Positions 1-64,000 of a DNA stretch of 64,000 nucleotides are shown one piece after another. The notes below the pieces were generated by a model, which saw only the letters and a program-made list of their open reading frames with translations, ran no database searches and had not been told where the DNA came from. Positions within the stretch are counted from its first letter, which is position 1. Each line of letters begins with the position of its first letter. The translations under genes were made by a program, and so were the position numbers. The stretch comes from Paraspadella gotoi. Its lineage: Eukaryota; Animalia; Chaetognatha. The stretch is taken from contig JBJCIZ010000239.1 of assembly GCA_051294375.1 (NCBI GenBank), positions 6,487,996 through 6,551,995 of the forward strand. The letters are read 5' to 3'.

Positions 1-350
1 GAAGAGGAAGAAGAAGAGGAAGAAGAAGAGGAGAAGAAGAAGAGGAAGAATAGGAGGAAGAAAGGAAGAGAGAGAGAGGAAGAAGAGGAAGAAGAAGAGA
101 AGGAAGAGAGGAAGAAGAAGAGAGGAAGAAGAGGAGGAAGAAAGAGAAGAAGAGAAGGAAGGAGAGGAGGAAGAAAGGAAGAAGAAGAGAAGGAAGAAGA
201 GGAGGAAGAAGAGGAAGAAAAGAGAAGGAAGAAAGTGGAAGAAGGAAGGAGAGAGAGAAGGAAGAAGAGATAAAGAAAGGAGGAAGAAGAGGAAGAAGAA
301 GAGAAGAAAGAAGAGGAGAAGAAGAAGGGAGGAAGAAGAGGAGGAAAAGG
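1..350. repeat. GAA/GAG low-complexity tract
   Basis: Nearly pure purine sequence. Confidence 0.9.
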
Positions 351-686
351 AGTAGGGGACGTAATAAAAAACAAACAACGAGATATCGGATATGGTAATC
401 GGTAGAGATTACAGAGTGAAACCTTTTAAACGAAATGTACAGATATCCAATGAAACTGCAAATCTCCTTTCTCCCATCTTTTTCTTTCCTCTGTTTCTCC
501 TCCTATTCTCCTTTCCTCCCTTCCTCTCCCTTCCTCATCATTTTTCCTCCACATCTCTTCCTCTCTTACCTCCCTCTCTTCCCACATTACTTTCTCCTTC
601 CCTCCTCACTTCTTTCCTCCCCATCTTCTCCTCCCTTCTCCCTTCTCCCCTCCCTTCCCCCACACCACTCCTCCTCGCTCTCTCAC

Positions 687-3600
687 CTTATTATCCCCGG
701 ATCTGAGTGAACGCCTCGGAAACGTTTCCAAGTTATCGGCGAATTGGCGCTTCCTTCCCGCGTTCGCGTCACCCTCGAGCTTCCGGAAGGGATCTTTACT
801 TTCAACTCTTTGTCGTCTGTTGTCGTCCTTGTCGTCGTTGTTGCTGTTGTTGTTATAAACGTTGTCGTCGTTGTTGTTGTTATAAACGTTTGTCGTCGTT
901 GATGTTGTTGCTGTTGCTGTTTTTCCTCTCTTCATTTTTACATCGACGTAATAAATCATCATCCTCATCATCTTCATCTTGCTCAGTTTCGTAATTCTGC
1001 CCAAAAACAGACGACGACAAAAAAATTAATATCATTATTAGTATAATTATTAAAAATATTAATAATTCAAAATATAAAAAATATTAGCTAGTGAGACAAA
1101 TGATTTTAATTATACAATTGAAACAACTCTGGGAGTGAGTGAGAGTATTGATTGAAAGCTTGCAGAATAATTAATTAATTAATTAATAAATTGATTGAAA
1201 GCTTGCAGGATCCTGCTAAGGTATTATCTAGTGAGAGGTCATGAATAAAAAAATAATATTAATTAATTAATTAATTAATTATCTGATCACTGCTGCACCG
1301 CTGTAGAAAATGTTTAATTATTTTCTATGCCAGAGTTGAGGCAAAGGATCGTGGGCAGATCCGGAATTGTTTGCTCAATCTTGTTTAACTAATGTTTAAC
1401 TTTTATGCCGTTTGACCAATTTCATATCATAATTGCATGTTGTGATTAGTGATTTAGTAGTGATTACAAATTTCATTGTCGGGCTTACAGTGTTAACCCA
1501 CGAGTCCACGTTAACCTACCCCATCCCTCCCTCCTCTCAACCCCTCCCCCTTTCCACCTCTACCCCTTCCCCCCACCACCACCCCACCACGCTCACCGTG
1601 ATCTGTTCGCTTCTTTTCCTCGCAATATTCTTCTCCGCCTTCTCCACGACGGCTTCCGTCTAAGGACGACGTCGTTGAGGGAAGAACAAGTTCCTCGAGT
1701 CTTGAGATAGATCTGATGATCGGAAGTAGGAGAAGGTCCAGAAGGATCCAGAATACTGTCGTCATGTTGGCGATGATGAAGAGATGTCGTCGCCTGGGAA
1801 GGGGGGGGGGTTGAGGGGAGAGAGTTACCGGCGGGTAGGGGGGCGGGAGTAAGAAATAGAGGGGGGGGAAAAAGGACATTGTGGCGGTATATTCAAGCTG
1901 CCTCGCCTCCAGCTTCATTCGGCCAATCCCCTTGGCTCGGAGGGGGAATGCACCATCCCTAGCGTGCGCTCTAAGCAAAGTAACGACTTCCTTCTGCCAA
2001 GGCAAAGCGAAACCGTCCTAGGGTAACCGTAAAGTCAACAGTGAGATGCCCCGTCCCAAAGGGCATCATAGGCAGCCCGGCTTTTTCTTTTTTTTACTTT
2101 TATTATTTATATTTACTTACTTACTTACTTACTTACTTAAATGATAGTTTATTAAATTAATAAATAATTGGCTCTCTTTCCCCAAAGCGCAGTGAACCAA
2201 AATCGTTAAGATAAAAACAAACCTAATTCTAAATTTAAGTTGAAACAGGGCACATTCGGAAAATAGGGGCTCACCTTCCACCCCCCCCCCCGCAGACCCG
2301 CCTTACCCGATCCGGCCAAGGCGGAGAAGGCGATGACTCCTCCGTAGAAAGGGTCGAGGATCATGAATACGATTTTGATGATGTCCACCGTTTGCTTGGG
2401 TCTTCAAGGGGCGGGGGGGGGATGGGGGCTTTGAAAAGGGGAAGGGGATTTTAGGAGAGATTTGGGAGGGAAGTTTTGTGGGGATTTAGGAGACGATTTG
2501 GGAGGAAAGATTTGTAAGGGATTTAGGAGAGATTTGGGAGGGAAAGATTTGTGGGGATTTAGGCGAGATTTGGGAGGACAAAGATTTGTGTTGATTAGGA
2601 GAGATTTGGGAGGCAAGATTTGTAGGGATTTAGGAGAGAATTGGGAGGGAAAGATTTGTGGGGATTTAGGAGAGATTTGGGAGGAAAAGATTTGTAGAGA
2701 TTTAGGAGAGATTTGGGAGGAAAGATTGTGGGGATTTAAGAAGAGATTTGGGAGGAAAAATTTGTGGGGATCTTAGGAGAGATTCGGGAGGGAAAGATTT
2801 GTAGGGATTTAGGAGAGATTGGGGAGGGAAAGATTGTGGGATTTAGGCGAGATTTGGGAGAAAAAGATTTGTGTGGATTTAGGAGAGATTTGGGAGGGAA
2901 AGATTTGTGGGATTTAGGAGAGATTTGGGAGGAAAAGATTTGTGGGGATTTAGGAGAGATTTGGGAGGAAAGATTTGTAGGGATTTAGGAGAGATTTGGG
3001 AGGAAAAGATTTGTGGGGATTTAGGAGAGATTTGGGAGGACAGATTTGTAGGGATTTAGGAGAGATTTGGGAGGAAAAGATTTGTGGGGATTTAGGCGAG
3101 ATTTGGGAAAAAAGAGATTTTGGGGATTTAGAAGTGATTTGAACTTATCGATCTGAATATTCACCAAGTGTGTGGTCCTGTTTCTTGGTGTTTTTCTGTT
3201 ATCAGTTCCCTCGCTACTCACTGCTATACTAGAAATCTCTCTCTCTCTCTCTCTCTCTCTCCTCCCTCACAACCTGGTCCCGTCGTTGAGAACTTCATCG
3301 TCTCAATAGGTGCTGCATACGCGATGAGAATGACGACAAAAGTCATGAAGGGTGGGGTTTGTCACAACGCGAAGGAAGGATGTAGGCGACGAGATGGAAA
3401 GAAGCTGCACATGCAAAGTTCCAAAATGCAATAACCAATCACGGTGCCTCAAGAATTCGAACCTTGAGTGATGGAGAGGGAAAAGGGGAAGGTGGGAGAG
3501 AGAGGAGGAGGAAGAGTGGGAGGAAGGGGAAGGTGGGAGGAGAGGAGAGGAAGAGGGGGGAGGGGAAAAGGGGAAGGTGGGAGAGAGAGGAGGAGGAGGA

Positions 3601-4877
3601 AGAGTGAGAGGGGAAAAGGGGAAGGTGGGAGAGAGAGGAGGAGGAGGAAGAGGGGGAGGGGGAAGGGGAAGGTGGGAGAGAGAGGAGGAGGAGGAAGAGA
3701 GGGAGGGGAAAAGGGAAGTGGGAGAGAGAGGAGGAGGAGGAAGAGTGAGAGGGGAAAAGGGGAAGGTGGGAGAGAGAGGAGAGGAGGAAGAGGGGGAGGG
3801 AGGAGGGGAAAGGTGGGAGAGAGAGGAGGAGGAGGAAGAGGGAGGGAAAAGGGGGAAGGTGGGAGAGAGAGGAGGAGGAGGAAGAGTGGGAGGGGAAAAG
3901 GGGATGGTGGGAGAGAGAGGGGAGGAAGAGGGGGAGGAGGAAGGGGAAGGTGGGAGAGAGAGGAGGAGAGGAGGAAGAGGGGGAGAGAGAGGAGGGCGAG
4001 GAATAAGAAGGGTGGGAATATTGGGAAAAGACGGGATTCCATAAAAAAAATCATAACTTGGAAATGGCATTCCTTGTTTTTTTTATCCTGATAGCCATAA
4101 TCATTGTATAATGTGTAATCAATGTATAATTACTTTCTCAACGCGTCAACCATGGGGCGACCCAAAGTCTCAAGGCTGCGACACTTTTTCTACAGCATAA
4201 AATTGCAGCATCTCTCTGCCGCATAGAAACCTCATGATGTAGATGGTGATGATGGCGAAGAGAACGTTGATGAAGGCGATGACGAGGTGAACGACGATGG
4301 AGACGAACCAGTACATCGATCTGTGAATGAGTGAAAGTGTGAATGTCTAGATGAATAAGAAGATGAATGATAATGACGAATGGAGGTGAATGGAATTTAA
4401 ATAATAATAATAATTTAATAATAATTGCAAAATAAAAGAAAGGTGAAAATGACTAATGCCAAACCTTGTTTTAATGCCTTATTTTCCCAAAAAAAGCCCT
4501 ATCAAATCTTTGGGATGTGAGATCATGGATTAGGGATTTAAGATTAGGGTGAAGGATTAATTTTTGGATTAGAGTTAGAGAATTGTGTTATGGATTTGGT
4601 AGCGGAGTAGAGCTAAAATTAGGTTCAGGGTTTTATACTTTTTTAAACCAAAAAACAAAACAAAGAAAAACAAAACCAAAAACGAAACCCAGAATCAAAA
4701 GAATTAACGATCCAACCTGGAAATACCCATGAGGGCTAATTGTGAGCGCAGTCCCGAGGTCCGCATCAGAACTTCCTCCGAACAAATGATGGACGGCAGA
4801 GGGATGAAGGAAATGTACTCAAACTCTTGGGTGAATACCATGGGAGAAAGGTCCATGGGAAACGGGTAAGAGAATCC
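687..4877 (-). CDS. ABCA TMD2 exons and N/D-rich linker
   Basis: Exons 4877-4717, 4320-4231, 3462-3274, 2401-2307, 1793-1597, 996-687. [18 protein letters not shown] motif. Three exons carry apparent indels or stops. Confidence 0.75.
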
Positions 4878-7800
4878 CTAGTGATAGGAAAATTCCCAAA
4901 ATATAATTTGCATATAATAGTACATTATTTAAATGGCTATTGATTGATTAGTATTCTGTTTTGATATGTTATCAAGTTTTAGGTTTTACGACTATCGTTA
5001 CTGTTGAATAATATACATTAAGGCGTAGTAAAATTTCTAAATTTAACTTTAATTAAAATTCTAAAAGTGAGGAACGAACAACATTATATTAATGAACATT
5101 TATGTATTAAAAAAATTTATAATAAATTTTACAATTTACGCAGTAGGCCATATTTATACTAGTACTAAATCAATAAATGTTAAAATTTCAAAACAGTTTT
5201 TTCTAAGATTTTTTTGCAGATTTGGATTCGTCATAAAAAGTTGATATAAAGAAATATAACTCTTTTTGAAAAATTCCTTCATTAAGTGGGTCAAAAATTA
5301 GAAAAAGCTATATTTTAAGCTGAAAATTAACTTTTTATATATTAAATATAGTTTTTTAAATTTTTAACCCACTTAATGAAATAATTTTTAAAAATGATTT
5401 ATATTTTCTTATATCAACTTTTGACGAGGAATTCAAATCTGCAATCAAAATTAAGAAAAGCTTATTTTGAAATTTTTCGATTTTATAAGGATAGTACTAT
5501 ATATAAATATAGCCTACTGCGAAAATTAAAAAACATAAAATTAATTTTTTTTACAAATTAATGTTCACTGATGGTATGTTGTTCATAATTGACTTTTAGA
5601 ATTTTCGTATGTAACTTTCACTACGCCTTAATATACATATTAATGGGTTTTTTTGTTATGTTATTGATAAGGTGATTTAATTATTTTAAACAACTGTGAA
5701 TTAAACAGAGAGACAGAACGAGCTATTTCAGTGAACACGATGCGAGAACATTTACAAAAATTAAAGGCTGTACAAAGTCTGCATAATACTATTATGCTAT
5801 TATTAATAGCAGCAAAGTTTCTAAAAATATATAATTCATAGCCTCAATGTTAACCCTTCACAGCCTTTCTCTCTCACCACTATGGAAGCGTTGACGGTAG
5901 AAGCGATGAGATTACTAACGTAATTGATGACAGCTGGCACGGCCAAAGTCCCAACCGGGTGATAATAAATGGTGAGGTCGGTGTTGTACTTACTCACCGG
6001 CCGCGCGAACGGGTCGAACTTCCTTACCTGCCGAGAAAAAGTGGGAGGAAATGAATGAATTATGGTGGACTAAAATCCGCCAACCGTTCATCAGCGGCCA
6101 TTGGTGCCCGAGGCAAGTCATTCGCCTCCCAACCCAAAGGTACGGGGTTCAAGCCGGGTGGTCGCATCGAGGTTAAGAGGGACGGGACGCTTAACCCGCC
6201 TGTATCATGGTGTTACAGCCTGATCCGAAGCGCAGGGACTGCTTATATTCTGTCACTAACACATAACAATAGTTACTGTTTCTTCAGAATTATTAATAGC
6301 TCAACTTACTCAACTTTTTGTTATGAGCTAAATTAGTTTGTTTCAATTCGTAATAAGCTTTTTTTCTCCAATCTCATTTATTATTTGCTTTAGCTAAAAC
6401 TCTAGCTAGTTTTTTTGTCATTGTGAGAAGACATCTTAGTTGAAGTACAAGATTTAGGGTTAACTATTAGGGTTAGTGATTAGATTAAAGTTAGAAAATA
6501 AGATTAGGATTTATATTCTGGATTTGATAAAACTTTTACGAATAGATCGGGTAAAAATATTAAGGGTTAAAATCAAATTCCAAATTAAATTCTAAAGAAC
6601 CGAAAATAGTGCTAGTCTGTTGCATAAAGTCAGCGTTGGTAACGCTCCCTTCAAATTCATCATTGATCCAATTTTCCGCTTCAAACCTTCAACCCCATGG
6701 GAAACATCTTAAACGTCTTGAACGCTTTTCCGAATCCTTCCTTCAGTGAATACTTTTTCTCCCCGTATTTGTAAGTCTTTTTCTCACTCATTCGCTTGTA
6801 AGTGTTGGTAAAGGCCATGTAATATTGTTTAAATTCTTCAAAGTAGAGGGATCTGGAAAAAAGAGAGCGTGTGGTTTTTTTTTTTGTTGGTTTGTTTAAA
6901 AGCACTGTTGTGGTAGTACGTTTTACCCTTCAACTCGGCTGAGAATCAACAGCAGCTATGGCGCCGGAGGTAACATGCACTCCTCCCCACTCACCAGGTT
7001 AGGGTTCACAACCTGCTAAGGGGCGTCTAGCCCACCTGTAGTGACGGCCTACAGCTCGCGGCATTGTCCTCCAGTGGTTAGCCAAAACAATCATGCTGAT
7101 ACGCTACACCTCTGCCCGGGCCTGTTAAAACAACTCTGCCCTCAACCAATGTGGAAAGACGGGAGCAGGGACAGACAGCCGTCGAAAGGCCACTCAGCAG
7201 CATCAGACCAACTGCATTCAGCCATCACACTTTAGGGGCGTCCGACGCCGAGGGAGGATTTGTTGTGGTAGTACATAATACCACACAAGTCATCCAAGAA
7301 TGAGCAGCACTTATGCTGCCAGAGGTAGCAACGCAAAGACTTGGGTTCGTTCCCTGCTGATTTCAGACAAGTGAGGGTGATGAGGTGTCTAACCCACTTG
7401 TAGTGACAGACTACAGCACAGTCTAAAGTTTGGGACCTTGTGTGCAATGAATGATGGTTCCTGGCATCGTTTTTTACACCACCCTATTTTAACCTCAAAT
7501 TTTTTCTAAGTTTAAACATTAGGCTCAGGGTGAGGGATTAGAGTTAAGGACTACTTAATATAGATTAGGTTAGGGATTAGGGTTAGGGATTTTGTTTGTA
7601 GTTCTAGATAAAGATTAGGTCTTAGAATTAGGATTAAAGTTAAGCATTACGGTTAGGGATTGAACATAGTCTCAGTAAAAGATTAAGGTCTAACTTAAAA
7701 ATTATAACTAGACTTGAGGGATAAAGGAACAGATATAAGGGCTTTTGTGGAAGAAAGTTTTGGGACTTTTTGAAACTGTTCGATAATTTGAATCATCTCG

Positions 7801-9752
7801 AGTAAGACAGGTGTCATGCTTAAAGGCGGGGTGAACTTATGCACCGACTACACCCCTTGTCACCTTAAAACTCCTTCACCCAATTTCTAACCCACCCCAA
7901 AAAATGAAAACCCCTTACCGGTCATCGAAGATGTTTCTGTTAGAAAAACGAATGTTGTAGAGCGGCCACTGGTGAGGCCACTCGCTAAGCGGCGACCGCC
8001 GCGGCGGAGACGGTAGCCGAGGCGGTGGCCGAGGCGATGGCGTGGAGGGTGTTGTTGAAGGGGGTGGCGACGACGTCGACGACGATGTTGGCTTCTCGGT
8101 CCCCTTCTTTGGCGACTTCTTCGGTCGTTTCTTCGGTCGTTTCTTCGGCAGCGGCGTCTTTGGCATACCGATCATTCCCAGGAGTCGCTCGCAGTGTCGG
8201 CATTCGCTCGTGTCCCAGAGGAAAGGATAAAGAGTCATGACTTTGTCCGGGAGGAAGGGGTAGAGCTGCGGTTTCTTCACGTGCATCTGGTTGATGGCAC
8301 CAAGGTAAGCAGCGACCTTCGCGTTGAGTTCCAGTTGTTTAGGGAGAAGACGAACGATTTTTTTTTCGAAGGTTTGTCGCTGTGGATATTGAAGGTTAGG
8401 ATAGAGTTAGATCGATGGAGGAAGATAAAGATTAAGTCGGGGGGGCTAAGATGGTCACAAGTTAGTCGCAAGATAGTCTTTTAAGTACATGAATGGCTAG
8501 TGCATAGTACAACAAAAGATTCCCTGGTCTAAAATTGGAGGGGGTTGTCTTATTAAAACATTCATTGAATTATTTATCCATTGATAAGGAAGCCAGATGC
8601 ACTGGAACTTCCTTAACTAGACTGTGGGAGAGTCTTGATTGAAAGCTGGCGGAATCTCGCTATGAAATAAGTACCACTTTAATAAAAATTATACTTTTAT
8701 TGAATAAACAAGTTATCTTGCCCCTGACATTAGTCTCTGGATAGTCTAGGGTCGGTTTTTGGCCTTCATCGCTCATACAAGATTTTAACAAGATCCTGAA
8801 CGTTTTCAATTAGGACGCAATCATAGTTTAGTTTACTTACTCCCTTTGTGCTCGGCTTCCCTATCAACATTATTTCAACGGGATGATTGTAAATATCTTG
8901 TAAAAATGGCGGCTCTCTCTCTCTCTCCCTCTCCCAACTTCCTCCTCCTTTTTTCCCTCCCCCCTTTCCTGCAGAGTAAAAAGGAAGGACTTGTCTTTCA
9001 ATCTCTTTTCGTTGACGTAGAGTGAGAGATTTGTCCCGTACACCGTCGGGTTGGTTGGGAGACAAGTGACCCCAGCCTGACAGGAAGTTTGATGAGAGTA
9101 CATGACCCCGCTGATGTAGCCGAGGAAGACGGGGCTTTGAATGAACATCATGAGCATGAGGTAGAGGCCAGGGAAGAGGAAGATCATCACGGCCGACGCT
9201 TTCTGCTTAACCTACGGACGGGATGTGCGAATACGGAAGGGGGGCGGTGGGGTTTAGGGCGTGGGTTAGGTGTTGAGGAAGTAGGGGTGTGGTGAAGGGG
9301 GAAACTTTGGACTTTAAGCAAGTCTCTTACCCACATTTTTACGCCCATACATACTGATGTATTTGAAAAAGCAATTTTGAACTTTAAATGTATCATAAAA
9401 ATACCGAGACTATGGATAATTTCTTGAAACAGAGCGTCATAACGTCTCTGCTCTACAAATAATTTTTTTTTATTTTGAGGCATGCTAAGTACCATGGTTT
9501 TGAATTTGATATTAAACATGGCGTTGAGCTTCTGAAAAGTCAGCTTAGGTCCAGGTTGTGTGACTTTCCCCATTTTAGGCAACTTGGCTCCTCGTCTGAC
9601 GTGGAGAGAGAAAAAGAAAAAATGGAGGAAAATAAACTAAAAAAATTAAAATTGTAATATTTGTCCAAATTTCTTTTTTTTAAACATCAATTTTCTGCAT
9701 CGCATTCTGGCTATTCCATCTAAACAGACGACAAGAACAACAACGACAATCA

Positions 9753-9788
<36 letters not shown>

Positions 9789-12700
9789 TTCTCTTTCTTT
9801 CTCTTTCTCTTTCTTTCTCTTTGTACGTATATATTCATTGTCATTGCTAATGTATTTATTTTATGAAATTCATAATTTTTAATTTCGTGCACTGATTAAA
9901 AGAATAGTATATAAATGACAAAAAAATTATATTATATTAGTAAAATTCCTTTTACAGATAAAACATTACCGATGAGATGAAAAAATGAAATACTAAATAT
10001 AAAATATTGAATAATAAATAATAAAATAAATCAAATCAAATATTACAGATAAAATATTAGAGATTAGTTATGACATAATATATATTAAAGATATATAAAT
10101 CTAAAAACTTCAAATATTCTTTAAAAGTCATCACTTGTACTTGCACTGCCTATCCATAGTGAAATACAATCATTACTTATAAATTTTCATAAAAATAAAG
10201 CATTATATATAAAATATATATATAACAGATTGAAAAAAAGGCTATGCATTCTGGACCCTCGCCTTTTCTGTCCAGCCTTGGGCAACAAATTCAGTGTGGA
10301 AAGGTCGATCTTGGATTTCGTTTTCGCTTGTAAAGAAGGGGAATCGGAATCGGATTTCTCTGTAGGGGGGGAGGTGGGGGATGAAAAATGGGGTGGCCGG
10401 GGGAGGGGGGGTGAATATTAAATCAGAGGGGGAGTTATTAATTAAGTTAGATGTTAAAATTAAAAAAAAAAACTATAATGTTAACCTAAAAATTAAAAAC
10501 GGGTATAATAAGTATTATAATTTGATAAAATAATTTTGAAAACAATTAATTATACCATCTTTTAACGACTCAAATCTTACCTTATTATTAAAAAACAGAT
10601 TATTTTAAAATTTTGACTTATTTGTATGTATTACTACTTTTAAACATAAAATAAACTTACCAAAATATTTTTAAAGGTTATTATTTTTGTTTTATTCAAT
10701 CAATTTGACAATCTTTTCTTATATTCAGAATTAAGTTTGTTTCAAGGTTATGCATTAAGATTTGATTTTAGTTAGGAATTAGGGTTATAGATTAAGGTTT
10801 AGGTTTATAAGATAAGGTTAGGGATTTAAGTGAGGAATTAGAAATTGAAATTAGAAATTAAGGTTAAGGAATGATAGGTAAAACTGAATATTAACCGTGT
10901 AGGATCTTCCCGGTTGGTAATTTGTTTTCTGCTTTAAAGCACTGACTTAAAAAAATATTTTTTTTGTAAAAAAAAGAATAGTTGTTTTTCAAAAACCACC
11001 CCTAACCCTAATATTAACCACCCCTAACCCTTGCTACACTTAACCCTAACTACCCCTAATCCTAACCACCTTAACCTTAACCACCCCTAACCATAACCAC
11101 CCCTAACCCTCGCCACCTCTAAGCTCTAACTTTAAATACCCTTTACCTTAATCAAACTTTATTTTTTTCCTAATAATATCAAACCAAGGTAATGATATAT
11201 GCAAATAAAAAAATAACCGACCGTCTCGGTTGTGGTCGGCGAAAGTACAATTATGCCGAATGATTTTTAGGGCGAGGAATTTGAAAAAAAAAAGTTCAGC
11301 TGGATGAGGAAACAGAAATGGGGGCGCTGTCCGGGAAAAAAAATAATACTAGGTTTTAAAATTATATAATTATATCTTAATAAATTCTAATACTCACCCA
11401 TCTGATCCTCCATGCTGACCGCACCCAGCTCGTCGATCATCTTGAGAAAGACCTCGTCCAAGGACGTCATCGAGATCCCGTAGTTCTCGATCCCGAGATC
11501 GGCCAATGTGGCAGGATCCTCCAGGCTGGCGAAGAGAAGCGGGAACTGAGCCGCGGATTCGCGGGGGAGAGTGAAGATGATTTCCTGTGAATATCGGAGA
11601 GTGAGATAGGGGGGTGAAGGGGGAGAGTGAAGATGATTTCCTGTGAATATCGGAGAGTGAGATAGGGGGTGAAGGGGGAGAGTGAAGATGATTTCCTGTG
11701 AATATTGGAGAGTGAGATGGGGGGTTAGGGGGGGGAAGAAAAAGGGTGAAGTGGAGGAAGGAGGGAGGTAGGGGTTAAGTCAGTGGAGTGCCCAAACCAT
11801 TCTTTGTAAAGTTGAAGGAAATATAGAATTATTTATGTAACTTGGCAAAAATGAAATCGGTTTGGGTCTTTTTTTAAAAGAAACCTTAAATGTTATTGGG
11901 TATTTTTTCAAATGTCTTAACTTTAATGAAAGTAATTTACTAATTATTGTAAATAGAAACTTTGTGTTGGGCCTTAATGTTGTCTTTTAAATTGTTTTTT
12001 TTTTACTCAAAGCCTAACCTTTTCCACATCTAAATTCTTACCTCTTTGGAAGCCTCACCTGGCCGTGCAGCCTCCCCAGCGTCGCCGAAGGCAGATAATT
12101 CATCACGAAGTTCGCTATTTTGTCCACGTTCACTGATCCTTTTGTCACGAGGTTCAGGTGATAACCCAGGCCGAATCTGTAGATAAGTTTGGCCTTTTTT
12201 TACCAAAACGTCCCGTTTTATCTTGAATTCGGAATTACATGGCTGACCAATTTTACAAGCGCCGGTAGAAATACGTTTTCATTTGCAAACCAGTGGTTAT
12301 TTCATTGATTTAAAAATTAGTTGAGTATAAAATACTAAAACTATTTATGTGTTAAAATTTTATATTGATCAGTTAAGATATGTCTTGACAATGAGTGGAG
12401 AAAGTTGGCTTTTTCAAATCGGGGTTTAATTTTCCAACTCACTTTTTTAAATTAAATTTTTTTTTAACTTTTAGCACTTTTTTAAAAAAAAATATTTATT
12501 AAATATTAACATTATTAATATCCTCAGAAAGCCTTTAAAAATATGAAGAGAATGATATCTTTACGAAAGCTCTAACATAAAAAGTGGCTGCCCAGCCTTG
12601 GTTCAATTAAGAGTGTCAAAAGTAAATTATTTAAAATTTTAAATTTAAAAAAAAAAAATTTTTATGACCTGTTTAAATTATTATAACATAAAATATTATT

Positions 12701-15700
12701 ATTTATCATGAAAGAGCCTGAGAAAAAAGGATTTAAGATAGCCAATCACAATTTAAATTTACTCTCCAGCTATTGATTTTTAAAAAGATGTCTCGTTTTT
12801 GAATATCCTAATTAAATTAAAGCTGGGCCAGTTAAATTTTATACTACAGTATTTGTAAGTACGTCATTCTTTTTAGATTTGAAAGGGCTTTCAGAAGATA
12901 ATAAAATTAATATTATTTTTTTTCAAATTTCTTTAGAAAACTTAAGAGAGAAAAAAATTAAATCTAAAAAAAGTGAGTTGGAAAATAAACCCGATTTTAC
13001 AAGCCAACTTTCTCCACTCTCATTGTCAAGGCATATCTTAACAGATCAATATAAAAATTGAACACATAAATTATTTTTATATGTTTTATTTAACTAATTT
13101 TTAAAATCATTGAAATAACCACTAGTTTGCAAATGTCAGCGCTTTTTTACCGGCGCTTGTAAAATTGTCACCATGTAAATCAGATTTTACGTTTTTAAAG
13201 CTCAGGTTAGAAATTAAGGTCAAAGATTTAGGGTTAGGGTTAGGGTTTAGAATTTGGTTCGTCATACAGATTAGGGTAAAAGAATATGTTATGGGTTTTA
13301 AAATAAAGGAGAATTAAATATTAATGTTAAAATAAAATTCAGAGATTAAGGAACAGAAATAGAGCACTTTTTAGAAAAAAAAGTTTAAAGTTGAAACTTT
13401 AATCAAATCCATTAGGAACAGAAATGGGGCGGTTTCAGAAAATAGTTCTCATACTTATTCTTCAGAAACATTGAGGAGCCCATGCACTGGAGGTATCCGT
13501 TGATGAGGATGGCCTTTCTGTCGGCCAGGATGTCGGCTTCGTCCATGAAGTGTGTCGTCAAGATGATTACCTTTTTTTCGTTTTTTGGGGGTTTTTATAA
13601 ATAAATTGATGAATAAATAAATAAATGATTAATAAATAGAATGATTGATAAACAGTGATTAAGAAAACGTGAGAAAGTGAGAAAGAGAAAAGAGCAAAGA
13701 GTGAAAGAAAAATATGTTAAAATTTCAAAAACAGTTTTTTCTAAGATTTTTTTGCCATATTTGGATTCGTCATAAAGTTGATATAAAGAAATATAACGTC
13801 TTTTTGAAAATTCCCTTCATTAAGTGCGGTCCCAAAAATTTTAGAAAAGATATTTTAGCTGAAAATTAACCCACGTTTCTTTATTATAATTCAAATATAG
13901 TTTTTTAAATTTAACCCACTTAATGAAATAATTTTTTAAAAAATGATTTTAATATTTCTATTATTCAACTTTTGACGACGGAATTCCCAAAATCTTGCCC
14001 AATCCCAAAATGTTTTTGTGTATAATATATGGTACATTGTCTATGGTCAATTATATCATTAATCGCACTTTAACATTTATACAATAATATTTATAAATTT
14101 AAATTTTTTTTTATTTTTTATCTGCCAGTGATGATTCTTTTCGAAAACCACATCATGTATATTTTTAAAAATTTTTATTTACTTTTTGTTTTATCTATCT
14201 TGTTTTTTCATCAATTCTTTTTTTTTTTTATATAACAAATTTTTTTATTTTTATATTTCTTTTCTCGCGCCCACCCTATCCCGCTTTTGCTGCGTGTGAT
14301 ACACATCTACTCCGATACGCCTTTCTCTCGCTGCTCCATCATTTCCTAGCCTTGTGTTTAGAAAATACTTACTTAGGTGGATGTGACTCTGTATTCAAAT
14401 TTTATATCTTAATTTACTTGTTTAAATTCTTTATTTTAAAACAATTTTAATATAATTTCTTTAAATATTTTTCTTTTAATTGAATTTGGTTTATCTTTTA
14501 AAAATTGTAATTTAAAAAAAATATATTTTTATAATTTTAAATTTTTTTTTGTTTAAATAAATCTTGTGTGATTCTCTTTTTCTTGTTGTTTCAAAAAAAA
14601 AATATTTTTTAAAATTATTATCTTTAATTTATTTTTAAAAAATTGATTTTTGTTTGTTTAAAATTTTGTTAATTAATCATCTTTATTTCAATGTATTTTT
14701 CGTCTTATTCCTTTATTATTATCAAATCATTTAATTTTTAATTAATAATTTTTTTTAAAAATATAAAATTTATAAATTTACTTAAAATCTGTTTTTTAAT
14801 GTTTTTCAAATTTAAAATAGTTACTTTGTGTCTAATTAATTTACCTGATATGTTTCTTCAATGAATTTCAATTTTGTGTAAAGATAAAATATTTTTATTT
14901 TTTATTTTAAAATTTATTTGTTTATTGTTTTTGTTGTTTGTTTTTATTTTTTAATATCTTTTAATTCTTTATGTTTATTTTTGTTAAATTATTTTTTATT
15001 TTAATTATTGTTTCTTCATTATATTTTTATTATAAAATTTTTTTTTTTATTTTTATTTTTTTTAATTTAAATTACTATTTACAAATTTGTTATAATTTTT
15101 TTCTTTAAAATTTATTTAAAAGTATATTTGTTCTAATTTATTTTTTTTCACAAATATAAATTATTTTTATGAAATTCTTTTTATTTTTATTAAAATTTTA
15201 TCAATTTTATTATTTTTGTTGTTGTATTATTAATTTTTATTTGTTTTTTATTCTATTATTTTTTTTTAATAATTTTTCTTATTCTTGTAAAAATGATTTA
15301 TTTTAATTTTTTTAAAAATTTTTCTTTTTTTTATTATTTTTTATTATAAAAATTGTAATAATTTTTATTTCAAAAAAATAATTTGTATTCTTTTTTTTAT
15401 AAAAAATTTATAAATTTAATAAATTTTTTCTTCATTTTATTTCATCCATTATATTTTACATTTAATTTTTTTTAATTATTGTTCTTTAAAAAAACCAATA
15501 ATTTTTATTTATTATTTTTATTATTAATTTTTTTTTTTTTATTCTATTTCTTTTATTTTTTTTAAAATTAATTAAATTTTGTTTTTAATTTTTTATTATT
15601 TTATTTTTGTTAATAAATTTATTTTCTTAAAATGTTTAAAATTTTTTTTTAATTTTTTTATATTTTTTTTTTTTAAATTTTTTCAAAATTCTTATTTTTT

Positions 15701-18700
15701 TATAATTATTTTTTTTTTTTTTTTAATAATTTAATCTTTATTATTAGATCAAATTTTTTTTTTTTATTTTATTTTTTTTTTTTTTATTTTTTTTAAATTT
15801 ATAAATTTTTTTAAATATTTTTTAATTTTTCTTTTTTTAATCTATTATTTTGTACGTTTTTAAATGTTATTTTTGGTAATATCTTAAAAAATTTTTTTTT
15901 GGTTATTAATTTTACCCATATTAATATTTAATTTTTTATCTAATAAATTTCTTCCAAAAATTTTTTTTTTTATGATTCTTTGTTTAATTTCGTTTCTAAT
16001 TTTTATTTATTATTTTTTATCTGTGTACTATGTACTTAAATTCTAATAATCTTCTTTTATTTTTTCTTTTTTTTTGTTAACATATCCATAAAATTAAATT
16101 TTTTTTAATTTTTTTTCTCTTTTTTTTTTATTAATGCTCTGCATTTTCTTTTTATATTGTTTGTCTCTCAAATTTTTGTAATTTTTTTTTTCCCCTTTTT
16201 TCTTTTTAAACATCTTATCTCTTTTTATTCTTTTATTCTAAATTTTATTCTTTTTTTTTTTTTAAATCTTTATGTTTTTCTTATAGAAAAGCTTATTGAA
16301 ATTTTTCGATTTTATAAGGATAGTACTATATTATAATATAGCCTACCTGCGAAAATTAAAAAACATAAATTAATTTTTTTTTTACAAATTAATGTTCACT
16401 CATGGTATGTTGTTCATAATTGACTTTTAGAATTTTTCGTATGTAACTTTCACTACGCCTTAATATGACATATTAATGGGTTTTTTATGTTATTGCATAG
16501 GTGATTTAATTATTTTAAACAAACTTGTGAATTAAACAGAGAGGACAGGAAGAGCTATTTCAGTGAACACGATGCGAGAACATTTACAAAAAAATTAAAG
16601 GCTGTACCAAAGTCTGCATAATACTAGTTATGCGTATTATTAATAGCACGCAAATTTCTAAAAATATTAATTCATTAGCCTCAATGTTAACCTTCACAGC
16701 CTTTCTCTCACACCACTATGGAAGCGTATGACGGTAGAGCGATGAGATTACTCTAACGTAATTTGATGACAGCTGGCACGGCCAAAGTCCCAAAACCGGG
16801 TGATAATAAAGAGTGAGGTGGTGTTGTACTTACTCACCGGCCGCGCGAACGGGTCGAACTTCCTTACCTGCCGAGAAAAAGTGGGAGGAAATTGAATGAA
16901 TTATGGTGGACTAAATCCGCCAACCGTTCATCAGCGGCATTGGTCCCGAAGGCAAGTCATTCGGCCTCCAACAACCAAAGGATACGGCGGTTCAAGCCGC
17001 GGGGTCGTATCGTAGGTTAAGAGGGACGGGACGCTTAACCCGCCTGTATCATGGTGTTACAGGCCCTGATCCGAAGCGCAGGGACTGCTGATATTCTGTC
17101 ACTAACAACATAACAATAGTTACTGTTTCTCAGAATTTATTAATAGCTCAACTTACTCAACTTTTTTTATGAGCTAAATTAGTTTGTTTCAATTTCGTAA
17201 TAAGCTTTTTTCTCCAATTCTCATTTATTATTTGCTTTAGCTAAAACTCTAGCTAGTTTTTTTTGTGCATTGTGAGAAGAATTCTATTGTAGAAGTACAA
17301 GATTTAGGGTATAACATTAGGGTTAGTGATTAGATTAAAGTTAGAAAATATTAATTAGGGATTTATATTCTGGATTTGATAAACTTTACGAATAGATCGG
17401 TAAAAATATTAAGGTGTTAAAATCAAATTCCAAATTAAATATCTAAAGATACCAAAATAGCTGCTATTCTGTTGCATAAGTTCAGCGTTGGTAACGCTCC
17501 CTTCAAATTCATCATTGACGAATTTTCTGCTTCAAACCTTCAACCCACATGGGAAACATCTTAAACGTCTTGAACGCTTTCCCGAATCCTCCTTCGTGAA
17601 TACTTTTTCTCCCGTATTTGTAAGTCTTTTTCTCACTCATTCGCTTGTAAGTGTTGGTAAAGGCCATGTAATATTGTTTTAAATTCTTCAAAGTAGGAGA
17701 TCTGGAAAAAAAAGAGTCGTGGTTTTTTTTTTTTTTTGTTGGTTTGTTAAAAGCACTGTTGTGGTAGTACGTTTTACCCTTCAAACTCGGCTGACAGTCA
17801 ACAACAGCGTATGGCGCCGGAGGTAACATGCACTCCTCCCACTCACCAGGTTAGGGTTCACAACCTGCTAAGGGGCGTCTAACCCACCTGTAGTGACGGC
17901 TAACAGCTCGCGGCATTGTCCTCCAGTGGTTAGCCCAATACAATCATGCTGCATCGCTACACCTTCTGCCCCGGGCCTGTTAAAACAACTCTGCCCTCAA
18001 CCAATGCTGGAAAGACGAGCAGGGGACAGAAGCCGTCGAAAGGCACTCAGCAGCATCAGCACCAACAGCATTCAGCCATCACACTTTAGGGCGCGGCGAT
18101 GCCGAGGAGGATTTGTTGTGTTAGTACAATAATACCACACAAGTTCAGTCCAAGAATGAAGCAGCCACTTATGCTGCAGGACAGGTAACAACCGCCAATG
18201 ACTTGGGTTCGTTCCCTGCTGATTCAATACAAGTGGAGGGTGATGGGTGTCTAACCCACTTTGTAGTGACAGATACAGCACAGTTAAAGTATTGGGACCT
18301 TGTGTGCAATGAACGATGGCTTCCTGCATCGTTTTTTTACAACCACCTATTTTAACCTCAAATTTTGTCTAAGTTTAAACACATTAGGCTCAGGGTGAGA
18401 TTAGAGTTAAGGACTACTTAATATAGATTAGTTAGGGGATTAGGCTTAGGGGATTTTGTTTGTAGTTTGTCTAGATAAGAATTAGTATGTTCTAGAATAG
18501 GATTAAAGTTAAGGCATTCGGTTTAGGATTGATATTTCGAAAAAGATTAAGGTCTAACTTAAAATATAACTAGACTGAGGATAAAGGACACAGATATTAA
18601 GGGCTTTGTGGCAAGGAAATAGTTTTTGGGACTTTTTGAAACTGTTTCGATAAGTTGAATCATCTCGAGTAAGACAGGTTCATGCCTTAAGACGGGGGTG

Positions 18701-20634
18701 AACTTATGCACCGACTACACCCTTGCTCACCTTTAAAACTCCTTCACCCAATTTCTAACCCACCCCAAAAAATGAAAACCCCTTTACCGTGCATCGAAGA
18801 TGTTTCTGTAGCGAAAAACGAATGTTTGTAGAGCGGCGACTGGTGAGGCCACTCGCTAAGCGGCGACCGCCGCGGCGGAGACGGTTAGGCGAGGCGCGTG
18901 GCCGAGGCTTGTGGCGTGGAGGGAGTGTTGTGAAGGCGGGTGGCGACGACGTCGACGACGATGTTGGCTTCTCGGTCCCCTTCTTTGGCGACTTCTTCGG
19001 TCGTTTCTTTCGTTCGTTCTTCGGCAGCGGCTGTCTTTGGCATACCGATCATTCCCAGGAGTCGCTCGCAGTGTCGGCATTCGCTCGTGTCCAGAGGAAA
19101 GGATAAAAGAGTCATGACTTTGTCCGGGAGGAAGGGGTAGAGCTGCGGTTTCTTCACGTGCATCTGGTTTGATGGCACCAAGGTAAGCAGCGACCTTCTT
19201 TCGCGTTGAGTTCCAGTTGTTATAGGGAGAAGACGAACGATTTTTTTTTTCGAAGGTTTGGCGCTGTGGATATTGAAGCGTTAGGATAGAGTTAGATCGA
19301 TGGAGGAAGATAAAGATTAAGTCGGGTGGTAAGATGGTCACAAGTTAGTCGCAGATAGTCTTTTAAGTACATGAATGGCTAGTGCATAGTACAACAAAAG
19401 ATTCCCTGGTCTAAATTGGAGGGGGTTGTCTTATTAAAACATTCATTGAATTATTCATCCACTACCATTGATAAGGAGCCAGATGCACTGGAACTTCCTT
19501 AACTAGACTGTGGGAGAGTCTTGATTGAAAGCTGCGGAATCTCGCTATGAAATAAGTACCACTTTATAAAAATTATACTTATATTGAATAAACAAGTTAT
19601 CTTGCCCCTGACATTATGTCTCTGGATAGTCGTGGTCGGTTTTTGGCCTTCATCGCTCATACAAGATTTTACAAGATCCTGAACGTTTTCAATTAGGACG
19701 CAATCATAGTTTAGTTTACTTACTCCCTTTGTGTCGGCTTCCCTATCAACATTATTTCAATGGGATGATTGTAAATATCTTGTAAAAATGGATGCAGGCG
19801 GCTCTTCTCTCTCTCTCCCTCTCCCAACTTCCTCCTCCTTTTTCCCTCCCCCCTTTCCTGCAGAGTAAAAAGGAAGGACTTGTCTTTCAATCTCTTTTCG
19901 TTGACGTAGAGTGAGAGATTTGTCCCGTACACCGTCGGGTTGGTTTGGAGGACAAGTGACCCCAGCCTGACAGGAAGTTTGATGAGAGTACATGACCCCG
20001 CTGATGTAGCCGAGGAAGACGGGGCTTTGAATGAACATCATGAGCATGAGGTAGAGGCCAGGGAAGAGGAAGATCATCACGGCCGACGCTTTCTGCTTAA
20101 CCTACGGACGGGATGTGCGAATACGGAAGGGGGGCGGAGGGTTTAGGGCGGTGGGTTAGTGTTGAGGAAGTAGGGGTGTGGTGAAGGGGAAACTTTGGAC
20201 TTTAAGCAAGTCTCTTACCCACATTTTTACGCCCATACATACTGATGTATTTGAAAAAAAGCAATTTTGAACTTTAAATGTATCATAAAAAATACCGAGA
20301 CTATGTAATATCTTGAAACAGAGCGTCATAACGTCTCTGCTCTACAAATATTTTTTTTTTTTTGAGGCATGCTTAGTACCATGGTTTTGAATTTGATATT
20401 AAACATGGCGTTGAGCTTCTGAAAAGTCAGCTTAGGTCCAGGTTGTGTGACTTTCCCCATTTTAGGCAACTTGGCTCCTCGTCTGACGTGGAGAGAGAAA
20501 AGAAAAAATGGAGGAAAATAAACTAAAAAAATTAAAATTGTATATTGTCCAAATTTTCTTTTTTTTAACATCAATTTTTCTGCATCGCATTCTGGCTATT
20601 CCATCTAAACAGACGACAAGAACAACAACGACAA

Positions 20635-20683
<49 letters not shown>

Positions 20684-23600
20684 CTCTTTCTCTTTCTTTC
20701 TTCTTTCTCTTTGTACGTATATATTCATTGCTCATGCTAATGTATTTATTTTATGAAATTCATAATTTTTAATTTCGTGCACTGATTAAAATAATAGTAT
20801 ATAAATGACAAAAAAATTATATTATATTAGTTAAAATTCTCTTTTACAGATAAAATATTACCGATGAGATGAAAAAATGAAATACTAAATATAAAATATT
20901 GAATAATAAATAATAAAATAAATCAAATCAAAAATTACAGATAAAATATTAGAGATTAGTTATGACATAAGATATATAAATCTAAAAACTTCAAATATTC
21001 TTTAAAAGTCATCACTTGACTTGCACTGCCTCTCCATAGTGAAATACAATCATTACTTATAAATTTTCATAAAAATAAAGCATTATATATAAAAATATAT
21101 ATAACAGATTGAAAAAAAGGCTATGCATTCTGGACCCTCGCCTTTTCTGTCCAGCCTTGGGCAACAAATTCAGTGTGGAAGGTCGATCTTGGATTTCGTT
21201 TTCGCTTGTAAAGAAGGGGAATCCGAATCGGATTCTCTGTAGGGGGGGAGGTGGAGATGAAAAATGGGGTGGCGGTGGAGGGGGGTGAATATTAAATCAG
21301 AGGGGAGTTATTAATTAAGTTGGATGTTAAAATTTAAAAAAAACTATAATGTTAACCTAAAAATTAAAAAACGGGTATAATAAGTATTATAATTTGATAA
21401 AATAATTTTGAAAACAATTAATATAATACCATCTTTTAACGACTCTCAATCTTACCTTATTATTAAAAAACAGATTATTTTTAAAATTTTGACTTATTTG
21501 TATGTATTACTACTTTAAACATAAAATAAACTTACCAAAAATATTTTTGAAGGTTATTATTTTTATGTTTATTCAAATCAAATATTATATCAGAATTAAG
21601 TTTGTTTCAAGGTTATGCCATTAAGATTTGATTTTAGTTAGGAATTAGGGTTATAGATTAAGGTTTAGGTTTATAAGATAAGGTTAGGGATTTAAGTGAG
21701 GAATTAGAAATTGAAATTAGGAATTAAGGTTAAGGAATGATAGGTAAAACTGAATATTAACCGTGTAGGATCTTCCCGGTTGGTAATTTGTTTTCTGCTT
21801 TAAAGCACTGACTTAAAAAAATATTTTTTTTGTTAAAAAAAGAATAGTTGTTTTTCAAAAACCACCCCTAACCCTAATATTAAACCACCCTTACCCTTGC
21901 TACCACTTAACCCTAACTACCCCTAATCCTAACCCACTTAACCTTAACCACCCCTAACCATAACCACCCCTAACCCTCGCCACCTCTAAGCTCTAACTTT
22001 AAATACCCTTACACCTTAATCAAACTTTTATTTTTTTCCTAATAATATCAAACCAAGGTAATGATATATGCAAATAAAAAATAACCGACCGTCTCGGTTG
22101 TGGTCGGCGAAAAGTACAATTATGCCGAATGATTTTTAGGGCGAGGATTTTGAAAAAAAAAAGTTCAGCTGGATGAGGAAACAGAAATGGGGGCGCTGTC
22201 CGGGAAAAAAAATAATACTAGGTTTTAAAATTATATAATTATATCTTTAATAAATTCTAATACTCACCCATCTGATCCTCCATGCTGACCGCACCCAGCT
22301 CGTCGATCATCTTGAGAAAGACCTCGTCCAAGGACGTCATCGAGATCCCGTAGTTCTCGATCCCGAGATCGGCCAATGTGGCAGGATCCTCCAGGCTGGC
22401 GAAGAGAAGCGGGAACTGAGCCGCGGATTCGCGGGGAGAGTGAAGATGATTTCCTGTGAATATCGGAGAGTGAGGATAGGGGGTGAAGGGGGACGAGAGT
22501 GAAGATGATGTTCCTGTGAATATTGGAGAGTGAGATGGGGGCGTTAGGGGGGGAAGAAAAAGGGTGTGAAGTGGAGGAAGGAGGGAGGTAGGGTTAAGTC
22601 AGTGGAGTGCCCAACCATTCTTTGTAAAGTTGAAGGAAATATAGAATTATTTATGTAACTTGGCAAAATGAAATCGGTTTGGGTCTTTTTTTAAAAGAAA
22701 CCTTAAATGTTATTGGGTAATTTTTTCAAATGTCTTAAGCTTTAATGAAAGTAATTTATAATTATTGTAAATAGAACTTTGTGTTGGCGCCTTTAATGTT
22801 GTCTTTTAAATTGTTTTTTTTTTTACTCAAAGCCCTAACCTTTTCCACATCTAAATTCTTACCTCTTGGAAGCCTCACCTGGCCGTGCAGCCTCCCAGCG
22901 TCGCCGAAGGCAGATAATTCATCACGAAGTTCGCTATTTTGTCCCACGTTCACTGATCCTTTTGTCACGAGGTTCAGGTGTGATAACCCAGCGCCGAATT
23001 CTGTAGAAAGTTTGCCTTTTTTTACCAAAAACGTCCCGTTTTATCTTGAATCTCGGAATTACATGGTGACAATTTTACAAGCGCCGGTAGAAATACGTTT
23101 TCATTTGCAAACCAGTGGTTATTCTTCATTGATTTTAAAAATTAGTTGAGTATAAAATACTAAAACTATTTATGTGTTAAAATTTTATATTGATCAGTTA
23201 AGATATGTTTGACAATGAGTGGAGAAAGTTGGCTTTTCAAATCGGGTCTTAATTTTCCAACTCACTGTTTTAAATTAAATTTTTTTTTAACTTTTAGCAC
23301 TTTTTTAAAAAAAAATATTTATTAAATATTAACATTATTAATATCCTCAGAAAGCCTTTAAAAATATGAACGAGAATGATATCCTTACGAAAGCTCTAAC
23401 ATAAAAAGTGAGCTGCCCAGCCTTGGTTCAATTAAGAGTGTCAAAAGTAAATTATTTAAAATTTTAAATTTAAAAAAAAAAAAATTTTTATGACCCTGTT
23501 TAAATTATTATAACATAAAATATTATTATTTATCATGAAGAGCCTGAGAAAAAAGGATTTAAGATAGCCAATCACAATTTAAATTTACTCTCCAGCTATT

Positions 23601-24638
23601 GATTTTTAAAAAGATGTCTCGTTTTTGAATATCCTAATTAAATTAAAGCTGGGCCAGTTAAATTTTATACTACAGTATTTGTAAGTACGTCATTTCTTTT
23701 TAGATTGAAAGGGCTTTCAGAAGATAATAAAATTAAATATTATTTTTTTTCAAATTTCTTTAGAAAACTTAAGAGAGAAAAAAATTAAATCTAAAAAAAG
23801 GTGAGTTGGAAAAATAAAACCCGATTTTACAAGCCAACTTTCTCCACTCTATTGTCAAGGCATATCTTAACAGATCAATATAAAAATTGAACACATAAAT
23901 TATTTTTATATGTTTTATTTAACTAATTTTTAAAATCATTGAAATACACTAGTTGCAAATGTCAGCGCTTTTTTTACCGGCGCTTGTAAAATTGTCACCA
24001 TGTAAATCAGATTTTACGTTTTTAAAGCTCAGGTTAGAAATTAAGGTCGAAGATTTAGGTAGGGTTAGGTGTTTGAGAATTTGGTTCCTCATACAGATTA
24101 GGGTAAAAGAAATATGTTATGGGTTTTAAAATAAAGGAGAATTAAATATTATGTTAAATAAAATTCAGAGATTAAGGAATAGAAATAGAGCACTTTTTAG
24201 AAAAAAAAGTTTAAAGTTGAAACTTTAATCAAATCCATTAGGAACAGAAATGGGCGCGGTTTCAGAAAATAGTTTCTCATACTATATTCTTCAGAAACAT
24301 TGAGGAGCCCAGATGCACTGGAGGTATCCGTTGATGAGGATGGCCTTTCTGTCGGCCAGGATGTCGGCTTCGTCCATGAAGTGTGTCGTCAAGATGATTA
24401 CCTTTTTTTCGTTTTTTGGGGGTTTTTTATAAATAAATTGATTGAATAAATAAATGATTAATAAATATAGCAAGATTGATAAATACAATGATTAAGGAAA
24501 ACGCAGGTAATAAAAAAGAGAAGAAAGAGAAAGAGCAAAGAGTGAAAGAAAAATAAGACAAAGAGAGAGAGATAGGGAACACGAGAGAGCGTGTGATAAA
24601 GATGAAAAGAGAGGGAGAGAGAGAGAGAGAGCACAGAG

Positions 24639-24701
<63 letters not shown>

Positions 24702-24866
24702 CGCCAGAACGCCTTCACCTTCCCCTGCTTTATCCTTCCTTCAGANNNNNNNNNNNNNNNNNNNNNNNNNTTTACAGACAAAGAGAGAGATTAGGAACAG
24801 AGAGTAGCGTGTGCATAAAGATGAAAATGAGAGGGAGGGAGAGAGAGAGAGGAGGATAGAAGGAGA

Positions 24867-24909
<43 letters not shown>

Positions 24910-25338
24910 AGAGAAAGAAGAGACCATGCAACGCCTTCAACCTTCCCCTGCTTTCCTCCTTCAGACGATCCCACAACGCACGCTCCTCGAGAAAGGGGTT
25001 CAACCGGCCGTGGTTCGTCGAAGCAGCACCATCTTCGATTCCCCGTCAACCGGCGATGGCCGACCCGAAGAGTTTTACCGCTTCTGTCCTCCGCCTCAAC
25101 TTTCTCGTCCACCGTGCTCTTTCCTTCTCCCAAGGAGAACTTGTTCAGACGGACTTTTCGATCCCTTGATGCTTGTTCTTGTTTGCGGATGCCCCTGTCG
25201 TGGAGAGGAGGGAGGGATGAGGAGAGGGAAAAAGCCCCCTTTTTTTTACTTCGGCAGGGGAGGAGAAGAGAGAGCAGAAGCGAGAGAGAGAGAGAAGGAT
25301 GAGAGATCGAGAGAGAGAGAGAGAGAGAGAGAGGAGAG

Positions 25339-25369
<31 letters not shown>

Positions 25370-28300
25370 GAGAGATAAAGATAAAAAAAAAAGAAAATTT
25401 ATTGTCAATGCTCCAAAGTATTAAAGTTTACACTGACAATAACAACCATACAGTACAATTAAAAAAAGTAAAATAAATAACATAAACTTACAATGTAATG
25501 TACTACATAGTTTACATTTTCAGTGTATTACACAAAAAAGAGAGGAAAGAGGGGAGCAGAGGGGAAGAGAGAGAGAACAAGCACTCACCCGCTCACCTGG
25601 AATCTGCTGAAGAGGACCAAATGTTCCTTGCAGGTCAAATTTGTCGGAAGATGATGTCGTGTTTGGGGACAAATGGCCTGTCATCTGGAAGAGGAGAGAC
25701 GGACGTTGAACGATTCGTGAAAGTGAGTCCCGTCTTTCGTCCTCTTATCGATACTTGAAAAAAGGCTTTTTCTCTGACCCCTTGTCTGTAAGCTTCTGCC
25801 TTTTGTGTCCTTCAATCCTAATCAATCAATCAATCAAGCAATCATACCAAACAATCAATCACGATATCAAGTTATATCTCTCAATGCGTCAGCAACCAAT
25901 CATTTCATTCAATAAATCACTAAGTCGATCAATCACTCAAGTCAATTCAATCACTTATTATAATCACTCAGTCAATAAACCATTAACTCAATTCAATAAC
26001 TGCTCAGTCGATCAATCACTAACTCAATCAATCAATGCACTTACTCAATCAATCACTCAGTCAATGATTCACTTTTCTCCTTCATAAACCTCAAGTTTTT
26101 TTCTTTATTTCTTTAATCTCCCTTCATTACTCTTCCCCCGCTTCATCGCTCCCCCGCATCCCCACGCACCCCACTAGGGGTGTGTCAAAATTCTAAAAGT
26201 TGTTCTGACCTAAATTTACAATCTAACACAAGGGGCAGGGTCAAAATTAAATAGGTTTGCACGAATCGCCATTCAAATTGGTTTCTAACACCCTTACGTC
26301 ACCCTTGCTTAAAGACAGTTCTAGCACCACCTTCACATCATAAGTCACTGTGTCTAAAGTATGAGAGATTTTACGTCTTACCTTTAATTTATTAGTTTAA
26401 AAAAATGTGCCCAAAGGGTTAACTATATAAAATTTCAAGTCTCTACTCCATCTCGTGGCTCCCACAACAGCATCCACAACCTGCTGAGAGAATGTACAAG
26501 CCCCATTGCATGATGACATTATCTATGAAGTTGTGGGCAGGTAACCTAAATATTTCCAATAAATTTTATTCACAACTAGCGCTACTCTTTGTAATTGAGC
26601 CATCATTTTTTTATAAAATAGTGTAGTCACATCCTGGAAGGATAAATCCTGTACAGATTCTTTTAAAAAATAAATTATGCCCACAAAATATTTATCAATA
26701 ATTTTTGTTTATGGCATCAATCAATAAAGGTAGATGGCGGTTAGCAAGTGGTATTGTTAAATTCATTTGATTTGACCATGTACTTTTCAAGATAGCCCGT
26801 TTTAAAGGCATTCTTCAAAAAAAAATTTTAAACACTGCACTCAGATGGCTAAAAAACCTCCTTCAGCAGATCCCACAACGCCCTCCTCGAGAAGGGGTCC
26901 AAGCCGGCCGTGGGTTCGTCGAAGAGCACCATCTTCGGATTCCCCGTCAACGCGATGGCGACCGAGAGCTTCCGCTTCTGTCCTCCGCTCAACTTTCTAG
27001 TCACCGTGTCTTTCTTCTCCCAAAGGAGAACTTGTTTCAGACGCTTTTCGACTTCGTTCTTGATGTTGCGGATGCCCTGCGTGGAGAGGGAGGGAGGGNN
27101 NNNNNNNNNNNNNNNNNNNNNNNATGTTAAAATTTCAAAAACAGTTTTTTCTAAGATTTTTTTGCCATATTTGGATTCGTCATAAAGTTGATATAAAGAA
27201 ATATAACGTCTTTTTGAAAATTCCCTTCATTAAGTGCGGTCCCAAAAATTTTAGAAAAGATATTTTAGCTGAAAATTAACCCACGTTTCTTTATTATAAT
27301 TCAAATATAGTTTTTTAAATTTAACCCACTTAATGAAATAATTTTTTAAAAAATGATTTTAATATTTCTATTATTCAACTTTTGACGACGGAATTCCCAA
27401 AATCTTGCCCAATCCCAAAATGTTTTTGTGTATAATATATGGTACATTGTCTATGGTCAATTATATCATTAATCGCACTTTAACATTTATACAATAATAT
27501 TTATAAATTTAAATTTTTTTTTATTTTTTATCTGCCAGTGATGATTCTTTTCGAAAACCACATCATGTATATTTTTAAAAATTTTTATTTACTTTTTGTT
27601 TTATCTATCTTGTTTTTTCATCAATTCTTTTTTTTTTTTATATAACAAATTTTTTTATTTTTATATTTCTTTTCTCGCGCCCACCCTATCCCGCTTTTGC
27701 TGCGTGTGATACACATCTACTCCGATACGCCTTTCTCTCGCTGCTCCATCATTTCCTAGCCTTGTGTTTAGAAAATACTTACTTAGGTGGATGTGACTCT
27801 GTATTCAAATTTTATATCTTAATTTACTTGTTTAAATTCTTTATTTTAAAACAATTTTAATATAATTTCTTTAAATATTTTTCTTTTAATTGAATTTGGT
27901 TTATCTTTTAAAAATTGTAATTTAAAAAAAATATATTTTTATAATTTTAAATTTTTTTTTGTTTAAATAAATCTTGTGTGATTCTCTTTTTCTTGTTGTT
28001 TCAAAAAAAAAATATTTTTTAAAATTATTATCTTTAATTTATTTTTAAAAAATTGATTTTTGTTTGTTTAAAATTTTGTTAATTAATCATCTTTATTTCA
28101 ATGTATTTTTCGTCTTATTCCTTTATTATTATCAAATCATTTAATTTTTAATTAATAATTTTTTTTAAAAATATAAAATTTATAAATTTACTTAAAATCT
28201 GTTTTTTAATGTTTTTCAAATTTAAAATAGTTACTTTGTGTCTAATTAATTTACCTGATATGTTTCTTCAATGAATTTCAATTTTGTGTAAAGATAAAAT

Positions 28301-31300
28301 ATTTTTATTTTTTATTTTAAAATTTATTTGTTTATTGTTTTTGTTGTTTGTTTTTATTTTTTAATATCTTTTAATTCTTTATGTTTATTTTTGTTAAATT
28401 ATTTTTTATTTTAATTATTGTTTCTTCATTATATTTTTATTATAAAATTTTTTTTTTTATTTTTATTTTTTTTAATTTAAATTACTATTTACAAATTTGT
28501 TATAATTTTTTTCTTTAAAATTTATTTAAAAGTATATTTGTTCTAATTTATTTTTTTTCACAAATATAAATTATTTTTATGAAATTCTTTTTATTTTTAT
28601 TAAAATTTTATCAATTTTATTATTTTTGTTGTTGTATTATTAATTTTTATTTGTTTTTTATTCTATTATTTTTTTTTAATAATTTTTCTTATTCTTGTAA
28701 AAATGATTTATTTTAATTTTTTTAAAAATTTTTCTTTTTTTTATTATTTTTTATTATAAAAATTGTAATAATTTTTATTTCAAAAAAATAATTTGTATTC
28801 TTTTTTTTATAAAAAATTTATAAATTTAATAAATTTTTTCTTCATTTTATTTCATCCATTATATTTTACATTTAATTTTTTTTAATTATTGTTCTTTAAA
28901 AAAACCAATAATTTTTATTTATTATTTTTATTATTAATTTTTTTTTTTTTATTCTATTTCTTTTATTTTTTTTAAAATTAATTAAATTTTGTTTTTAATT
29001 TTTTATTATTTTATTTTTGTTAATAAATTTATTTTCTTAAAATGTTTAAAATTTTTTTTTAATTTTTTTATATTTTTTTTTTTTAAATTTTTTCAAAATT
29101 CTTATTTTTTTATAATTATTTTTTTTTTTTTTTTAATAATTTAATCTTTATTATTAGATCAAATTTTTTTTTTTTATTTTATTTTTTTTTTTTTTATTTT
29201 TTTTAAATTTATAAATTTTTTTAAATATTTTTTAATTTTTCTTTTTTTAATCTATTATTTTGTACGTTTTTAAATGTTATTTTTGGTAATATCTTAAAAA
29301 ATTTTTTTTTGGTTATTAATTTTACCCATATTAATATTTAATTTTTTATCTAATAAATTTCTTCCAAAAATTTTTTTTTTTATGATTCTTTGTTTAATTT
29401 CGTTTCTAATTTTTATTTATTATTTTTTATCTGTGTACTATGTACTTAAATTCTAATAATCTTCTTTTATTTTTTCTTTTTTTTTGTTAACATATCCATA
29501 AAATTAAATTTTTTTTAATTTTTTTTCTCTTTTTTTTTTATTAATGCTCTGCATTTTCTTTTTATATTGTTTGTCTCTCAAATTTTTGTAATTTTTTTTT
29601 TCCCCTTTTTTCTTTTTAAACATCTTATCTCTTTTTATTCTTTTATTCTAAATTTTATTCTTTTTTTTTTTTTAAATCTTTATGTTTTTCTTATAGAAAA
29701 GCTTTTGAAATTTTTCGATTTTATAAGGATAGTACTATATTATAATATAGCCTACTGCGAAAATTAAAAAACATAAAATTAATTTTTTTTTTACAAATTA
29801 AATGTTCACTATGGTATGTTGTTCATAATTGACTTTTAGAATTTTTCGTACTGTAACTTCACTACGCCTTAATATACATATTAATGGGTTTTTGATGTTA
29901 TTGATAGGTGATTTAATTATTTTTAAGACAAACTGTGAATTAAACAGAGAGACAGGAAGAGCCATTTCAGTGAACACGATGCGAGAACATTACAAAAAAA
30001 TTAAAGGCTGTACAAAGTCTGCATAATACTAGTTATGCTATTATTAATAGCACGCAAAATTTCTAAAAATATTAAATTCATTAGCCTCAATGTTAACCTT
30101 CACAGCCTTTCTCTCTCATCCACTATGGAAGCGTATGACGGATAGAGCGATGAGATTACTTAACGTAATTTGATGACAGCTGCACGGCCAAAGTCCCAAA
30201 CCGAGGTGATAATAAAAGGTGACGGTCGGTGATTGTACTTACTCACCGGCCGCGCGAACGGCGTCGAACTTCCTTACCTGCCGAGAAAAAGTGGGAGAAA
30301 TTGAATGAATTATGGTGGACTAAATCTCGCCAAACCGTTTCATCAGCGGCCATGGTGCCCGCAAGGCAAGTCATTCGCCTCCAACACCAAAGGATACGGC
30401 GGTTCAAGCCGCGTGTGGTCGTATCGGAGGTTAAGAGGGACGGGACGCTTAACCCGCCTGTATCATGGTGTATACAGCCCTGCATCCGAACGCGCAGGGA
30501 CTGCTGATATTCTGTCACTAAACAACATAACAATAGTTACTGTTCTCAGAATTATTAAATAGCTCAATTAACTCAACTTTTTTGTATGAGCTTAAAATAG
30601 TTGTTTCAATTCCGTAATAAGCTTTTTTCTCTCAATCTCATTTATTATTTGCTTTAGGCTAAAACTCTAGCTAGTTTTTTTTGTGCATTGTTGAGAAGAA
30701 TTCTGTTTAGAAGTACAAGATTTAGGGTAACATTAGGGTTAGTGATTAGATTAAATTAGAAAAATAAATTAGGATTTATATTCTGGATTTGATAAAACTT
30801 TACGAATAGATCGGTAAAAATATTAAGCGTTTAAAATCAAATTCCAAATTAAATCTAAAGAACCGAAAATAGGCTAGTCTGTTGCATAAAGTCAGCGTTG
30901 GTAACGCTCCCTTCAAATTCATCATTGCAACGAATTTTCTGCTTCAAACCTCAACCCACTGGAAACATCTTAAACGTCTTGAACGCTTTCCGAATCCTCC
31001 GTTCGTGAATACTTTTTCTCCCGTAGTTGTGTAAGTCTTTTTCTCACTCATTCGCTTGTAAGTGTTGTAAAGGCCATGTAATATTGTTTAAATTCTTTCA
31101 AAGTAGAGGATCTGGAAAAAAAGAGCGTGGTTTTTTTTTTTTTTGTTGGTTTGTTATAAAGCACTGTTGTCGGTAGTACGTTTTACCCTTCAACTCGGCT
31201 GACCAGATCAACAACAGCTATGGCGCCGGAGGTAACATGCACTCCTCCCAACTCAACCAGGTTAGGGTTCACAACCTGCTAAGGGGGCGTCTAAACCCAC

Positions 31301-34300
31301 CTGTAAGTGACGGCTAACAGCTCGCGGCATTGTCCTCCAGTGGTTAGCCCAATTACAATCATGCTGCATACGCTACACCTTCTGCCCGGGCCTGTTAAAA
31401 CAACTCTGCCCCTCAACCAATGCTGGAAAGACGGAGCCAGGGGACAGAAGCCGTCGAAAGGCACTCAGCAGCATCAACCAACAGCATTCAGACTATCACA
31501 CTTTAGGGCCGGCGGCGATGCCGAGGAGGATTTGTTCTGTGGTAGTACAAATAATACCACACAAGTTCATCCAAGAATGAGCAGCACTTATGCTGTCAGA
31601 CGGTACAACCGCCAAAGACTTGGGTTCGTTCCCTGCCTGATTCAATACAAGTGGAGGCGTGATGGGGTGTCTAACCCACTTTGTAGTGACAGACTACAGC
31701 ACAGTTAAAGTATTGGACCTTGTGTGCAATGAACGATGGTCCTGGCATCGTTTTTTTACAACCACCTATTTTAACCTCAAATTTTGTCTAAGTTTAAACA
31801 CATAGGCTCAGGGTATTAGAGTTAAGGACTACTTAATATAGATTAGTTAGGGATTAGGCGTTAGGGGATTTTGTTTGCTAGTTATCTAGATAAAGAATTA
31901 GATTTCTAGAATTAGGATTAAAGTTAAGCATTTCGGTTTAGGGAATAGTCAGGAAAAGATTAAGGTCTAACTTAAAAATAATAACTAGACTGAGGGAAAG
32001 GACCAGATATAAGGCTTTTGTGGAAGAAAAGTTTTTGGGACTTTTTGAAACTGTTCGATAATTGAATCATCTCGAGTAAGACAGGTGTCATGCTTATAGC
32101 GGGGGTGAACTTATGCACCGACTACACCCTTCTCACTTAAAACTCCTTCACCAATTTCTAACCCACCCAAAAATGAAAACCCCTTACCGTCATCGAAGAT
32201 GTTTCTGGTAGCGAAAAAACGAATGTTTGTAGAGCGGCGACTGGTGAGGCACTCGCTAAGCGGCGACCGCCGCGGCGGAGACGGTAGGCGAGGCGCGTGG
32301 CGAGTGCGTGGCGTGGAGGGAGTGTTTGAAGGGGGTGGCGACGACGTCGACGACGATGTTGGCTTCTCTGGTCCCCTTCTTTGCGAATTCTTCGGTCGTT
32401 TCTTGGTTCGTTTCTTCGGCAGCCGGCTTCCTTTTGGCATTACCGATCATTCCCAGGAGTCGCTCGCAAGTGTCGGCATTCGCTCGTGGTCCAGAGGAAA
32501 GGATAAAAGAGTCATGACTTTGTCCGGGAGGATAGGGGTAGACGCTGCGGTTTCTTCACGTGCATCTGGTTGATGGCACCAAGGTAAGCAGCGACCTTTC
32601 GCGTTGAGTTCCAGTGTTTAGGGAGAAGACGAACGATTTTTGTTTTCGAAGCGTTTGGCGCTGTGGATATTGAAGCGTTTAGGATAGAGTTAGATCGAAT
32701 AGAGGAAGATAGAAGATAATCGGGTGGTAAGATGGTCACAAGCTTAGTCGCAGATAGTCTTTACAGTTACATGAAGGCTAGTGCATAGTACAACAAAAGA
32801 TTCCCTGGTCTAAAATTGGAGGGGGTTGTCTTATAAAACATTCATTGAATTATTCTCCATCCCATTATAAGAGGCCAGATGCACTGGAACTTCCTTAACT
32901 AGACTGATGGGAGAGTCTGATTGAAAGCTTCGAATCTCGCTATGAAATAAAGTACCACCTTATAAAAATTATACTTATATTGGAATAAACAATTATCTTG
33001 CCCCTGACATTATGTCTTGGATAGTCTAGGGTCGGTTTTTTTGGCCTTCATCGCTCATACAAGATTTTACGAAGATCCTTGAACGTTTTCAATTAGACGC
33101 AATCATAGTTTAGTTTACTTACTCCCTTTGTCTCGGCTTCCCTATCAATATTAATTCAATGGGATGATTGTAAATATCTTGTAAAAATGGATTGCAGGCG
33201 GGCTTCTTCCTCTCTCTCCTCCTCTCTCCCAACTCCTCCTCCTTTTTCCCTCCCCCCTTTCCTGCAGAGTAAAAAGGAAGGACTTTGTCTTTCAATCTCT
33301 TTCGTTGACGTAGAGTGCGAGATTGTCCCCGTACACCTGTCGGGTTTGGTTTGGAGAACAAAGTGACCCCAGCCTGCACAGGAAGTTTGATGAGAGTACA
33401 TGACCCCGCCTGATGTAGCCGAGGAAGAACGGGGCTTTGAATGAACATCATGCAGGCATTGGGAAGGTAGAGGCCAGGGAAGAGGAAGATCATCAACGGC
33501 GCCGACAGCTTTCTGCTTAACCTACGGACGGGAATGTGCGAATTACGGAAGGGGGGCAGGAGGGTGAGGGGCCGGTGGGTAGTGTGTGAGGAAGTAGGGG
33601 TGTGGGAAGGGGAAACTTTGGACTCTAAGCAAGTCTCTTACCCACATTTTTACGCCCCATACAATACTGATGTATATTGACAAAAAAGCAATTTGAACTT
33701 TTACAATGTATCATAAAAAATACCTCGAGACTATGTGATTTCTTGAAACAGGCAGTCGTCATAACGTCTCTGCTCTATAAATATTTTTTTTTCTTGAGGC
33801 ATGCTTAGTACCATGGTTTTGAATTTGATATTAAACATGGTCGTTTGAGCTCTGAAAAGTCAGCTTAGGTCCAGGTTGTTGCTGACTATTTCCCATTTAG
33901 CAACTTGGCCTATCCTCGTCTGACGTGGAGAGAGAAAAAGAAAAAAATGGAGGAAAATAACTAAAAAATTTAAAATTTGTATATTTGTCCAAATTTCTTT
34001 TTTTTAAACATCAATTTTTCTGCATCGCATTCTGGCTATATCCATCTAAAACAGACGACAAGAACAACAACGACAATCACTCTCTCTCTGTCTCTCTTCT
34101 GTCTCTCTCTTCTCTTTCTTTCTCTTTCTCTTTCTTTCTTTCTTTCTCTTTGTACTATATATTCATTGCTATGCTAATTGTATTTATTTTATGAAATTCA
34201 TATTTTTAATTTCGGTGTCACTGATTAAAAGAATAGATAAAATATATATAATAGTAATATTATCATATAAATAATTAATTATTATATTAGTTAAAATTTC

Positions 34301-37300
34301 TTTTACAGATAAAATATTACCGATGAGATGAAAAAATGAAATACTTAAATAAAAATATTGAATAAATAAATAATAAAATAAATCAAATCAAAAATTACAG
34401 ATAAAATATTAGAGATTAGTTATGACATAAGATATATAAATCTTAAAAACTTCAAATATTCTTTAAAAGTCATCACTGTACTCTCCATGCCTCTCCATAG
34501 TGAAATACAATCATTCTTACAAATTTCATAAAAATAAAAAGCATTATATTATAAAATATATATAACAGATTGAAAAAAAAGGCTATGCATTCTGGACCCT
34601 CGCCTTTTCTGTCCTAGCCTTGGGCAAACAAATTCAGTGTGGAGAGGTCGATCTTGGATTTCGTTTTCGTGTAAAGAAGGGGAATCCGAATCGGATTCTC
34701 TGTAGGGGGGGAGGTGTGGAGATGAAAAAAATGGGGTGGCGGTGGAGGGGGGTGTAATATTAAACATCAGAGGGGAGTTATTAATTAAGTTCAGATGGAT
34801 AAAATTAAATAAAAAAAACTATAATGTTAAACCTAAAAATTAAAAAACGGGTTAATAATAAGTAATTAATAATTTGATAAATAATTTGAAAACCAATTAA
34901 TGTATACCATCTTTTTAACGACTCATCAATCTTACCTCCCCCTATTATTAAAAAACAGATTTTATTTAAAATTTTGACTTATTTGTATGTATTACTACTT
35001 ATAAACATAAAATAAACTTACAAAAATATTTTTGAAGGTTTAAATTTTTTCTATGTTTATTAAATCAAATATTATTGCAGAATTAAGTTTGCTTTCAAGG
35101 TTATTGCGATTAAGATTTGATTTTTAGTTAGGAATCTAGGGTTATAGGATTAAGGTTTAGGTTTATAAGATTAAGGTTTAGAGGATTAAGTGAGGAATTT
35201 AGAAATTGAAATTAGGAATTAAGGTTAAGAGAAATGATAGGTAAAACTGAATATTAACCGTGTAGCGACTTCCCTGTTGGTAATTTTGTTTTCTGCTTTT
35301 AAAGCACTGACTTAAAAAAATATTTTTTTGCTAAAAAAAGAATAGTTGTTTTTCAAAAACCACCCTAACCCTAATATTAAACCACCCTCTTACCCTGTGC
35401 TACCCTTAACCCTAACTACCCCTAATCCTAACACCCTTAACCTTAACCACCCCTAACCATGAACCACCCCCTAACTCCTCGCCATCCTCTAAGCTCCTAA
35501 CTTTAAAATACCCTTACACTTAATCAAACTTTTATTTTTTCCTAATAATATCAAACCAAGGTAATGATATATGCAAAAAAATAAATAACCGACCGTCCTC
35601 GGATTGTGGTCGGCGAAAAGTACAATTATGCCGAATGATTTTTTAGGGCGAGGATTTTGAAAAAAAAAAGTTCAGCTGGATGAGAAACAGAAATGGCGGG
35701 TCGCTGATCCAGGGAAAAAAAATAATACTAGGTTTTAAAAATTATATAATTATATCTTAATTAAATTCCTAATACTCACCCATCTCAATCCTCCATCTGA
35801 CCGCACCCAGCTTCGTCGATCATCTTGAGAAAGACCTCGTCCAAGGAGCGTCATCGAGATCCCGTAGTTCTCGATCCGACGATCGGCCAATGGTGGCAGG
35901 ATCCTCCAGGCTGGCGAAGAGAAGCGGGAACTGAGCCGCGGATTCGCGGGGAGAGGTGAAGATGATTTCCTGTGAATATCGGAGAGAATGAGGATAGAGG
36001 GTGAAGGGGGTGGCTTTTCCGTGATATGGAGAGGATGGGTAAGGGAGTGAAGTGTTCCTGTGAATAATCGGAGAGTGAGATGGGGGGGTTAGGGGGAAGA
36101 AAAAGGGTGTAAAGTGGAGAAGGAGGAGTGTAGGGTTAAGTCAGTGGAGTGCCCAACCAATTCTTTGTAAAGTTGAAGGAAATATAGAATTATTTATGTA
36201 ACTTGGCAAAATGAAATCGGTTTGGGTCTCTTTTTTAAAAGAACTCCTTAAATGTTATTGGGTATATTTTTTCAAATGTCTTAAGCTTTAATGAAAGTAA
36301 TTTACTAATATTTGAAATAGGAACTTTGTGTTGGCGCCTTTAATGTTGTCTTTTAAATTGTTTTTTTTTTTACTCAAAGCCCTAACCTTTTCCCACATCT
36401 AAATTCTTATACTCTTTGGAACCTCACCTGGCCGTGCACGCCTCCCAGGCGTCGCCGAAGGCAGATAATTCATCACGAAGTTCGCTTATTTTGTCCCACG
36501 TTCATGATCCTTTTGTCACGCAGGGTTCAGGTTGATAACCCAGCGCCGAATCTGTAGATAAGTTTGTGCCTTTTTTTATTCCAAAAACGTCCCCGTTTTA
36601 TCTGAATCCGGAATTACATGGTGAAATTTTACAAGCGCCGGAGAAATACGTTCATTTGCAAACCAGTTGGTATATTCTTCATTGATTTTAAAAATTAGTT
36701 GATATAAATACTAAAAACTATTTATGTTGTTAAAATTTTATATTGATCACGGTTAAGATAGTTTGACAATGAGTGGAGAAACGTTGGCTTTTCATCGGGT
36801 ATAATTTTCCAACTCACTGTTTTAAATTAAATTTTTTTTTTAACTTTTTAGCACTTTTTTAAAAAAAATATTTATTAAATATTAACAATATTAATATCCT
36901 CAGAAAGCCTTTTAAAAATATGAAGAGAATGATATCCTTACGAAAGCTCTAACATAAAGAAGTGAGCTGCCCAGCCTTGGTTCAATTAAGAGTGTCAAAA
37001 GTAATTATTTAAAATTTTAAATTTAAAAAAAAAAAAAGTTTTATGACCCTGTTTAACATTATTATAACATAAAATATTATTATTTATCATGAAAGAGCCT
37101 GAGAAAAAAGGATTTAAGATAGCCAATCACAATTTAAATTTACTCTCCAGCCTATTGATTTTTAAAAAGATGCTCTCGTTTTTGAATATGCCTAATTAAT
37201 ATTAAAGCTGGGCCAGTTAAATTTTATACTACAGTATTTGTAAAGTACGTCATTCTTTTTAGATTGAAAGGGCTTTCAGAAGATAAAAAATTAATATTTA

Positions 37301-39859
37301 TTTTTTTCAAATTTCTTTAGAAAAACTTAGAGAGAAAAAAATTAAATACGTAAAAAAAGTGAGTTGGAACAATAAAACCCGATTTACAACGCCAACTTTC
37401 TCCATCTCATTGTCAAGGCATAAATCTTAAAGCAGATCAAATATATAAAATTGAAACATAAAATTATTTTTATATGTTTTATTTAACTAATTTTTAAAAA
37501 TCATTGAAATAACACTAGTTGCAAATGTCAGCGCTTTTTTACCGGCGCTTGTTAAAATTGTCACATGTTGAAATCAGATTTTACCGTTTTTTAAAGCTCA
37601 GGTTAGAAATTAAGGTCAGAAGATTTAGCTAGGGTTTAGGTTTAGAATTTGGTTCGCTCGATACAGATTAGGGTAAAAGAAATATGTTATGGGCGTTTTA
37701 AAATAAAGGAGAATTAAACTATTATGTTAAATAAAAATTCAGAGATTAAGGAACAGAAATAGAGCACTTTTTACGAACAAAAAAGCTTTTAAAGTCTGAA
37801 ACTTTAATCAAATCCATTAGGAACAGAAATGAGGCCGGTTTTCAGAAAATAGTTTCTCATACTTATTTCTTTCAGAAAATTGAGGAGCCCAGATGCACTG
37901 GAGGTATCTCGTTGATGAGGATGCGCCTTTCTGTCGGCCAGCGATGTCGGCTTTCGTCCATCGAAGTGTGTCTTGTCAAGATGATTACCTTTTTTTCGTT
38001 TTTTGGGGGTTTTTTATAAATAATAATTGATGAATAAATAAATAAATGGATTTAATACAATAAAAAGATTGATAAATACAATGATTAAGAAAACGCTCGA
38101 GGTAAGTCTAAAGAGAAGAAAGAAAAAGAGCAAAGAGTTGAAAGAAAATTACAGACAAAGAGAGAGAGATAGGAACAGAGAGTAGCGTGTGCATAAAGAT
38201 GAAAATAGAGGGAGGGAGAGAGAGAGCGATGAAGGAGAGATGAGAGAGAGGATGAGAGAGAGAGAGAGAGAGAGAGAAGAGAGAGAAAGAGAGAAGATCC
38301 GCCAGAACCGCCTTCAACCTTCCCCTGCTTTCCTCCTTCAGACGATCCCACGAAGACGCCGCTCCTCGAGAAAGGGTCCAACCGGCCGTGGGTTCGTCGA
38401 AGCAGCACCATCTTTCGGATCCCCGTCAACCGCGATGGCGACCGAAAGTCTTACCGCTTCTGTCCTCCGCCTCAACTTTCTCGTCCACCGTGTCTTTCTT
38501 CTCCCAAGGAGAATTGTTCAGACGACTTTTCGCGTCTTTGAGCGGACTTGTTCTTATTGTTTGCCGGATGCCCTGTCGTGGAGACGGGAGGGAGGGAGCG
38601 AAGCTTTGGCGGGAGAGGGGAGCGAGAAGAGACCTTTTTGACTCGCAGAGTAGCAGAGAGAGAGGAGAGATAGATGAGAGATCGAGAGGAGAGAGAGAGA
38701 GAAGAGAGAAGAGAGAGAGCAGAGAGAGAAGAGAGAGAGAGAAAGCAGAGAGAAGAGAGAAAATAAACAAAGAATTGATTTTTCGAATGCTCCAAAGTTA
38801 TTAAAGTTTACACGAAAACAAATGATACCATACAATTAAAAAAAGTAAAATAAATTAACAGAAACTCACAATGTAATGTACTACATAGTTTACATTTTCA
38901 GTGTTTACACAAAAAAGAGAGAAAGAGGGGGAGAGAGGGAGAGAGAGAGACACAAGCCTCACCCGCTCACCTGGAATCTGCTGAAGAGGACCAAATGTTC
39001 CTTGCAGGTCAAATTGTCGAAGATGATGTCGTGTTGGGGACAAATGCCTGTCATCTGAAGAGGAGAAGGACGTGAACGGTGAACCCGTCTTTCGTCTCTT
39101 ATCGATATGAAAAAAAGGCTTTTTCTCTGACCCCTTGTCTGTAAGCTTCTCCTTTTGTGTCCTTCAATCTATCAATCAATCAATCAAGCAATCTACCAAA
39201 CAATCAATCAATCAGATAATCAAGCTTTCAATCACTCAATTACTCAATCGGTCAGTCAACCAATCATTCATTCAATAAATCACTAAGTCGATCAATCACT
39301 CAGTCAATCAATCACTTACTTAATCAATCACTCAGTCAATAAACCATTAACTCAATCAATAACTCAGTCGATCAATCACTAACTCAATCAATCAATCACT
39401 TACTCAATCAATCACTCAGTCAATGATTCACTTTTCTCCTTCATAACCTCAAGTTTTTTTCTTTCTTTCTTTAATCTCCCTTCATTCTCTCCCCCCTTCA
39501 TCCCCCCGATCCCCACGACCCACCCCTCGTATCGCCGTCATCCCGAACGGGTCCGTGATGTCGTTCCCGTACAGCCGGGCCGTACCGCCCGTGGGCCGGA
39601 CGAGTCCGATCAACATGTTGATGGTGGTCGTCTTCCCGGCGCCGTTGGGCCCGAGGATGCACGTGATCTGAGTGGGGGCGCTTAGAGCGGTCTGCATGGG
39701 TAGAGAACCGACTGCCGGAGACGGGGAGTGCGTGGGCGGCGTGAGCTTTGGCGGAGATGGGCGTATCTGAGATGTGGGTAACAGGACGAGGGCGAAATTT
39801 GGTTTGTGGCAGGCGGGGGGCACCTCTCTCCTCTACTCTCTGCGTGCTCGTCTCTCTCT

Positions 39860-39905
<46 letters not shown>

Positions 39906-42900
39906 TTGACACATTTTTGTCTGTGTAAATCAAATTCAATTTTAACGCTGATGAAGGCTCGCGAATAGAGCCGAAACATGTACGTTTTTTAAATGAAAAT
40001 AAAATCGTTGTTGTAAACAATTCAAACGCTTTTTCTAAATGATAAAAAACTATAATAAAAAACCCTAACCATAACTATCCAAAACCCTAAACCATCCCTA
40101 ACCCTAAACAGTAAACACCCTGTAACCCGAGTTGGAGAATTTAAAATTAAGACTCTTTTTTTAATCCCTCAACTTGAATTTTTAAAACTAATATTTAATC
40201 CTAATCTGTTATTAAACATGAAACATGATCCAACCTGGACCATTTATTCAATATTCATTAATTCTCCTTGACCACTCGTCATACATCAGACCGCGTGGCC
40301 AAATGGAGAAGGCGTCTGACTACGAATCAGGAGATTGAGGGTTCGAGTCCCTCCGCGGTTAACATTCAAAACTATTTAAACTATGCGAAATATTTTGTTT
40401 AATTTCTTCAGGCCAATCATATTATCTTTTATCCAAGCTTTTGCGTCCGAGCTCTTTGAGACTTGTTTACTCCTTTTGCTTTACCTTCAAAGCGATCTTC
40501 CCATCCAAGCTTGGGCGTCCAAGCTTTCTCTCTGGCTCAATTTTAAAACGATCTTCCCATTCAAGCTCTTGGCATCCAAGCTTTCTCTCTGCCTCACTTT
40601 TAAAGAGATCTTCGTGTCCAAGCTCTTGGCGTTAAAGCTCTCTCTCCAACTTATCTTCAAAGCAATCTTCCAATCCAAGCTCTTGGCATCCAAGCTTTCT
40701 CTCTGCCTCACTTTTAAAGCAATCTTCACATCCAAGCTCTTGGCGTCCAAGCTCTCTCTCCGCCTCACCTTTAATGCAATCTTCCCATCCAAGCTCTTGG
40801 CATCCAAGATTTTTCTCTGCCTTACCTTTTAAGCGATTATTCAATCCAAGCTTTCTCTCTGCCTCACCTTCAATGCGATCATACCATCTTGCATTGCGAT
40901 GCGATCTTCCCATCCAAGCTTTCTCTCTGCCTCACCTTCAAAGCAATCTTCCCATCCAAACTTTCTCTCTGCCTCACCTTCAAAGCGATCTTCCCATCCA
41001 AACTTTCTCTCTACCTCACCTTCAAAGCTATCTTCCCATCCAAACTTTCTCTCTGCCTCACCTTCAAAGTGATCTTCCCATTCAAGCTTTCTCTCTGCCT
41101 CACCTTCAAAGCAATCTTCCCATCCAAGCTTTCTCTCAGCCTCACCTTCAAAGTGATCTTCCCATCCAAACCAGTATATAAGGTGATAGACAGACGCGGG
41201 TCTATTACCCCCTCCTTCTCATTCACCTCCTCTTCATCCTCCTCCCAGGGATTCGGGGCCGCGTTCACGAGATTCAGTTCACCTTCCTCTATTCTCCTAC
41301 TAGTTTCTCCCCTTTTTTTACTCTCATGATTGTCGCCGTATAGATTTTCCTGCCGTCGTGACTTTACTTCCGGTTAGGATACCTTTTCAGAGCAAACTTT
41401 CTCTCTGCCTCACTTTCAAAGCGATCTTCCCATCCAAACTTTCTCTCTGCCTCACCTACAAAGCGATCTTCCCATCCAAGCTTTCTCTCTGCCTCATCTT
41501 CAAAGCGATCTTCCCATCGAAACTTTCTCTCTGCCTCACCTTCAAAGGGATCTTCCCATCCAAGCTTTCTCTCTGCCTCTCCTTCAAAGCGATCTTCCCA
41601 TCCAAGCTTTCTCTCTGCCTCACCTTCAAAGCGATCTTCCCATCCAAGCTCTTGGGGACGGGTTCAACTACTTCCGACACTAGGTCCGCGTTGGTCGCGT
41701 CGTCAGCTTCGATGTTCGGCAACTCTCTCCTTCTGTTTTGACAGCAGGACCAGTAGTGGGGAGTGCAAAAGAAACAAGGGTTTCTCTGAAGGAGGGGGGG
41801 AAGGAAGGGGGCGGGAGGTGGGTTGTGTAGTAAGGCGTAGTGAAAGTTACATACGAAAATTCTAAAAGTCATTTATGAACAACATACCCTCAGTGAACAT
41901 TAATTTGTAAAAAAAATTAATTTTATGTTTTTTAATTTTCGCAGTAGGCTATATTTATATATAGTACTATCCTTATAAAATCAAAAAATTCAAAATAGGC
42001 TTTTCTTAATTTTGATTGCAGATTTGAATTCCTCGTCAAAAGTTGATAAAGAAAATATAAATCATTTTTAAAAATTCTTTCATTAAGTGGGTTAAAAATT
42101 AAAAAAACTATATTTAATATATAAAAAGTTAATTTTCAGCTTAAAATATAGCTTTTTCTAATTTTTGACTCACTTAATGAAGGAATTTTTCAAAAAGTTA
42201 TATTTCTTTTTACCAACTTTTTATGACGAATCAAATCTGCAAAAAAATCTTAGAAAAAACTGTTTGAAATTTTAACATTTATGGTTTAGTACTAGTATAA
42301 ATATGGCCTACTGCGTAAATTGTAAAATTATTAGAATTTTTTTATTACAAATGTTTATTAGTATAGATTGGTTCGTTCCTCACTTTTAGAATTTAATTAA
42401 AGTTAAATTTAGAAATTTTACTACGCCTTATTGTGTAGTCAGGCATAGCAAAGTTCACCCCGCCTCTAAGCATGACACCTTCAGTCAAGATCCGGTGGCT
42501 CATTGAGTAAAGCCATCAGCTCATAACCACTAGGTACCGGGTTCAATCCCAACCCGGTACTTCCCTGCGGAAGTGTGAGGACGGCCGTAAGCGCCTTGGG
42601 GGCGTGGAAAACCCTCAAGCCTGGTTCCAAGCCCAGGACCCGTTCCATAGCTGCTAGAGGGGGTTAAAGAAGTTGCGGATAGTCATCTTCAGCCCACTTA
42701 GCGCCTTATCCATACTGGTGAGCCCATCCTGTTGAGCATATTCCAACCTTTTGATTCCAGGCCCATGGACGTGCTGAAGATTGCTCCCCTCCCTCCACTG
42801 GAAGCAGTGCAGGTGGGTTACAATCTGGGGGCATGTAGTCGGGCATAGCAAAGTTCACCCCGCCTCTCAAGCATGACACCTTAGGTTCGTGACCGTTTGG

Positions 42901-44776
42901 CTTTGAAATAAAGCAAAGTCAAGCTCATTGAACCTACTAGGTATACGAGTTCAATCTCTAACCAGTAACGCCGTAAGACGTTGGGCGTGGAACTCAACTG
43001 GTTAACCAGGACTTCATACTCTCGAGGGGTTAAGTAAGTCATCTTAGCTAGCGCTATTCAAGGTAGTTGTCTTTTATATACTATAATTATATGCTAGTAA
43101 AGATTTACAATTTACTTCAGTGTACAGAAGAATATTTTTAGACGATCTAGTAGAAGAGATTAGATGAGAGAGACCTTGTACCTAAACCATCTGGAAGAAG
43201 TTCTAATGAAATTGTTTATACAGTGTGTCCTATACTACTATATGGCTGTGAGGTAAAAACTTTTTTGGGCTAGAGACATGAACAGAATTAATGTTGCTAT
43301 TAATGATGGTATCATGAAAATTATTCGGATTCAAACCGATGGAAAGCATTAGAGAGCTTCGGACTTTAGTTTGGTTACTGTGATATTATTACATGTTTAA
43401 CCAGCGTAAAAAGAACTTTATTTCCAAGATCTATAGTTCGAAAATTTAGTTTCAAAAAAATAATCGCATTCTTTAATGATTGAAATATATTAATTGATAA
43501 TTTGGACCTTTGTTGTCTGTGGTGGTGGTTTTCACGCAATCTTTAACTTTGTTTGTTTTTAGACTTAGCTTTTTTGATGCTCCTGTATGTAACTGAATCA
43601 ACCTTGTTGAATCGAAATAAAACGCATTCTAAGCATGACACCTTCAGTCGTGACCGTGGCTCATTGAGTAAAGCCATCAGCTCATGACCACTAGGTACCG
43701 GGTTCAATCCCAACCAAGTGTGAGGACGGCCGTAAGCCGCCTTGGGGGGTGGAAAACCCTCAAGCCTGGTCCAAGCCCAGGATCCGTTCCATAGCTGCTC
43801 GAGGGGTTAAGAAGTTACGGATAGTCATCTTCAGCCCACTAAGCGCCTTATCCACAGTTGTAGCTTTAATGTTCGTTTATTATACATATAAAATTTTTTA
43901 TTGCTAGTATTATTAAGATTATTTTATACAATATTTTAACTTTCAATTGATTGGATTGACGAGAGAGAGAGAAGAAGAAGAGAGAGAAGAGAGAGAGACA
44001 CCTGCAGCCGGTTCCCGTAGACGGTGGGAAAGAAGTGCTCGAGATAAACTGCGATAGCAAGAAGGCGATGAATTCGACAGAGAGAATATAAGACCGAGCC
44101 TGAGAAGAAATTTAATGTAATAAATATATAATAAAATACTTAATTATATTTCAAATATCTAAATTAATAATTACTTGAAAAAAAATGTGTTGATGAACAT
44201 TTTACAAATTTAAAAATAGAAAGAAAGAATAAGATTAATCTATGAAACTTCGATCCAAAATTAAATTAATTTCAAAGTTAAAGATTAGGTTAAAGATTAA
44301 AGTTAGGGATTAGGTTGTGGATTGGCTTAAGAATTAAGATTGGGATTAAGTTTGTAATAGGGTTTAGGGATTAGAGTGAAGGATCAAAGTTAACATCAGG
44401 GATTGAATAAAAATTTGTTAAGAGGTTAGATCTTAGGGTTAAAATAAAGTAAAACAGAAATGAGCGCGGTCTCGGTAAATAGTGCCGAAACGTGGGGTCC
44501 CTAACTGCGCCGTGAATGTCCAGTAGAGGGAAGTGCCGTCGTCTCGTTCGTCGGAAGCTCAACTTCTTCGTTGATGAGATCCCATCTGAGAGAAGGAAGA
44601 AGGAGAGGGTTGGTGGGGAGTGGGAGGGAGTGGGGAGTGGGGGAAGGGGAGAGATGGTGGGAGGAGGAGGAGGGGAGGGGAAAGGGAAGATGGGGAAGGG
44701 AAAGAATTTTAGGGAAAGGAGAGAGGAAAGGAGGAAGATGAGGAAGAGAAGAGAGAGGAAAGGAGAGAGGGTTGAT

Positions 44777-44833
<57 letters not shown>

Positions 44834-45078
44834 GGACGTTTGTAGAAAAAAGAGAAGAAACGAGGAGGGGAAATAAAAGAGAAAAAAAAAATCAGGAGTG
44901 GATGTAGGGAAAAATATATCCTTCTCTCTTTTTCTCTCTCTCTCTCTATCTTTCTGTCTTTTTCTATCTCTTTCTTTTCCCTGTTTTACTCTCTCTCCTC
45001 TCTCTCTTCTCTCTCTCTCTCTCTCTCCTGTGTCTCTTCCTCTCTCTTTCTATCCAACCCTTCCCCCTCTTCCCCCTC

Positions 45079-45143
<65 letters not shown>

Positions 45144-48100
45144 ACGTGACGCTTCGCTCGACGGCGGCGAGCCAGACGCAATGAGTGAGAGCGAGACAGA
45201 TGGCGACTTGCGGTACGATGGCGAAGATGCAGGCAACGGCGAAAGGAATCAGCATCATGACGAACATGAGGATGGGTGTGGCCAGAGCAAAGAAGAAGGC
45301 GCTGATGATGCTGAAGACTGCGTTCGCGTTTTTTTGTGTGTGCGTATGTGTGTGTATTCGTGTTTATTTGTGTGGAGGTGGAGTAAGTTAAGAGGGATGG
45401 AGAGAAAGCGGGAGGAAAGGGACGGGCATTGCCTAAGTTCAACCCGTTTCTGAGCATGACACTTTCAGTCGTGACCCGGCGGCTCATTGAGTAAAGCCAT
45501 CAGCTCATGACCACTAGTTACCGGGTTCAATCCCAAACCGGGAAGCGTGAGAACGGCCGTAAGCCGCCTTGGGGGCGTGGAATTCCCAGCCCAGGACCCG
45601 TTCCATTGCTTCTAGAGGGTTTAAGGAAGTTGCGGTTAGTCTGCGGGTAGACTACCAGTCATCCTCGGCCCACTTAGCGCCTTATTCACATTAAGTTCAG
45701 GGGTCGTTCCAATGGTGGCGTAGGGTTGAAATCCTTACCCCATACAATTAAATCAAATCAAATCAACTAATCCAATCGATCAATCAAAATCGCATTAATA
45801 CCTGCGGCGCTTTTCACGCTCTTGAAGAGAACCGAAACGACGAAGGATTGAGAAATGACGGTGAGAGAGTAAATCCAGAAAAGAATGAAGAAGACGCTCC
45901 TGCAGAGCGAATAAATTTTAAAAATATATATTATATACAAATGTATTAAAATATCTGTTCAATTCTTATCTATCTATTCTAAGCTAAATCTAAATTTATT
46001 ATTCTTAATATTAATAGAAACAGTTGCTCTCCCCCTGACCATTCAATGTTGCCCACGATCCAATCCGATCCGACGACCATGATGAGCATTAGGCAACTTA
46101 GGATGAGCGCCTCGAAAGCATTGACGACGAGGTAGGACAACCAGAAGGCAGACTCCAACATGCCCATCACCCGCATCATGTCTTTGATCTGTAGGTTTGA
46201 AAAACATGGGAAGGCGTGGTTGAGGGTTGGTAGTTGGCAGGGAGGGATGGATCTGAAGAAAACTTAATTTCTGATATTATTGTAGTCGGGCATTGCCTAG
46301 GTTCACCCCGCCTATAAGCATGACTCTTTCAGTTGTGACCCGGTGGCTCATTGAGTAAAGCCATCAGCTCATGACCACTAGGTACCGGGTTCAATCCCAA
46401 CCCGGTACCTACCTTGCGGGAAGAGTGAGGACGGCCGTAAGCCGCCTTGGGGGCGTGGCAAACCCTCAAGCCTGGTTCCAAGCCCAGGACCCGTTCCATG
46501 TCTGCTAGAGGGGGTTATAGAAGTTACGGATAGTCATCTTCAACCCACTTATTATTATTATTACGCTCAAAAATTTTGTAAAGAGAGCGAATTTTGTCAT
46601 TTACACATACAGAGGCAGCAAATAAATATTGTAACATATCCCAATCCTTTCATCACCCCTCCCTAAAAATAAATTCGTTCGAAGAAAAAAAAAAAAACTA
46701 AAAAAAATAAATCTTCAAGGTTTTTGCGTGTGTAAAAATGTTGCGCAGTATGCATAGTACGCAATGCATACGAACCTAACCTTGCTCTCTTTCTCGCTGA
46801 CCAACTGAACGACGAGAGAGACGTAAAATGGAATGAGACCCAAAGCCGCGGCCACGCCCAACAGATGATATTGGCCGGCGGCGCCGACTGCCGGCCGGCC
46901 ATCCGGCGTGTAGGTTAGACGAGGGACGGGGAACATCTTGACGCTGTAGTTGAGACGGAGGCCGCTGATGACGGGCGGGTCGGAGCCTGGCGGGAGAGGG
47001 GGGAGGGAGAAGAAGGGAGGGAGAAGAAGGGAGGGAGAATAGGGGAGGGAGATGGTGGGAGGAAGGGAGGTGGTGGAGTGGGAATGTAAAGAACCCAAAG
47101 TTTTGATAAAACGTGATTTACATCTTTTTAAAAATGTTTAACCTTTTTTTTTTTGTAAGGTGGAAAAGACGTAAAGGGGATTTGTTTATATGTTTATATT
47201 TGATTATATATACATTCTATCCCGTGTTTAACAGCAACGTTTGTTAGAAATGATTTTAATTCAAACAAATTCTCTTCGTGAATATCTGAATTGTTTTTAG
47301 TCTCTACTTTAATGATTTTATATCTTTACTCTCATTGGTCGAATTCTACCAATAGTAGTTAATGATTGAATTCTCAATAATTTTAAAGAAGATCTCTCTT
47401 CTCATTGGTCCATTAAATTTAGTCTTTGTATAAAAGAAAGGGCAACTTTTATTTTTTGAAGAGATTGCCCTGGGACCATAAGGTAATTGAATGATTTACT
47501 GAAATTATTAAATAGTGGAATTAGTATTAATAAATGGTTATATTTTGTAGCTTTTGAGCTTCCACAGCTCTTCCAATGGCTCTTCCACAGCTCTTCCAAT
47601 GGCTCTTCCACAGCTCTTTCAATGGCTCTACTGATTGTTATTTCGATTGTCCTTATAACTGTCAACTGAATTACAACTAACTTCAATTAATACTACTAAT
47701 GGCGTTACGGTTATTGATGAGTCAACAATAGAGAAATTAATATGAAGGATGCTCAATCGTGTTCCCAAGTCCGTAAGGAAATGTGCAATCTCTAACACCG
47801 TTAATGTTATCAGAGTAAATGTATTATGTTTTCCCTTCTCATTTTTCTTAACATTTTTAGTCGTTTATGATTAATCCCTTCTTTACAATATTAGGAACGC
47901 TTCACAATCTTAATTCACATTTCCGTCCTGGTCCAGTATCCTCCTTAAAACGACCACCCCCAACCACCCCCTCCCCAACCACCCACAACGTCCACCCTTA
48001 ACCCACTTACCCCGGGTGAGTTCCTCCAAAATGGCGGATTCGACGACCATCTGCAGCTGCGCATATCCGCTGAGGAGATAATCGTTCGGCGGGCAGTTTG

Positions 48101-51100
48101 AGGAGAGACCCTGGTTATTGATAGTGGTTATTGATAGTGGTTAATGATTGGTGGATGGAATTGTGGATGGATCAGAGAATGGTTTTGTGGATGGATCATA
48201 GAATGGTTTTGTGGATGGATCAGAGAATGGTTTTGTGGATGGATCAGAGAATGGTTTTGTGGATGGATCAGTGGTTAGATTAAAGAAACAAAATTCATTG
48301 CTCTTTAACTCTTAAACTGGAAATTCAAAATCGGTATCTAAAATTTTTTTTTTTTCACTTTTTTTACCATCTTATTGAAAGAATTTTTTAAAGAAAGAAT
48401 TATACTTTCTTATAAACTTTCTTATGAAATTGGTACAACCAATATAAAAATTATCCATTCATTTAATAAATAAGCTATCTTGCCCCTGACTTTGGACAGG
48501 CTTTGGTGGTTTAAGGCCTCCATCACTCTTACAAGATAATGACATAGCAGGTCCCTGCAAGCTTTCAATCAAGACTCTCTCACAGACTTGTTTATTCACT
48601 CCCAGAGTACCTGGCTTCCCTATCAATGAAGTGGAAAATATTTCAAAGAATGTTTCAATTGTATGAAAAGACCACTCCCTTAAGTATTAGATCGGGGAAT
48701 ACTTATTGTACTCCGCACTAGCATCAAAATACAAGGAGCTGAATTTTATGAAATTGGTACAACCAATATAAAAATTATATCATTCCCCCCAAATTTTTTT
48801 CCCGCTCCCTACCTTCAAAAGCGGTTGGTAGCAATAACGCGTCTCCAAATAAGAAGATGCGATCGCTTGAAAATCCGCGCGTGGACCCTTTTTGGGGACC
48901 TGGAAGAGGGTGGACGGGGATCGGGAAGAGGGTTTGAGGAAGATGAGGCGAGGAAGGGGGTGTTGATCGCCTGATCGAATCCCACCCCCCAAAAAAAAGA
49001 CTGGTCACGTGACTTTATAAAAGTATGAAATAAATGCAGAGTGAAATGGAAAATCCTGATGGATCGTCTACTTTTTCCCGGGAAAACTTAACCAAACCGC
49101 GGCATTGAGTATGTCATGTCATGTCGCAATAACTCATTGGGCGTGTGAACGCGTTATCTCGTACTGAACGAGCGACAAAAAGGGAAATTTAATTTCCTGT
49201 AAACTATTTTTTTTTTTCATAATATTTTGTATTTATTTGCTTAACGCTTTTCTTTTTTCTGAATTTTTTCGAATTTACCTGCAGAACCAAACCCGGGCCG
49301 GGCATTCGGATAGCGTATTTGGGTGTCCGGATCTTCATAGGATCTGGAAGATATAAACAAAAATTGCGATTCTAAATTGAATCGAATGTCAGGGACGAAT
49401 TTCCACGCCATCTCGTTCGTTTAATAAAGGAATTTTTGGTTGAGGCTGAATCACGAAGCTGACATTTTGACTCTATTTAGTATTTACCCTGTCGCCATTT
49501 ATCACCACAAATATACGGACTTTTGCAGGTTGAATAATACATAAAACACTTCGGTCAGCTCCTCCCACGCAACTTTGTGTAATTTTGTGCAAGAGTTTCA
49601 CAATAATACGAAACTGTACATTTACTTTCTGACTTTCATCTTTATTCCAGCGACGCTCTATTTAGCTTTTTTTTAAAATGTATTATGTACTAGAAGTGCA
49701 TTCATATGTTTTAAAGAAAGTAAAACATTTGTCATGTAAACTATTCTCACTATACTAGCAAAGTAGATTTATAAAAATTAGAAAATAGAAAATTTCCTTC
49801 CAAGATTTTCGTTAAGAATAGTTTCGGGTTCCTAGCGTAGTGACATTCTCTTTACAATGCGTATCACTATGCATATTACTATGAATAATATGCTTTTCTT
49901 AGTGACTGTTTTGATGTCGAGAAAATTGTTTCTTCAACTTCATACTCACGAGTCAATCGCAGTTGGAGTCCGAACCAAGAATGGAATCTACACATTTAAA
50001 TGAGGGCACGATCTATAAAAAGGAGCGCCAGCGGATTCTTTAAAGCGCGAATCGTTGGCGCCGCCAATTCTTTCCCTTTACTGAATTTTCCGGCGCCGCA
50101 ACCGTCACTGACGGCGTCAGAGCCCAAAAAACTCACATGGAACGTAATCCGTGTCTTCGCCTTCGAAAACGATGGCGCCGGCAATGTTGAACTTGTAGAT
50201 TCGTCGGTAGATCTCGACCAGCTTCTCGTTATTGGCCAGGATTTGACTCTCTGCCCTCTGAGGATTAATTGATCGATTTTTTGCTAAATTGATTCATAGA
50301 GTCGTTCAGATGTTTAATTAATTGTTAATATTGCTTGTTGTTTTTTTTTTTCAGGCAGGTAACGCCCGTTTTGGGTTGTGTTTGTCAACTTGTCAGAAGT
50401 GAAAAAAAAACTGCAATGATATCGATTAATTATTATATCAAACATTAAATCAATTAATAAATCTATCAATCAAACAAACAATCAATCAATCATTCATATT
50501 CCCTGATGAATTCCAAGATCTTTGAAAATTCTTCTTGTCATCCTTTTCACTCTCGTCGAAGATATTCCATTTTGGACGACAAAAAACTGTCGCGAGTCTC
50601 TGATGATAAATATGCAATACACAATATAAAATATTATTATATTATTTTGTTATTATATAGTATTTTTTAAGGCGACAGACGGATAGACGGATAGTTTCTA
50701 TTTGAGTACAATAAATAAAGAATTACAACTTTATTGCTGAGTCAGTATCGATGCTTCATCCGAGAAAGCCCCCCCCCTCGCGGCCCCCACCCCCCCCAAA
50801 AAAAAATAATAAAGATTCACTTTTGAGTGGTGAACTGGAAAGGCTGCTCGTTGTTGAGCGTGAACTTTTTGGGTTTGGCGTTGAAGAGTGGATAAACGGG
50901 AAAGTCGACTGCGTTCATCGCTTGATCAACTCCGTCCTTCTTGAAGATCTGTCCCAGAATGATGAAGAGCAGCACGAAGAGCAGTTCCGAGAAGGTGCGG
51001 AGAAAGCTGCGCACTTTGAGCAGAAAGTTGCGGCTCATCAACGCCCAGAATTGCGGCAGGAATCCGCCGCAACAGAAGATTTTCCTCGCCGTTTTCTTTT

Positions 51101-51134
51101 TGGGCGGAGGAAGGTTCGCCGGTTTGTCCGGCAT
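687..51134 (-). CDS. ABC transporter subfamily A (full-size ABCA), 3' end (NBD2) beyond window start
   Basis: N-terminal [32 protein letters not shown], Walker [16 protein letters not shown]-loop, [50 protein letters not shown] and a second TMD. About 31 spliced exons were traced by hand. Confidence 0.93.
1880..2082 (+). mobile_element. Family-2 LTR, degenerate (ribozyme P3/P4 deleted)
   Basis: Colinear with 51471-51717, stems conserved and loops changed. Confidence 0.8.
2450..3130. repeat. About 35-bp minisatellite
   Basis: GGGGATTTAGGAGAGATTTGGGAGGAAAAGATTTGT units. Confidence 0.9.
3470..3995. repeat. Purine-rich minisatellite of about 45 bp
   Basis: GGGGAAGGTGGGAGAGAGAGGAGGAGGAGGAAGAG units. 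Confidence 0.85.
5019..5630. mobile_element. hAT-type foldback MITE
   Basis: TIRs TAAGGCGTAGT/ACTACGCCTTA, 8-bp TSD ATATACAT, near-palindromic body. Confidence 0.88.
5878..13570 (-). CDS. ABCA exons from H-loop to ECD2 (clean copy)
   Basis: Exons 13570-13455, 12176-12059, 11584-11398, 10359-10227, 9595-9493, 9211-8939 (or 8969), 8379-7919, 6852-6687, 6027-5878. All open and phase-compatible. Confidence 0.87.
6056..6268 (+). mobile_element. Family-3 LTR-like element: tRNA-like head plus twister fold (ends approximate; duplicates near 16895 and 30300)
   Basis: tRNA-like segment at about 6093-6166 (TGGTGCCCGAGG, CTCCCAA loop, GGTTCAAGCC), followed by a twister core at 6177-6237. No TSD identified. 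Confidence 0.72.
6171..6240 (+). ncRNA. Twister ribozyme, type P5 (family 3)
   Basis: GAGG-GA-CGG-GACGCT-TAA-CCC-GC; P3 CTGTA/TACAG; P4 CCTG/CAGG with loop T-CCG-AA-GC. T1 is CGG/CCG. Confidence 0.78.
6906..7478 (+). mobile_element. Family-4 old two-LTR TRIM (duplicates near 17757 and 31165)
   Basis: LTRs start TGTTGTGGTAGTAC at 6906 and 7261 and end in CA at 7073 and 7478. PBS-like TGGTTAGCC at 7075, purine tract GAGGGAGGA before LTR2, flanks GCAC/CCAC, B box GGTTCGTTCCC. Confidence 0.72.
7367..7441 (+). ncRNA. Degenerate twister ribozyme, type P5 (family-4 LTR2)
   Basis: P5 ACAAG/CTTGT; GA-TGA-GGTGTC-TAA-CCC-AC; P3 TTGTAG/CTACAG; loop T-CTA-AA-GT. T2 covaries to AC/GT; T1 and P4 are imperfect. 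Confidence 0.6.
7809..7852 (-). mobile_element. Family-1 LTR 5' head fragment
   Basis: Reverse complement reads TGTAGTCGGTGCATAAGTTCACCCCGCCTTTAAGCATGACACCT. Confidence 0.75.
11566..11725 (-). repeat. About 55-bp tandem triplication of a 3' splice site plus exon start
   Basis: ATATTCACAG|GAAATCATCTTCACTCTC occurs three times. Confidence 0.88.
12238..13175. mobile_element. Tc1/mariner-type foldback element (duplicates near 23060-24003 and 36618-37567)
   Basis: Long imperfect inverted arms CATGG..ACAAGCGCCGGTA / TACCGGCGCTTGT..CCATG flanked by TA. Confidence 0.8.
13714..16294. other. Low-quality AT-rich block duplicated verbatim at 27124-29704 (probable assembly artefact)
   Basis: Identical wherever compared, at offset 13410. 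Begins and ends inside the hAT MITE; the second copy follows an N gap. Confidence 0.85.
16284..26171. repeat. Second, indel-rich copy of the internal ABCA block
   Basis: Colinear with 5455-13712 and 29695-39520; contains a 25-N gap. Confidence 0.9.
26858..27076 (-). CDS. ABCA NBD1 signature/Walker B exon (cleanest copy; noisy copies near 38320-38572 and 24940-25195)
   Basis: [73 protein letters not shown]. Confidence 0.85.
29695..39520. repeat. Third, indel-rich copy of the internal ABCA block
   Basis: Colinear with copies 1 and 2; most exons frameshifted by single-base indels. Confidence 0.9.
38971..39054 (-). CDS. ABCA NBD1 Q-loop exon (noisy duplicate near 25598-25685)
   Basis: [28 protein letters not shown] between cag and gtgag. 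Confidence 0.88.
39524..39766 (-). CDS. ABCA NBD1 Walker A exon
   Basis: [35 protein letters not shown]; the 5' half looks error-prone. Confidence 0.88.
40289..40361 (+). tRNA. tRNA-Arg(ACG), intronic and antisense to ABCA
   Basis: 73-nt cloverleaf: acceptor GACCGCG/CGCGGTT, anticodon loop CT-ACG-AA, T arm GAGGG-TTCGAGT-CCCTC. Confidence 0.93.
40430..41650 (-). repeat. 42-bp minisatellite made of the exon-13 end plus its 5' splice site (two blocks split by unique 41171-41390)
   Basis: Unit AGCTTGGATGGGAAGATCGCTTTGAAG|GTGAGGCAGAGAGAA, about 20 copies, some with a 15-bp extension. Confidence 0.9.
41624..51134 (-). CDS. ABCA exons 1-13 (TMD1/ECD1)
   Basis: Exons 51134-50821, 50599-50503, 50257-50137, 49343-49279, 48899-48813, 48110-48011, 46986-46781, 46188-46040, 45899-45802, 45317-45146, 44585-44506, 44099-44002, 41785-41624. 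Phases chain correctly. Confidence 0.85.
41831..42430. mobile_element. Same hAT-type MITE, opposite orientation
   Basis: Same TIRs, 8-bp TSD TTGTGTAG, inserted 5 nt inside a family-1 LTR. Confidence 0.9.
43062..43628 (+). mobile_element. 5'-truncated non-LTR retrotransposon (ORF2 C-terminus and 3' UTR), frameshifted
   Basis: Peptide fragments [34 protein letters not shown] resemble the post-RT region of CR1/L2-group LINEs. AATAAA at the 3' end. Confidence 0.62.
45421..45690 (+). mobile_element. Family-1 LTR, degenerate
   Basis: Same sequence with internal deletions; ends CTTATTCACA. Confidence 0.85.
46281..46550 (+). mobile_element. Family-1 solo LTR (3' slightly truncated)
   Basis: Closely similar to 42434-42700 and starts TGTAGTCGGG. 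Confidence 0.88.
46416..46494 (+). ncRNA. Twister ribozyme, type P5 (family-1 LTR; also near 42567-42643 and 43716-43787)
   Basis: P5 GCGGG/CCCGT; GAGT-GA-GGA-CGGCCG-TAA-GCC-GC; P3 CTTGGGGG/CCCTCAAG; P4 CCTGG/CCAGG with loop T-TCC-AA-GC. T1 is GGA/TCC. Confidence 0.82.
48160..48272. repeat. 24-bp minisatellite
   Basis: TTGTGGATGGATCAGAGAATGGTT, about 4.5 copies. Confidence 0.85.
48455..48745. mobile_element. Unclassified dispersed repeat between 33-bp direct repeats; relatives at 8497-8870 (inverted pair) and about 1120-1220
   Basis: Shared motifs TATCTTGCCCCTGAC, GGCTTCCCTATCAA, TTGATTGAAAGCT, GCACTAG. Confidence 0.55.
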
Positions 51135-51470
51135 GATGATTTTTTTTTTCCCTTTTTTAAGTTACTTTATTTTTTGTAATCTAGTTTTTGTTTGTTTGTT
51201 TACAATTCGCTTTTATCTTTTAGTTTCTTTTTGATTCATACTTTCAACGATTTGTTTTTGTTTTTGTTTTTATATTTTCGTTAAGAATTTTTAAAAATCT
51301 TTTGATGTCGAAAAAAAAAATATTTGTTTAAACGTGGATTTTTCGCCCGCTGTCTTTGAGGGTAAAAAAAATTTAAGGTTGTGTCATTAATGGGCTCCTA
51401 AAGTAATATAAATATTACTCTAAACATTTGAATTTTTACTCCGCGCCTCCTCATGTGAAAAATAGTCGTG

Positions 51471-51725
51471 TGTGGCGATATATTCACACCGCCTCACATC
51501 CACCATCATTCAGCCAAATCCATTGGCTCAGAGGGGGAACACACCATCCCAGGCGTAGAGTTCCATCCACAGTCCTAATGACTTCCCTCTGCGTTGGCAA
51601 AGCGAGACCGTCCTAGGGTAACCGCGCCAGTGACTGGAGGCGTCACTGAGGGTCGGAAGCCCCCAAAGCCAACAGTGAGATGCCCCATCCCAATGGGCAT
51701 CACAGGCAACCCGGCTGTTGCCATA
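51471..51725 (+). mobile_element. Family-2 solo LTR with tRNA-like boxes and twister fold
   Basis: Termini TGTGGCGA...TTGCCATA, perfect 4-bp TSD CGTG, A box TGGCTCAGAGGG, B-like GAGTTCCATCC. Homologous copy at 1880. Confidence 0.85.
51593..51673 (+). ncRNA. Twister ribozyme, type P5 (family-2 LTR)
   Basis: P5 GTTGGC/GCCAAC; GCGA-GA-CCG-TCCTAGGG-TAA-CCGC-GC; P3 CAGTGAC/GTCACTG; P4 GGG/CCC with loop T-CGG-AA-GC. T1 is CCG/CGG. Confidence 0.82.
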
Positions 51726-52254
51726 CGTGCGAGCTTTTTCTTTATGGTTTTATTTACGGAGCCGATGTTCTGAGACAAGCATGACCTGTTCTGAGACAAG
51801 CATGTTCTGAGACAAGCATGACCTCGCTTTACGATAGTTCATTCCTTTATTAGCAAGCAAGATGTTTTTGGCTTTATCACTCGGTGAAACTTTAGATGTA
51901 TGTCACTATTGTCACTACTAATTATATGCGTAATAAATAAAAAAAAGTTTAATAGATACCACGTAAATTTTTTTGATATTTAACTATTTTTACGTATCCT
52001 TTACTTTTTCCACTCTTGCGCCTCCATTTTTATGGCTCAAGTCAAGGATTACGATGTGAAGAATTGAATTCGATTAAACTAATTGTTAGATTTTATTGAA
52101 TAGAATGGACACAAAAATTAAAACACTAATTTCAAAATTGAATTAATATTAAGTTCAGTATAATTCATCGGCGCTACCAAATACTCGGATACTTAATACG
52201 AATTAAAAAAGAAAAGAAAATTCATTGGACGGAATTTTAGGTCAATTGACCTTT

Positions 52255-52341
<87 letters not shown>

Positions 52342-52348
<7 letters not shown>

Positions 52349-53942
52349 GTCTTCCCCTTCTTCTCCCCTCCCTCTCTCCACGCTCCCACGATTGTCGCCA
52401 CGACGACGACGAGGAGCGCCCCCACGTGTCCGCTCCACCAGAGGGCCGAGTAACAGTCGCGCGAGGCTTCGTAAGAGAGAAGGAGAAAGGGCGCTCCGCT
52501 GTAGGCGATGGCCAGCTGCGTAGCGAGCCACGTGGCGACGTCGTAGAGACGGCGTCGAATCGAAGCGGCGTCCGAGGCGGCGTCGCCGAGAACGAGTGGA
52601 CGGACGGAGCGGCGCCATCTGCGGGCAGCCAACGTCATTAAGGATATGGAAGAGAAGAAGAAGTAGTAACTGTGGGGAAGAGAGAAGAGGGGGAGAGGGT
52701 TTGGGAGATTAAAACCAGAAATGAGTCGCTCTCGGAACATTGAGCTCCCGTCCGCCCGACCCAAACTCACCCCGGGTAGAATCCGTGCCAAACTGAAGAG
52801 ACGAAGTATGTGAGAAGAAGATTCGCCGGCGCCGAAAGTCGAACGTAGACGAGATGGCGCAACCAACGCGACGTCAATTTGTTCCATTTATCCACCAACA
52901 TTTTGAGGCCTAAGATTTTTTTTTTTTTAAAGGGTACGGGGGGGGAAGTGGTTCGTGTGCTGAGTTAATTTCATTATAATGTTTCGTTTACGATTTGATT
53001 ATTTATTTCTAAATGTCATGAACCTCATTTTTTTTTCAAGCGGCGGCCGTGTTCGTTTAATTTCTAATTGTCTAAATTTAAACTCTGAAATGATTCCAGC
53101 TCATTTGATTTCGCGCCATTTTCTCATTCGAGTTTTCGTCGATTGTTGGATTTTTGATGATTGATGACGATTGATGATGATGATGATGATGATGATTAAT
53201 ATCGATTATATCATTCCACTAAACGCAGTTCAATAAATGTAAAGACAAAAAGAAAAAGGAGGAAAAAAAATAAAAAGAAGTCAAACAAACAAACAAACAA
53301 ACAAACAAAATAAACCGAACCAACTCTATAACAAAATCCCAACTACCCCCTCACCCCTTTCCCGCCACCCCCAACTCACTCGTCGCCCCCTCTATGTCCC
53401 AGACGTTGACGTTTTCGCAAAGCGTCCACTGGTGAGTCTGCGTCCTAGAGTCGAAGCCCTCGTAACCAAATCCGCGCGCGAGGTTGACGATGTCGCCGAT
53501 GATCCAACCGAAGTAATAACGGAAACGACTCTATTATTTTGGGGGGGGGTGTTGTGAAAAAGGGATTCGGGGGGGGGGGGGGAAGGGAGAAGCTGGGGAT
53601 GTTACGGTTTTCGATGCCTTCGCTCTTCAAGGATCGTCTGCCACCGTTCATCTACGATTCATTAACTCGTATTTACGGAACTTTTTCCTAAACTTTTTAT
53701 ATTTGGTTTTTCTTACGTTTACTTATCTCTTGTCTGTTCTTGTTATTAATTCTGATGATATTTCTGGGTGACCCTGTCTTAATATTGCAAGGTATTGTCC
53801 GGATCATTGACCATCCGCATAGTAAATTATAGTGGAAAAAGATAGTGGAAATGACATGTGTTTTCTTTCCTTTAATGCCTTAACTTCTTGCTCTAACATT
53901 CTTTTTCTCTTTCTTTTTCACTTTTTCTAATTTCTAAAAATT

Positions 53943-54013
<71 letters not shown>

Positions 54014-56778
54014 ATAACATAAGGTAAACCACGACGAAAACAACAACAAAAACAATAATTATAACAAAAACAACAACGTCAACAACTAAAACATCAAAAC
54101 ACCAATGACAACAACAACTAGAATATAGAAACAATGACTACAAAACAAGAACAACAACAACGACATCTCTCCCCCCTTCTCTCTAACCAGAGACGTAGCG
54201 ACGAAGAGATAAGCGGCCGCAGCGAGAATCCCTTTCTCTCCGACGAACCCTTCCTCCACGAATCGACGGACGGGGAAGAGCGGGGAGACGCCGAAGCCCA
54301 CGACGCAGCAGAGCAGCGCCTGCAGCAGCTTGCGGAAGATGGCGGAGAGAGGGGAGGGGGATTGGGAGAGAGGGGTGGGTTCCGACGGGTGGGTCTGGAT
54401 TTTTGGGGGGTAAGAGGGTGAGATGGGGTGGAAAGGGCGAAAGTGGGAAAGGATGAGCGGAAAAACATTTTTTTTATTACAAAACTTTCAGATTCCAATA
54501 TTTTTTTATATCACTTTCCTATTCTCATTCTCTTAACCCTTAACTTAGTCTTAAAATGGGGTTATTTGTGAAAATATAGACGATTTTTAAGGCCAGGCAT
54601 TTGAAAAAAAAAAGATTAAAGAACAAGTCAATGATTCTTTCTATTTGCAAATGAAAAAAACGAACAAAAAACATTTTAAGTTGCGCCGCGAGTACTAGCG
54701 GTGCAACTGTCGGTCGGTCGGTCAATCAATCGGTCGGTCGGTTTGTCGGATGGTCTGTCGGTCGGTCCGTTGATCTATCCCACTTACGTTTAAATGCTCA
54801 TAAGTCAGGTAATACTGCATCAATTAAATTCGGATTTGGTAGGAAGGTAAGGTATCATAAGATCTTTCTTGTGCATATGTACTATACTTGTGCAGTTCTT
54901 TTTATAGTTATAATAATTAAAAGTTGTTTTTTTTACTACTGTCCGCTACCTAATCCTCCCATCTACACCCTGCCCCCACAAAATCCCCCCCCTACCCCCC
55001 CCCTCGGCAATCGACCCACAAACCCCGGTTCTCGTATCCACGTAATTCGTTCCTTCCACGAATCTCTTGTAGTCGTGATAAAAAGCGATGGGTCCGATCA
55101 AAACTCCGTGAAAGGAAAATAGGTAGGAGAAATATTCCAGCGCCGTCGGGAGGCGTCGGTAACAGGCGTCGTTCCACGGCGCCGCGGGAACGTACGGCGT
55201 CGACGACGCCGTTTCCGGGCTGACGGGATCCTGGTCGGCGGCGTTGGTGGCGGCGGTGGCGGCTTCGTCTTCCGGCGGGCGATTGTCGTAGAGAGCGAAA
55301 GCGAGAGAAGTGGTTTTCTGAGAAAAGACGGATGTAAAAAAAATGTAAAAAAAGGGGTAAAATTTTAAAGTGTACATATAATATAATATTGAAAAATGTA
55401 AAAATATAAAAATGTATTGTAATGACCACTCGTTTTGAAAAATAAATATTCGCTTTCAATGAAATTCAAGAGACTTTTGTTTTTCTTCTCTATTGTCTCC
55501 AGTTCGAACTGCCCTCTAACCTTCCTCCCGTTAAACCAAAAAGGAACCGTAACGGCGAACAAAAAAAAAAGAACAGTCGACGAGCGAAAGAGGAATATCG
55601 AATTCGAAATGGCCTTTTAAACGACTCTCTCTCACTCTCACTATCCCCTCCTTCTCCCCCCCCACATCCTGCACCTCCCCGGTGCACCTCCTACCCTCCC
55701 GTCTTCCACACCTGCACCGCCAGCGATGACGGAAGTCGCCACCGTCAACGTCCATCCTCCGTAATCGTCCACCATCCGTTCCAGGTGCAGCGCGGAGAGA
55801 TAGACGAAGACCTCGGACGCCACCGCCACGTGGGACCACTTCCGGTCCACGATGGACAGCGTGATGAAGGTCGTCGTCGCCAGCGCCGCCATGTGCAGCG
55901 TGGCGACGCCGTAGCAGACGACGCAGAGCGCGAATCCGACGAGGAACTCGATCCAGTGACGGAAGCGTGGCCCGACGCGGAGTGGATGGAGGACGAAACG
56001 GAAGAAGAGGCCGAAGACGAGGGAGGCCATCTGGAAATTGGAGGATGTGGGTAAGGGGATGTGGGGGAGTAAAGTGTGGGTGGAGGATGTGGGGAAATGT
56101 TGTGGGAGGGGGAAATTGTGGTTTCGGATTGAGGTGGACGGAGGCGAGGTGAAAAAATGTAGAGATTTCATTTACTACAACTTCTTTTACATCGGCCTTA
56201 CTATTTGGCTCTCTTTTTCAAACGCCCCGTTTCTGTCCTTTCAACCCATTAACTTAATTTTAACTTTAATATATAACCCCAATTTATTGATAAACCCAAT
56301 TCCTAATCTTAATTCCTAACCTTAACCTAATTTTAAACCTTAACCCTAAACCCTAATGTTTAACCATAATTCCTAAACCTAAACTCTCGTCCCTAACCTT
56401 AATCCCAAACCTTAATCCATAACCTATTCCTCATCTCTAACCTAATCTTCAAACCAACTTGATTAAGAAATTTAAGACGAAATGGGTGGTCTTACGGAAA
56501 ATGTAACCACCCCCTCCCACTTGACTCCACGATCCCTCAACATCCACCATCCCACCCTGAGCCCTAAAGCCCAACCCCAAACCCCAAGACCCCAAACTCC
56601 TCTCCTTCCTCCCAACCTCGCAGAAGAAGACGAGGAGGATGTCCTCCGAAACGCCGATCGAGTCAGAGAGAGAGACGAGGACGGCGAAGGAGGAGGAGGA
56701 AGAGGAGGGGGGCGTGGCGACGTCTCCGTCGACGATGGACGAGGGAGAAGTCGCCGTTTGAGCAGAGACGATCGTCAT
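52342..56778 (-). CDS. MBOAT-family lysophospholipid acyltransferase (MBOAT1/2, Oysgedart-like), 7 exons, about 530 aa
   Basis: Phase-consistent GT-AG exons 56778-56617, 56030-55712 (one extra base), 55317-55024, 54394-54188, 53530-53380, 52909-52771, 52669-52342. Motifs QKTTSLAFALYD, PTALEYFSY..GPIAFY, RYYFGW, WNKLTSRWLR and catalytic SSVWHGFYPGYY. Confidence 0.92.
53945..54012. repeat. (CAT)n microsatellite
   Basis: Perfect trinucleotide run in an MBOAT intron. Confidence 0.95.
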
Positions 56779-58356
56779 GGCGAAGGCGAAGAAAGGCGAA
56801 GAAACTAAAAGTTCAGCCTGCAGGAATTGGCAAGAAAATAGTTGGGGGGGGGTAAAGTGAGGAGGTGGGAAAATAGATGATGACTAATCAGTGTCAGATC
56901 GACGGCAAAGATCAGGACTACAATCAAACAGTTTAGTGGCCGGTGAAATCTGACCCGCGCAGCTATGGACATGATAAAAAAAATATTTCTACCGATTCAA
57001 CTGTTTTAATAAAATTTTATTATTTATAATTAAATTTTTACGATAAAACTTTATCGTCGATTCCGTTTATTATTAAACTTTATAATTTTTTTAATAATTT
57101 TATTAATTGAATTCGCATTGCGTCAAAAGTATTTATCAAAAGTCAGGGACAAAAAAGCTTATCTATGGAATGAATAGAAAAAATTCACATTGATTGTAAT
57201 AACTTGATAATCGTTTGTTTGAAAAATCTGTTCCCATCGAATTATGATAAGAAAAATATGGTTAAAAGTTAAAGATAAAGTCGCTAAAATTGAGCCTAAC
57301 TGATGCCTTATAAAACGTTACCTCTAATGCGTCTCCGGCGATAAATTAATCAAATTAATTAAATTAAACTTCGCCCCGAAAAAAACTCAGTCACGAACGA
57401 ATAACGAAATTTGTTTTCTTTTCTCTCTTTTTTTTTCGTAGATAAACGAATTTCGACGGTATCGACTAGAAAATTGGGTTCGCAACGAATTTAAGACCAT
57501 TTTCTTTTTTTAGCGATTCGCTTTTTCGAGTTCGCGTGCTCAGCGGGATTGCGCAACGGTATAGAAGAGAGAAGCGACTATTGTGTATCGTGACAGAACA
57601 TGGCAAAAGTTTACAGGGCATGGGAAAGGTTTGGTATTATTCTCTGCTTCGGTATTTTCGACGGACGAGAAAAAAAAAGATACGGAGAATCCGTCCGGTT
57701 TGACCTCTCGGTGACAATTTTGGTATAATTAAAAGGAGGAAATATTTGTTATGAAAAAAAAGGGGGAAAATGCTTTAAATTTAAATTTGATCGATTGATA
57801 AATAACTTTCGATTGGGATTTAAGGATTAGTTCAATGTTTTTTTTTTTTGTTTTTTTTATGATTCGCGCGAGAAATTTTGTTGTTGTATTGTGATAATAA
57901 CTGAAAATTTATATTTTGTTATCTCGCGACCCCGCAGGCATAGAAAATACAATATATTTGGGTAGAGAGTTAGTTTAAAAAGTATATACAAATATGATAG
58001 ACCTATTGAATTGAAAAGCGGTAAAAACTGCAATTTTTAAATTAGAAAGAGTTATCACAGGAATTGGATCAAGGGACCTCCAACACATGTTTTAGCCATT
58101 GTCGCCATAGAATAAATAAATACTTAAAATATTGGTCTGATTAAGAATAAGCAAAAATTTAATCCTAAATTTTATTGTGACTGGTAGTGGTAAATTTTAA
58201 CAATTCTTGTCTTTACATAATAATTGGGGATGAGCATCGTTTCTAAACAACTCATTNNNNNNNNNNNNNNNNNNNNNNNNNNNNNNNNNNNNNNNNNNNN
58301 NNNNNNNNNNNNNNNNNNNNNNNNNNNNNNNNNNNNNNNNNNNNNNNNNNNNNNNN

Positions 58357-61300
58357 TTTCTTTGTTTCAAAAGTTTTTATCTCTTTGGAAAAGTCGCTTG
58401 CTGGTGTTTTAAACGTTTTTATCTCTTTTCACTTAGGAAATGTCGTCTGCCGATGTTTTTAACGTTTTTATCTATTTTTACATTGGAAAAGTCGTTTGTC
58501 GGTATTTTTTATCTTTTTTTACATTGGAAAAATCGTTTGCCGGTTTTTTTAAAGTTTTTATCTTTTTTTATATTGGAAAAGAAGTTTGCTAGTGTTTTTA
58601 ACGTTTTTATCTCTTTTTACATAGGAAATGTGGTCTGCCGGTCTATTTAACGTTTTTATCTCTTTTTACATTGGAAAAGTCGTTTGTCGATGTTTTGAAC
58701 CTTTTCATCTCTTTTTATATTGAAAAAGTTGTTTGACGAAGTTTTTACCGTTTTTATTTCTTTTTACATTGAAAATATCGTTTGCCGGTGTTTTCTACGT
58801 TTTTGTCTCTTTTTACATTTGAAAAAGCGATTTTCTTTGTTTCAAAAGTTTTCATCTCTTTTTATATTGGCAAAGTCGTTTTCTGGTGTTTTTAACGTTT
58901 TTATCTCTTTTTACATAGGAAATGTCGTCTGCCGGTGTATTTAACGTTTTTATCTCTTTTTACATTGGAAAAGTCGTTTGTCGGTGTTTTTTATCTCTTT
59001 TTACATTGGAAAAATCGTTTTCCAGTGTTTTTGACTTTTTTATCCATTTTTAAATTAAAAAAGTCGATTGTCGTTGTGAAAGTCGTTTGCCAAAGTTTTT
59101 AACGTTTTTATTTCTTTTTACATTGAAAAAGTTGTTTGCCGATGTTTTCAACGTTTTTATCTCTCTTTACATTGGAAAAGTCGTTTGTCAACTTTTACCC
59201 TTTTTACATTGGAAATGTCGTTCTGCCGGTTTGTATTTAACGTTTTATCTTTTTACATTGGAATGTCTTCTGGCGGTGTATTTAACGTTTTTTATATCTT
59301 TTTTACATTGGAAAGTCGTTTGGCGATGTTTTAACCTTTTTATCTCTTTTTATATTGAAAAAGTTTTGTTGCCGAAGTTTGTTTAACGTTTTGATTTTCT
59401 TTTTACATTGAATATTCGTTTTCGCCGGTGTTTTCTACGTTTTTATCTTTTTTTACGATGGGAAAAGCGTTTTCTAAAGTTTTTTATGTACTTTTTATAT
59501 TTGAAAAGGTCGTTTGTCGTCTGTTTTTAACACATTTATTTCTTTTTTACATTTGGAATAAATCGTGTTTCTATTAATTTTTAACGTTTTTCATTTATTT
59601 CTTTACACAAGGAAAAGTCGGTTTTCTGTTTGTTTTTTAACGTTATTCTATTCTCTTTTTCTTTGAAAATATCGTTTTTTCCGGTTGTTTTTCACGTTTT
59701 ATCTCTTTTACATTGGAAAAAAGCGTTTTTCTTTGTTTTAAAGTTTTTATCTTCCTTTACATTGAAGAAGTTGTTTTCTGGTGTTTTCAACCTTTTTTTA
59801 TCCTTTTCTTACAATGGAAAAGACGTTGTGTTTCGGTGTTTTACGTTTTTTATCTTTTTTGGTTTGGAAAAGTTCGTTTTCTGGTGTTTTTTAAAGTTTT
59901 CAGCTCCTTTACATAGGCAAAAGACAAAGGAAAAGTCCTTTTTCGGTGTTTTTAACGTTTTCTCTATTTTTACAAAAGAAAAGTCGCTTTTTTGTTTTAA
60001 CGTTTTTAGCTTTTTTACGACGAATAGTCGTTTGACAGGTTTTTTAACGTTTTATTTCTTTTTTATTGGAAAAGTCGTTTGCCAAAGTGTTAGACGTTTT
60101 ATCTCTATTTTTACATTGGAAAAAGCGTTTTGCTTTTTCTTTGTTTTTTAATAGTTATTATCTTTTTGGAAAAGTCGTTTTGCTTGTGTTTCTTTAACGT
60201 GTTTTATCTCTTTTTACATAGGAAATGTCGTCTGCCCGGAGTGTATTTAACGTTTTATTGTTTTTACATTAGAAAAGTCGTTTATCGGTATTTTTTATCT
60301 TTTTTTACATTGCGAAAAATCGTTTGGCCGGTTTTTTTTAAAGTTTTTTATCTCTTTTTTACATTGAAAAGTTGTTGTGTCGAGTTTTTAACCTCTTTTA
60401 CCTCTTTTTATATTGCAAAATGTTTTCCAAGTTTTTAGTTTTTTTCTTTCATTATAAATTGTTTCACGTTTTTACTTTTAATGTTTTACATTGGAAAAAG
60501 TATTCTTTCTTTGTTTTTAAATTTGTTTATCTCTTTAACTTGGAAAAATCAGTTCCGTGTCTTTAAGTTCTAATTGTTCTCTTTTATAATGGAAAAGTCG
60601 TTTGCGGAATTTTTTAACGCATTTATTTTCTTTTACATTGGAAAAAATCCGTCTTTTCTGTCATTTTTAACGTTGTTTCATATCTTTTTACCAAACGGCA
60701 AGTCAGTTTTCTTGGTGTTTTAAACGTTTTTATCTCTTTGAGAGTGAGATGAAAGCTACAGATAATTAACAAGAGAAAAAGGCCGAAGATGAAGAAGAGT
60801 AATAAGAGAGAAATTGTTTGTTTTGATAAATTGTAAAAAAAAACATTAAAATTTAATAACTCTCCTCACCCAGCGATGATGTTTGCAGAAGTTTTTAACG
60901 TTTTTTTTTTCTTTTTTCTTTGAAAAACGTTTTGAGGTGTTTTCTACGTTTTATCTCTTCTATACATTGAAAAAAGCGTTGTCTTTCATCTCGTTTGTAC
61001 ATTGAAGAAGTTGTTATCTTGGTGTTTTCAACCTTTTTATCCTTTTTACAATGGAAAAGGACGTTTTTTCGGTTTTTTTAACGGTTTTATTTCTTTTGAC
61101 ATTTGGAAAAAGTCGTTTTCTGGGTTTTTAACGTTTTTAGATCTTGTTTACATAGGCGAAAGAAAACGTGAGAATTCGTTTTTCGGCTGTTTTCTAACGT
61201 TTTTTAGCTCTTCTTTACATAGGAAAGAAAAGGAAAAGTCGGTTTTTCGGGATGTTTTTTAACGTTTTTTTCTCTTTTTACAAAGAAAGTCGTCTTTTTT

Positions 61301-64000
61301 TGATGTTTTTTAACGTTTTTAGCTTTTTTCTTACATTCAGTAATAGTCGTTTGACGGGTTTCTTCAACGGCTTTATTGTCTTTTTTTATTGAAAAGTCGT
61401 TTGCCAAAGGTTTTAACGGTTTTTATCTCTTTTACATTGGAAAAAGCGTTTTTCGTTGTTTTTTTAAAGTTTTTATCTCTTTGGAAAAAGTCGTTTTGCT
61501 TGGTGTTTTTTAAAGTTTTATCTCTTTTTACATAGGGAAATGTCGTCTTGCCGCGTGTAATTTAACGTTTTTATCTCTTTTCTACTTTAGAAAAAGTCGT
61601 TTTATCGTTGTTTTTTATCTCTCTTTTAGCATTGGAAAAATCGTTTTCCGCGTTTTTTTAAAGTTTTTTATCTTTTTTTATTTGGAAAAGAAGTTTGCAA
61701 GCGTGTTTTTAAACTTTTATCTCTATGTTACATTGCGCAAATGTCGTCTGTCGGTGTATTTAACGTTTTTTTTTATCTTTTTTTTTACTTTTGGAAAGTC
61801 GTTTGGCGATGTTTTTTAACCTTTTTATTATTATTTTATATCTGAAAAGGTTGTTTGCCGAACTTTTTTAAAGTTTTTTATTTCTTTTTACATGAAAAAT
61901 AAAAAAGTTTACATTGAAAATATCGTTTTGCGGTGGTTTTCTACGTTTTTATCTCTTTTTTACATTGGAAAATCGTTTTTTCTTTGTTTTTAAAGTTTTT
62001 ATCTCTTTTACATTGAGAAGTTGTTTTTTTTGGTGTTATTCAACGTTTTTTATCCTTTTTTTACAATGGAAAAGATGTTTTTCACGTGTTTTTATTTTTT
62101 TTTATTTTCTTTTTCGACATTGCAAAAGTTTTTTTCCGGTGTTTTGTAGTTCACGTTTTTAGCTCACTTTTAATAGGCAAAGTCGTTTCTACAGATATCT
62201 GTTGTTAACGTTTTTATCTATTTTTACATGGTAAAGAAGAAGTGTTTGTCGGTGTTTTTAATCTTGTATTTTATTTTTATATTGCAAAAAAAACGTTGCC
62301 GAATTTTTTAACGTATTTATTTTCTTTTTACATTGAAAAATATCGTTTGCCGGTATTTCTACCGTTTTTATCACTTTTACATTGGAAAAAGTGTTTTCTT
62401 TGGTTTTTTAAAAGTTTTTACTCTTTAGAAAAGTCGTTTGCTTAGTGTTTTTTAATGTTTTTATCTCTTTTTACATAAGAAATATCGGTCTTCCCGGTTT
62501 GTTATTTAACGTTTTTTATTTCTTTTTTACATTAAGAAAAAGACGTTTATCGTTGTTTTTTATTCTCTTTTTACAATTGGAAAATATCGCTTTTGCGTGT
62601 TTTTTTAAAGTTTTTTATCTTTTTTATTATTGGAAAAGAAGTTTGCAAGTTGTTTATAAACTTTTTATCATCTTTTTACATTAGAAATGTTCGTCTGCCG
62701 CGCTCTGTATTTAACGTTTTTATCTCTTTTTACATTGGAAAAGTCGTTTGGCATGTTTTTAACCTTTTTATCTCTTTTTACATTGAAAAAGTGTGCCGAA
62801 CGTTTTTAACGTTTTTTATCGTTTTATCGTTTGCCGGTGTTTTTCTTACGTTTTATTCTTTTTTTACGATGGAAAAAAGCGCGTTATTTATTGTTTCTAA
62901 AGTTTTATCTCTTTTTATATTTGAAAAGTCTTGTCGGTGTTTTGAACACATTTATTTCTTTTTACAATTGGAAAATCGTTTTCTGTTATTTTAACGTTTT
63001 TCATATCTTTTTACAAAGGAAAAGTCGTTTTCTAGTGTTTTTAACTTTTTAATTTCTTTTTTCTTGAAAATATTGTTTGCCGGTGTTTTTCTACGTTTTT
63101 ATCTCTTGTTGTACACTTGAAGAAGCGTTTTTCTTATGTTTTTAAAGCTTTTTATCTCTTTTTACATTGATGAAGTTGTTTTTGTGTTTTCAAACGTTTT
63201 TTTCCTTTTTTACAATGGAAAGGAGTTTTTTCGGTTTTATTGTTTTTATCTTCTTTGACATTGGAAAAGTCGTTTTCCGGTGTTTTTAACGGTTTTTAGA
63301 TAATTTTACATAGGAAAAGTCGTTTGCCGATGATTTAACGTTTTTACCTCTTTTACATTGGCATCAAATTGTTTGTCGGTGTTTTTTAACCTTTTTATTT
63401 ATTTTTATATGCCAAAAAATGTTGCCGAATTTCTTTAACGTTTTTATTTCTTTGTTGTTTTTTGTACATTGAAAAATATCGTTTGCGTATTTTCTACGTT
63501 TTATCTCCTTTTTATAATTGAAAAAGCGTTTTTCTTTTTTTTTTTAAAGTTTTTAATCTCTGTTAGAAAAGTAGCGTTTGAACTAGTGTATTTACGTTTT
63601 TATTTCTCTTTTTACATTAAGAAAAGTCGTTTAATCGGTATTTTTTATCTTTTTTTACATTTATTTCTTTTTACATTGAAAAAAGTTGGTTTGCCAGATG
63701 TTTTCAACGTTTTTATCTCTCTTTACATTGGAAAAGTCGTTTGTCGGGGTTTTTAAACATTTTGATTTCTTTTTATATTTTGAAAAAATTATTTCCCGTT
63801 TTTTAACGTTTTTATCTCTTTTGACATTGGAAAAGCGTTTTCAGTGTTTTTAACGTTTTTAGCTCTTTTACAGTGTTTTAACGTTTTTCATTTTTTTTAC
63901 TAGGAAAAAGTCGTTTTACGTTTTGTTTTTAACGTTTTATCTTCATTCTACAAAATAAAAGTCGTTTTCTGGTTTTTCAAAGTTTTACTTTTTTTACATT
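58357..64000. repeat. 49-bp AT-rich satellite array after a 100-N gap
   Basis: Consensus TTGGAAAAGTCGTTTGYCGGTGTTTTTAACGTTTTTATCTCTTTTTACA, monomer starts at 58671, 58720 and 58769. Confidence 0.92.

Follow-up and report, generated by a model that had tools for sequence, protein, structure and literature searches.

Helenus TRIMs (the proposed TRIMp3 group; Kojima 2024, PMC10886601) are, in the accessible sections of that paper, short non-coding elements with TG..CA LTRs that hold a decayed tRNA-like box A/B module, a primer site immediately downstream of the 5′ LTR and a G-rich run immediately upstream of the 3′ LTR. According to the same sections, the elements of animals generate duplications of 4 bp, solo LTRs are commoner than internal parts and some copies form tandem arrays; in arthropods, the group is reported only from parasitoid and gall wasps, with six families placed in Chalcidoidea. 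Plant LTR retrozymes (Cervera, Urbina and de la Pena 2016, PMC4918200) are likewise non-coding, with a ribozyme in each LTR, a primer site and a purine tract, and the accessible portion of that report describes 4-bp duplications, many solo LTRs and a cut-to-cut unit as the proposed RNA intermediate. Their LTRs measure 300–400 bp, their ribozymes are type III hammerheads, their promoter is without a tRNA-like module and the size given is 600–1000 nt. For twisters, the function shown in the literature searched is limited to the processing of one flatworm LINE family (PMC8501958, in part), and the many other eukaryotic copies have no function assigned.

Here we analysed a window of 64,000 nt of Paraspadella gotoi DNA, in which a twister retrozyme had been predicted at 41826–43856. 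This interval is a real feature, a decayed, non-coding, Helenus-type miniature LTR element, and its architecture, with a primer-site-like motif after the repeat, matches that of Helenus TRIMs as described in the accessible sections of PMC10886601 and that of plant LTR retrozymes, with a twister-type fold in the hammerhead's place. Its repeats carry a decayed tRNA-like module and then a twister-class fold predicted to cut transcripts, a reading to which we give roughly even odds (about 0.5).

Architecture of the element

The element and the features nested in it are as follows.

41822–41825, unstranded: left target-site duplication GTTG, same as 43857–43860
41826–41831, plus strand: first six bases of LTR1, TGTAGT, cut off from the remainder by a later MITE
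41832–42430, unstranded: AT-rich MITE with inverted ends (TAAGGCGTAGT...), 599 bp, a later insertion outside the retroelement
42434–42714, plus strand: LTR1, 281 bp, TG..(C/T)A, from sequence reading and repeat comparison
42496–42550, plus strand: decayed tRNA-like module, box A-like TGGCTCATTGAGT (42496) and box B-like GGTTCAATCCC (42540)
42568–42642, plus strand: twister-like core of LTR1, predicted cut U42588/A42589, one C of P2 missing
42715–42833, plus strand: internal part, 119 bp, holding a primer-site-like motif and a G-run plus CA
42834–43056, plus strand: middle LTR, degenerate; first 34 nt 97% identical to LTR1 (repeat family D7), 69% overall, twister loop lost
43057–43627, unstranded: AT-rich filler, 571 bp, no second copy in the window
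43628–43856, plus strand: LTR3, ending in CCACA, without its first 32 nt; 95.6% identical to LTR1 over 228 aligned bases
43716–43782, plus strand: twister core of LTR3, predicted cut 43733/43734, without the P5 strand and one loop base
43857–43860, unstranded: right target-site duplication GTTG, read from the sequence

The TG..CA LTRs, 400-bp period, primer-site-like motif, purine tract and 4-bp duplication of the original prediction were all borne out by sequence reading, as was its non-coding character, no coding capacity being found. Two matching 4-bp ends such as GTTG would be expected by chance once in 256 cases; this duplication is a single instance. TGTAGTC begins the repeat at 41826 and recurs at 42434 because six LTR1 bases were duplicated by the later insertion, the recurrence at 42434–42439 being part of the MITE's own 8–9-bp duplication, TTGTGTAG(T). 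The inverted ends of the MITE are the inverted repeats I1–I4 and I7, and further copies lie in the window at 5016–5627 (95%) and, in part, at 16281, 29691, 13714 and 27124. LTR1 ends in CCATA, which is CCACA in nearly all other genomic copies (contig comparison, 42713 T>C), and a TGG-type primer-site-like motif, TGGTGAGCCCATCC, follows at 42716–42729; this motif has no listed variant among other genomic copies and is shared in part with family C. The purine tract, GGGGG-CA at 42827–42833, stands directly before the second repeat, which begins at 42834, 400 bp past 42434, and resembles the G-runs at the close of published Helenus internal parts.

LTR1 and LTR3 resemble one another more than they resemble the remaining copies (91.4% and 93.5%), and the middle repeat, at 69% to LTR1, is far too diverged for a rolling-circle product. 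The copy is worn and retains only one near-complete twister core. No tRNA matching the primer-site motif was found, and the window's own tRNA-Arg does not fit as its donor. Reverse transcriptase or integrase domains occurred in none of the 79 open frames scanned, and the window holds no autonomous partner.

A decayed tRNA-like module

The tRNA-like module starts ~60 nt inside the repeat, after the TG end. Box A reads TRGCY in families A (the family of LTR1) and C, box B reads GGTTC in families A, B, D and E, and 42492–42560 holds a single variable site among other genomic copies. ARAGORN at default settings called a tRNA in 0 of 11 repeats and drew a cloverleaf in the module only at a very relaxed threshold, and the Rfam tRNA model gave no match up to E = 10 in 42400–43900. 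Of the predicted tRNA-derived promoter, the box A/B motifs are borne out, and its tRNA origin is weakened by the negative ARAGORN default and Rfam results. In most Helenus, the tRNA-like part is likewise not recognisable as a tRNA, according to the accessible sections of PMC10886601.

Other copies and families in the window

Related repeats, some beyond those in the original prediction, are distributed across the window.

46281–46551, plus strand: family A solo LTR, 91% identical to LTR1, 3′ end cut short, with the most complete core
46417–46493, plus strand: best twister core, in this family A solo LTR, predicted cut 46438/46439
45425–45687, plus strand: family A LTR, 5′-truncated, ending in CACA, twister P3/P4 deleted
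51471–51735, plus strand: family C, a 254-bp LTR (51471–51724, TG..CA) and an 11-nt primer-site remnant
51593–51673, plus strand: family C twister core with a 6-bp P5, predicted cut 51619/51620
6056–6262, plus strand: family B LTR with uncertain ends, duplicated with its flanks at 16893–17106 and 30302–30521
6173–6236, plus strand: family B twister core, predicted cut 6192/6193
6908–7092, plus strand: family D repeat, decayed core
7272–7480, plus strand: family E repeat, damaged core at 7367–7441
48479–48535, minus strand: family F twister-like core without P3, predicted cut 48513/48512, loop UCCAAAGU

Three further families had been named in the original prediction; the cores at 51471 and 6056 look intact, but the one at 6906 is decayed and its partner at 7272 has a damaged core. 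The copies at 46281–46551, 45425–45687 and 48479–48535 (minus strand), and the duplicates at 16893, 30302, 17757 and 31165, are additional to that list. Families D and E at 6908–7480 together show an LTR–internal–LTR layout with a 364-bp period and LTRs only 54% identical.

A predicted twister-class fold follows the tRNA-like module

Each intact repeat contains the box A/B motifs followed by all twister modules. The twister ribozyme class was reportedly described by Roth et al. in 2014. With this class, the repeats share a UAA with the predicted cut after its U, P2 followed by a GC that pairs with the loop GC (T1), an optional P3, a P4 closed by a U-NNN-AA-GC loop in which NNN forms base pairs with the trinucleotide following GA (T2), and an A-rich strand before P2′. 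A scripted base-by-base parse, complete for 7 copies, gave the order P5/AA/P2′/GA/T2′/linker/UAA/P2/GC/P3/P4 (loop U-NNN-AA-GC)/P5. This is the module order originally predicted, except that the element then labelled T1′ is T2′, and the parse returned the same first cut, 42588/42589. In the predicted fold, the permutation is open at P5, a P3 hairpin is present and P1 is nearly absent.

The UAA, with its predicted U-A cut site, lies directly 5′ of P2 in all seven parsed copies. T2 is Watson–Crick throughout in families A (GGA:UCC), B (CGG:CCG), C (CCG:CGG) and F (UGG:CCA) and makes two of three pairs in family E; T1 is GC:GC in families A, B and C and AC:GU in F and E; and P5 pairs as CGGG/CCCG, GUUGGC/GCCAAC, CUUG/CAAG or ACAA/UUGU. 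P2 is short, 2–3 bp with a bulge, and P2, P4 and the optional P3 and P5 keep canonical order and junctions. P1 is replaced by a 6–8-nt linker that could at most fold into a hairpin of 2 bp or pair with the linker of a second copy. The near-absent P1 and the short, bulged P2 mean that the predicted activity could be low. In three of five families (A, F and C) the linker is palindromic, with predicted self-duplexes of −16.3, −13.9 and −11.2 kcal/mol, respectively, versus −3.1 kcal/mol in family B, suggesting that P1 may form between two ribozyme copies.

Support for the fold

A strict motif descriptor, composed after the sequences had been seen, matched 3 times in the window versus once in total in 1000 first-order Markov shuffles. 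For covariation, six sequences from four families were aligned, with family C added by hand and the structure derived from the same sequences; within that frame, 93.2% of 118 cells were paired versus 77.0% in shuffles (0 of 500 reached the observed value), and 10 of 21 pairs changed on both sides (5 of 500 shuffles), including two of the three T2 pairs. Sliding the partners by 1–3 columns lowered pairing to 19.7–51.3%. In four divergent families, compensatory changes preserve both predicted pseudoknots. When the 64 kb were searched with a model based solely on family A, family B was recovered at E 0.0032 and family F was recovered at E 0.2; a second model found the family E copy at E 0.0039 and missed family C at E values up to 10.

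The original prediction had pointed to the Rfam twister models as a check, and there it fell short, as no model reached its gathering score. Twister-P5 (RF02684) gave 17.3 bits for LTR1 (E 1.2) and 25.8 bits for family F versus a gathering score of 37.6, twister-P1 (RF03160), in local mode, gave 15.2 bits versus 67.2, and family B had zero Rfam matches up to E = 10. The sub-threshold matches align on the conserved letters, and no Rfam scan matched a hammerhead. Neither model encodes the present form, which is P5-open with P3 present and a 6–8-nt, often palindromic linker as P1, and at their thresholds Rfam's permutation-specific twister models miss it entirely, which matters for annotation. 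The published P3-bearing twisters in Table 1 of PMC8501958 have the same order and junction lengths, and one of the loops in that table, GUUCCAAGC, is identical to that of family A.

Variation among copies and abundance in public runs

The listed variable sites of the family A twister among other copies fall at 42574 and 42591, both keeping a P2 pair, with an extra C after 42591, and at 42604, 42608 and 42611, all within the P3 loop. The only listed variable sites in the family C twister, 51635 and 51639, are both in the P3 loop.

Two families occur on thousands of contigs from public runs, mostly as solo repeats; four runs gave 5035, 6164, 2429 and 506 contig records on 42300–43100. After 42712–42714, family A contigs diverge into unlike AT-rich sequence (23–98 loose ends per run, agreement 0.41–0.49), and contigs from other family A copies bridge from LTR to internal part and from internal part to the next LTR. 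Family C ends sharply at 51471 and at 51724–51726 across thousands of contigs, and a minority of its copies continue into GTGAGCCC..., the same motif as in the primer-site-like sequence of family A.

Discussion

In the proposed cycle, RNA polymerase III would initiate at the upstream repeat, on its tRNA-like module, and continue across the element. No T4 run occurs in the LTRs found at 46281, 51471 and 6063; among the complete animal Helenus LTR consensuses in the accessible data of PMC10886601, 14 of 20 have T4–T6 soon after the tRNA-like part (judged by eye). The twister, placed where most published Helenus LTRs have this T-run, would replace the terminator and cut both repeats, at U42588/A42589 and at the matching site in the next repeat. 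The product would be an RNA of unit length, 400 nt for family A, bearing 5′-OH and cyclic-phosphate ends and no terminal redundancy, and since both ends of this RNA rebuild the ribozyme, we propose that ligation into a circle is likely. An autonomous LTR element would then lend its reverse transcriptase, which, priming at TGGTGAGCCC, would copy across the circle junction and yield LTR–internal–LTR DNA or longer arrays, a route already put forward for plant retrozymes. Taken to its full extent, this proposal would make the elements the first animal LTR retrozymes and the first built on twister: Pol III TRIMs in which a ribozyme replaces the terminator, P1 forms between copies only, through the palindromic linkers, so that cutting is tied to transcripts with two repeats, a 400-nt circle serves as the rolling-circle template, a 'tRNA promoter plus ribozyme' design has arisen at least twice and eukaryotic twisters gain a second biological role. 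We put this full version forward tentatively, as less likely than not.

The same element may also operate with no circle, the twister acting as an end-maker that stands in for the Pol III terminator and fixes the 3′ end of a linear genomic RNA in the downstream repeat. Cutting in the upstream repeat would then be slow, partial or repressed, leaving the terminal repeat on some RNAs for the usual strand transfer. The place of the twister at the Helenus T-run and the LTRs without T4 agree with this account, as do the weak P1 and short P2, which fit a slow ribozyme, and the genomic copies, most of which are solo LTRs or LTR–internal–LTR units like those of any TRIM. However, upstream and downstream repeats are indistinguishable to the ribozyme, so each upstream cut would lose the repeat required for strand transfer, and plant elements of the same build make circles (PMC4918200, in its accessible portion); we consider this account rather improbable.

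Another possibility is that the fold is a relic, active in an ancestor or captured, and that present copies spread as plain Helenus-type TRIMs. The sub-threshold Rfam scores, the nearly missing P1 and the broken cores at 42834, 45425, 1880, 6908, 8713 and 19614 all point this way. Yet four families with differences at most positions have preserved T1, T2, P4 and P5 by two-strand changes, which requires selection on the fold after they split, and the variable sites listed for the two very abundant families spare paired and conserved positions, making a relic quite unlikely. An origin as a tRNA-derived SINE or a tandem animal 'non-LTR retrozyme', copied by LINE or Penelope-like enzymes, is hinted at by the 400-bp tandem period with a tRNA-like module, which resembles animal retrozymes (PMC7229834, in part), and by the twister variants at the 5′ end of Perere-3/RTE (PMC8501958 and PMC7761336, both in part), but is very unlikely given units that run TG..CA with ~60 nt ahead of the tRNA-like part and carry no A-tail or simple-repeat tail, the TGG primer-site motif after the repeat, the G-run before the next, the 4-bp duplication and solo units that end sharply at exact LTR boundaries.

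On the preferred reading, a twister fold at a defined place in a very abundant LTR element, beside a presumed Pol III promoter, would have a concrete candidate job. If the RNA is cut and circularised, animals would have LTR retrozymes, and retrozymes would no longer be bound to the hammerhead. The palindromic stand-in for P1 also bears on whether a natural twister can work as a dimer.

Comparison with known systems

Cassandra TRIMs share with the present element a promoter derived from a Pol III gene in the LTR, but theirs is 5S rRNA-derived, and they belong to plants and have no ribozyme, as described in part of PMC10886601. The Perere-3/RTE twister variants (Liu et al. 2021, PMC8501958; de la Pena et al. 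2020, PMC7761336; both in part) likewise place a twister-class ribozyme in the processing of a retrotransposon's RNA. These are single type-P1 twisters at the 5′ end of a coding LINE, whereas the present element is non-coding and has them in its LTRs, which predicts two cuts per transcript. Compared with plant LTR retrozymes, as far as the accessible portion of PMC4918200 describes them, the present element has a twister, a presumed tRNA-like box A/B promoter, a 400-nt unit and an animal host; the plant circles were shown by experiment, and that of the present element is a prediction.

The original prediction knew of no twister in such LTRs, and the literature searched contains no such pairing: the word 'twister' has 0 occurrences in the main text of PMC10886601, and a motif search of the portion of its consensus file available to us found no twister core in the LTRs. 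Relative to the Helenus elements of that paper, the present repeat is longer (254–281 bp), with the tRNA-like part in mid-repeat and a ribozyme fold instead of the T-run, and its host probably falls outside the lineages given there. In the same data, the Helenus-2 LTRs of two Synergus gall wasp species carry, by eye, a hammerhead-like motif at the same position and no T4–T6. If true, the full version of the proposal would, together with this motif, define a general 'tRNA promoter plus ribozyme' LTR design, and the finding joins the Helenus/TRIMp3 and retrozyme lines of research.

Architecture of the composite element

The composite element, a decayed non-coding miniature LTR copy at 41826-43856, is bordered on both sides by GTTG (41822-41825 and 43857-43860), which was recovered by direct reading and by a repeat scan and would pair by chance in 1 of 256 cases. 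LTR1 opens with TGTAGTC, and its six first bases stand twice, at 41826-41831 and 42434-42439, the AT-rich MITE lying between the two. This MITE, possibly hAT-like, is a later insertion at the edge of LTR1, because a 95% copy is found at 5016-5627 and several partial copies elsewhere (16281-16459, 29691-29868, 13714-13986 and 27124-27396).

Features of the element and its surroundings
39485-39832, minus strand: ABCA-like ABC transporter exon (Pfam ABC_tran)
40289-40361: intact tRNA-Arg (ACG) gene, 65.2 bits, 1.5 kb left of the element
41832-42430: AT-rich MITE with inverted ends, 599 bp, target duplication TTGTGTAG(T) of 8-9 bp
42434-42714: LTR1 proper, 281 bp
42716-42729: primer-site motif TGGTGAGCCCATCC, starting one base past LTR1
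up to 42833: internal part, 119 bp, non-coding, 3′ end GGGGG-CA at 42827-42833
after the middle repeat: AT-rich filler, 571 bp, without a further copy in the window
43628-43856: third repeat (LTR3), first 32 nt missing, 95.6% identical to LTR1
45982-46263, minus strand: probable ABCA-like ABC transporter exon

The second repeat begins at 42834, exactly 400 bp past the start of LTR1 at 42434, which bears out the 400-bp period of the original prediction. This middle repeat is 97% identical to LTR1 over the first 34 nt and 69% over its whole length, and has lost the ribozyme loop. Its homology to LTR1 spans the full length, so that an insertion splitting the 3′ LTR was ruled out, as was hypermutation, with transitions making up 35 of the 70 differences and thus no bias. 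LTR1 and LTR3 resemble each other more closely than either resembles the window's remaining copies (91.4% and 93.5%), and these outer repeats, together with the GTTG pair, have the appearance of both termini of a single old insertion. Elsewhere in the genome, family A copies, of the LTR1/LTR3 type, carry a normal-type repeat after the internal part (loose end at 42846; go-back joint from 42850 to 42453). Two LTR-internal-LTR sets in the window have paired repeats that are unlike each other, with 69% identity for the set ending in 42834-43056 and 54% for 6908-7092 versus 7272-7480, and nearly identical over the first 34 nt and 14 nt, respectively. None of the 79 open frames submitted to Pfam contained a reverse transcriptase, integrase or gag domain.

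The element sits between the ABC transporter exon and the probable second exon; the five family A repeats in this interval all have plus-strand orientation and so run antisense to the transporter gene. In a relative search with one exon the best named hit was a barnacle ABCA1-like protein (64% identity over 43% of the query), a weak hint of an arthropod and perhaps crustacean host, the latter a lineage absent from those listed for Helenus; a relative search with another exon found none. Immediately to the left of the element, 40480-41690 holds an extended array of 42-bp tandem repeats, in which both strands contain open frames and Pfam gave no match. Short runs of TTAGGG-like and GATTAGG-like units at 6455-6520, 7530-7595 and 44274-44323 lie within AT-rich stretches that adjoin the elements.

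Repeat families and their limits

Repeat families in the window
46281-46551, plus strand: family A, solo LTR with the best core
6056-6262: family B
51471-51735: family C
6908-7092: family D
7272-7480: family E
48479-48535, minus strand: family F

Genomic copies were surveyed via the contigs of four public runs on two stretches, 42300-43100 and 51400-51800. The runs gave 5035, 6164, 2429 and 506 records on the former, nearly all of which sit on the repeat; 42894-43100 was covered by none of the four, a gap that carries no inference. Other copies cease to align just past 42712-42714, where dissimilar AT-rich sequence takes over (agreement 0.41-0.49, with 23-98 loose ends per run), and since nearly all copies have C at 42713, the family A repeat ends in CCACA. 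Separate contigs bridge the repeat to the internal part (X2 record 15, X9 record 30) and the internal part to the next repeat (X2 record 16, X5 record 24), and the internal part has, as a rough figure, a summed depth ~10-20x below that of the repeat, consistent with many solo repeats. The limits of family C are equally sharp in the contigs on 51400-51800 (TG at 51471 and CA at 51724-51726); the majority of its copies are solo with AT-rich flanks, and a minority continue into GTGAGCCC..., a motif that also follows LTR1. Sharp ends and solo copies point to an LTR element that has left solo LTRs and not to a SINE, in which the unit would begin with the tRNA head and finish with a tail. No start or end pile-ups were reported on either stretch in the four runs, which is uninformative on expression, and the depth profile of run X9, RNA only by guess, tracks the DNA runs and carries no information on expression.

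A several-kb block with families B, D, E and F occurs in three copies (about 5000-9300, 16200-20100 and 29600-33600) of 88-92% identity, which differ by many single-base insertions and deletions, and could stem from triplication of a segment or from noise in a long-read assembly. The family F unit is flanked by two 40-nt direct repeats of 95% identity (48422-48460 and 48746-48785), over-long for a target duplication.

A candidate twister fold in the repeats

At gathering thresholds, the tRNA-Arg gene at 40289-40361 was the sole Rfam match in the window, so that the twister, for which the original prediction had looked to the Rfam models, reached the thresholds in no family. Below them, the Twister-P5 model matched 42574-42636 with 17.3 bits (E 1.2 in 1.5 kb) and 48485-48527 on the minus strand with 25.8 bits (E 0.32 for the window as a whole and 0.002 for a 401-nt stretch), the twister-P1 model matched 51625-51668 locally with 15.2 bits, and a 141-nt piece of family B (6056) matched no Rfam model even with the E cutoff raised to 10. 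In the Rfam alignments the matches coincide with conserved letters, and the scores are low because the models penalise the absent P1 hairpin and, in the P5 model, the inserted P3 hairpin. Given these ill-fitting models, seven copies were instead parsed by script against a module table of published twisters with P3, taken from Table 1 of PMC8501958.

All seven parsed copies carry the 5′ modules in order (two A's, P2′, GA, three bases for T2′ and a 6-8-nt linker), followed by the 3′ modules UAA, P2, two bases for T1, P3, and P4 with an 8-nt loop U-NNN-AA-GY, P3 being absent in one family. The P5 helix joins both ends in four of the seven. The T2 pairs are GGA:UCC in family A, CGG:CCG in B, CCG:CGG in C and UGG:CCA in F; the T1 pairs are GC:GC (families A, B and C) or AC:GU (F and E); and P5 is formed by CGGG/CCCG, GUUGGC/GCCAAC, CUUG/CAAG or ACAA/UUGU. 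Among the sequences compared, these putative tertiary pairs covary.

The formal pair count used six copies, representing four families, aligned with MAFFT; family C, which MAFFT misplaced, was excluded from this count and parsed by script instead. Paired cells made up 93.2% of 118, a value reached in none of 500 shuffles, versus 77.0 ± 2.5% in shuffled alignments, and 10 of 21 pairs changed on both sides, reached in 5 of 500, with the structure in both counts drawn from the same few sequences. Sliding the partners by one to three columns left only 19.7-51.3% paired. Searched across the 64 kb, a covariance model made solely from family A picked up families B (E 0.0032) and F (E 0.2), and a second-round model gained family E (E 0.0039), with family C not retrieved. 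An earlier loose descriptor, with 0.39 expected matches per shuffled window, was replaced by a strict all-module one, which, as a post hoc descriptor, matched three families (46438, 51619 and 48513 on the minus strand) versus a total of 1 match in 1000 shuffled windows.

Among thousands of family A copies, the U-to-C variant at 42574 and the G-to-A variant at 42591, both in the core, preserve a P2 pair in each case, and an extra C after 42591 in other copies restores a third P2 pair. The other listed core variants (42604, 42608 and 42611) all fall within the P3 loop, and the 65 nt 3′ of the core contain 13 listed variable sites. Within the 81-nt core of family C, variation is listed at 51635 and 51639 alone, and both positions belong to the P3 loop; as no variable site is listed for its 54-nt tail, the family is simply young.

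The linker in place of P1 is palindromic in three of the five families.

Linker palindromes, 6 nt each
46432-46437: CGGCCG
48514-48519, minus strand: AGGCCU
51612-51617: CCUAGG, within UCCUAGGG

With flanking bases these grow to 8 nt, and the predicted self-duplexes reach -16.3, -13.9 and -11.2 kcal/mol versus -3.1 for family B. A palindrome of six bases is too short for a useful hairpin. We considered the hypothesis that P1 may form between two ribozyme copies.

The tRNA-like module and primer-site motif

LTR1 contains a box A-like TGGCTCATTGAGT at 42496 and a box B-like GGTTCAATCCC at 42540, and the other families have one or both box motifs. ARAGORN at default settings called no tRNA in 11 repeats; at 60% thresholds it gave weak cloverleaves in the expected place in A1 (42434), A4 (46281), B1 (6056) and E1 (7272), with many spurious calls alongside. 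The Rfam tRNA model had no match in 42400-43900 up to E=10. The tRNA-like part is not a recognisable tRNA, and according to Kojima (PMC10886601) most LTRs of Helenus, a TRIM group with tRNA-like LTRs, likewise lack one. In family A, whose LTR ends are TGTAG...CACA, the primer-site motif is TGGTGAGCCC; the tRNA-Arg of the window was rejected as primer, its 3′ end mismatching this motif.

Proposed mechanism and comparison with known systems

The repeats are free of any T4 run, and the one TTTT found within this copy's internal part is TTCT in nearly all other copies. By eye, 14 of 20 complete animal Helenus LTR consensus sequences in the portion of the PMC10886601 supplement consulted have T4-T6 soon after the tRNA-like part, the place that the twister occupies in the present repeats. 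From this position, the missing T4 and the builds shared with Helenus and plant LTR retrozymes, we infer a chain in which polymerase III would start in the upstream repeat and read through, and twister cleavage in both repeats would release a unit-length RNA, 400 nt in family A, without a terminal repeat. Ordinary strand transfer would then be unworkable. The two ends of the RNA would re-form the ribozyme, favouring ligation to a circle, on which reverse transcription could continue across the junction and so produce LTR-internal-LTR DNA or longer arrays.

The main rival, a less likely course, keeps the RNA linear and has the twister do no more than make its 3′ end. That the twister fold is a relic is improbable given the compensatory changes. 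Least likely is a reading as a SINE or a Penelope-type tandem element, which is contradicted by how the units end, by the primer-site motif and by the shortness of the duplication.

Among the papers returned by a literature search, whose scope leaves aside the first description of twisters (Roth et al. 2014) and bioRxiv supplements, where the repeat context of eukaryotic twisters may be treated, none locates a twister inside an LTR or TRIM; the word "twister" does not occur in the main text of PMC10886601. In the supplement portion of that paper, Helenus-2_SyUm-LTR and Helenus-2_SyJa-LTR of Synergus gall wasps, both devoid of the T-run, contain by eye an apparent complete type III hammerhead ~25 nt past the tRNA-like box B (GUC, a 7-bp hairpin, CUGAUGA, a 4-bp helix, GAAA and a 5-bp closing helix), unmentioned in the text of the paper.

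Helenus TRIMs share with the present element the tRNA-like LTR, the G-run and the 4-bp duplication, and have a primer site where the element carries its putative one (PMC10886601); plant LTR retrozymes, ribozyme-bearing retroelements, share the LTR-borne ribozyme, here a predicted one, the 4-bp duplications and the solo LTRs (PMC4918200).

What the first reader, a model, noticed from the sequence alone, without database searches (positions are those of the whole stretch)
46416..46494. P1 is a 6-nt palindrome in all four families, suggesting a dimer-activated twister
Seen: between T1' and the UAA cleavage motif lie CGGCCG (family 1), (T)CCTAGG(G) (family 2), GACGCT (family 3, imperfect) and GGCGTC/GGTGTC (family 4, self-complementary with G-U). 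These are too short for a stable hairpin but are self-complementary with different sequences. Established: minimal hammerheads in Penelope-like elements and animal retrozymes use palindromic stem III to cleave as dimers. Inference: two LTR copies in one transcript, or two RNAs, pair their palindromes to build P1, so only two-LTR transcripts self-process and solo LTRs stay quiet.
Basis: partly seen in the sequence, partly recalled or inferred. Interest (0 to 1): 0.9.

Follow-up and report, generated by a model that had tools for sequence, protein, structure and literature searches.

The report
SINE-borne twister ribozymes with loopless P1
Several very abundant tRNA-derived repeats (SINEs, not LTRs) in this window carry a twister-ribozyme fold in which the usual P1 hairpin is reduced to a 6-8-base self-complementary stretch; this stretch could only pair between two copies, so cleavage is predicted to be helped by, or to depend on, dimer formation, which is untested.

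Summary
Five repeat families in the window share one module, P5-AAG-x-L-hinge-U|AA-y-K-(P3)-P4/L4-P5. This is a type-P5 twister in which P1 has no loop.

**Twister fold.** Both pseudoknots covary between families. The PK2 triplets are GGA:UCC, UGG:CCA, CGG:CCG and CCG:CGG. PK1 is GC:GC or AC:GU. On a 7-row alignment, 92% of 150 cells pair, against 27-56% when partners are slid.

**Hinge.** The hinges are CGGCCG, AGGCCU, GGCGUC/GGUGUC and UCCUAGGG. The window's imperfect GACGCU is a private variant: about 98-99.8% of genomic contig depth reads GGCGCU. Hinge pairs 1:6 and 3:4 change on both sides. Positions 3 and 4 are adjacent, so they cannot pair within one molecule. This favours pairing between two copies.

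- The elements have tRNA-like heads and are dispersed at very high copy, so they are SINEs, not LTRs.
- No Rfam hit reaches the gathering score (best 25.8 against 37.6).
- P1 is dispensable in canonical twisters, so dependence on a dimer is not required.
- No RNA or cleavage data exist.

**Verdict.** This is a new variant of a known ribozyme class. The twister fold is well supported. Dimer gating is plausible but unproven.

The parts
46280..46551 (+). Family-1 SINE copy F1d: leader, tRNA-like head (about 46337-46411, B-box-like GGTTCAATCCC), twister module and tail
   Evidence: Self-BLAST finds copies at 42434-42700, 43630-43840 and 45423-45641. The head aligns to the tRNA-Arg gene. Thousands of contig pieces lie on it in 4 runs.
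46416..46494 (+). F1d twister module (type-P5 order), the finding's interval
   Evidence: Rfam Twister-P5 scores 16.3 bits at E 0.53. Own model R1 scores 109.8 bits.
46416..46420 (+). P5 5' strand GCGGG, pairing with 46490-46494 CCCGU
   Evidence: Base-pair probability is 0.8-1.0 in the ensemble.
46424..46426 (+). P2 5' strand x (AGU; the family majority has C at 46424), pairing weakly with 46441-46443
   Evidence: x2:y2 is G:C in 8 of 8 rows. x3:y1 is UG, GC or UA. 46424 A>C makes up about 68-86% of depth.
46427..46431 (+). L strand GAGGA: predicted general-base G, then A, then the PK2 triplet GGA that pairs with UCC of L4
   Evidence: PK2 pairs are listed. Covariation is, helix 2.
46432..46437 (+). 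Hinge, a loopless P1: CGGCCG
   Evidence: Rfam aligns it as the two P1 strands with a 0-nt loop. Its self-duplex is -10.7 kcal/mol. No variant of 5% or more is seen in genomic contigs.
46438..46440 (+). U|AA: predicted cleavage between U46438 and A46439
   Evidence: Invariant TAA in alignment A6. Its position matches UAA of the Rfam consensus. Cleavage itself is untested.
46444..46445 (+). PK1 strand GC, pairing with G46482-C46483 of L4
   Evidence: Other families show the AC:GU variant.
46446..46470 (+). P3 hairpin: 8 bp CUUGGGGG/CCCUCAAG with a 9-nt loop
   Evidence: Four of 8 pairs change on both sides between families.
46471..46488 (+). P4 (CCUGG/CCAGG) with the 8-nt loop L4 UUCCAAGC
   Evidence: Base-pair probability is 0.87-0.97. 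L4 is in register with the other families.
42567..42643 (+). F1a module
   Evidence: R1 97.8 bits.
43716..43787 (+). F1b module; the 5' strand of P5 is missing and L4 is one U shorter
   Evidence: R1 87.6 bits.
45539..45601 (+). F1c module, degenerate: L is GAGAA and there is a deletion across P3-P4
   Evidence: R1 60.4 bits.
6171..6241 (+). F3a module: L GACGG, hinge GACGCU (family majority GGCGCU), L4 UCCGAAGC. Duplicates lie at 17012-17089 and 30427-30505.
   Evidence: R1 scores 16.7, 12.4 and 10.1 bits. Majority bases at 6187 and 6232, and the step in depth at 6172 and 6249, are.
7368..7441 (+). F4a1 module: L GAUGA, hinge GGUGUC, K AC, L4 UCUAAAGU. Duplicates have hinges at 18246 and 31666.
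   Evidence: R1 8.6 bits at E 4.3. This is the weakest family.
17863..17887 (+). F4b 5' part: hinge GGCGUC, with U at the general-base position. No L4 was found. A duplicate lies near 31275-31299.
48479..48534 (-). F5 module with no P3: L GAUGG, hinge AGGCCU, K AC, L4 UCCAAAGU, P5 CUUG/CAAG
   Evidence: Rfam Twister-P5 scores 25.8 bits, at E 0.00071 in a 141-nt search. R1 scores 20.7 bits at E 0.0033.
51594..51672 (+). F2b module: P5 UUGGC/GCCAA, L GACCG, 8-nt hinge UCCUAGGG, U|AA, K GC, P3 7 bp, P4 3 bp, L4 UCGGAAGC
   Evidence: P3 7 of 7, P4 3 of 3, PK2 C:G, C:G, G:C, PK1 G:C, C:G. The P5 pairs were read from the sequence; the script was off by one base there. There is a partial Rfam twister-P1 hit of 15.2 bits.
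2000..2033 (+). F2a: the same hinge and UAA, but P3-P4/L4 is deleted (a derivative)
   Evidence: One search compared.

Best explanation
The interval is a type-P5 twister-ribozyme module in the body of a very abundant tRNA-derived SINE. Its P1 hairpin is replaced by a loopless self-complementary hexamer, which is predicted to form P1 only by pairing with the same hexamer of a second copy.

**Shown.**
- Five families in the window share the module P5-AAG-x-L-hinge-U|AA-y-K-(P3)-P4/L4-P5.
- The two pseudoknots, P3, P4 and P5 are kept by compensatory changes.
- The hinge is self-complementary in every family with a different sequence.

**Inferred.**
- The RNA would cleave between U46438 and A46439.
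- Two SINE RNAs, or two copies in one read-through transcript, would pair their hinges, either as a kissing pair or as a domain-swapped dimer. This would build a 6-8-bp P1 next to both active sites.
- That pairing would shift the RNA from a competing inactive hairpin to the active fold.
- A lone SINE RNA would therefore stay mostly intact and able to retrotranspose with its promoter.
For: **Module and fold.**
- The ungapped register is shared by the families.
- PK1 plus PK2 form 28 of 30 pairs in register, against 4-15 of 30 when L4 is slid by 1-3 bases.
- On alignment A4 (7 rows, 4 families), 92.0% of 150 cells pair, against 73.9% in shuffles (0 of 500 reach it). Twelve of 23 pairs change on both sides. 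The covariation score is 0.509 against 0.231.
- F2b adds a fourth PK2 triplet, CCG:CGG, and complete P3, P4 and P5.
- The residues that a high-throughput assay found sensitive are all present in F1, F3, F5 and F2b: A1, A2, the general-base G, PK1, PK2 and A6 of L4. The imperfect elements, P1 and P2, are the ones that assay found tolerated (PMC11662667, section 32).
- Rfam aligns the hinge as P1 with a 0-nt loop.

**Hinge.**
- 23 of 24 cells pair. Pairs 1:6 and 3:4 change on both sides.
- The only mismatch is absent from 97.8-99.8% of genomic contig depth.
- Predicted self-duplex energies are -10.7 (F1), -9.1 (F5), -8.3 (GGCGCU), -6.3 (F4b) and -11.0 (F2b) kcal/mol.
- G-U pairs in GGCGCU, GGCGUC and GGUGUC mean the constraint is on the + strand RNA, not on the DNA.

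**Why a second copy could matter.**
- The twister-compatible nested fold of F1 is -22.2 to -23.8 kcal/mol.
- The minimum-energy fold is -31.4 kcal/mol and contains the hairpin GAGG-A-CGGC[CGUAA]GCCG-CCUU, which buries the hinge and the cleavage site.
- In 4 of 4 bacterial twisters taken from the metagenome loci, the minimum-energy fold is the twister fold itself.

**Precedent.** Minimal hammerheads with a weak helix III cleave as dimers (PMC7761336 and PMC7229834, passages).
Against: - No cleavage, RNA-end or dimer data exist. All runs laid were contigs, which cannot show ends.
- P1 is dispensable in canonical twisters, where a mini-twister cleaves at almost the wild-type rate (PMC5408937; PMC11662667). 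A monomer closed by a 6-nt loop could therefore be active.
- No Rfam hit reaches the gathering score: 25.8 and 16.3 against 37.6, and 15.2 against 67.2. Families 3 and 4 give no twister hit at E up to 10.
- A post hoc descriptor of the F1 motif is expected by chance 0.011-0.027 times per 64-kb window.
- P2 is only 1-3 bp.
- The F4a hinge GGUGUC is predicted not to form a stable duplex (+2.5 kcal/mol). F4a PK2 has one mismatch.
- The families are related, so the independent hinge lineages number about three. The structure was also derived from these same sequences.
- A loopless P1 is palindromic by construction at the moment the loop is lost.
Confidence: 0.45

Rival explanations
1. A monomeric mini-twister. 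The module is a real ribozyme that cleaves at U46438|A46439 within one molecule, with the 6-8-nt hinge acting as a closing loop. Hinge self-complementarity would be inherited from a lost P1 hairpin, or would serve something other than catalysis, such as RNA-RNA association of SINE transcripts.
For: - P1 is dispensable and P1/P2 imperfections are tolerated.
- All sensitive residues and both pseudoknots are intact and covary.
- Hinge pair 1:6 could close a tetraloop within one molecule, and it is the pair with the most pair types.
Against: - Pairs 2:5 and 3:4 cannot form within one molecule, yet they stay complementary through G:C to C:G and to G-U changes.
- The family-3 majority restores 2:5.
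- Efficient cleavage within one molecule would cut the tRNA-like promoter off the body. Yet contig cover runs across the site, and no pile-up of copy starts at 46438/46439 is among the best-supported loose ends (1170 further loose ends were not shown).
- The F1 monomer is predicted to prefer an inactive hairpin by 7.6-9.2 kcal/mol before the pseudoknots are counted.
Confidence: 0.3
2. A structured SINE central domain of twister ancestry that no longer cleaves. The fold and the palindromic hinge would be kept for another role in the SINE life cycle, for example dimerisation or packaging with the partner LINE machinery, as with 6-nt palindromic dimer-initiation loops of retroviruses (recalled, not tested).
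For: - The module is shared as a cassette. Summed contig depth jumps from about 27,000 to 1.9-2.4 million inside 6172-6249 and falls to about 3,000 after it (X1).
- Full-length copies dominate.
- P2 is weak and Rfam scores are below gathering.
- Conserved SINE central domains of unknown function are well known (PMC4758252 and PMC5786205, passages).
Against: The catalytic A1, A2 and G and the loop nucleotides that matter only for catalysis are kept in four families. U|AA is invariant in 8 of 8 rows. Keeping both pseudoknots by covariation is what an active twister core requires.
Confidence: 0.2
3. A chance resemblance: an ordinary SINE core that happens to match a permissive twister descriptor.
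For: - The descriptor is expected 0.011-0.027 times per window by chance.
- Rfam E-values are poor at window scale.
- By eye, the stretch around UAA in families 3 and 4 resembles the 'GTCACTTAACC' part of CORE-type SINEs printed in a supplement.
Against: - Five families differ at paired positions yet keep pairing in two pseudoknots and four helices. 92% of cells pair, against 27-56% when slid.
- Rfam gives E 0.00071 for F5 in a local search.
Confidence: 0.05

Closest known systems
Type-P5 twister ribozymes (Rfam RF02684; twister class)
   Same: - The order of elements matches: P2-GAGGG-P1-UAA-P2'-GC-(P3)-P4 with an 8-nt L4 ending AAGC, and two pseudoknots.
- The Rfam consensus aligns position by position.
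- Bona fide examples from metagenome contigs have the same layout.
   Different: - P1 has no loop: it is 6-8 self-complementary bases in place of a hairpin.
- The PK2 and PK1 letters differ from the consensus, though in a compensated way.
- P2 is 1-3 bp.
- Scores are below gathering.
- The module sits inside eukaryotic tRNA-derived SINEs at very high copy.
Minimal type I hammerheads of Penelope-like elements, amphibian satellites and animal retrozymes that cleave as dimers
   Same: One helix next to the core is too short to form within one molecule and is palindromic, so two motifs can build it together. They are carried by non-autonomous retroelements.
   Different: This is a different ribozyme class. 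Hammerhead helix III is essential, whereas twister P1 is dispensable in tested examples. Here the elements are dispersed SINEs, not regular tandem repeats.
Sm-alpha SINE of Schistosoma with a hammerhead ribozyme
   Same: [quoted passage not shown] Cleavage separates promoter and body, so single cleaved copies would lose the ability to propagate (PMC6765202, passages).
   Different: Hammerhead rather than twister. No palindromic-hinge feature is described in the passages read.
T-variant or truncated twisters at the 5' end of RTE/Perere-3 LINEs
   Same: Twisters with a defective or absent P1 that are tied to non-LTR retrotransposition (PMC8501958; PMC7761336).
   Different: Those are in type-P1 order at the element's 5' end, and their P1 5' strand comes from the target-site duplication. 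Here the order is type P5, the module is internal and lies behind a tRNA-like head, and P1 is replaced by a palindrome.

Membership tests
Twister ribozyme | N|A-A at the cleavage site in L1 (A1 as general acid, plus A2) | tested here: met
   TAA is invariant in 8 of 8 aligned copies and is also present in F2b.
Twister ribozyme | L1 3' strand G-A-NNN whose last three bases pair with L4 (PK2/T2), with the A opposite A5 of L4 | tested here: met
   17 of 18 PK2 pairs form in 6 copies. Pair types are GC/CG/UA at position 1 and AU/GC/GU at position 3. F2b has C:G, C:G, G:C. F4b has U at the G position.
Twister ribozyme | A 2-bp pseudoknot PK1/T1 between the dinucleotide after P2 and the last two L4 bases | tested here: met
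   11 of 12 pairs form. It is GC:GC in F1, F3 and F2b, and AC:GU in F5 and F4a. The one miss is F1a, which has a 1-nt deletion.
Twister ribozyme | P4 hairpin with an 8-nt loop ..AAG(C/U) | tested here: met
   The family-3 majority base at 6232 restores the fifth P4 pair.
Twister ribozyme | P2 helix closing L1 | tested here: inconclusive
   One invariant G:C, one variable pair (UG, GC or UA; 3 of 8 unpaired) and one mostly unpaired. Ensemble probability is 0 in F1.
Twister ribozyme | P1 helix next to the cleavage site, formed within the molecule | tested here: not met
   The two P1 strands abut with no loop in all families. They can pair only between molecules.
Twister ribozyme | Rfam gathering score | tested here: not met
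   Twister-P5 scores 25.8 (F5) and 16.3 (F1d) against 37.6. Twister-P1 scores 15.2 (F2b) against 67.2. F3 and F4 give no hit.
Twister ribozyme | Site-specific self-cleavage | not testable with these tools
   Only contigs of runs were available.
Dimer-acting self-cleaving ribozyme (as minimal hammerheads) | A self-complementary segment in place of a helix that cannot form within one molecule | tested here: met
Dimer-acting self-cleaving ribozyme (as minimal hammerheads) | Cleavage that depends on concentration or on a tandem copy | not testable with these tools
   This needs a bench assay.
tRNA-derived SINE | tRNA-like head with A and B boxes | tested here: met
   For F1, the alignment to tRNA-Arg is gap-free over tRNA positions 1-66, with 32 columns invariant across all four rows, clustered at the box positions. 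ARAGORN and the Rfam tRNA model do not call it a tRNA. The other families were judged by eye only.
tRNA-derived SINE | Short, dispersed and at high copy | tested here: met
   In run X1, 7795 contig pieces lie on F1d and 2315 on the F3 module. Summed depth is about 1-2 million, against about 50-120 for single long records. Depth is not an exact copy number.
LTR / retrozyme | Two terminal direct repeats flanking one internal region with a primer-binding site and a polypurine tract | tested here: not met
   Only the elements themselves repeat; the DNA between copies is unrelated. Primer-binding and polypurine motifs were not searched for specifically.

The most novel reading that the evidence does not exclude
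The conserved central domain of a whole superfamily of tRNA-derived SINEs is a twister ribozyme gated by dimerisation. A lone SINE RNA stays intact and can retrotranspose. Two copies, as two RNAs or two neighbours in one transcript, zip their palindromic hinges into a shared P1 and cut themselves. This would be the first natural dimer-dependent twister. It would give SINEs a dose-dependent self-limiting or unit-length processing switch.
Probability: 0.3. Interest if true: 0.9.

Novelty: new variant of a known kind. Interest (0 to 1): 0.78.

Why it matters
**For ribozyme biology.** In the papers I could search and read, twisters are described as monomeric ribozymes whose P1 is optional. Their role in eukaryotes is established only for the 5' ends of RTE LINEs. 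This window shows a twister core serving as a shared cassette in several high-copy SINE families. The P1 element appears to be under selection to pair, yet it cannot pair within one molecule.

**If dimer pairing controls cleavage.** It would extend the dimeric hammerhead principle to a second ribozyme class. It would also explain how a SINE can carry a ribozyme between its promoter and its body without destroying itself.

**For SINE biology.** It would give one of the unexplained conserved SINE central domains a concrete biochemical function that can be tested.

**State of the literature.** Six full-text searches found no report of a twister inside a tRNA-derived SINE or of a palindromic-P1 twister. 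I saw listings and abstracts, and read passages of seven papers. Subscription-only papers, including the original twister description, were not available.

Tried and rejected
- **No genome or earlier notes.** No whole genome is held for the window. Earlier-findings look-ups returned nothing.
- **Metagenome scan.** A scan with the P4/L4 pattern gave 119 loci. None is this element. Ten fit my type-P5-order descriptor, and nine of those served as bona fide twisters for comparison.
- **Wrong first parse.** I first anchored families 3 and 4 on 'GAGGG' and concluded that P2, L4 and PK1 were broken there. The model-based alignment showed the ungapped register, and I dropped that parse.
- **Downstream GAGGG strand.** The downstream 'GCUAGAGGGGG' of family 1 (46503-46513) was considered as an alternative L strand in type-P1 order. 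I rejected it because there is no contiguous P2, it is absent from family 3, and PK2 fits less well.
- **Chance tests.** A loose descriptor gave 27 hits in 1000 shuffles and a strict one gave 16 in 1500. A single-family match alone is therefore not convincing. The case rests on covariation.
- **Fold energy.** The minimum-energy fold of the F1 core is unremarkable: -31.4 against a shuffle mean of -28.7, sd 3.6 (mononucleotide shuffles).
- **Host-gene context.** ORF-like stretches on the minus strand flank F1d. Pfam ABC2_membrane_3 scored only E 0.073. Neither the word-based search nor the full HMMER search found a relative. The 'intron of a host gene' reading is therefore not established.
- **Expression.** No RNA holder is listed. 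Run X9 is only guessed to be RNA.
- **Second look at family 1.** A read-laying request on F1 at a 1% threshold did not complete twice because the machine was busy. The last call was then spent on family 3.
- **CORE-SINE resemblance.** The likeness of families 3 and 4 to CORE-type SINE domains was judged by eye from a supplement. It could not be aligned with tools.
- **Degenerate copies** at 42956-43030 and at 8717-8780 / 19626-19664 (minus strand) add nothing.
Full report
**What is at the coordinates.** 46416-46494 (+) reads GCGGG AAG AGU GAGGA CGGCCG U|AA GCC GC C-[P3 hairpin]-CCUGG UUCCAAGC CCAGG A CCCGU. It lies inside a repeat of about 270-290 bases. Further copies are at 42434-42700, 43630-43840 and 45423-45641.

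The part upstream of the module aligns to the window's own tRNA-Arg gene (40289-40361) without gaps over tRNA positions 1-66. Thirty-two columns are invariant across all four aligned rows, and they cluster at the A- and B-box positions. ARAGORN and the Rfam tRNA model do not call it a tRNA.

Contigs of four public runs of the same coded organism put thousands of pieces on this element (7795 in run X1). The summed depth is near one million, against about 50-120 for single long records. The element is therefore a very abundant, dispersed, tRNA-derived SINE and not an LTR. Only the elements themselves are repeated in 38-52 kb; the DNA between them is unrelated.

**Database view.** No Rfam family other than the tRNA gene reaches its gathering score in the window. 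The twister models give only sub-threshold hits:
- Twister-P5 at 46424-46487: 16.3 bits, E 0.53 in a 401-nt search.
- Twister-P5 at 48485-48527 on the minus strand: 25.8 bits, E 0.32 window-wide and 0.00071 in a 141-nt search.
- Twister-P1, partial, at 51625-51668: 15.2 bits.
- Families 3 and 4: no twister hit at E up to 10.

In both Twister-P5 alignments the model's P1 hairpin ('ccg[14]cgg') is aligned to the hinge with a loop of 0 nt. A post hoc descriptor of the family-1 motif is expected 0.011-0.027 times per shuffled window. A single family would therefore not be convincing.

**The turn: comparison between families.** A covariance model built from the four family-1 copies was run over the window without filters. 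After family 1 it recovered the minus-strand locus at 48479-48534 (20.7 bits, E 0.0033). It also recovered the three family-3 copies (16.7, 12.4 and 10.1 bits) and a family-4a copy (8.6 bits). It aligned them without gaps from 'AAG' to the dinucleotide after P2. In that register the families read as follows.

| Family | J | x | L | Hinge | Cut | y | K | L4 |
|---|---|---|---|---|---|---|---|---|
| F1 | AAG | AGU | GAGGA | CGGCCG | U\|AA | GCC | GC | UUCCAAGC |
| F5 | AAG | AGU | GAUGG | AGGCCU | U\|AA | ACC | AC | UCCAAAGU |
| F3 | AAG | AGG | GACGG | GACGCU | U\|AA | CCC | GC | UCCGAAGC |
| F4a | GAG | GGU | GAUGA | GGUGUC | U\|AA | CCC | AC | UCUAAAGU |
| F2b | AAG | CGA | GACCG | UCCUAGGG | U\|AA | CC | GC | UCGGAAGC |

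- PK2 is the last three L bases pairing with L4 positions 4-2. It is GGA:UCC, UGG:CCA, CGG:CCG and CCG:CGG, with U:A, G-U and A.C in F4a.
- PK1 is GC:GC or AC:GU.
- PK1 plus PK2 give 28 of 30 pairs in register, against 4-15 of 30 when L4 is slid by 1-3 bases.
- On the 7-row alignment A4 (4 families; F5's L4 is misplaced by one column by MAFFT), 92.0% of 150 cells pair, against 73.9% in shuffles (0 of 500). Twelve of 23 pairs change on both sides. The slid controls give 27-56%.
- P3 exists with unrelated sequences in F1, F3/F4 and F2b, and it is absent in F5.
- P5 closes the module in F1, F5 and F2b, and in F3 with wobbles. The family-3 majority base at 6171 turns one wobble into A:U.

My earlier parse of families 3 and 4, anchored on 'GAGGG', was wrong.

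**Fit to what twisters need.** According to a high-throughput assay of natural twisters (PMC11662667, section 32 read):
- Imperfections in P1, P2 and P4 are tolerated.
- A1, A2, the general-base G, PK1, PK2 and A6 of L4 are sensitive.

F1, F3, F5 and F2b keep every sensitive element. What is odd in them is P1 (no loop) and P2 (1-3 bp). F4b lacks L4 and has U at the G position. The copy at 2017 has lost P3-P4. F1c and the copies at 42956, 8717 and 19626 are decayed.

**The hinge.** Its borders are fixed by L and by U|AA, so nothing was tuned.
- 16 of 18 pairs form in 6 copies, against 1-11 of 18 when slid.
- 23 of 24 cells pair in 8 copies. Pair 1:6 is CG, GC, AU or GU. Pair 2:5 is GC or GU. 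Pair 3:4 is GC, CG or UG.
- The single mismatch (A.C in GACGCU) is private to the window's three segmentally duplicated copies. At 6187, 97.8-99.8% of summed contig depth in four runs reads G, giving GGCGCU. At 6232, about 99-99.98% reads U, which completes P4.
- Background: 5.1% of hexamers are self-complementary with G-U allowed.
- Positions 3 and 4 are neighbours, and 2:5 would enclose two bases. Only 1:6 can form within one molecule. Kept complementarity at 2:5 and 3:4 therefore points to pairing with a second hinge.
- G-U pairs show that the constraint acts on the + strand RNA.
- Predicted self-duplexes are -10.7, -9.1, -8.3, -6.3 and -11.0 kcal/mol for F1, F5, GGCGCU, F4b and F2b. F4a's GGUGUC is +2.5.

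**Energetics of the monomer.**
- The twister-compatible nested fold of F1 is -22.2 to -23.8 kcal/mol.
- The minimum-energy fold is -31.4 kcal/mol. It has a hairpin that buries L, the hinge and U|AA.
- P2 has probability 0 in the ensemble.
- Four of four bacterial twisters taken from the metagenome loci fold directly into the twister secondary structure.

A shared hinge helix could tip this balance. That is inference.

**A cassette.** On family 3, summed depth in run X1 changes along the element:
- about 27,000 upstream of 6170,
- 1.9-2.4 million inside 6195-6224,
- about 3,000 after 6250.

Loose ends pile up at 6172-6173 and 6249. The module is thus shared by many more elements than family 3's own head and tail, as with SINE 'central domains' (PMC4758252 and PMC5786205, passages). 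The variants 6183 C>T (0.3-9% of depth) and 6227 G>A (1.6-13%) would together make a U:A PK2 pair, but their linkage could not be seen.

**Against dimer dependence.**
- P1 is dispensable in canonical twisters (PMC5408937, passages).
- A loopless P1 is palindromic when it arises.
- The independent hinge lineages are few, about three.
- No RNA data exist.

Contig cover runs across the cleavage site. No pile-up of copy starts at 46438/46439 or at 6192 is among the best-supported loose ends (most loose ends were not listed). This fits any model in which the templates for retrotransposition are uncleaved.

**Comparison with known systems.**
- It works like a type-P5 twister. It fails two membership tests: a P1 formed within the molecule, and the Rfam threshold.
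- The dimer idea mirrors minimal hammerheads of Penelope-like elements, newts and animal retrozymes.
- The closest ecological analogue is the hammerhead-bearing Sm-alpha SINE.
- Twisters tied to retroelements are known at RTE/Perere-3 5' ends.
- Six literature searches found no twister in a tRNA-derived SINE and no palindromic-P1 twister. The library lacks many subscription papers.

**Verdict.**
- The twister fold is well supported: about 0.95, summed over the explanations that assume it.
- Pairing of the hinge between copies is the best single explanation of its covariation (0.45).
- Strict dimer gating is at about 0.3.
- 'LTR' is wrong.

Noticed in passing
window 6000-8000, 16900-18400, 30300-31800: The block family 3 - (family 4b) - family 4a recurs three times, 10.8 and 13.4 kb apart. 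The copies differ by many single-base insertions and deletions, mostly in homopolymers. This looks like a segmental triplication, or haplotigs, in a noisy long-read assembly.
   Followed up: partly
window 42434-46570: Five family-1 copies, one of them decayed at 42835-43070, lie within 4.2 kb, all on the + strand. Families 3, 4b and 4a also sit within 1.3 kb in one orientation. Such same-strand clustering would put two modules into one read-through transcript.
   Followed up: partly
window 46021-46209 and 46772-47008, minus strand: Open, exon-like stretches flank F1d. One gives a weak Pfam ABC2_membrane_3 match (E 0.073). Two large protein searches found no relatives.
   Followed up: yes
window 6186-6200, 17874-17890; supplement of PMC5786205: By eye, the bases around UAA in families 3 and 4 (..CGCTTAACCCGCCTGT.., ..GCGTCTAACCCACCTGTAG..) resemble the 'GTCACTTAACC' stretch of CORE-type SINEs printed in the supplement. 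Family 1 carries the 'CCTTGGG' motif named there. Whether these SINE central domains are related could not be aligned with the tools.
   Followed up: no
window 46503-46513: Family 1 has a second 'GAGGG'-like strand (GCUAGAGGGGG) downstream of P4. It is kept in 4 of 4 copies, and in the decayed copy at 42835-43070 as CUCGAGGGG. Its role, if any, is unexplained.
   Followed up: partly
window 40380-41900, 39147-39446, 44720-45170: There are long tandem arrays (42- and 57-base periods), TCAA-type repeats and GA/CT microsatellites around the tRNA-Arg gene at 40289-40361.
   Followed up: no
window 2060-2100: The family-2 copy at 2017 ends in a GC hairpin followed by a run of T. This looks like an RNA polymerase III terminator and fits SINE-type transcription.
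   Followed up: no
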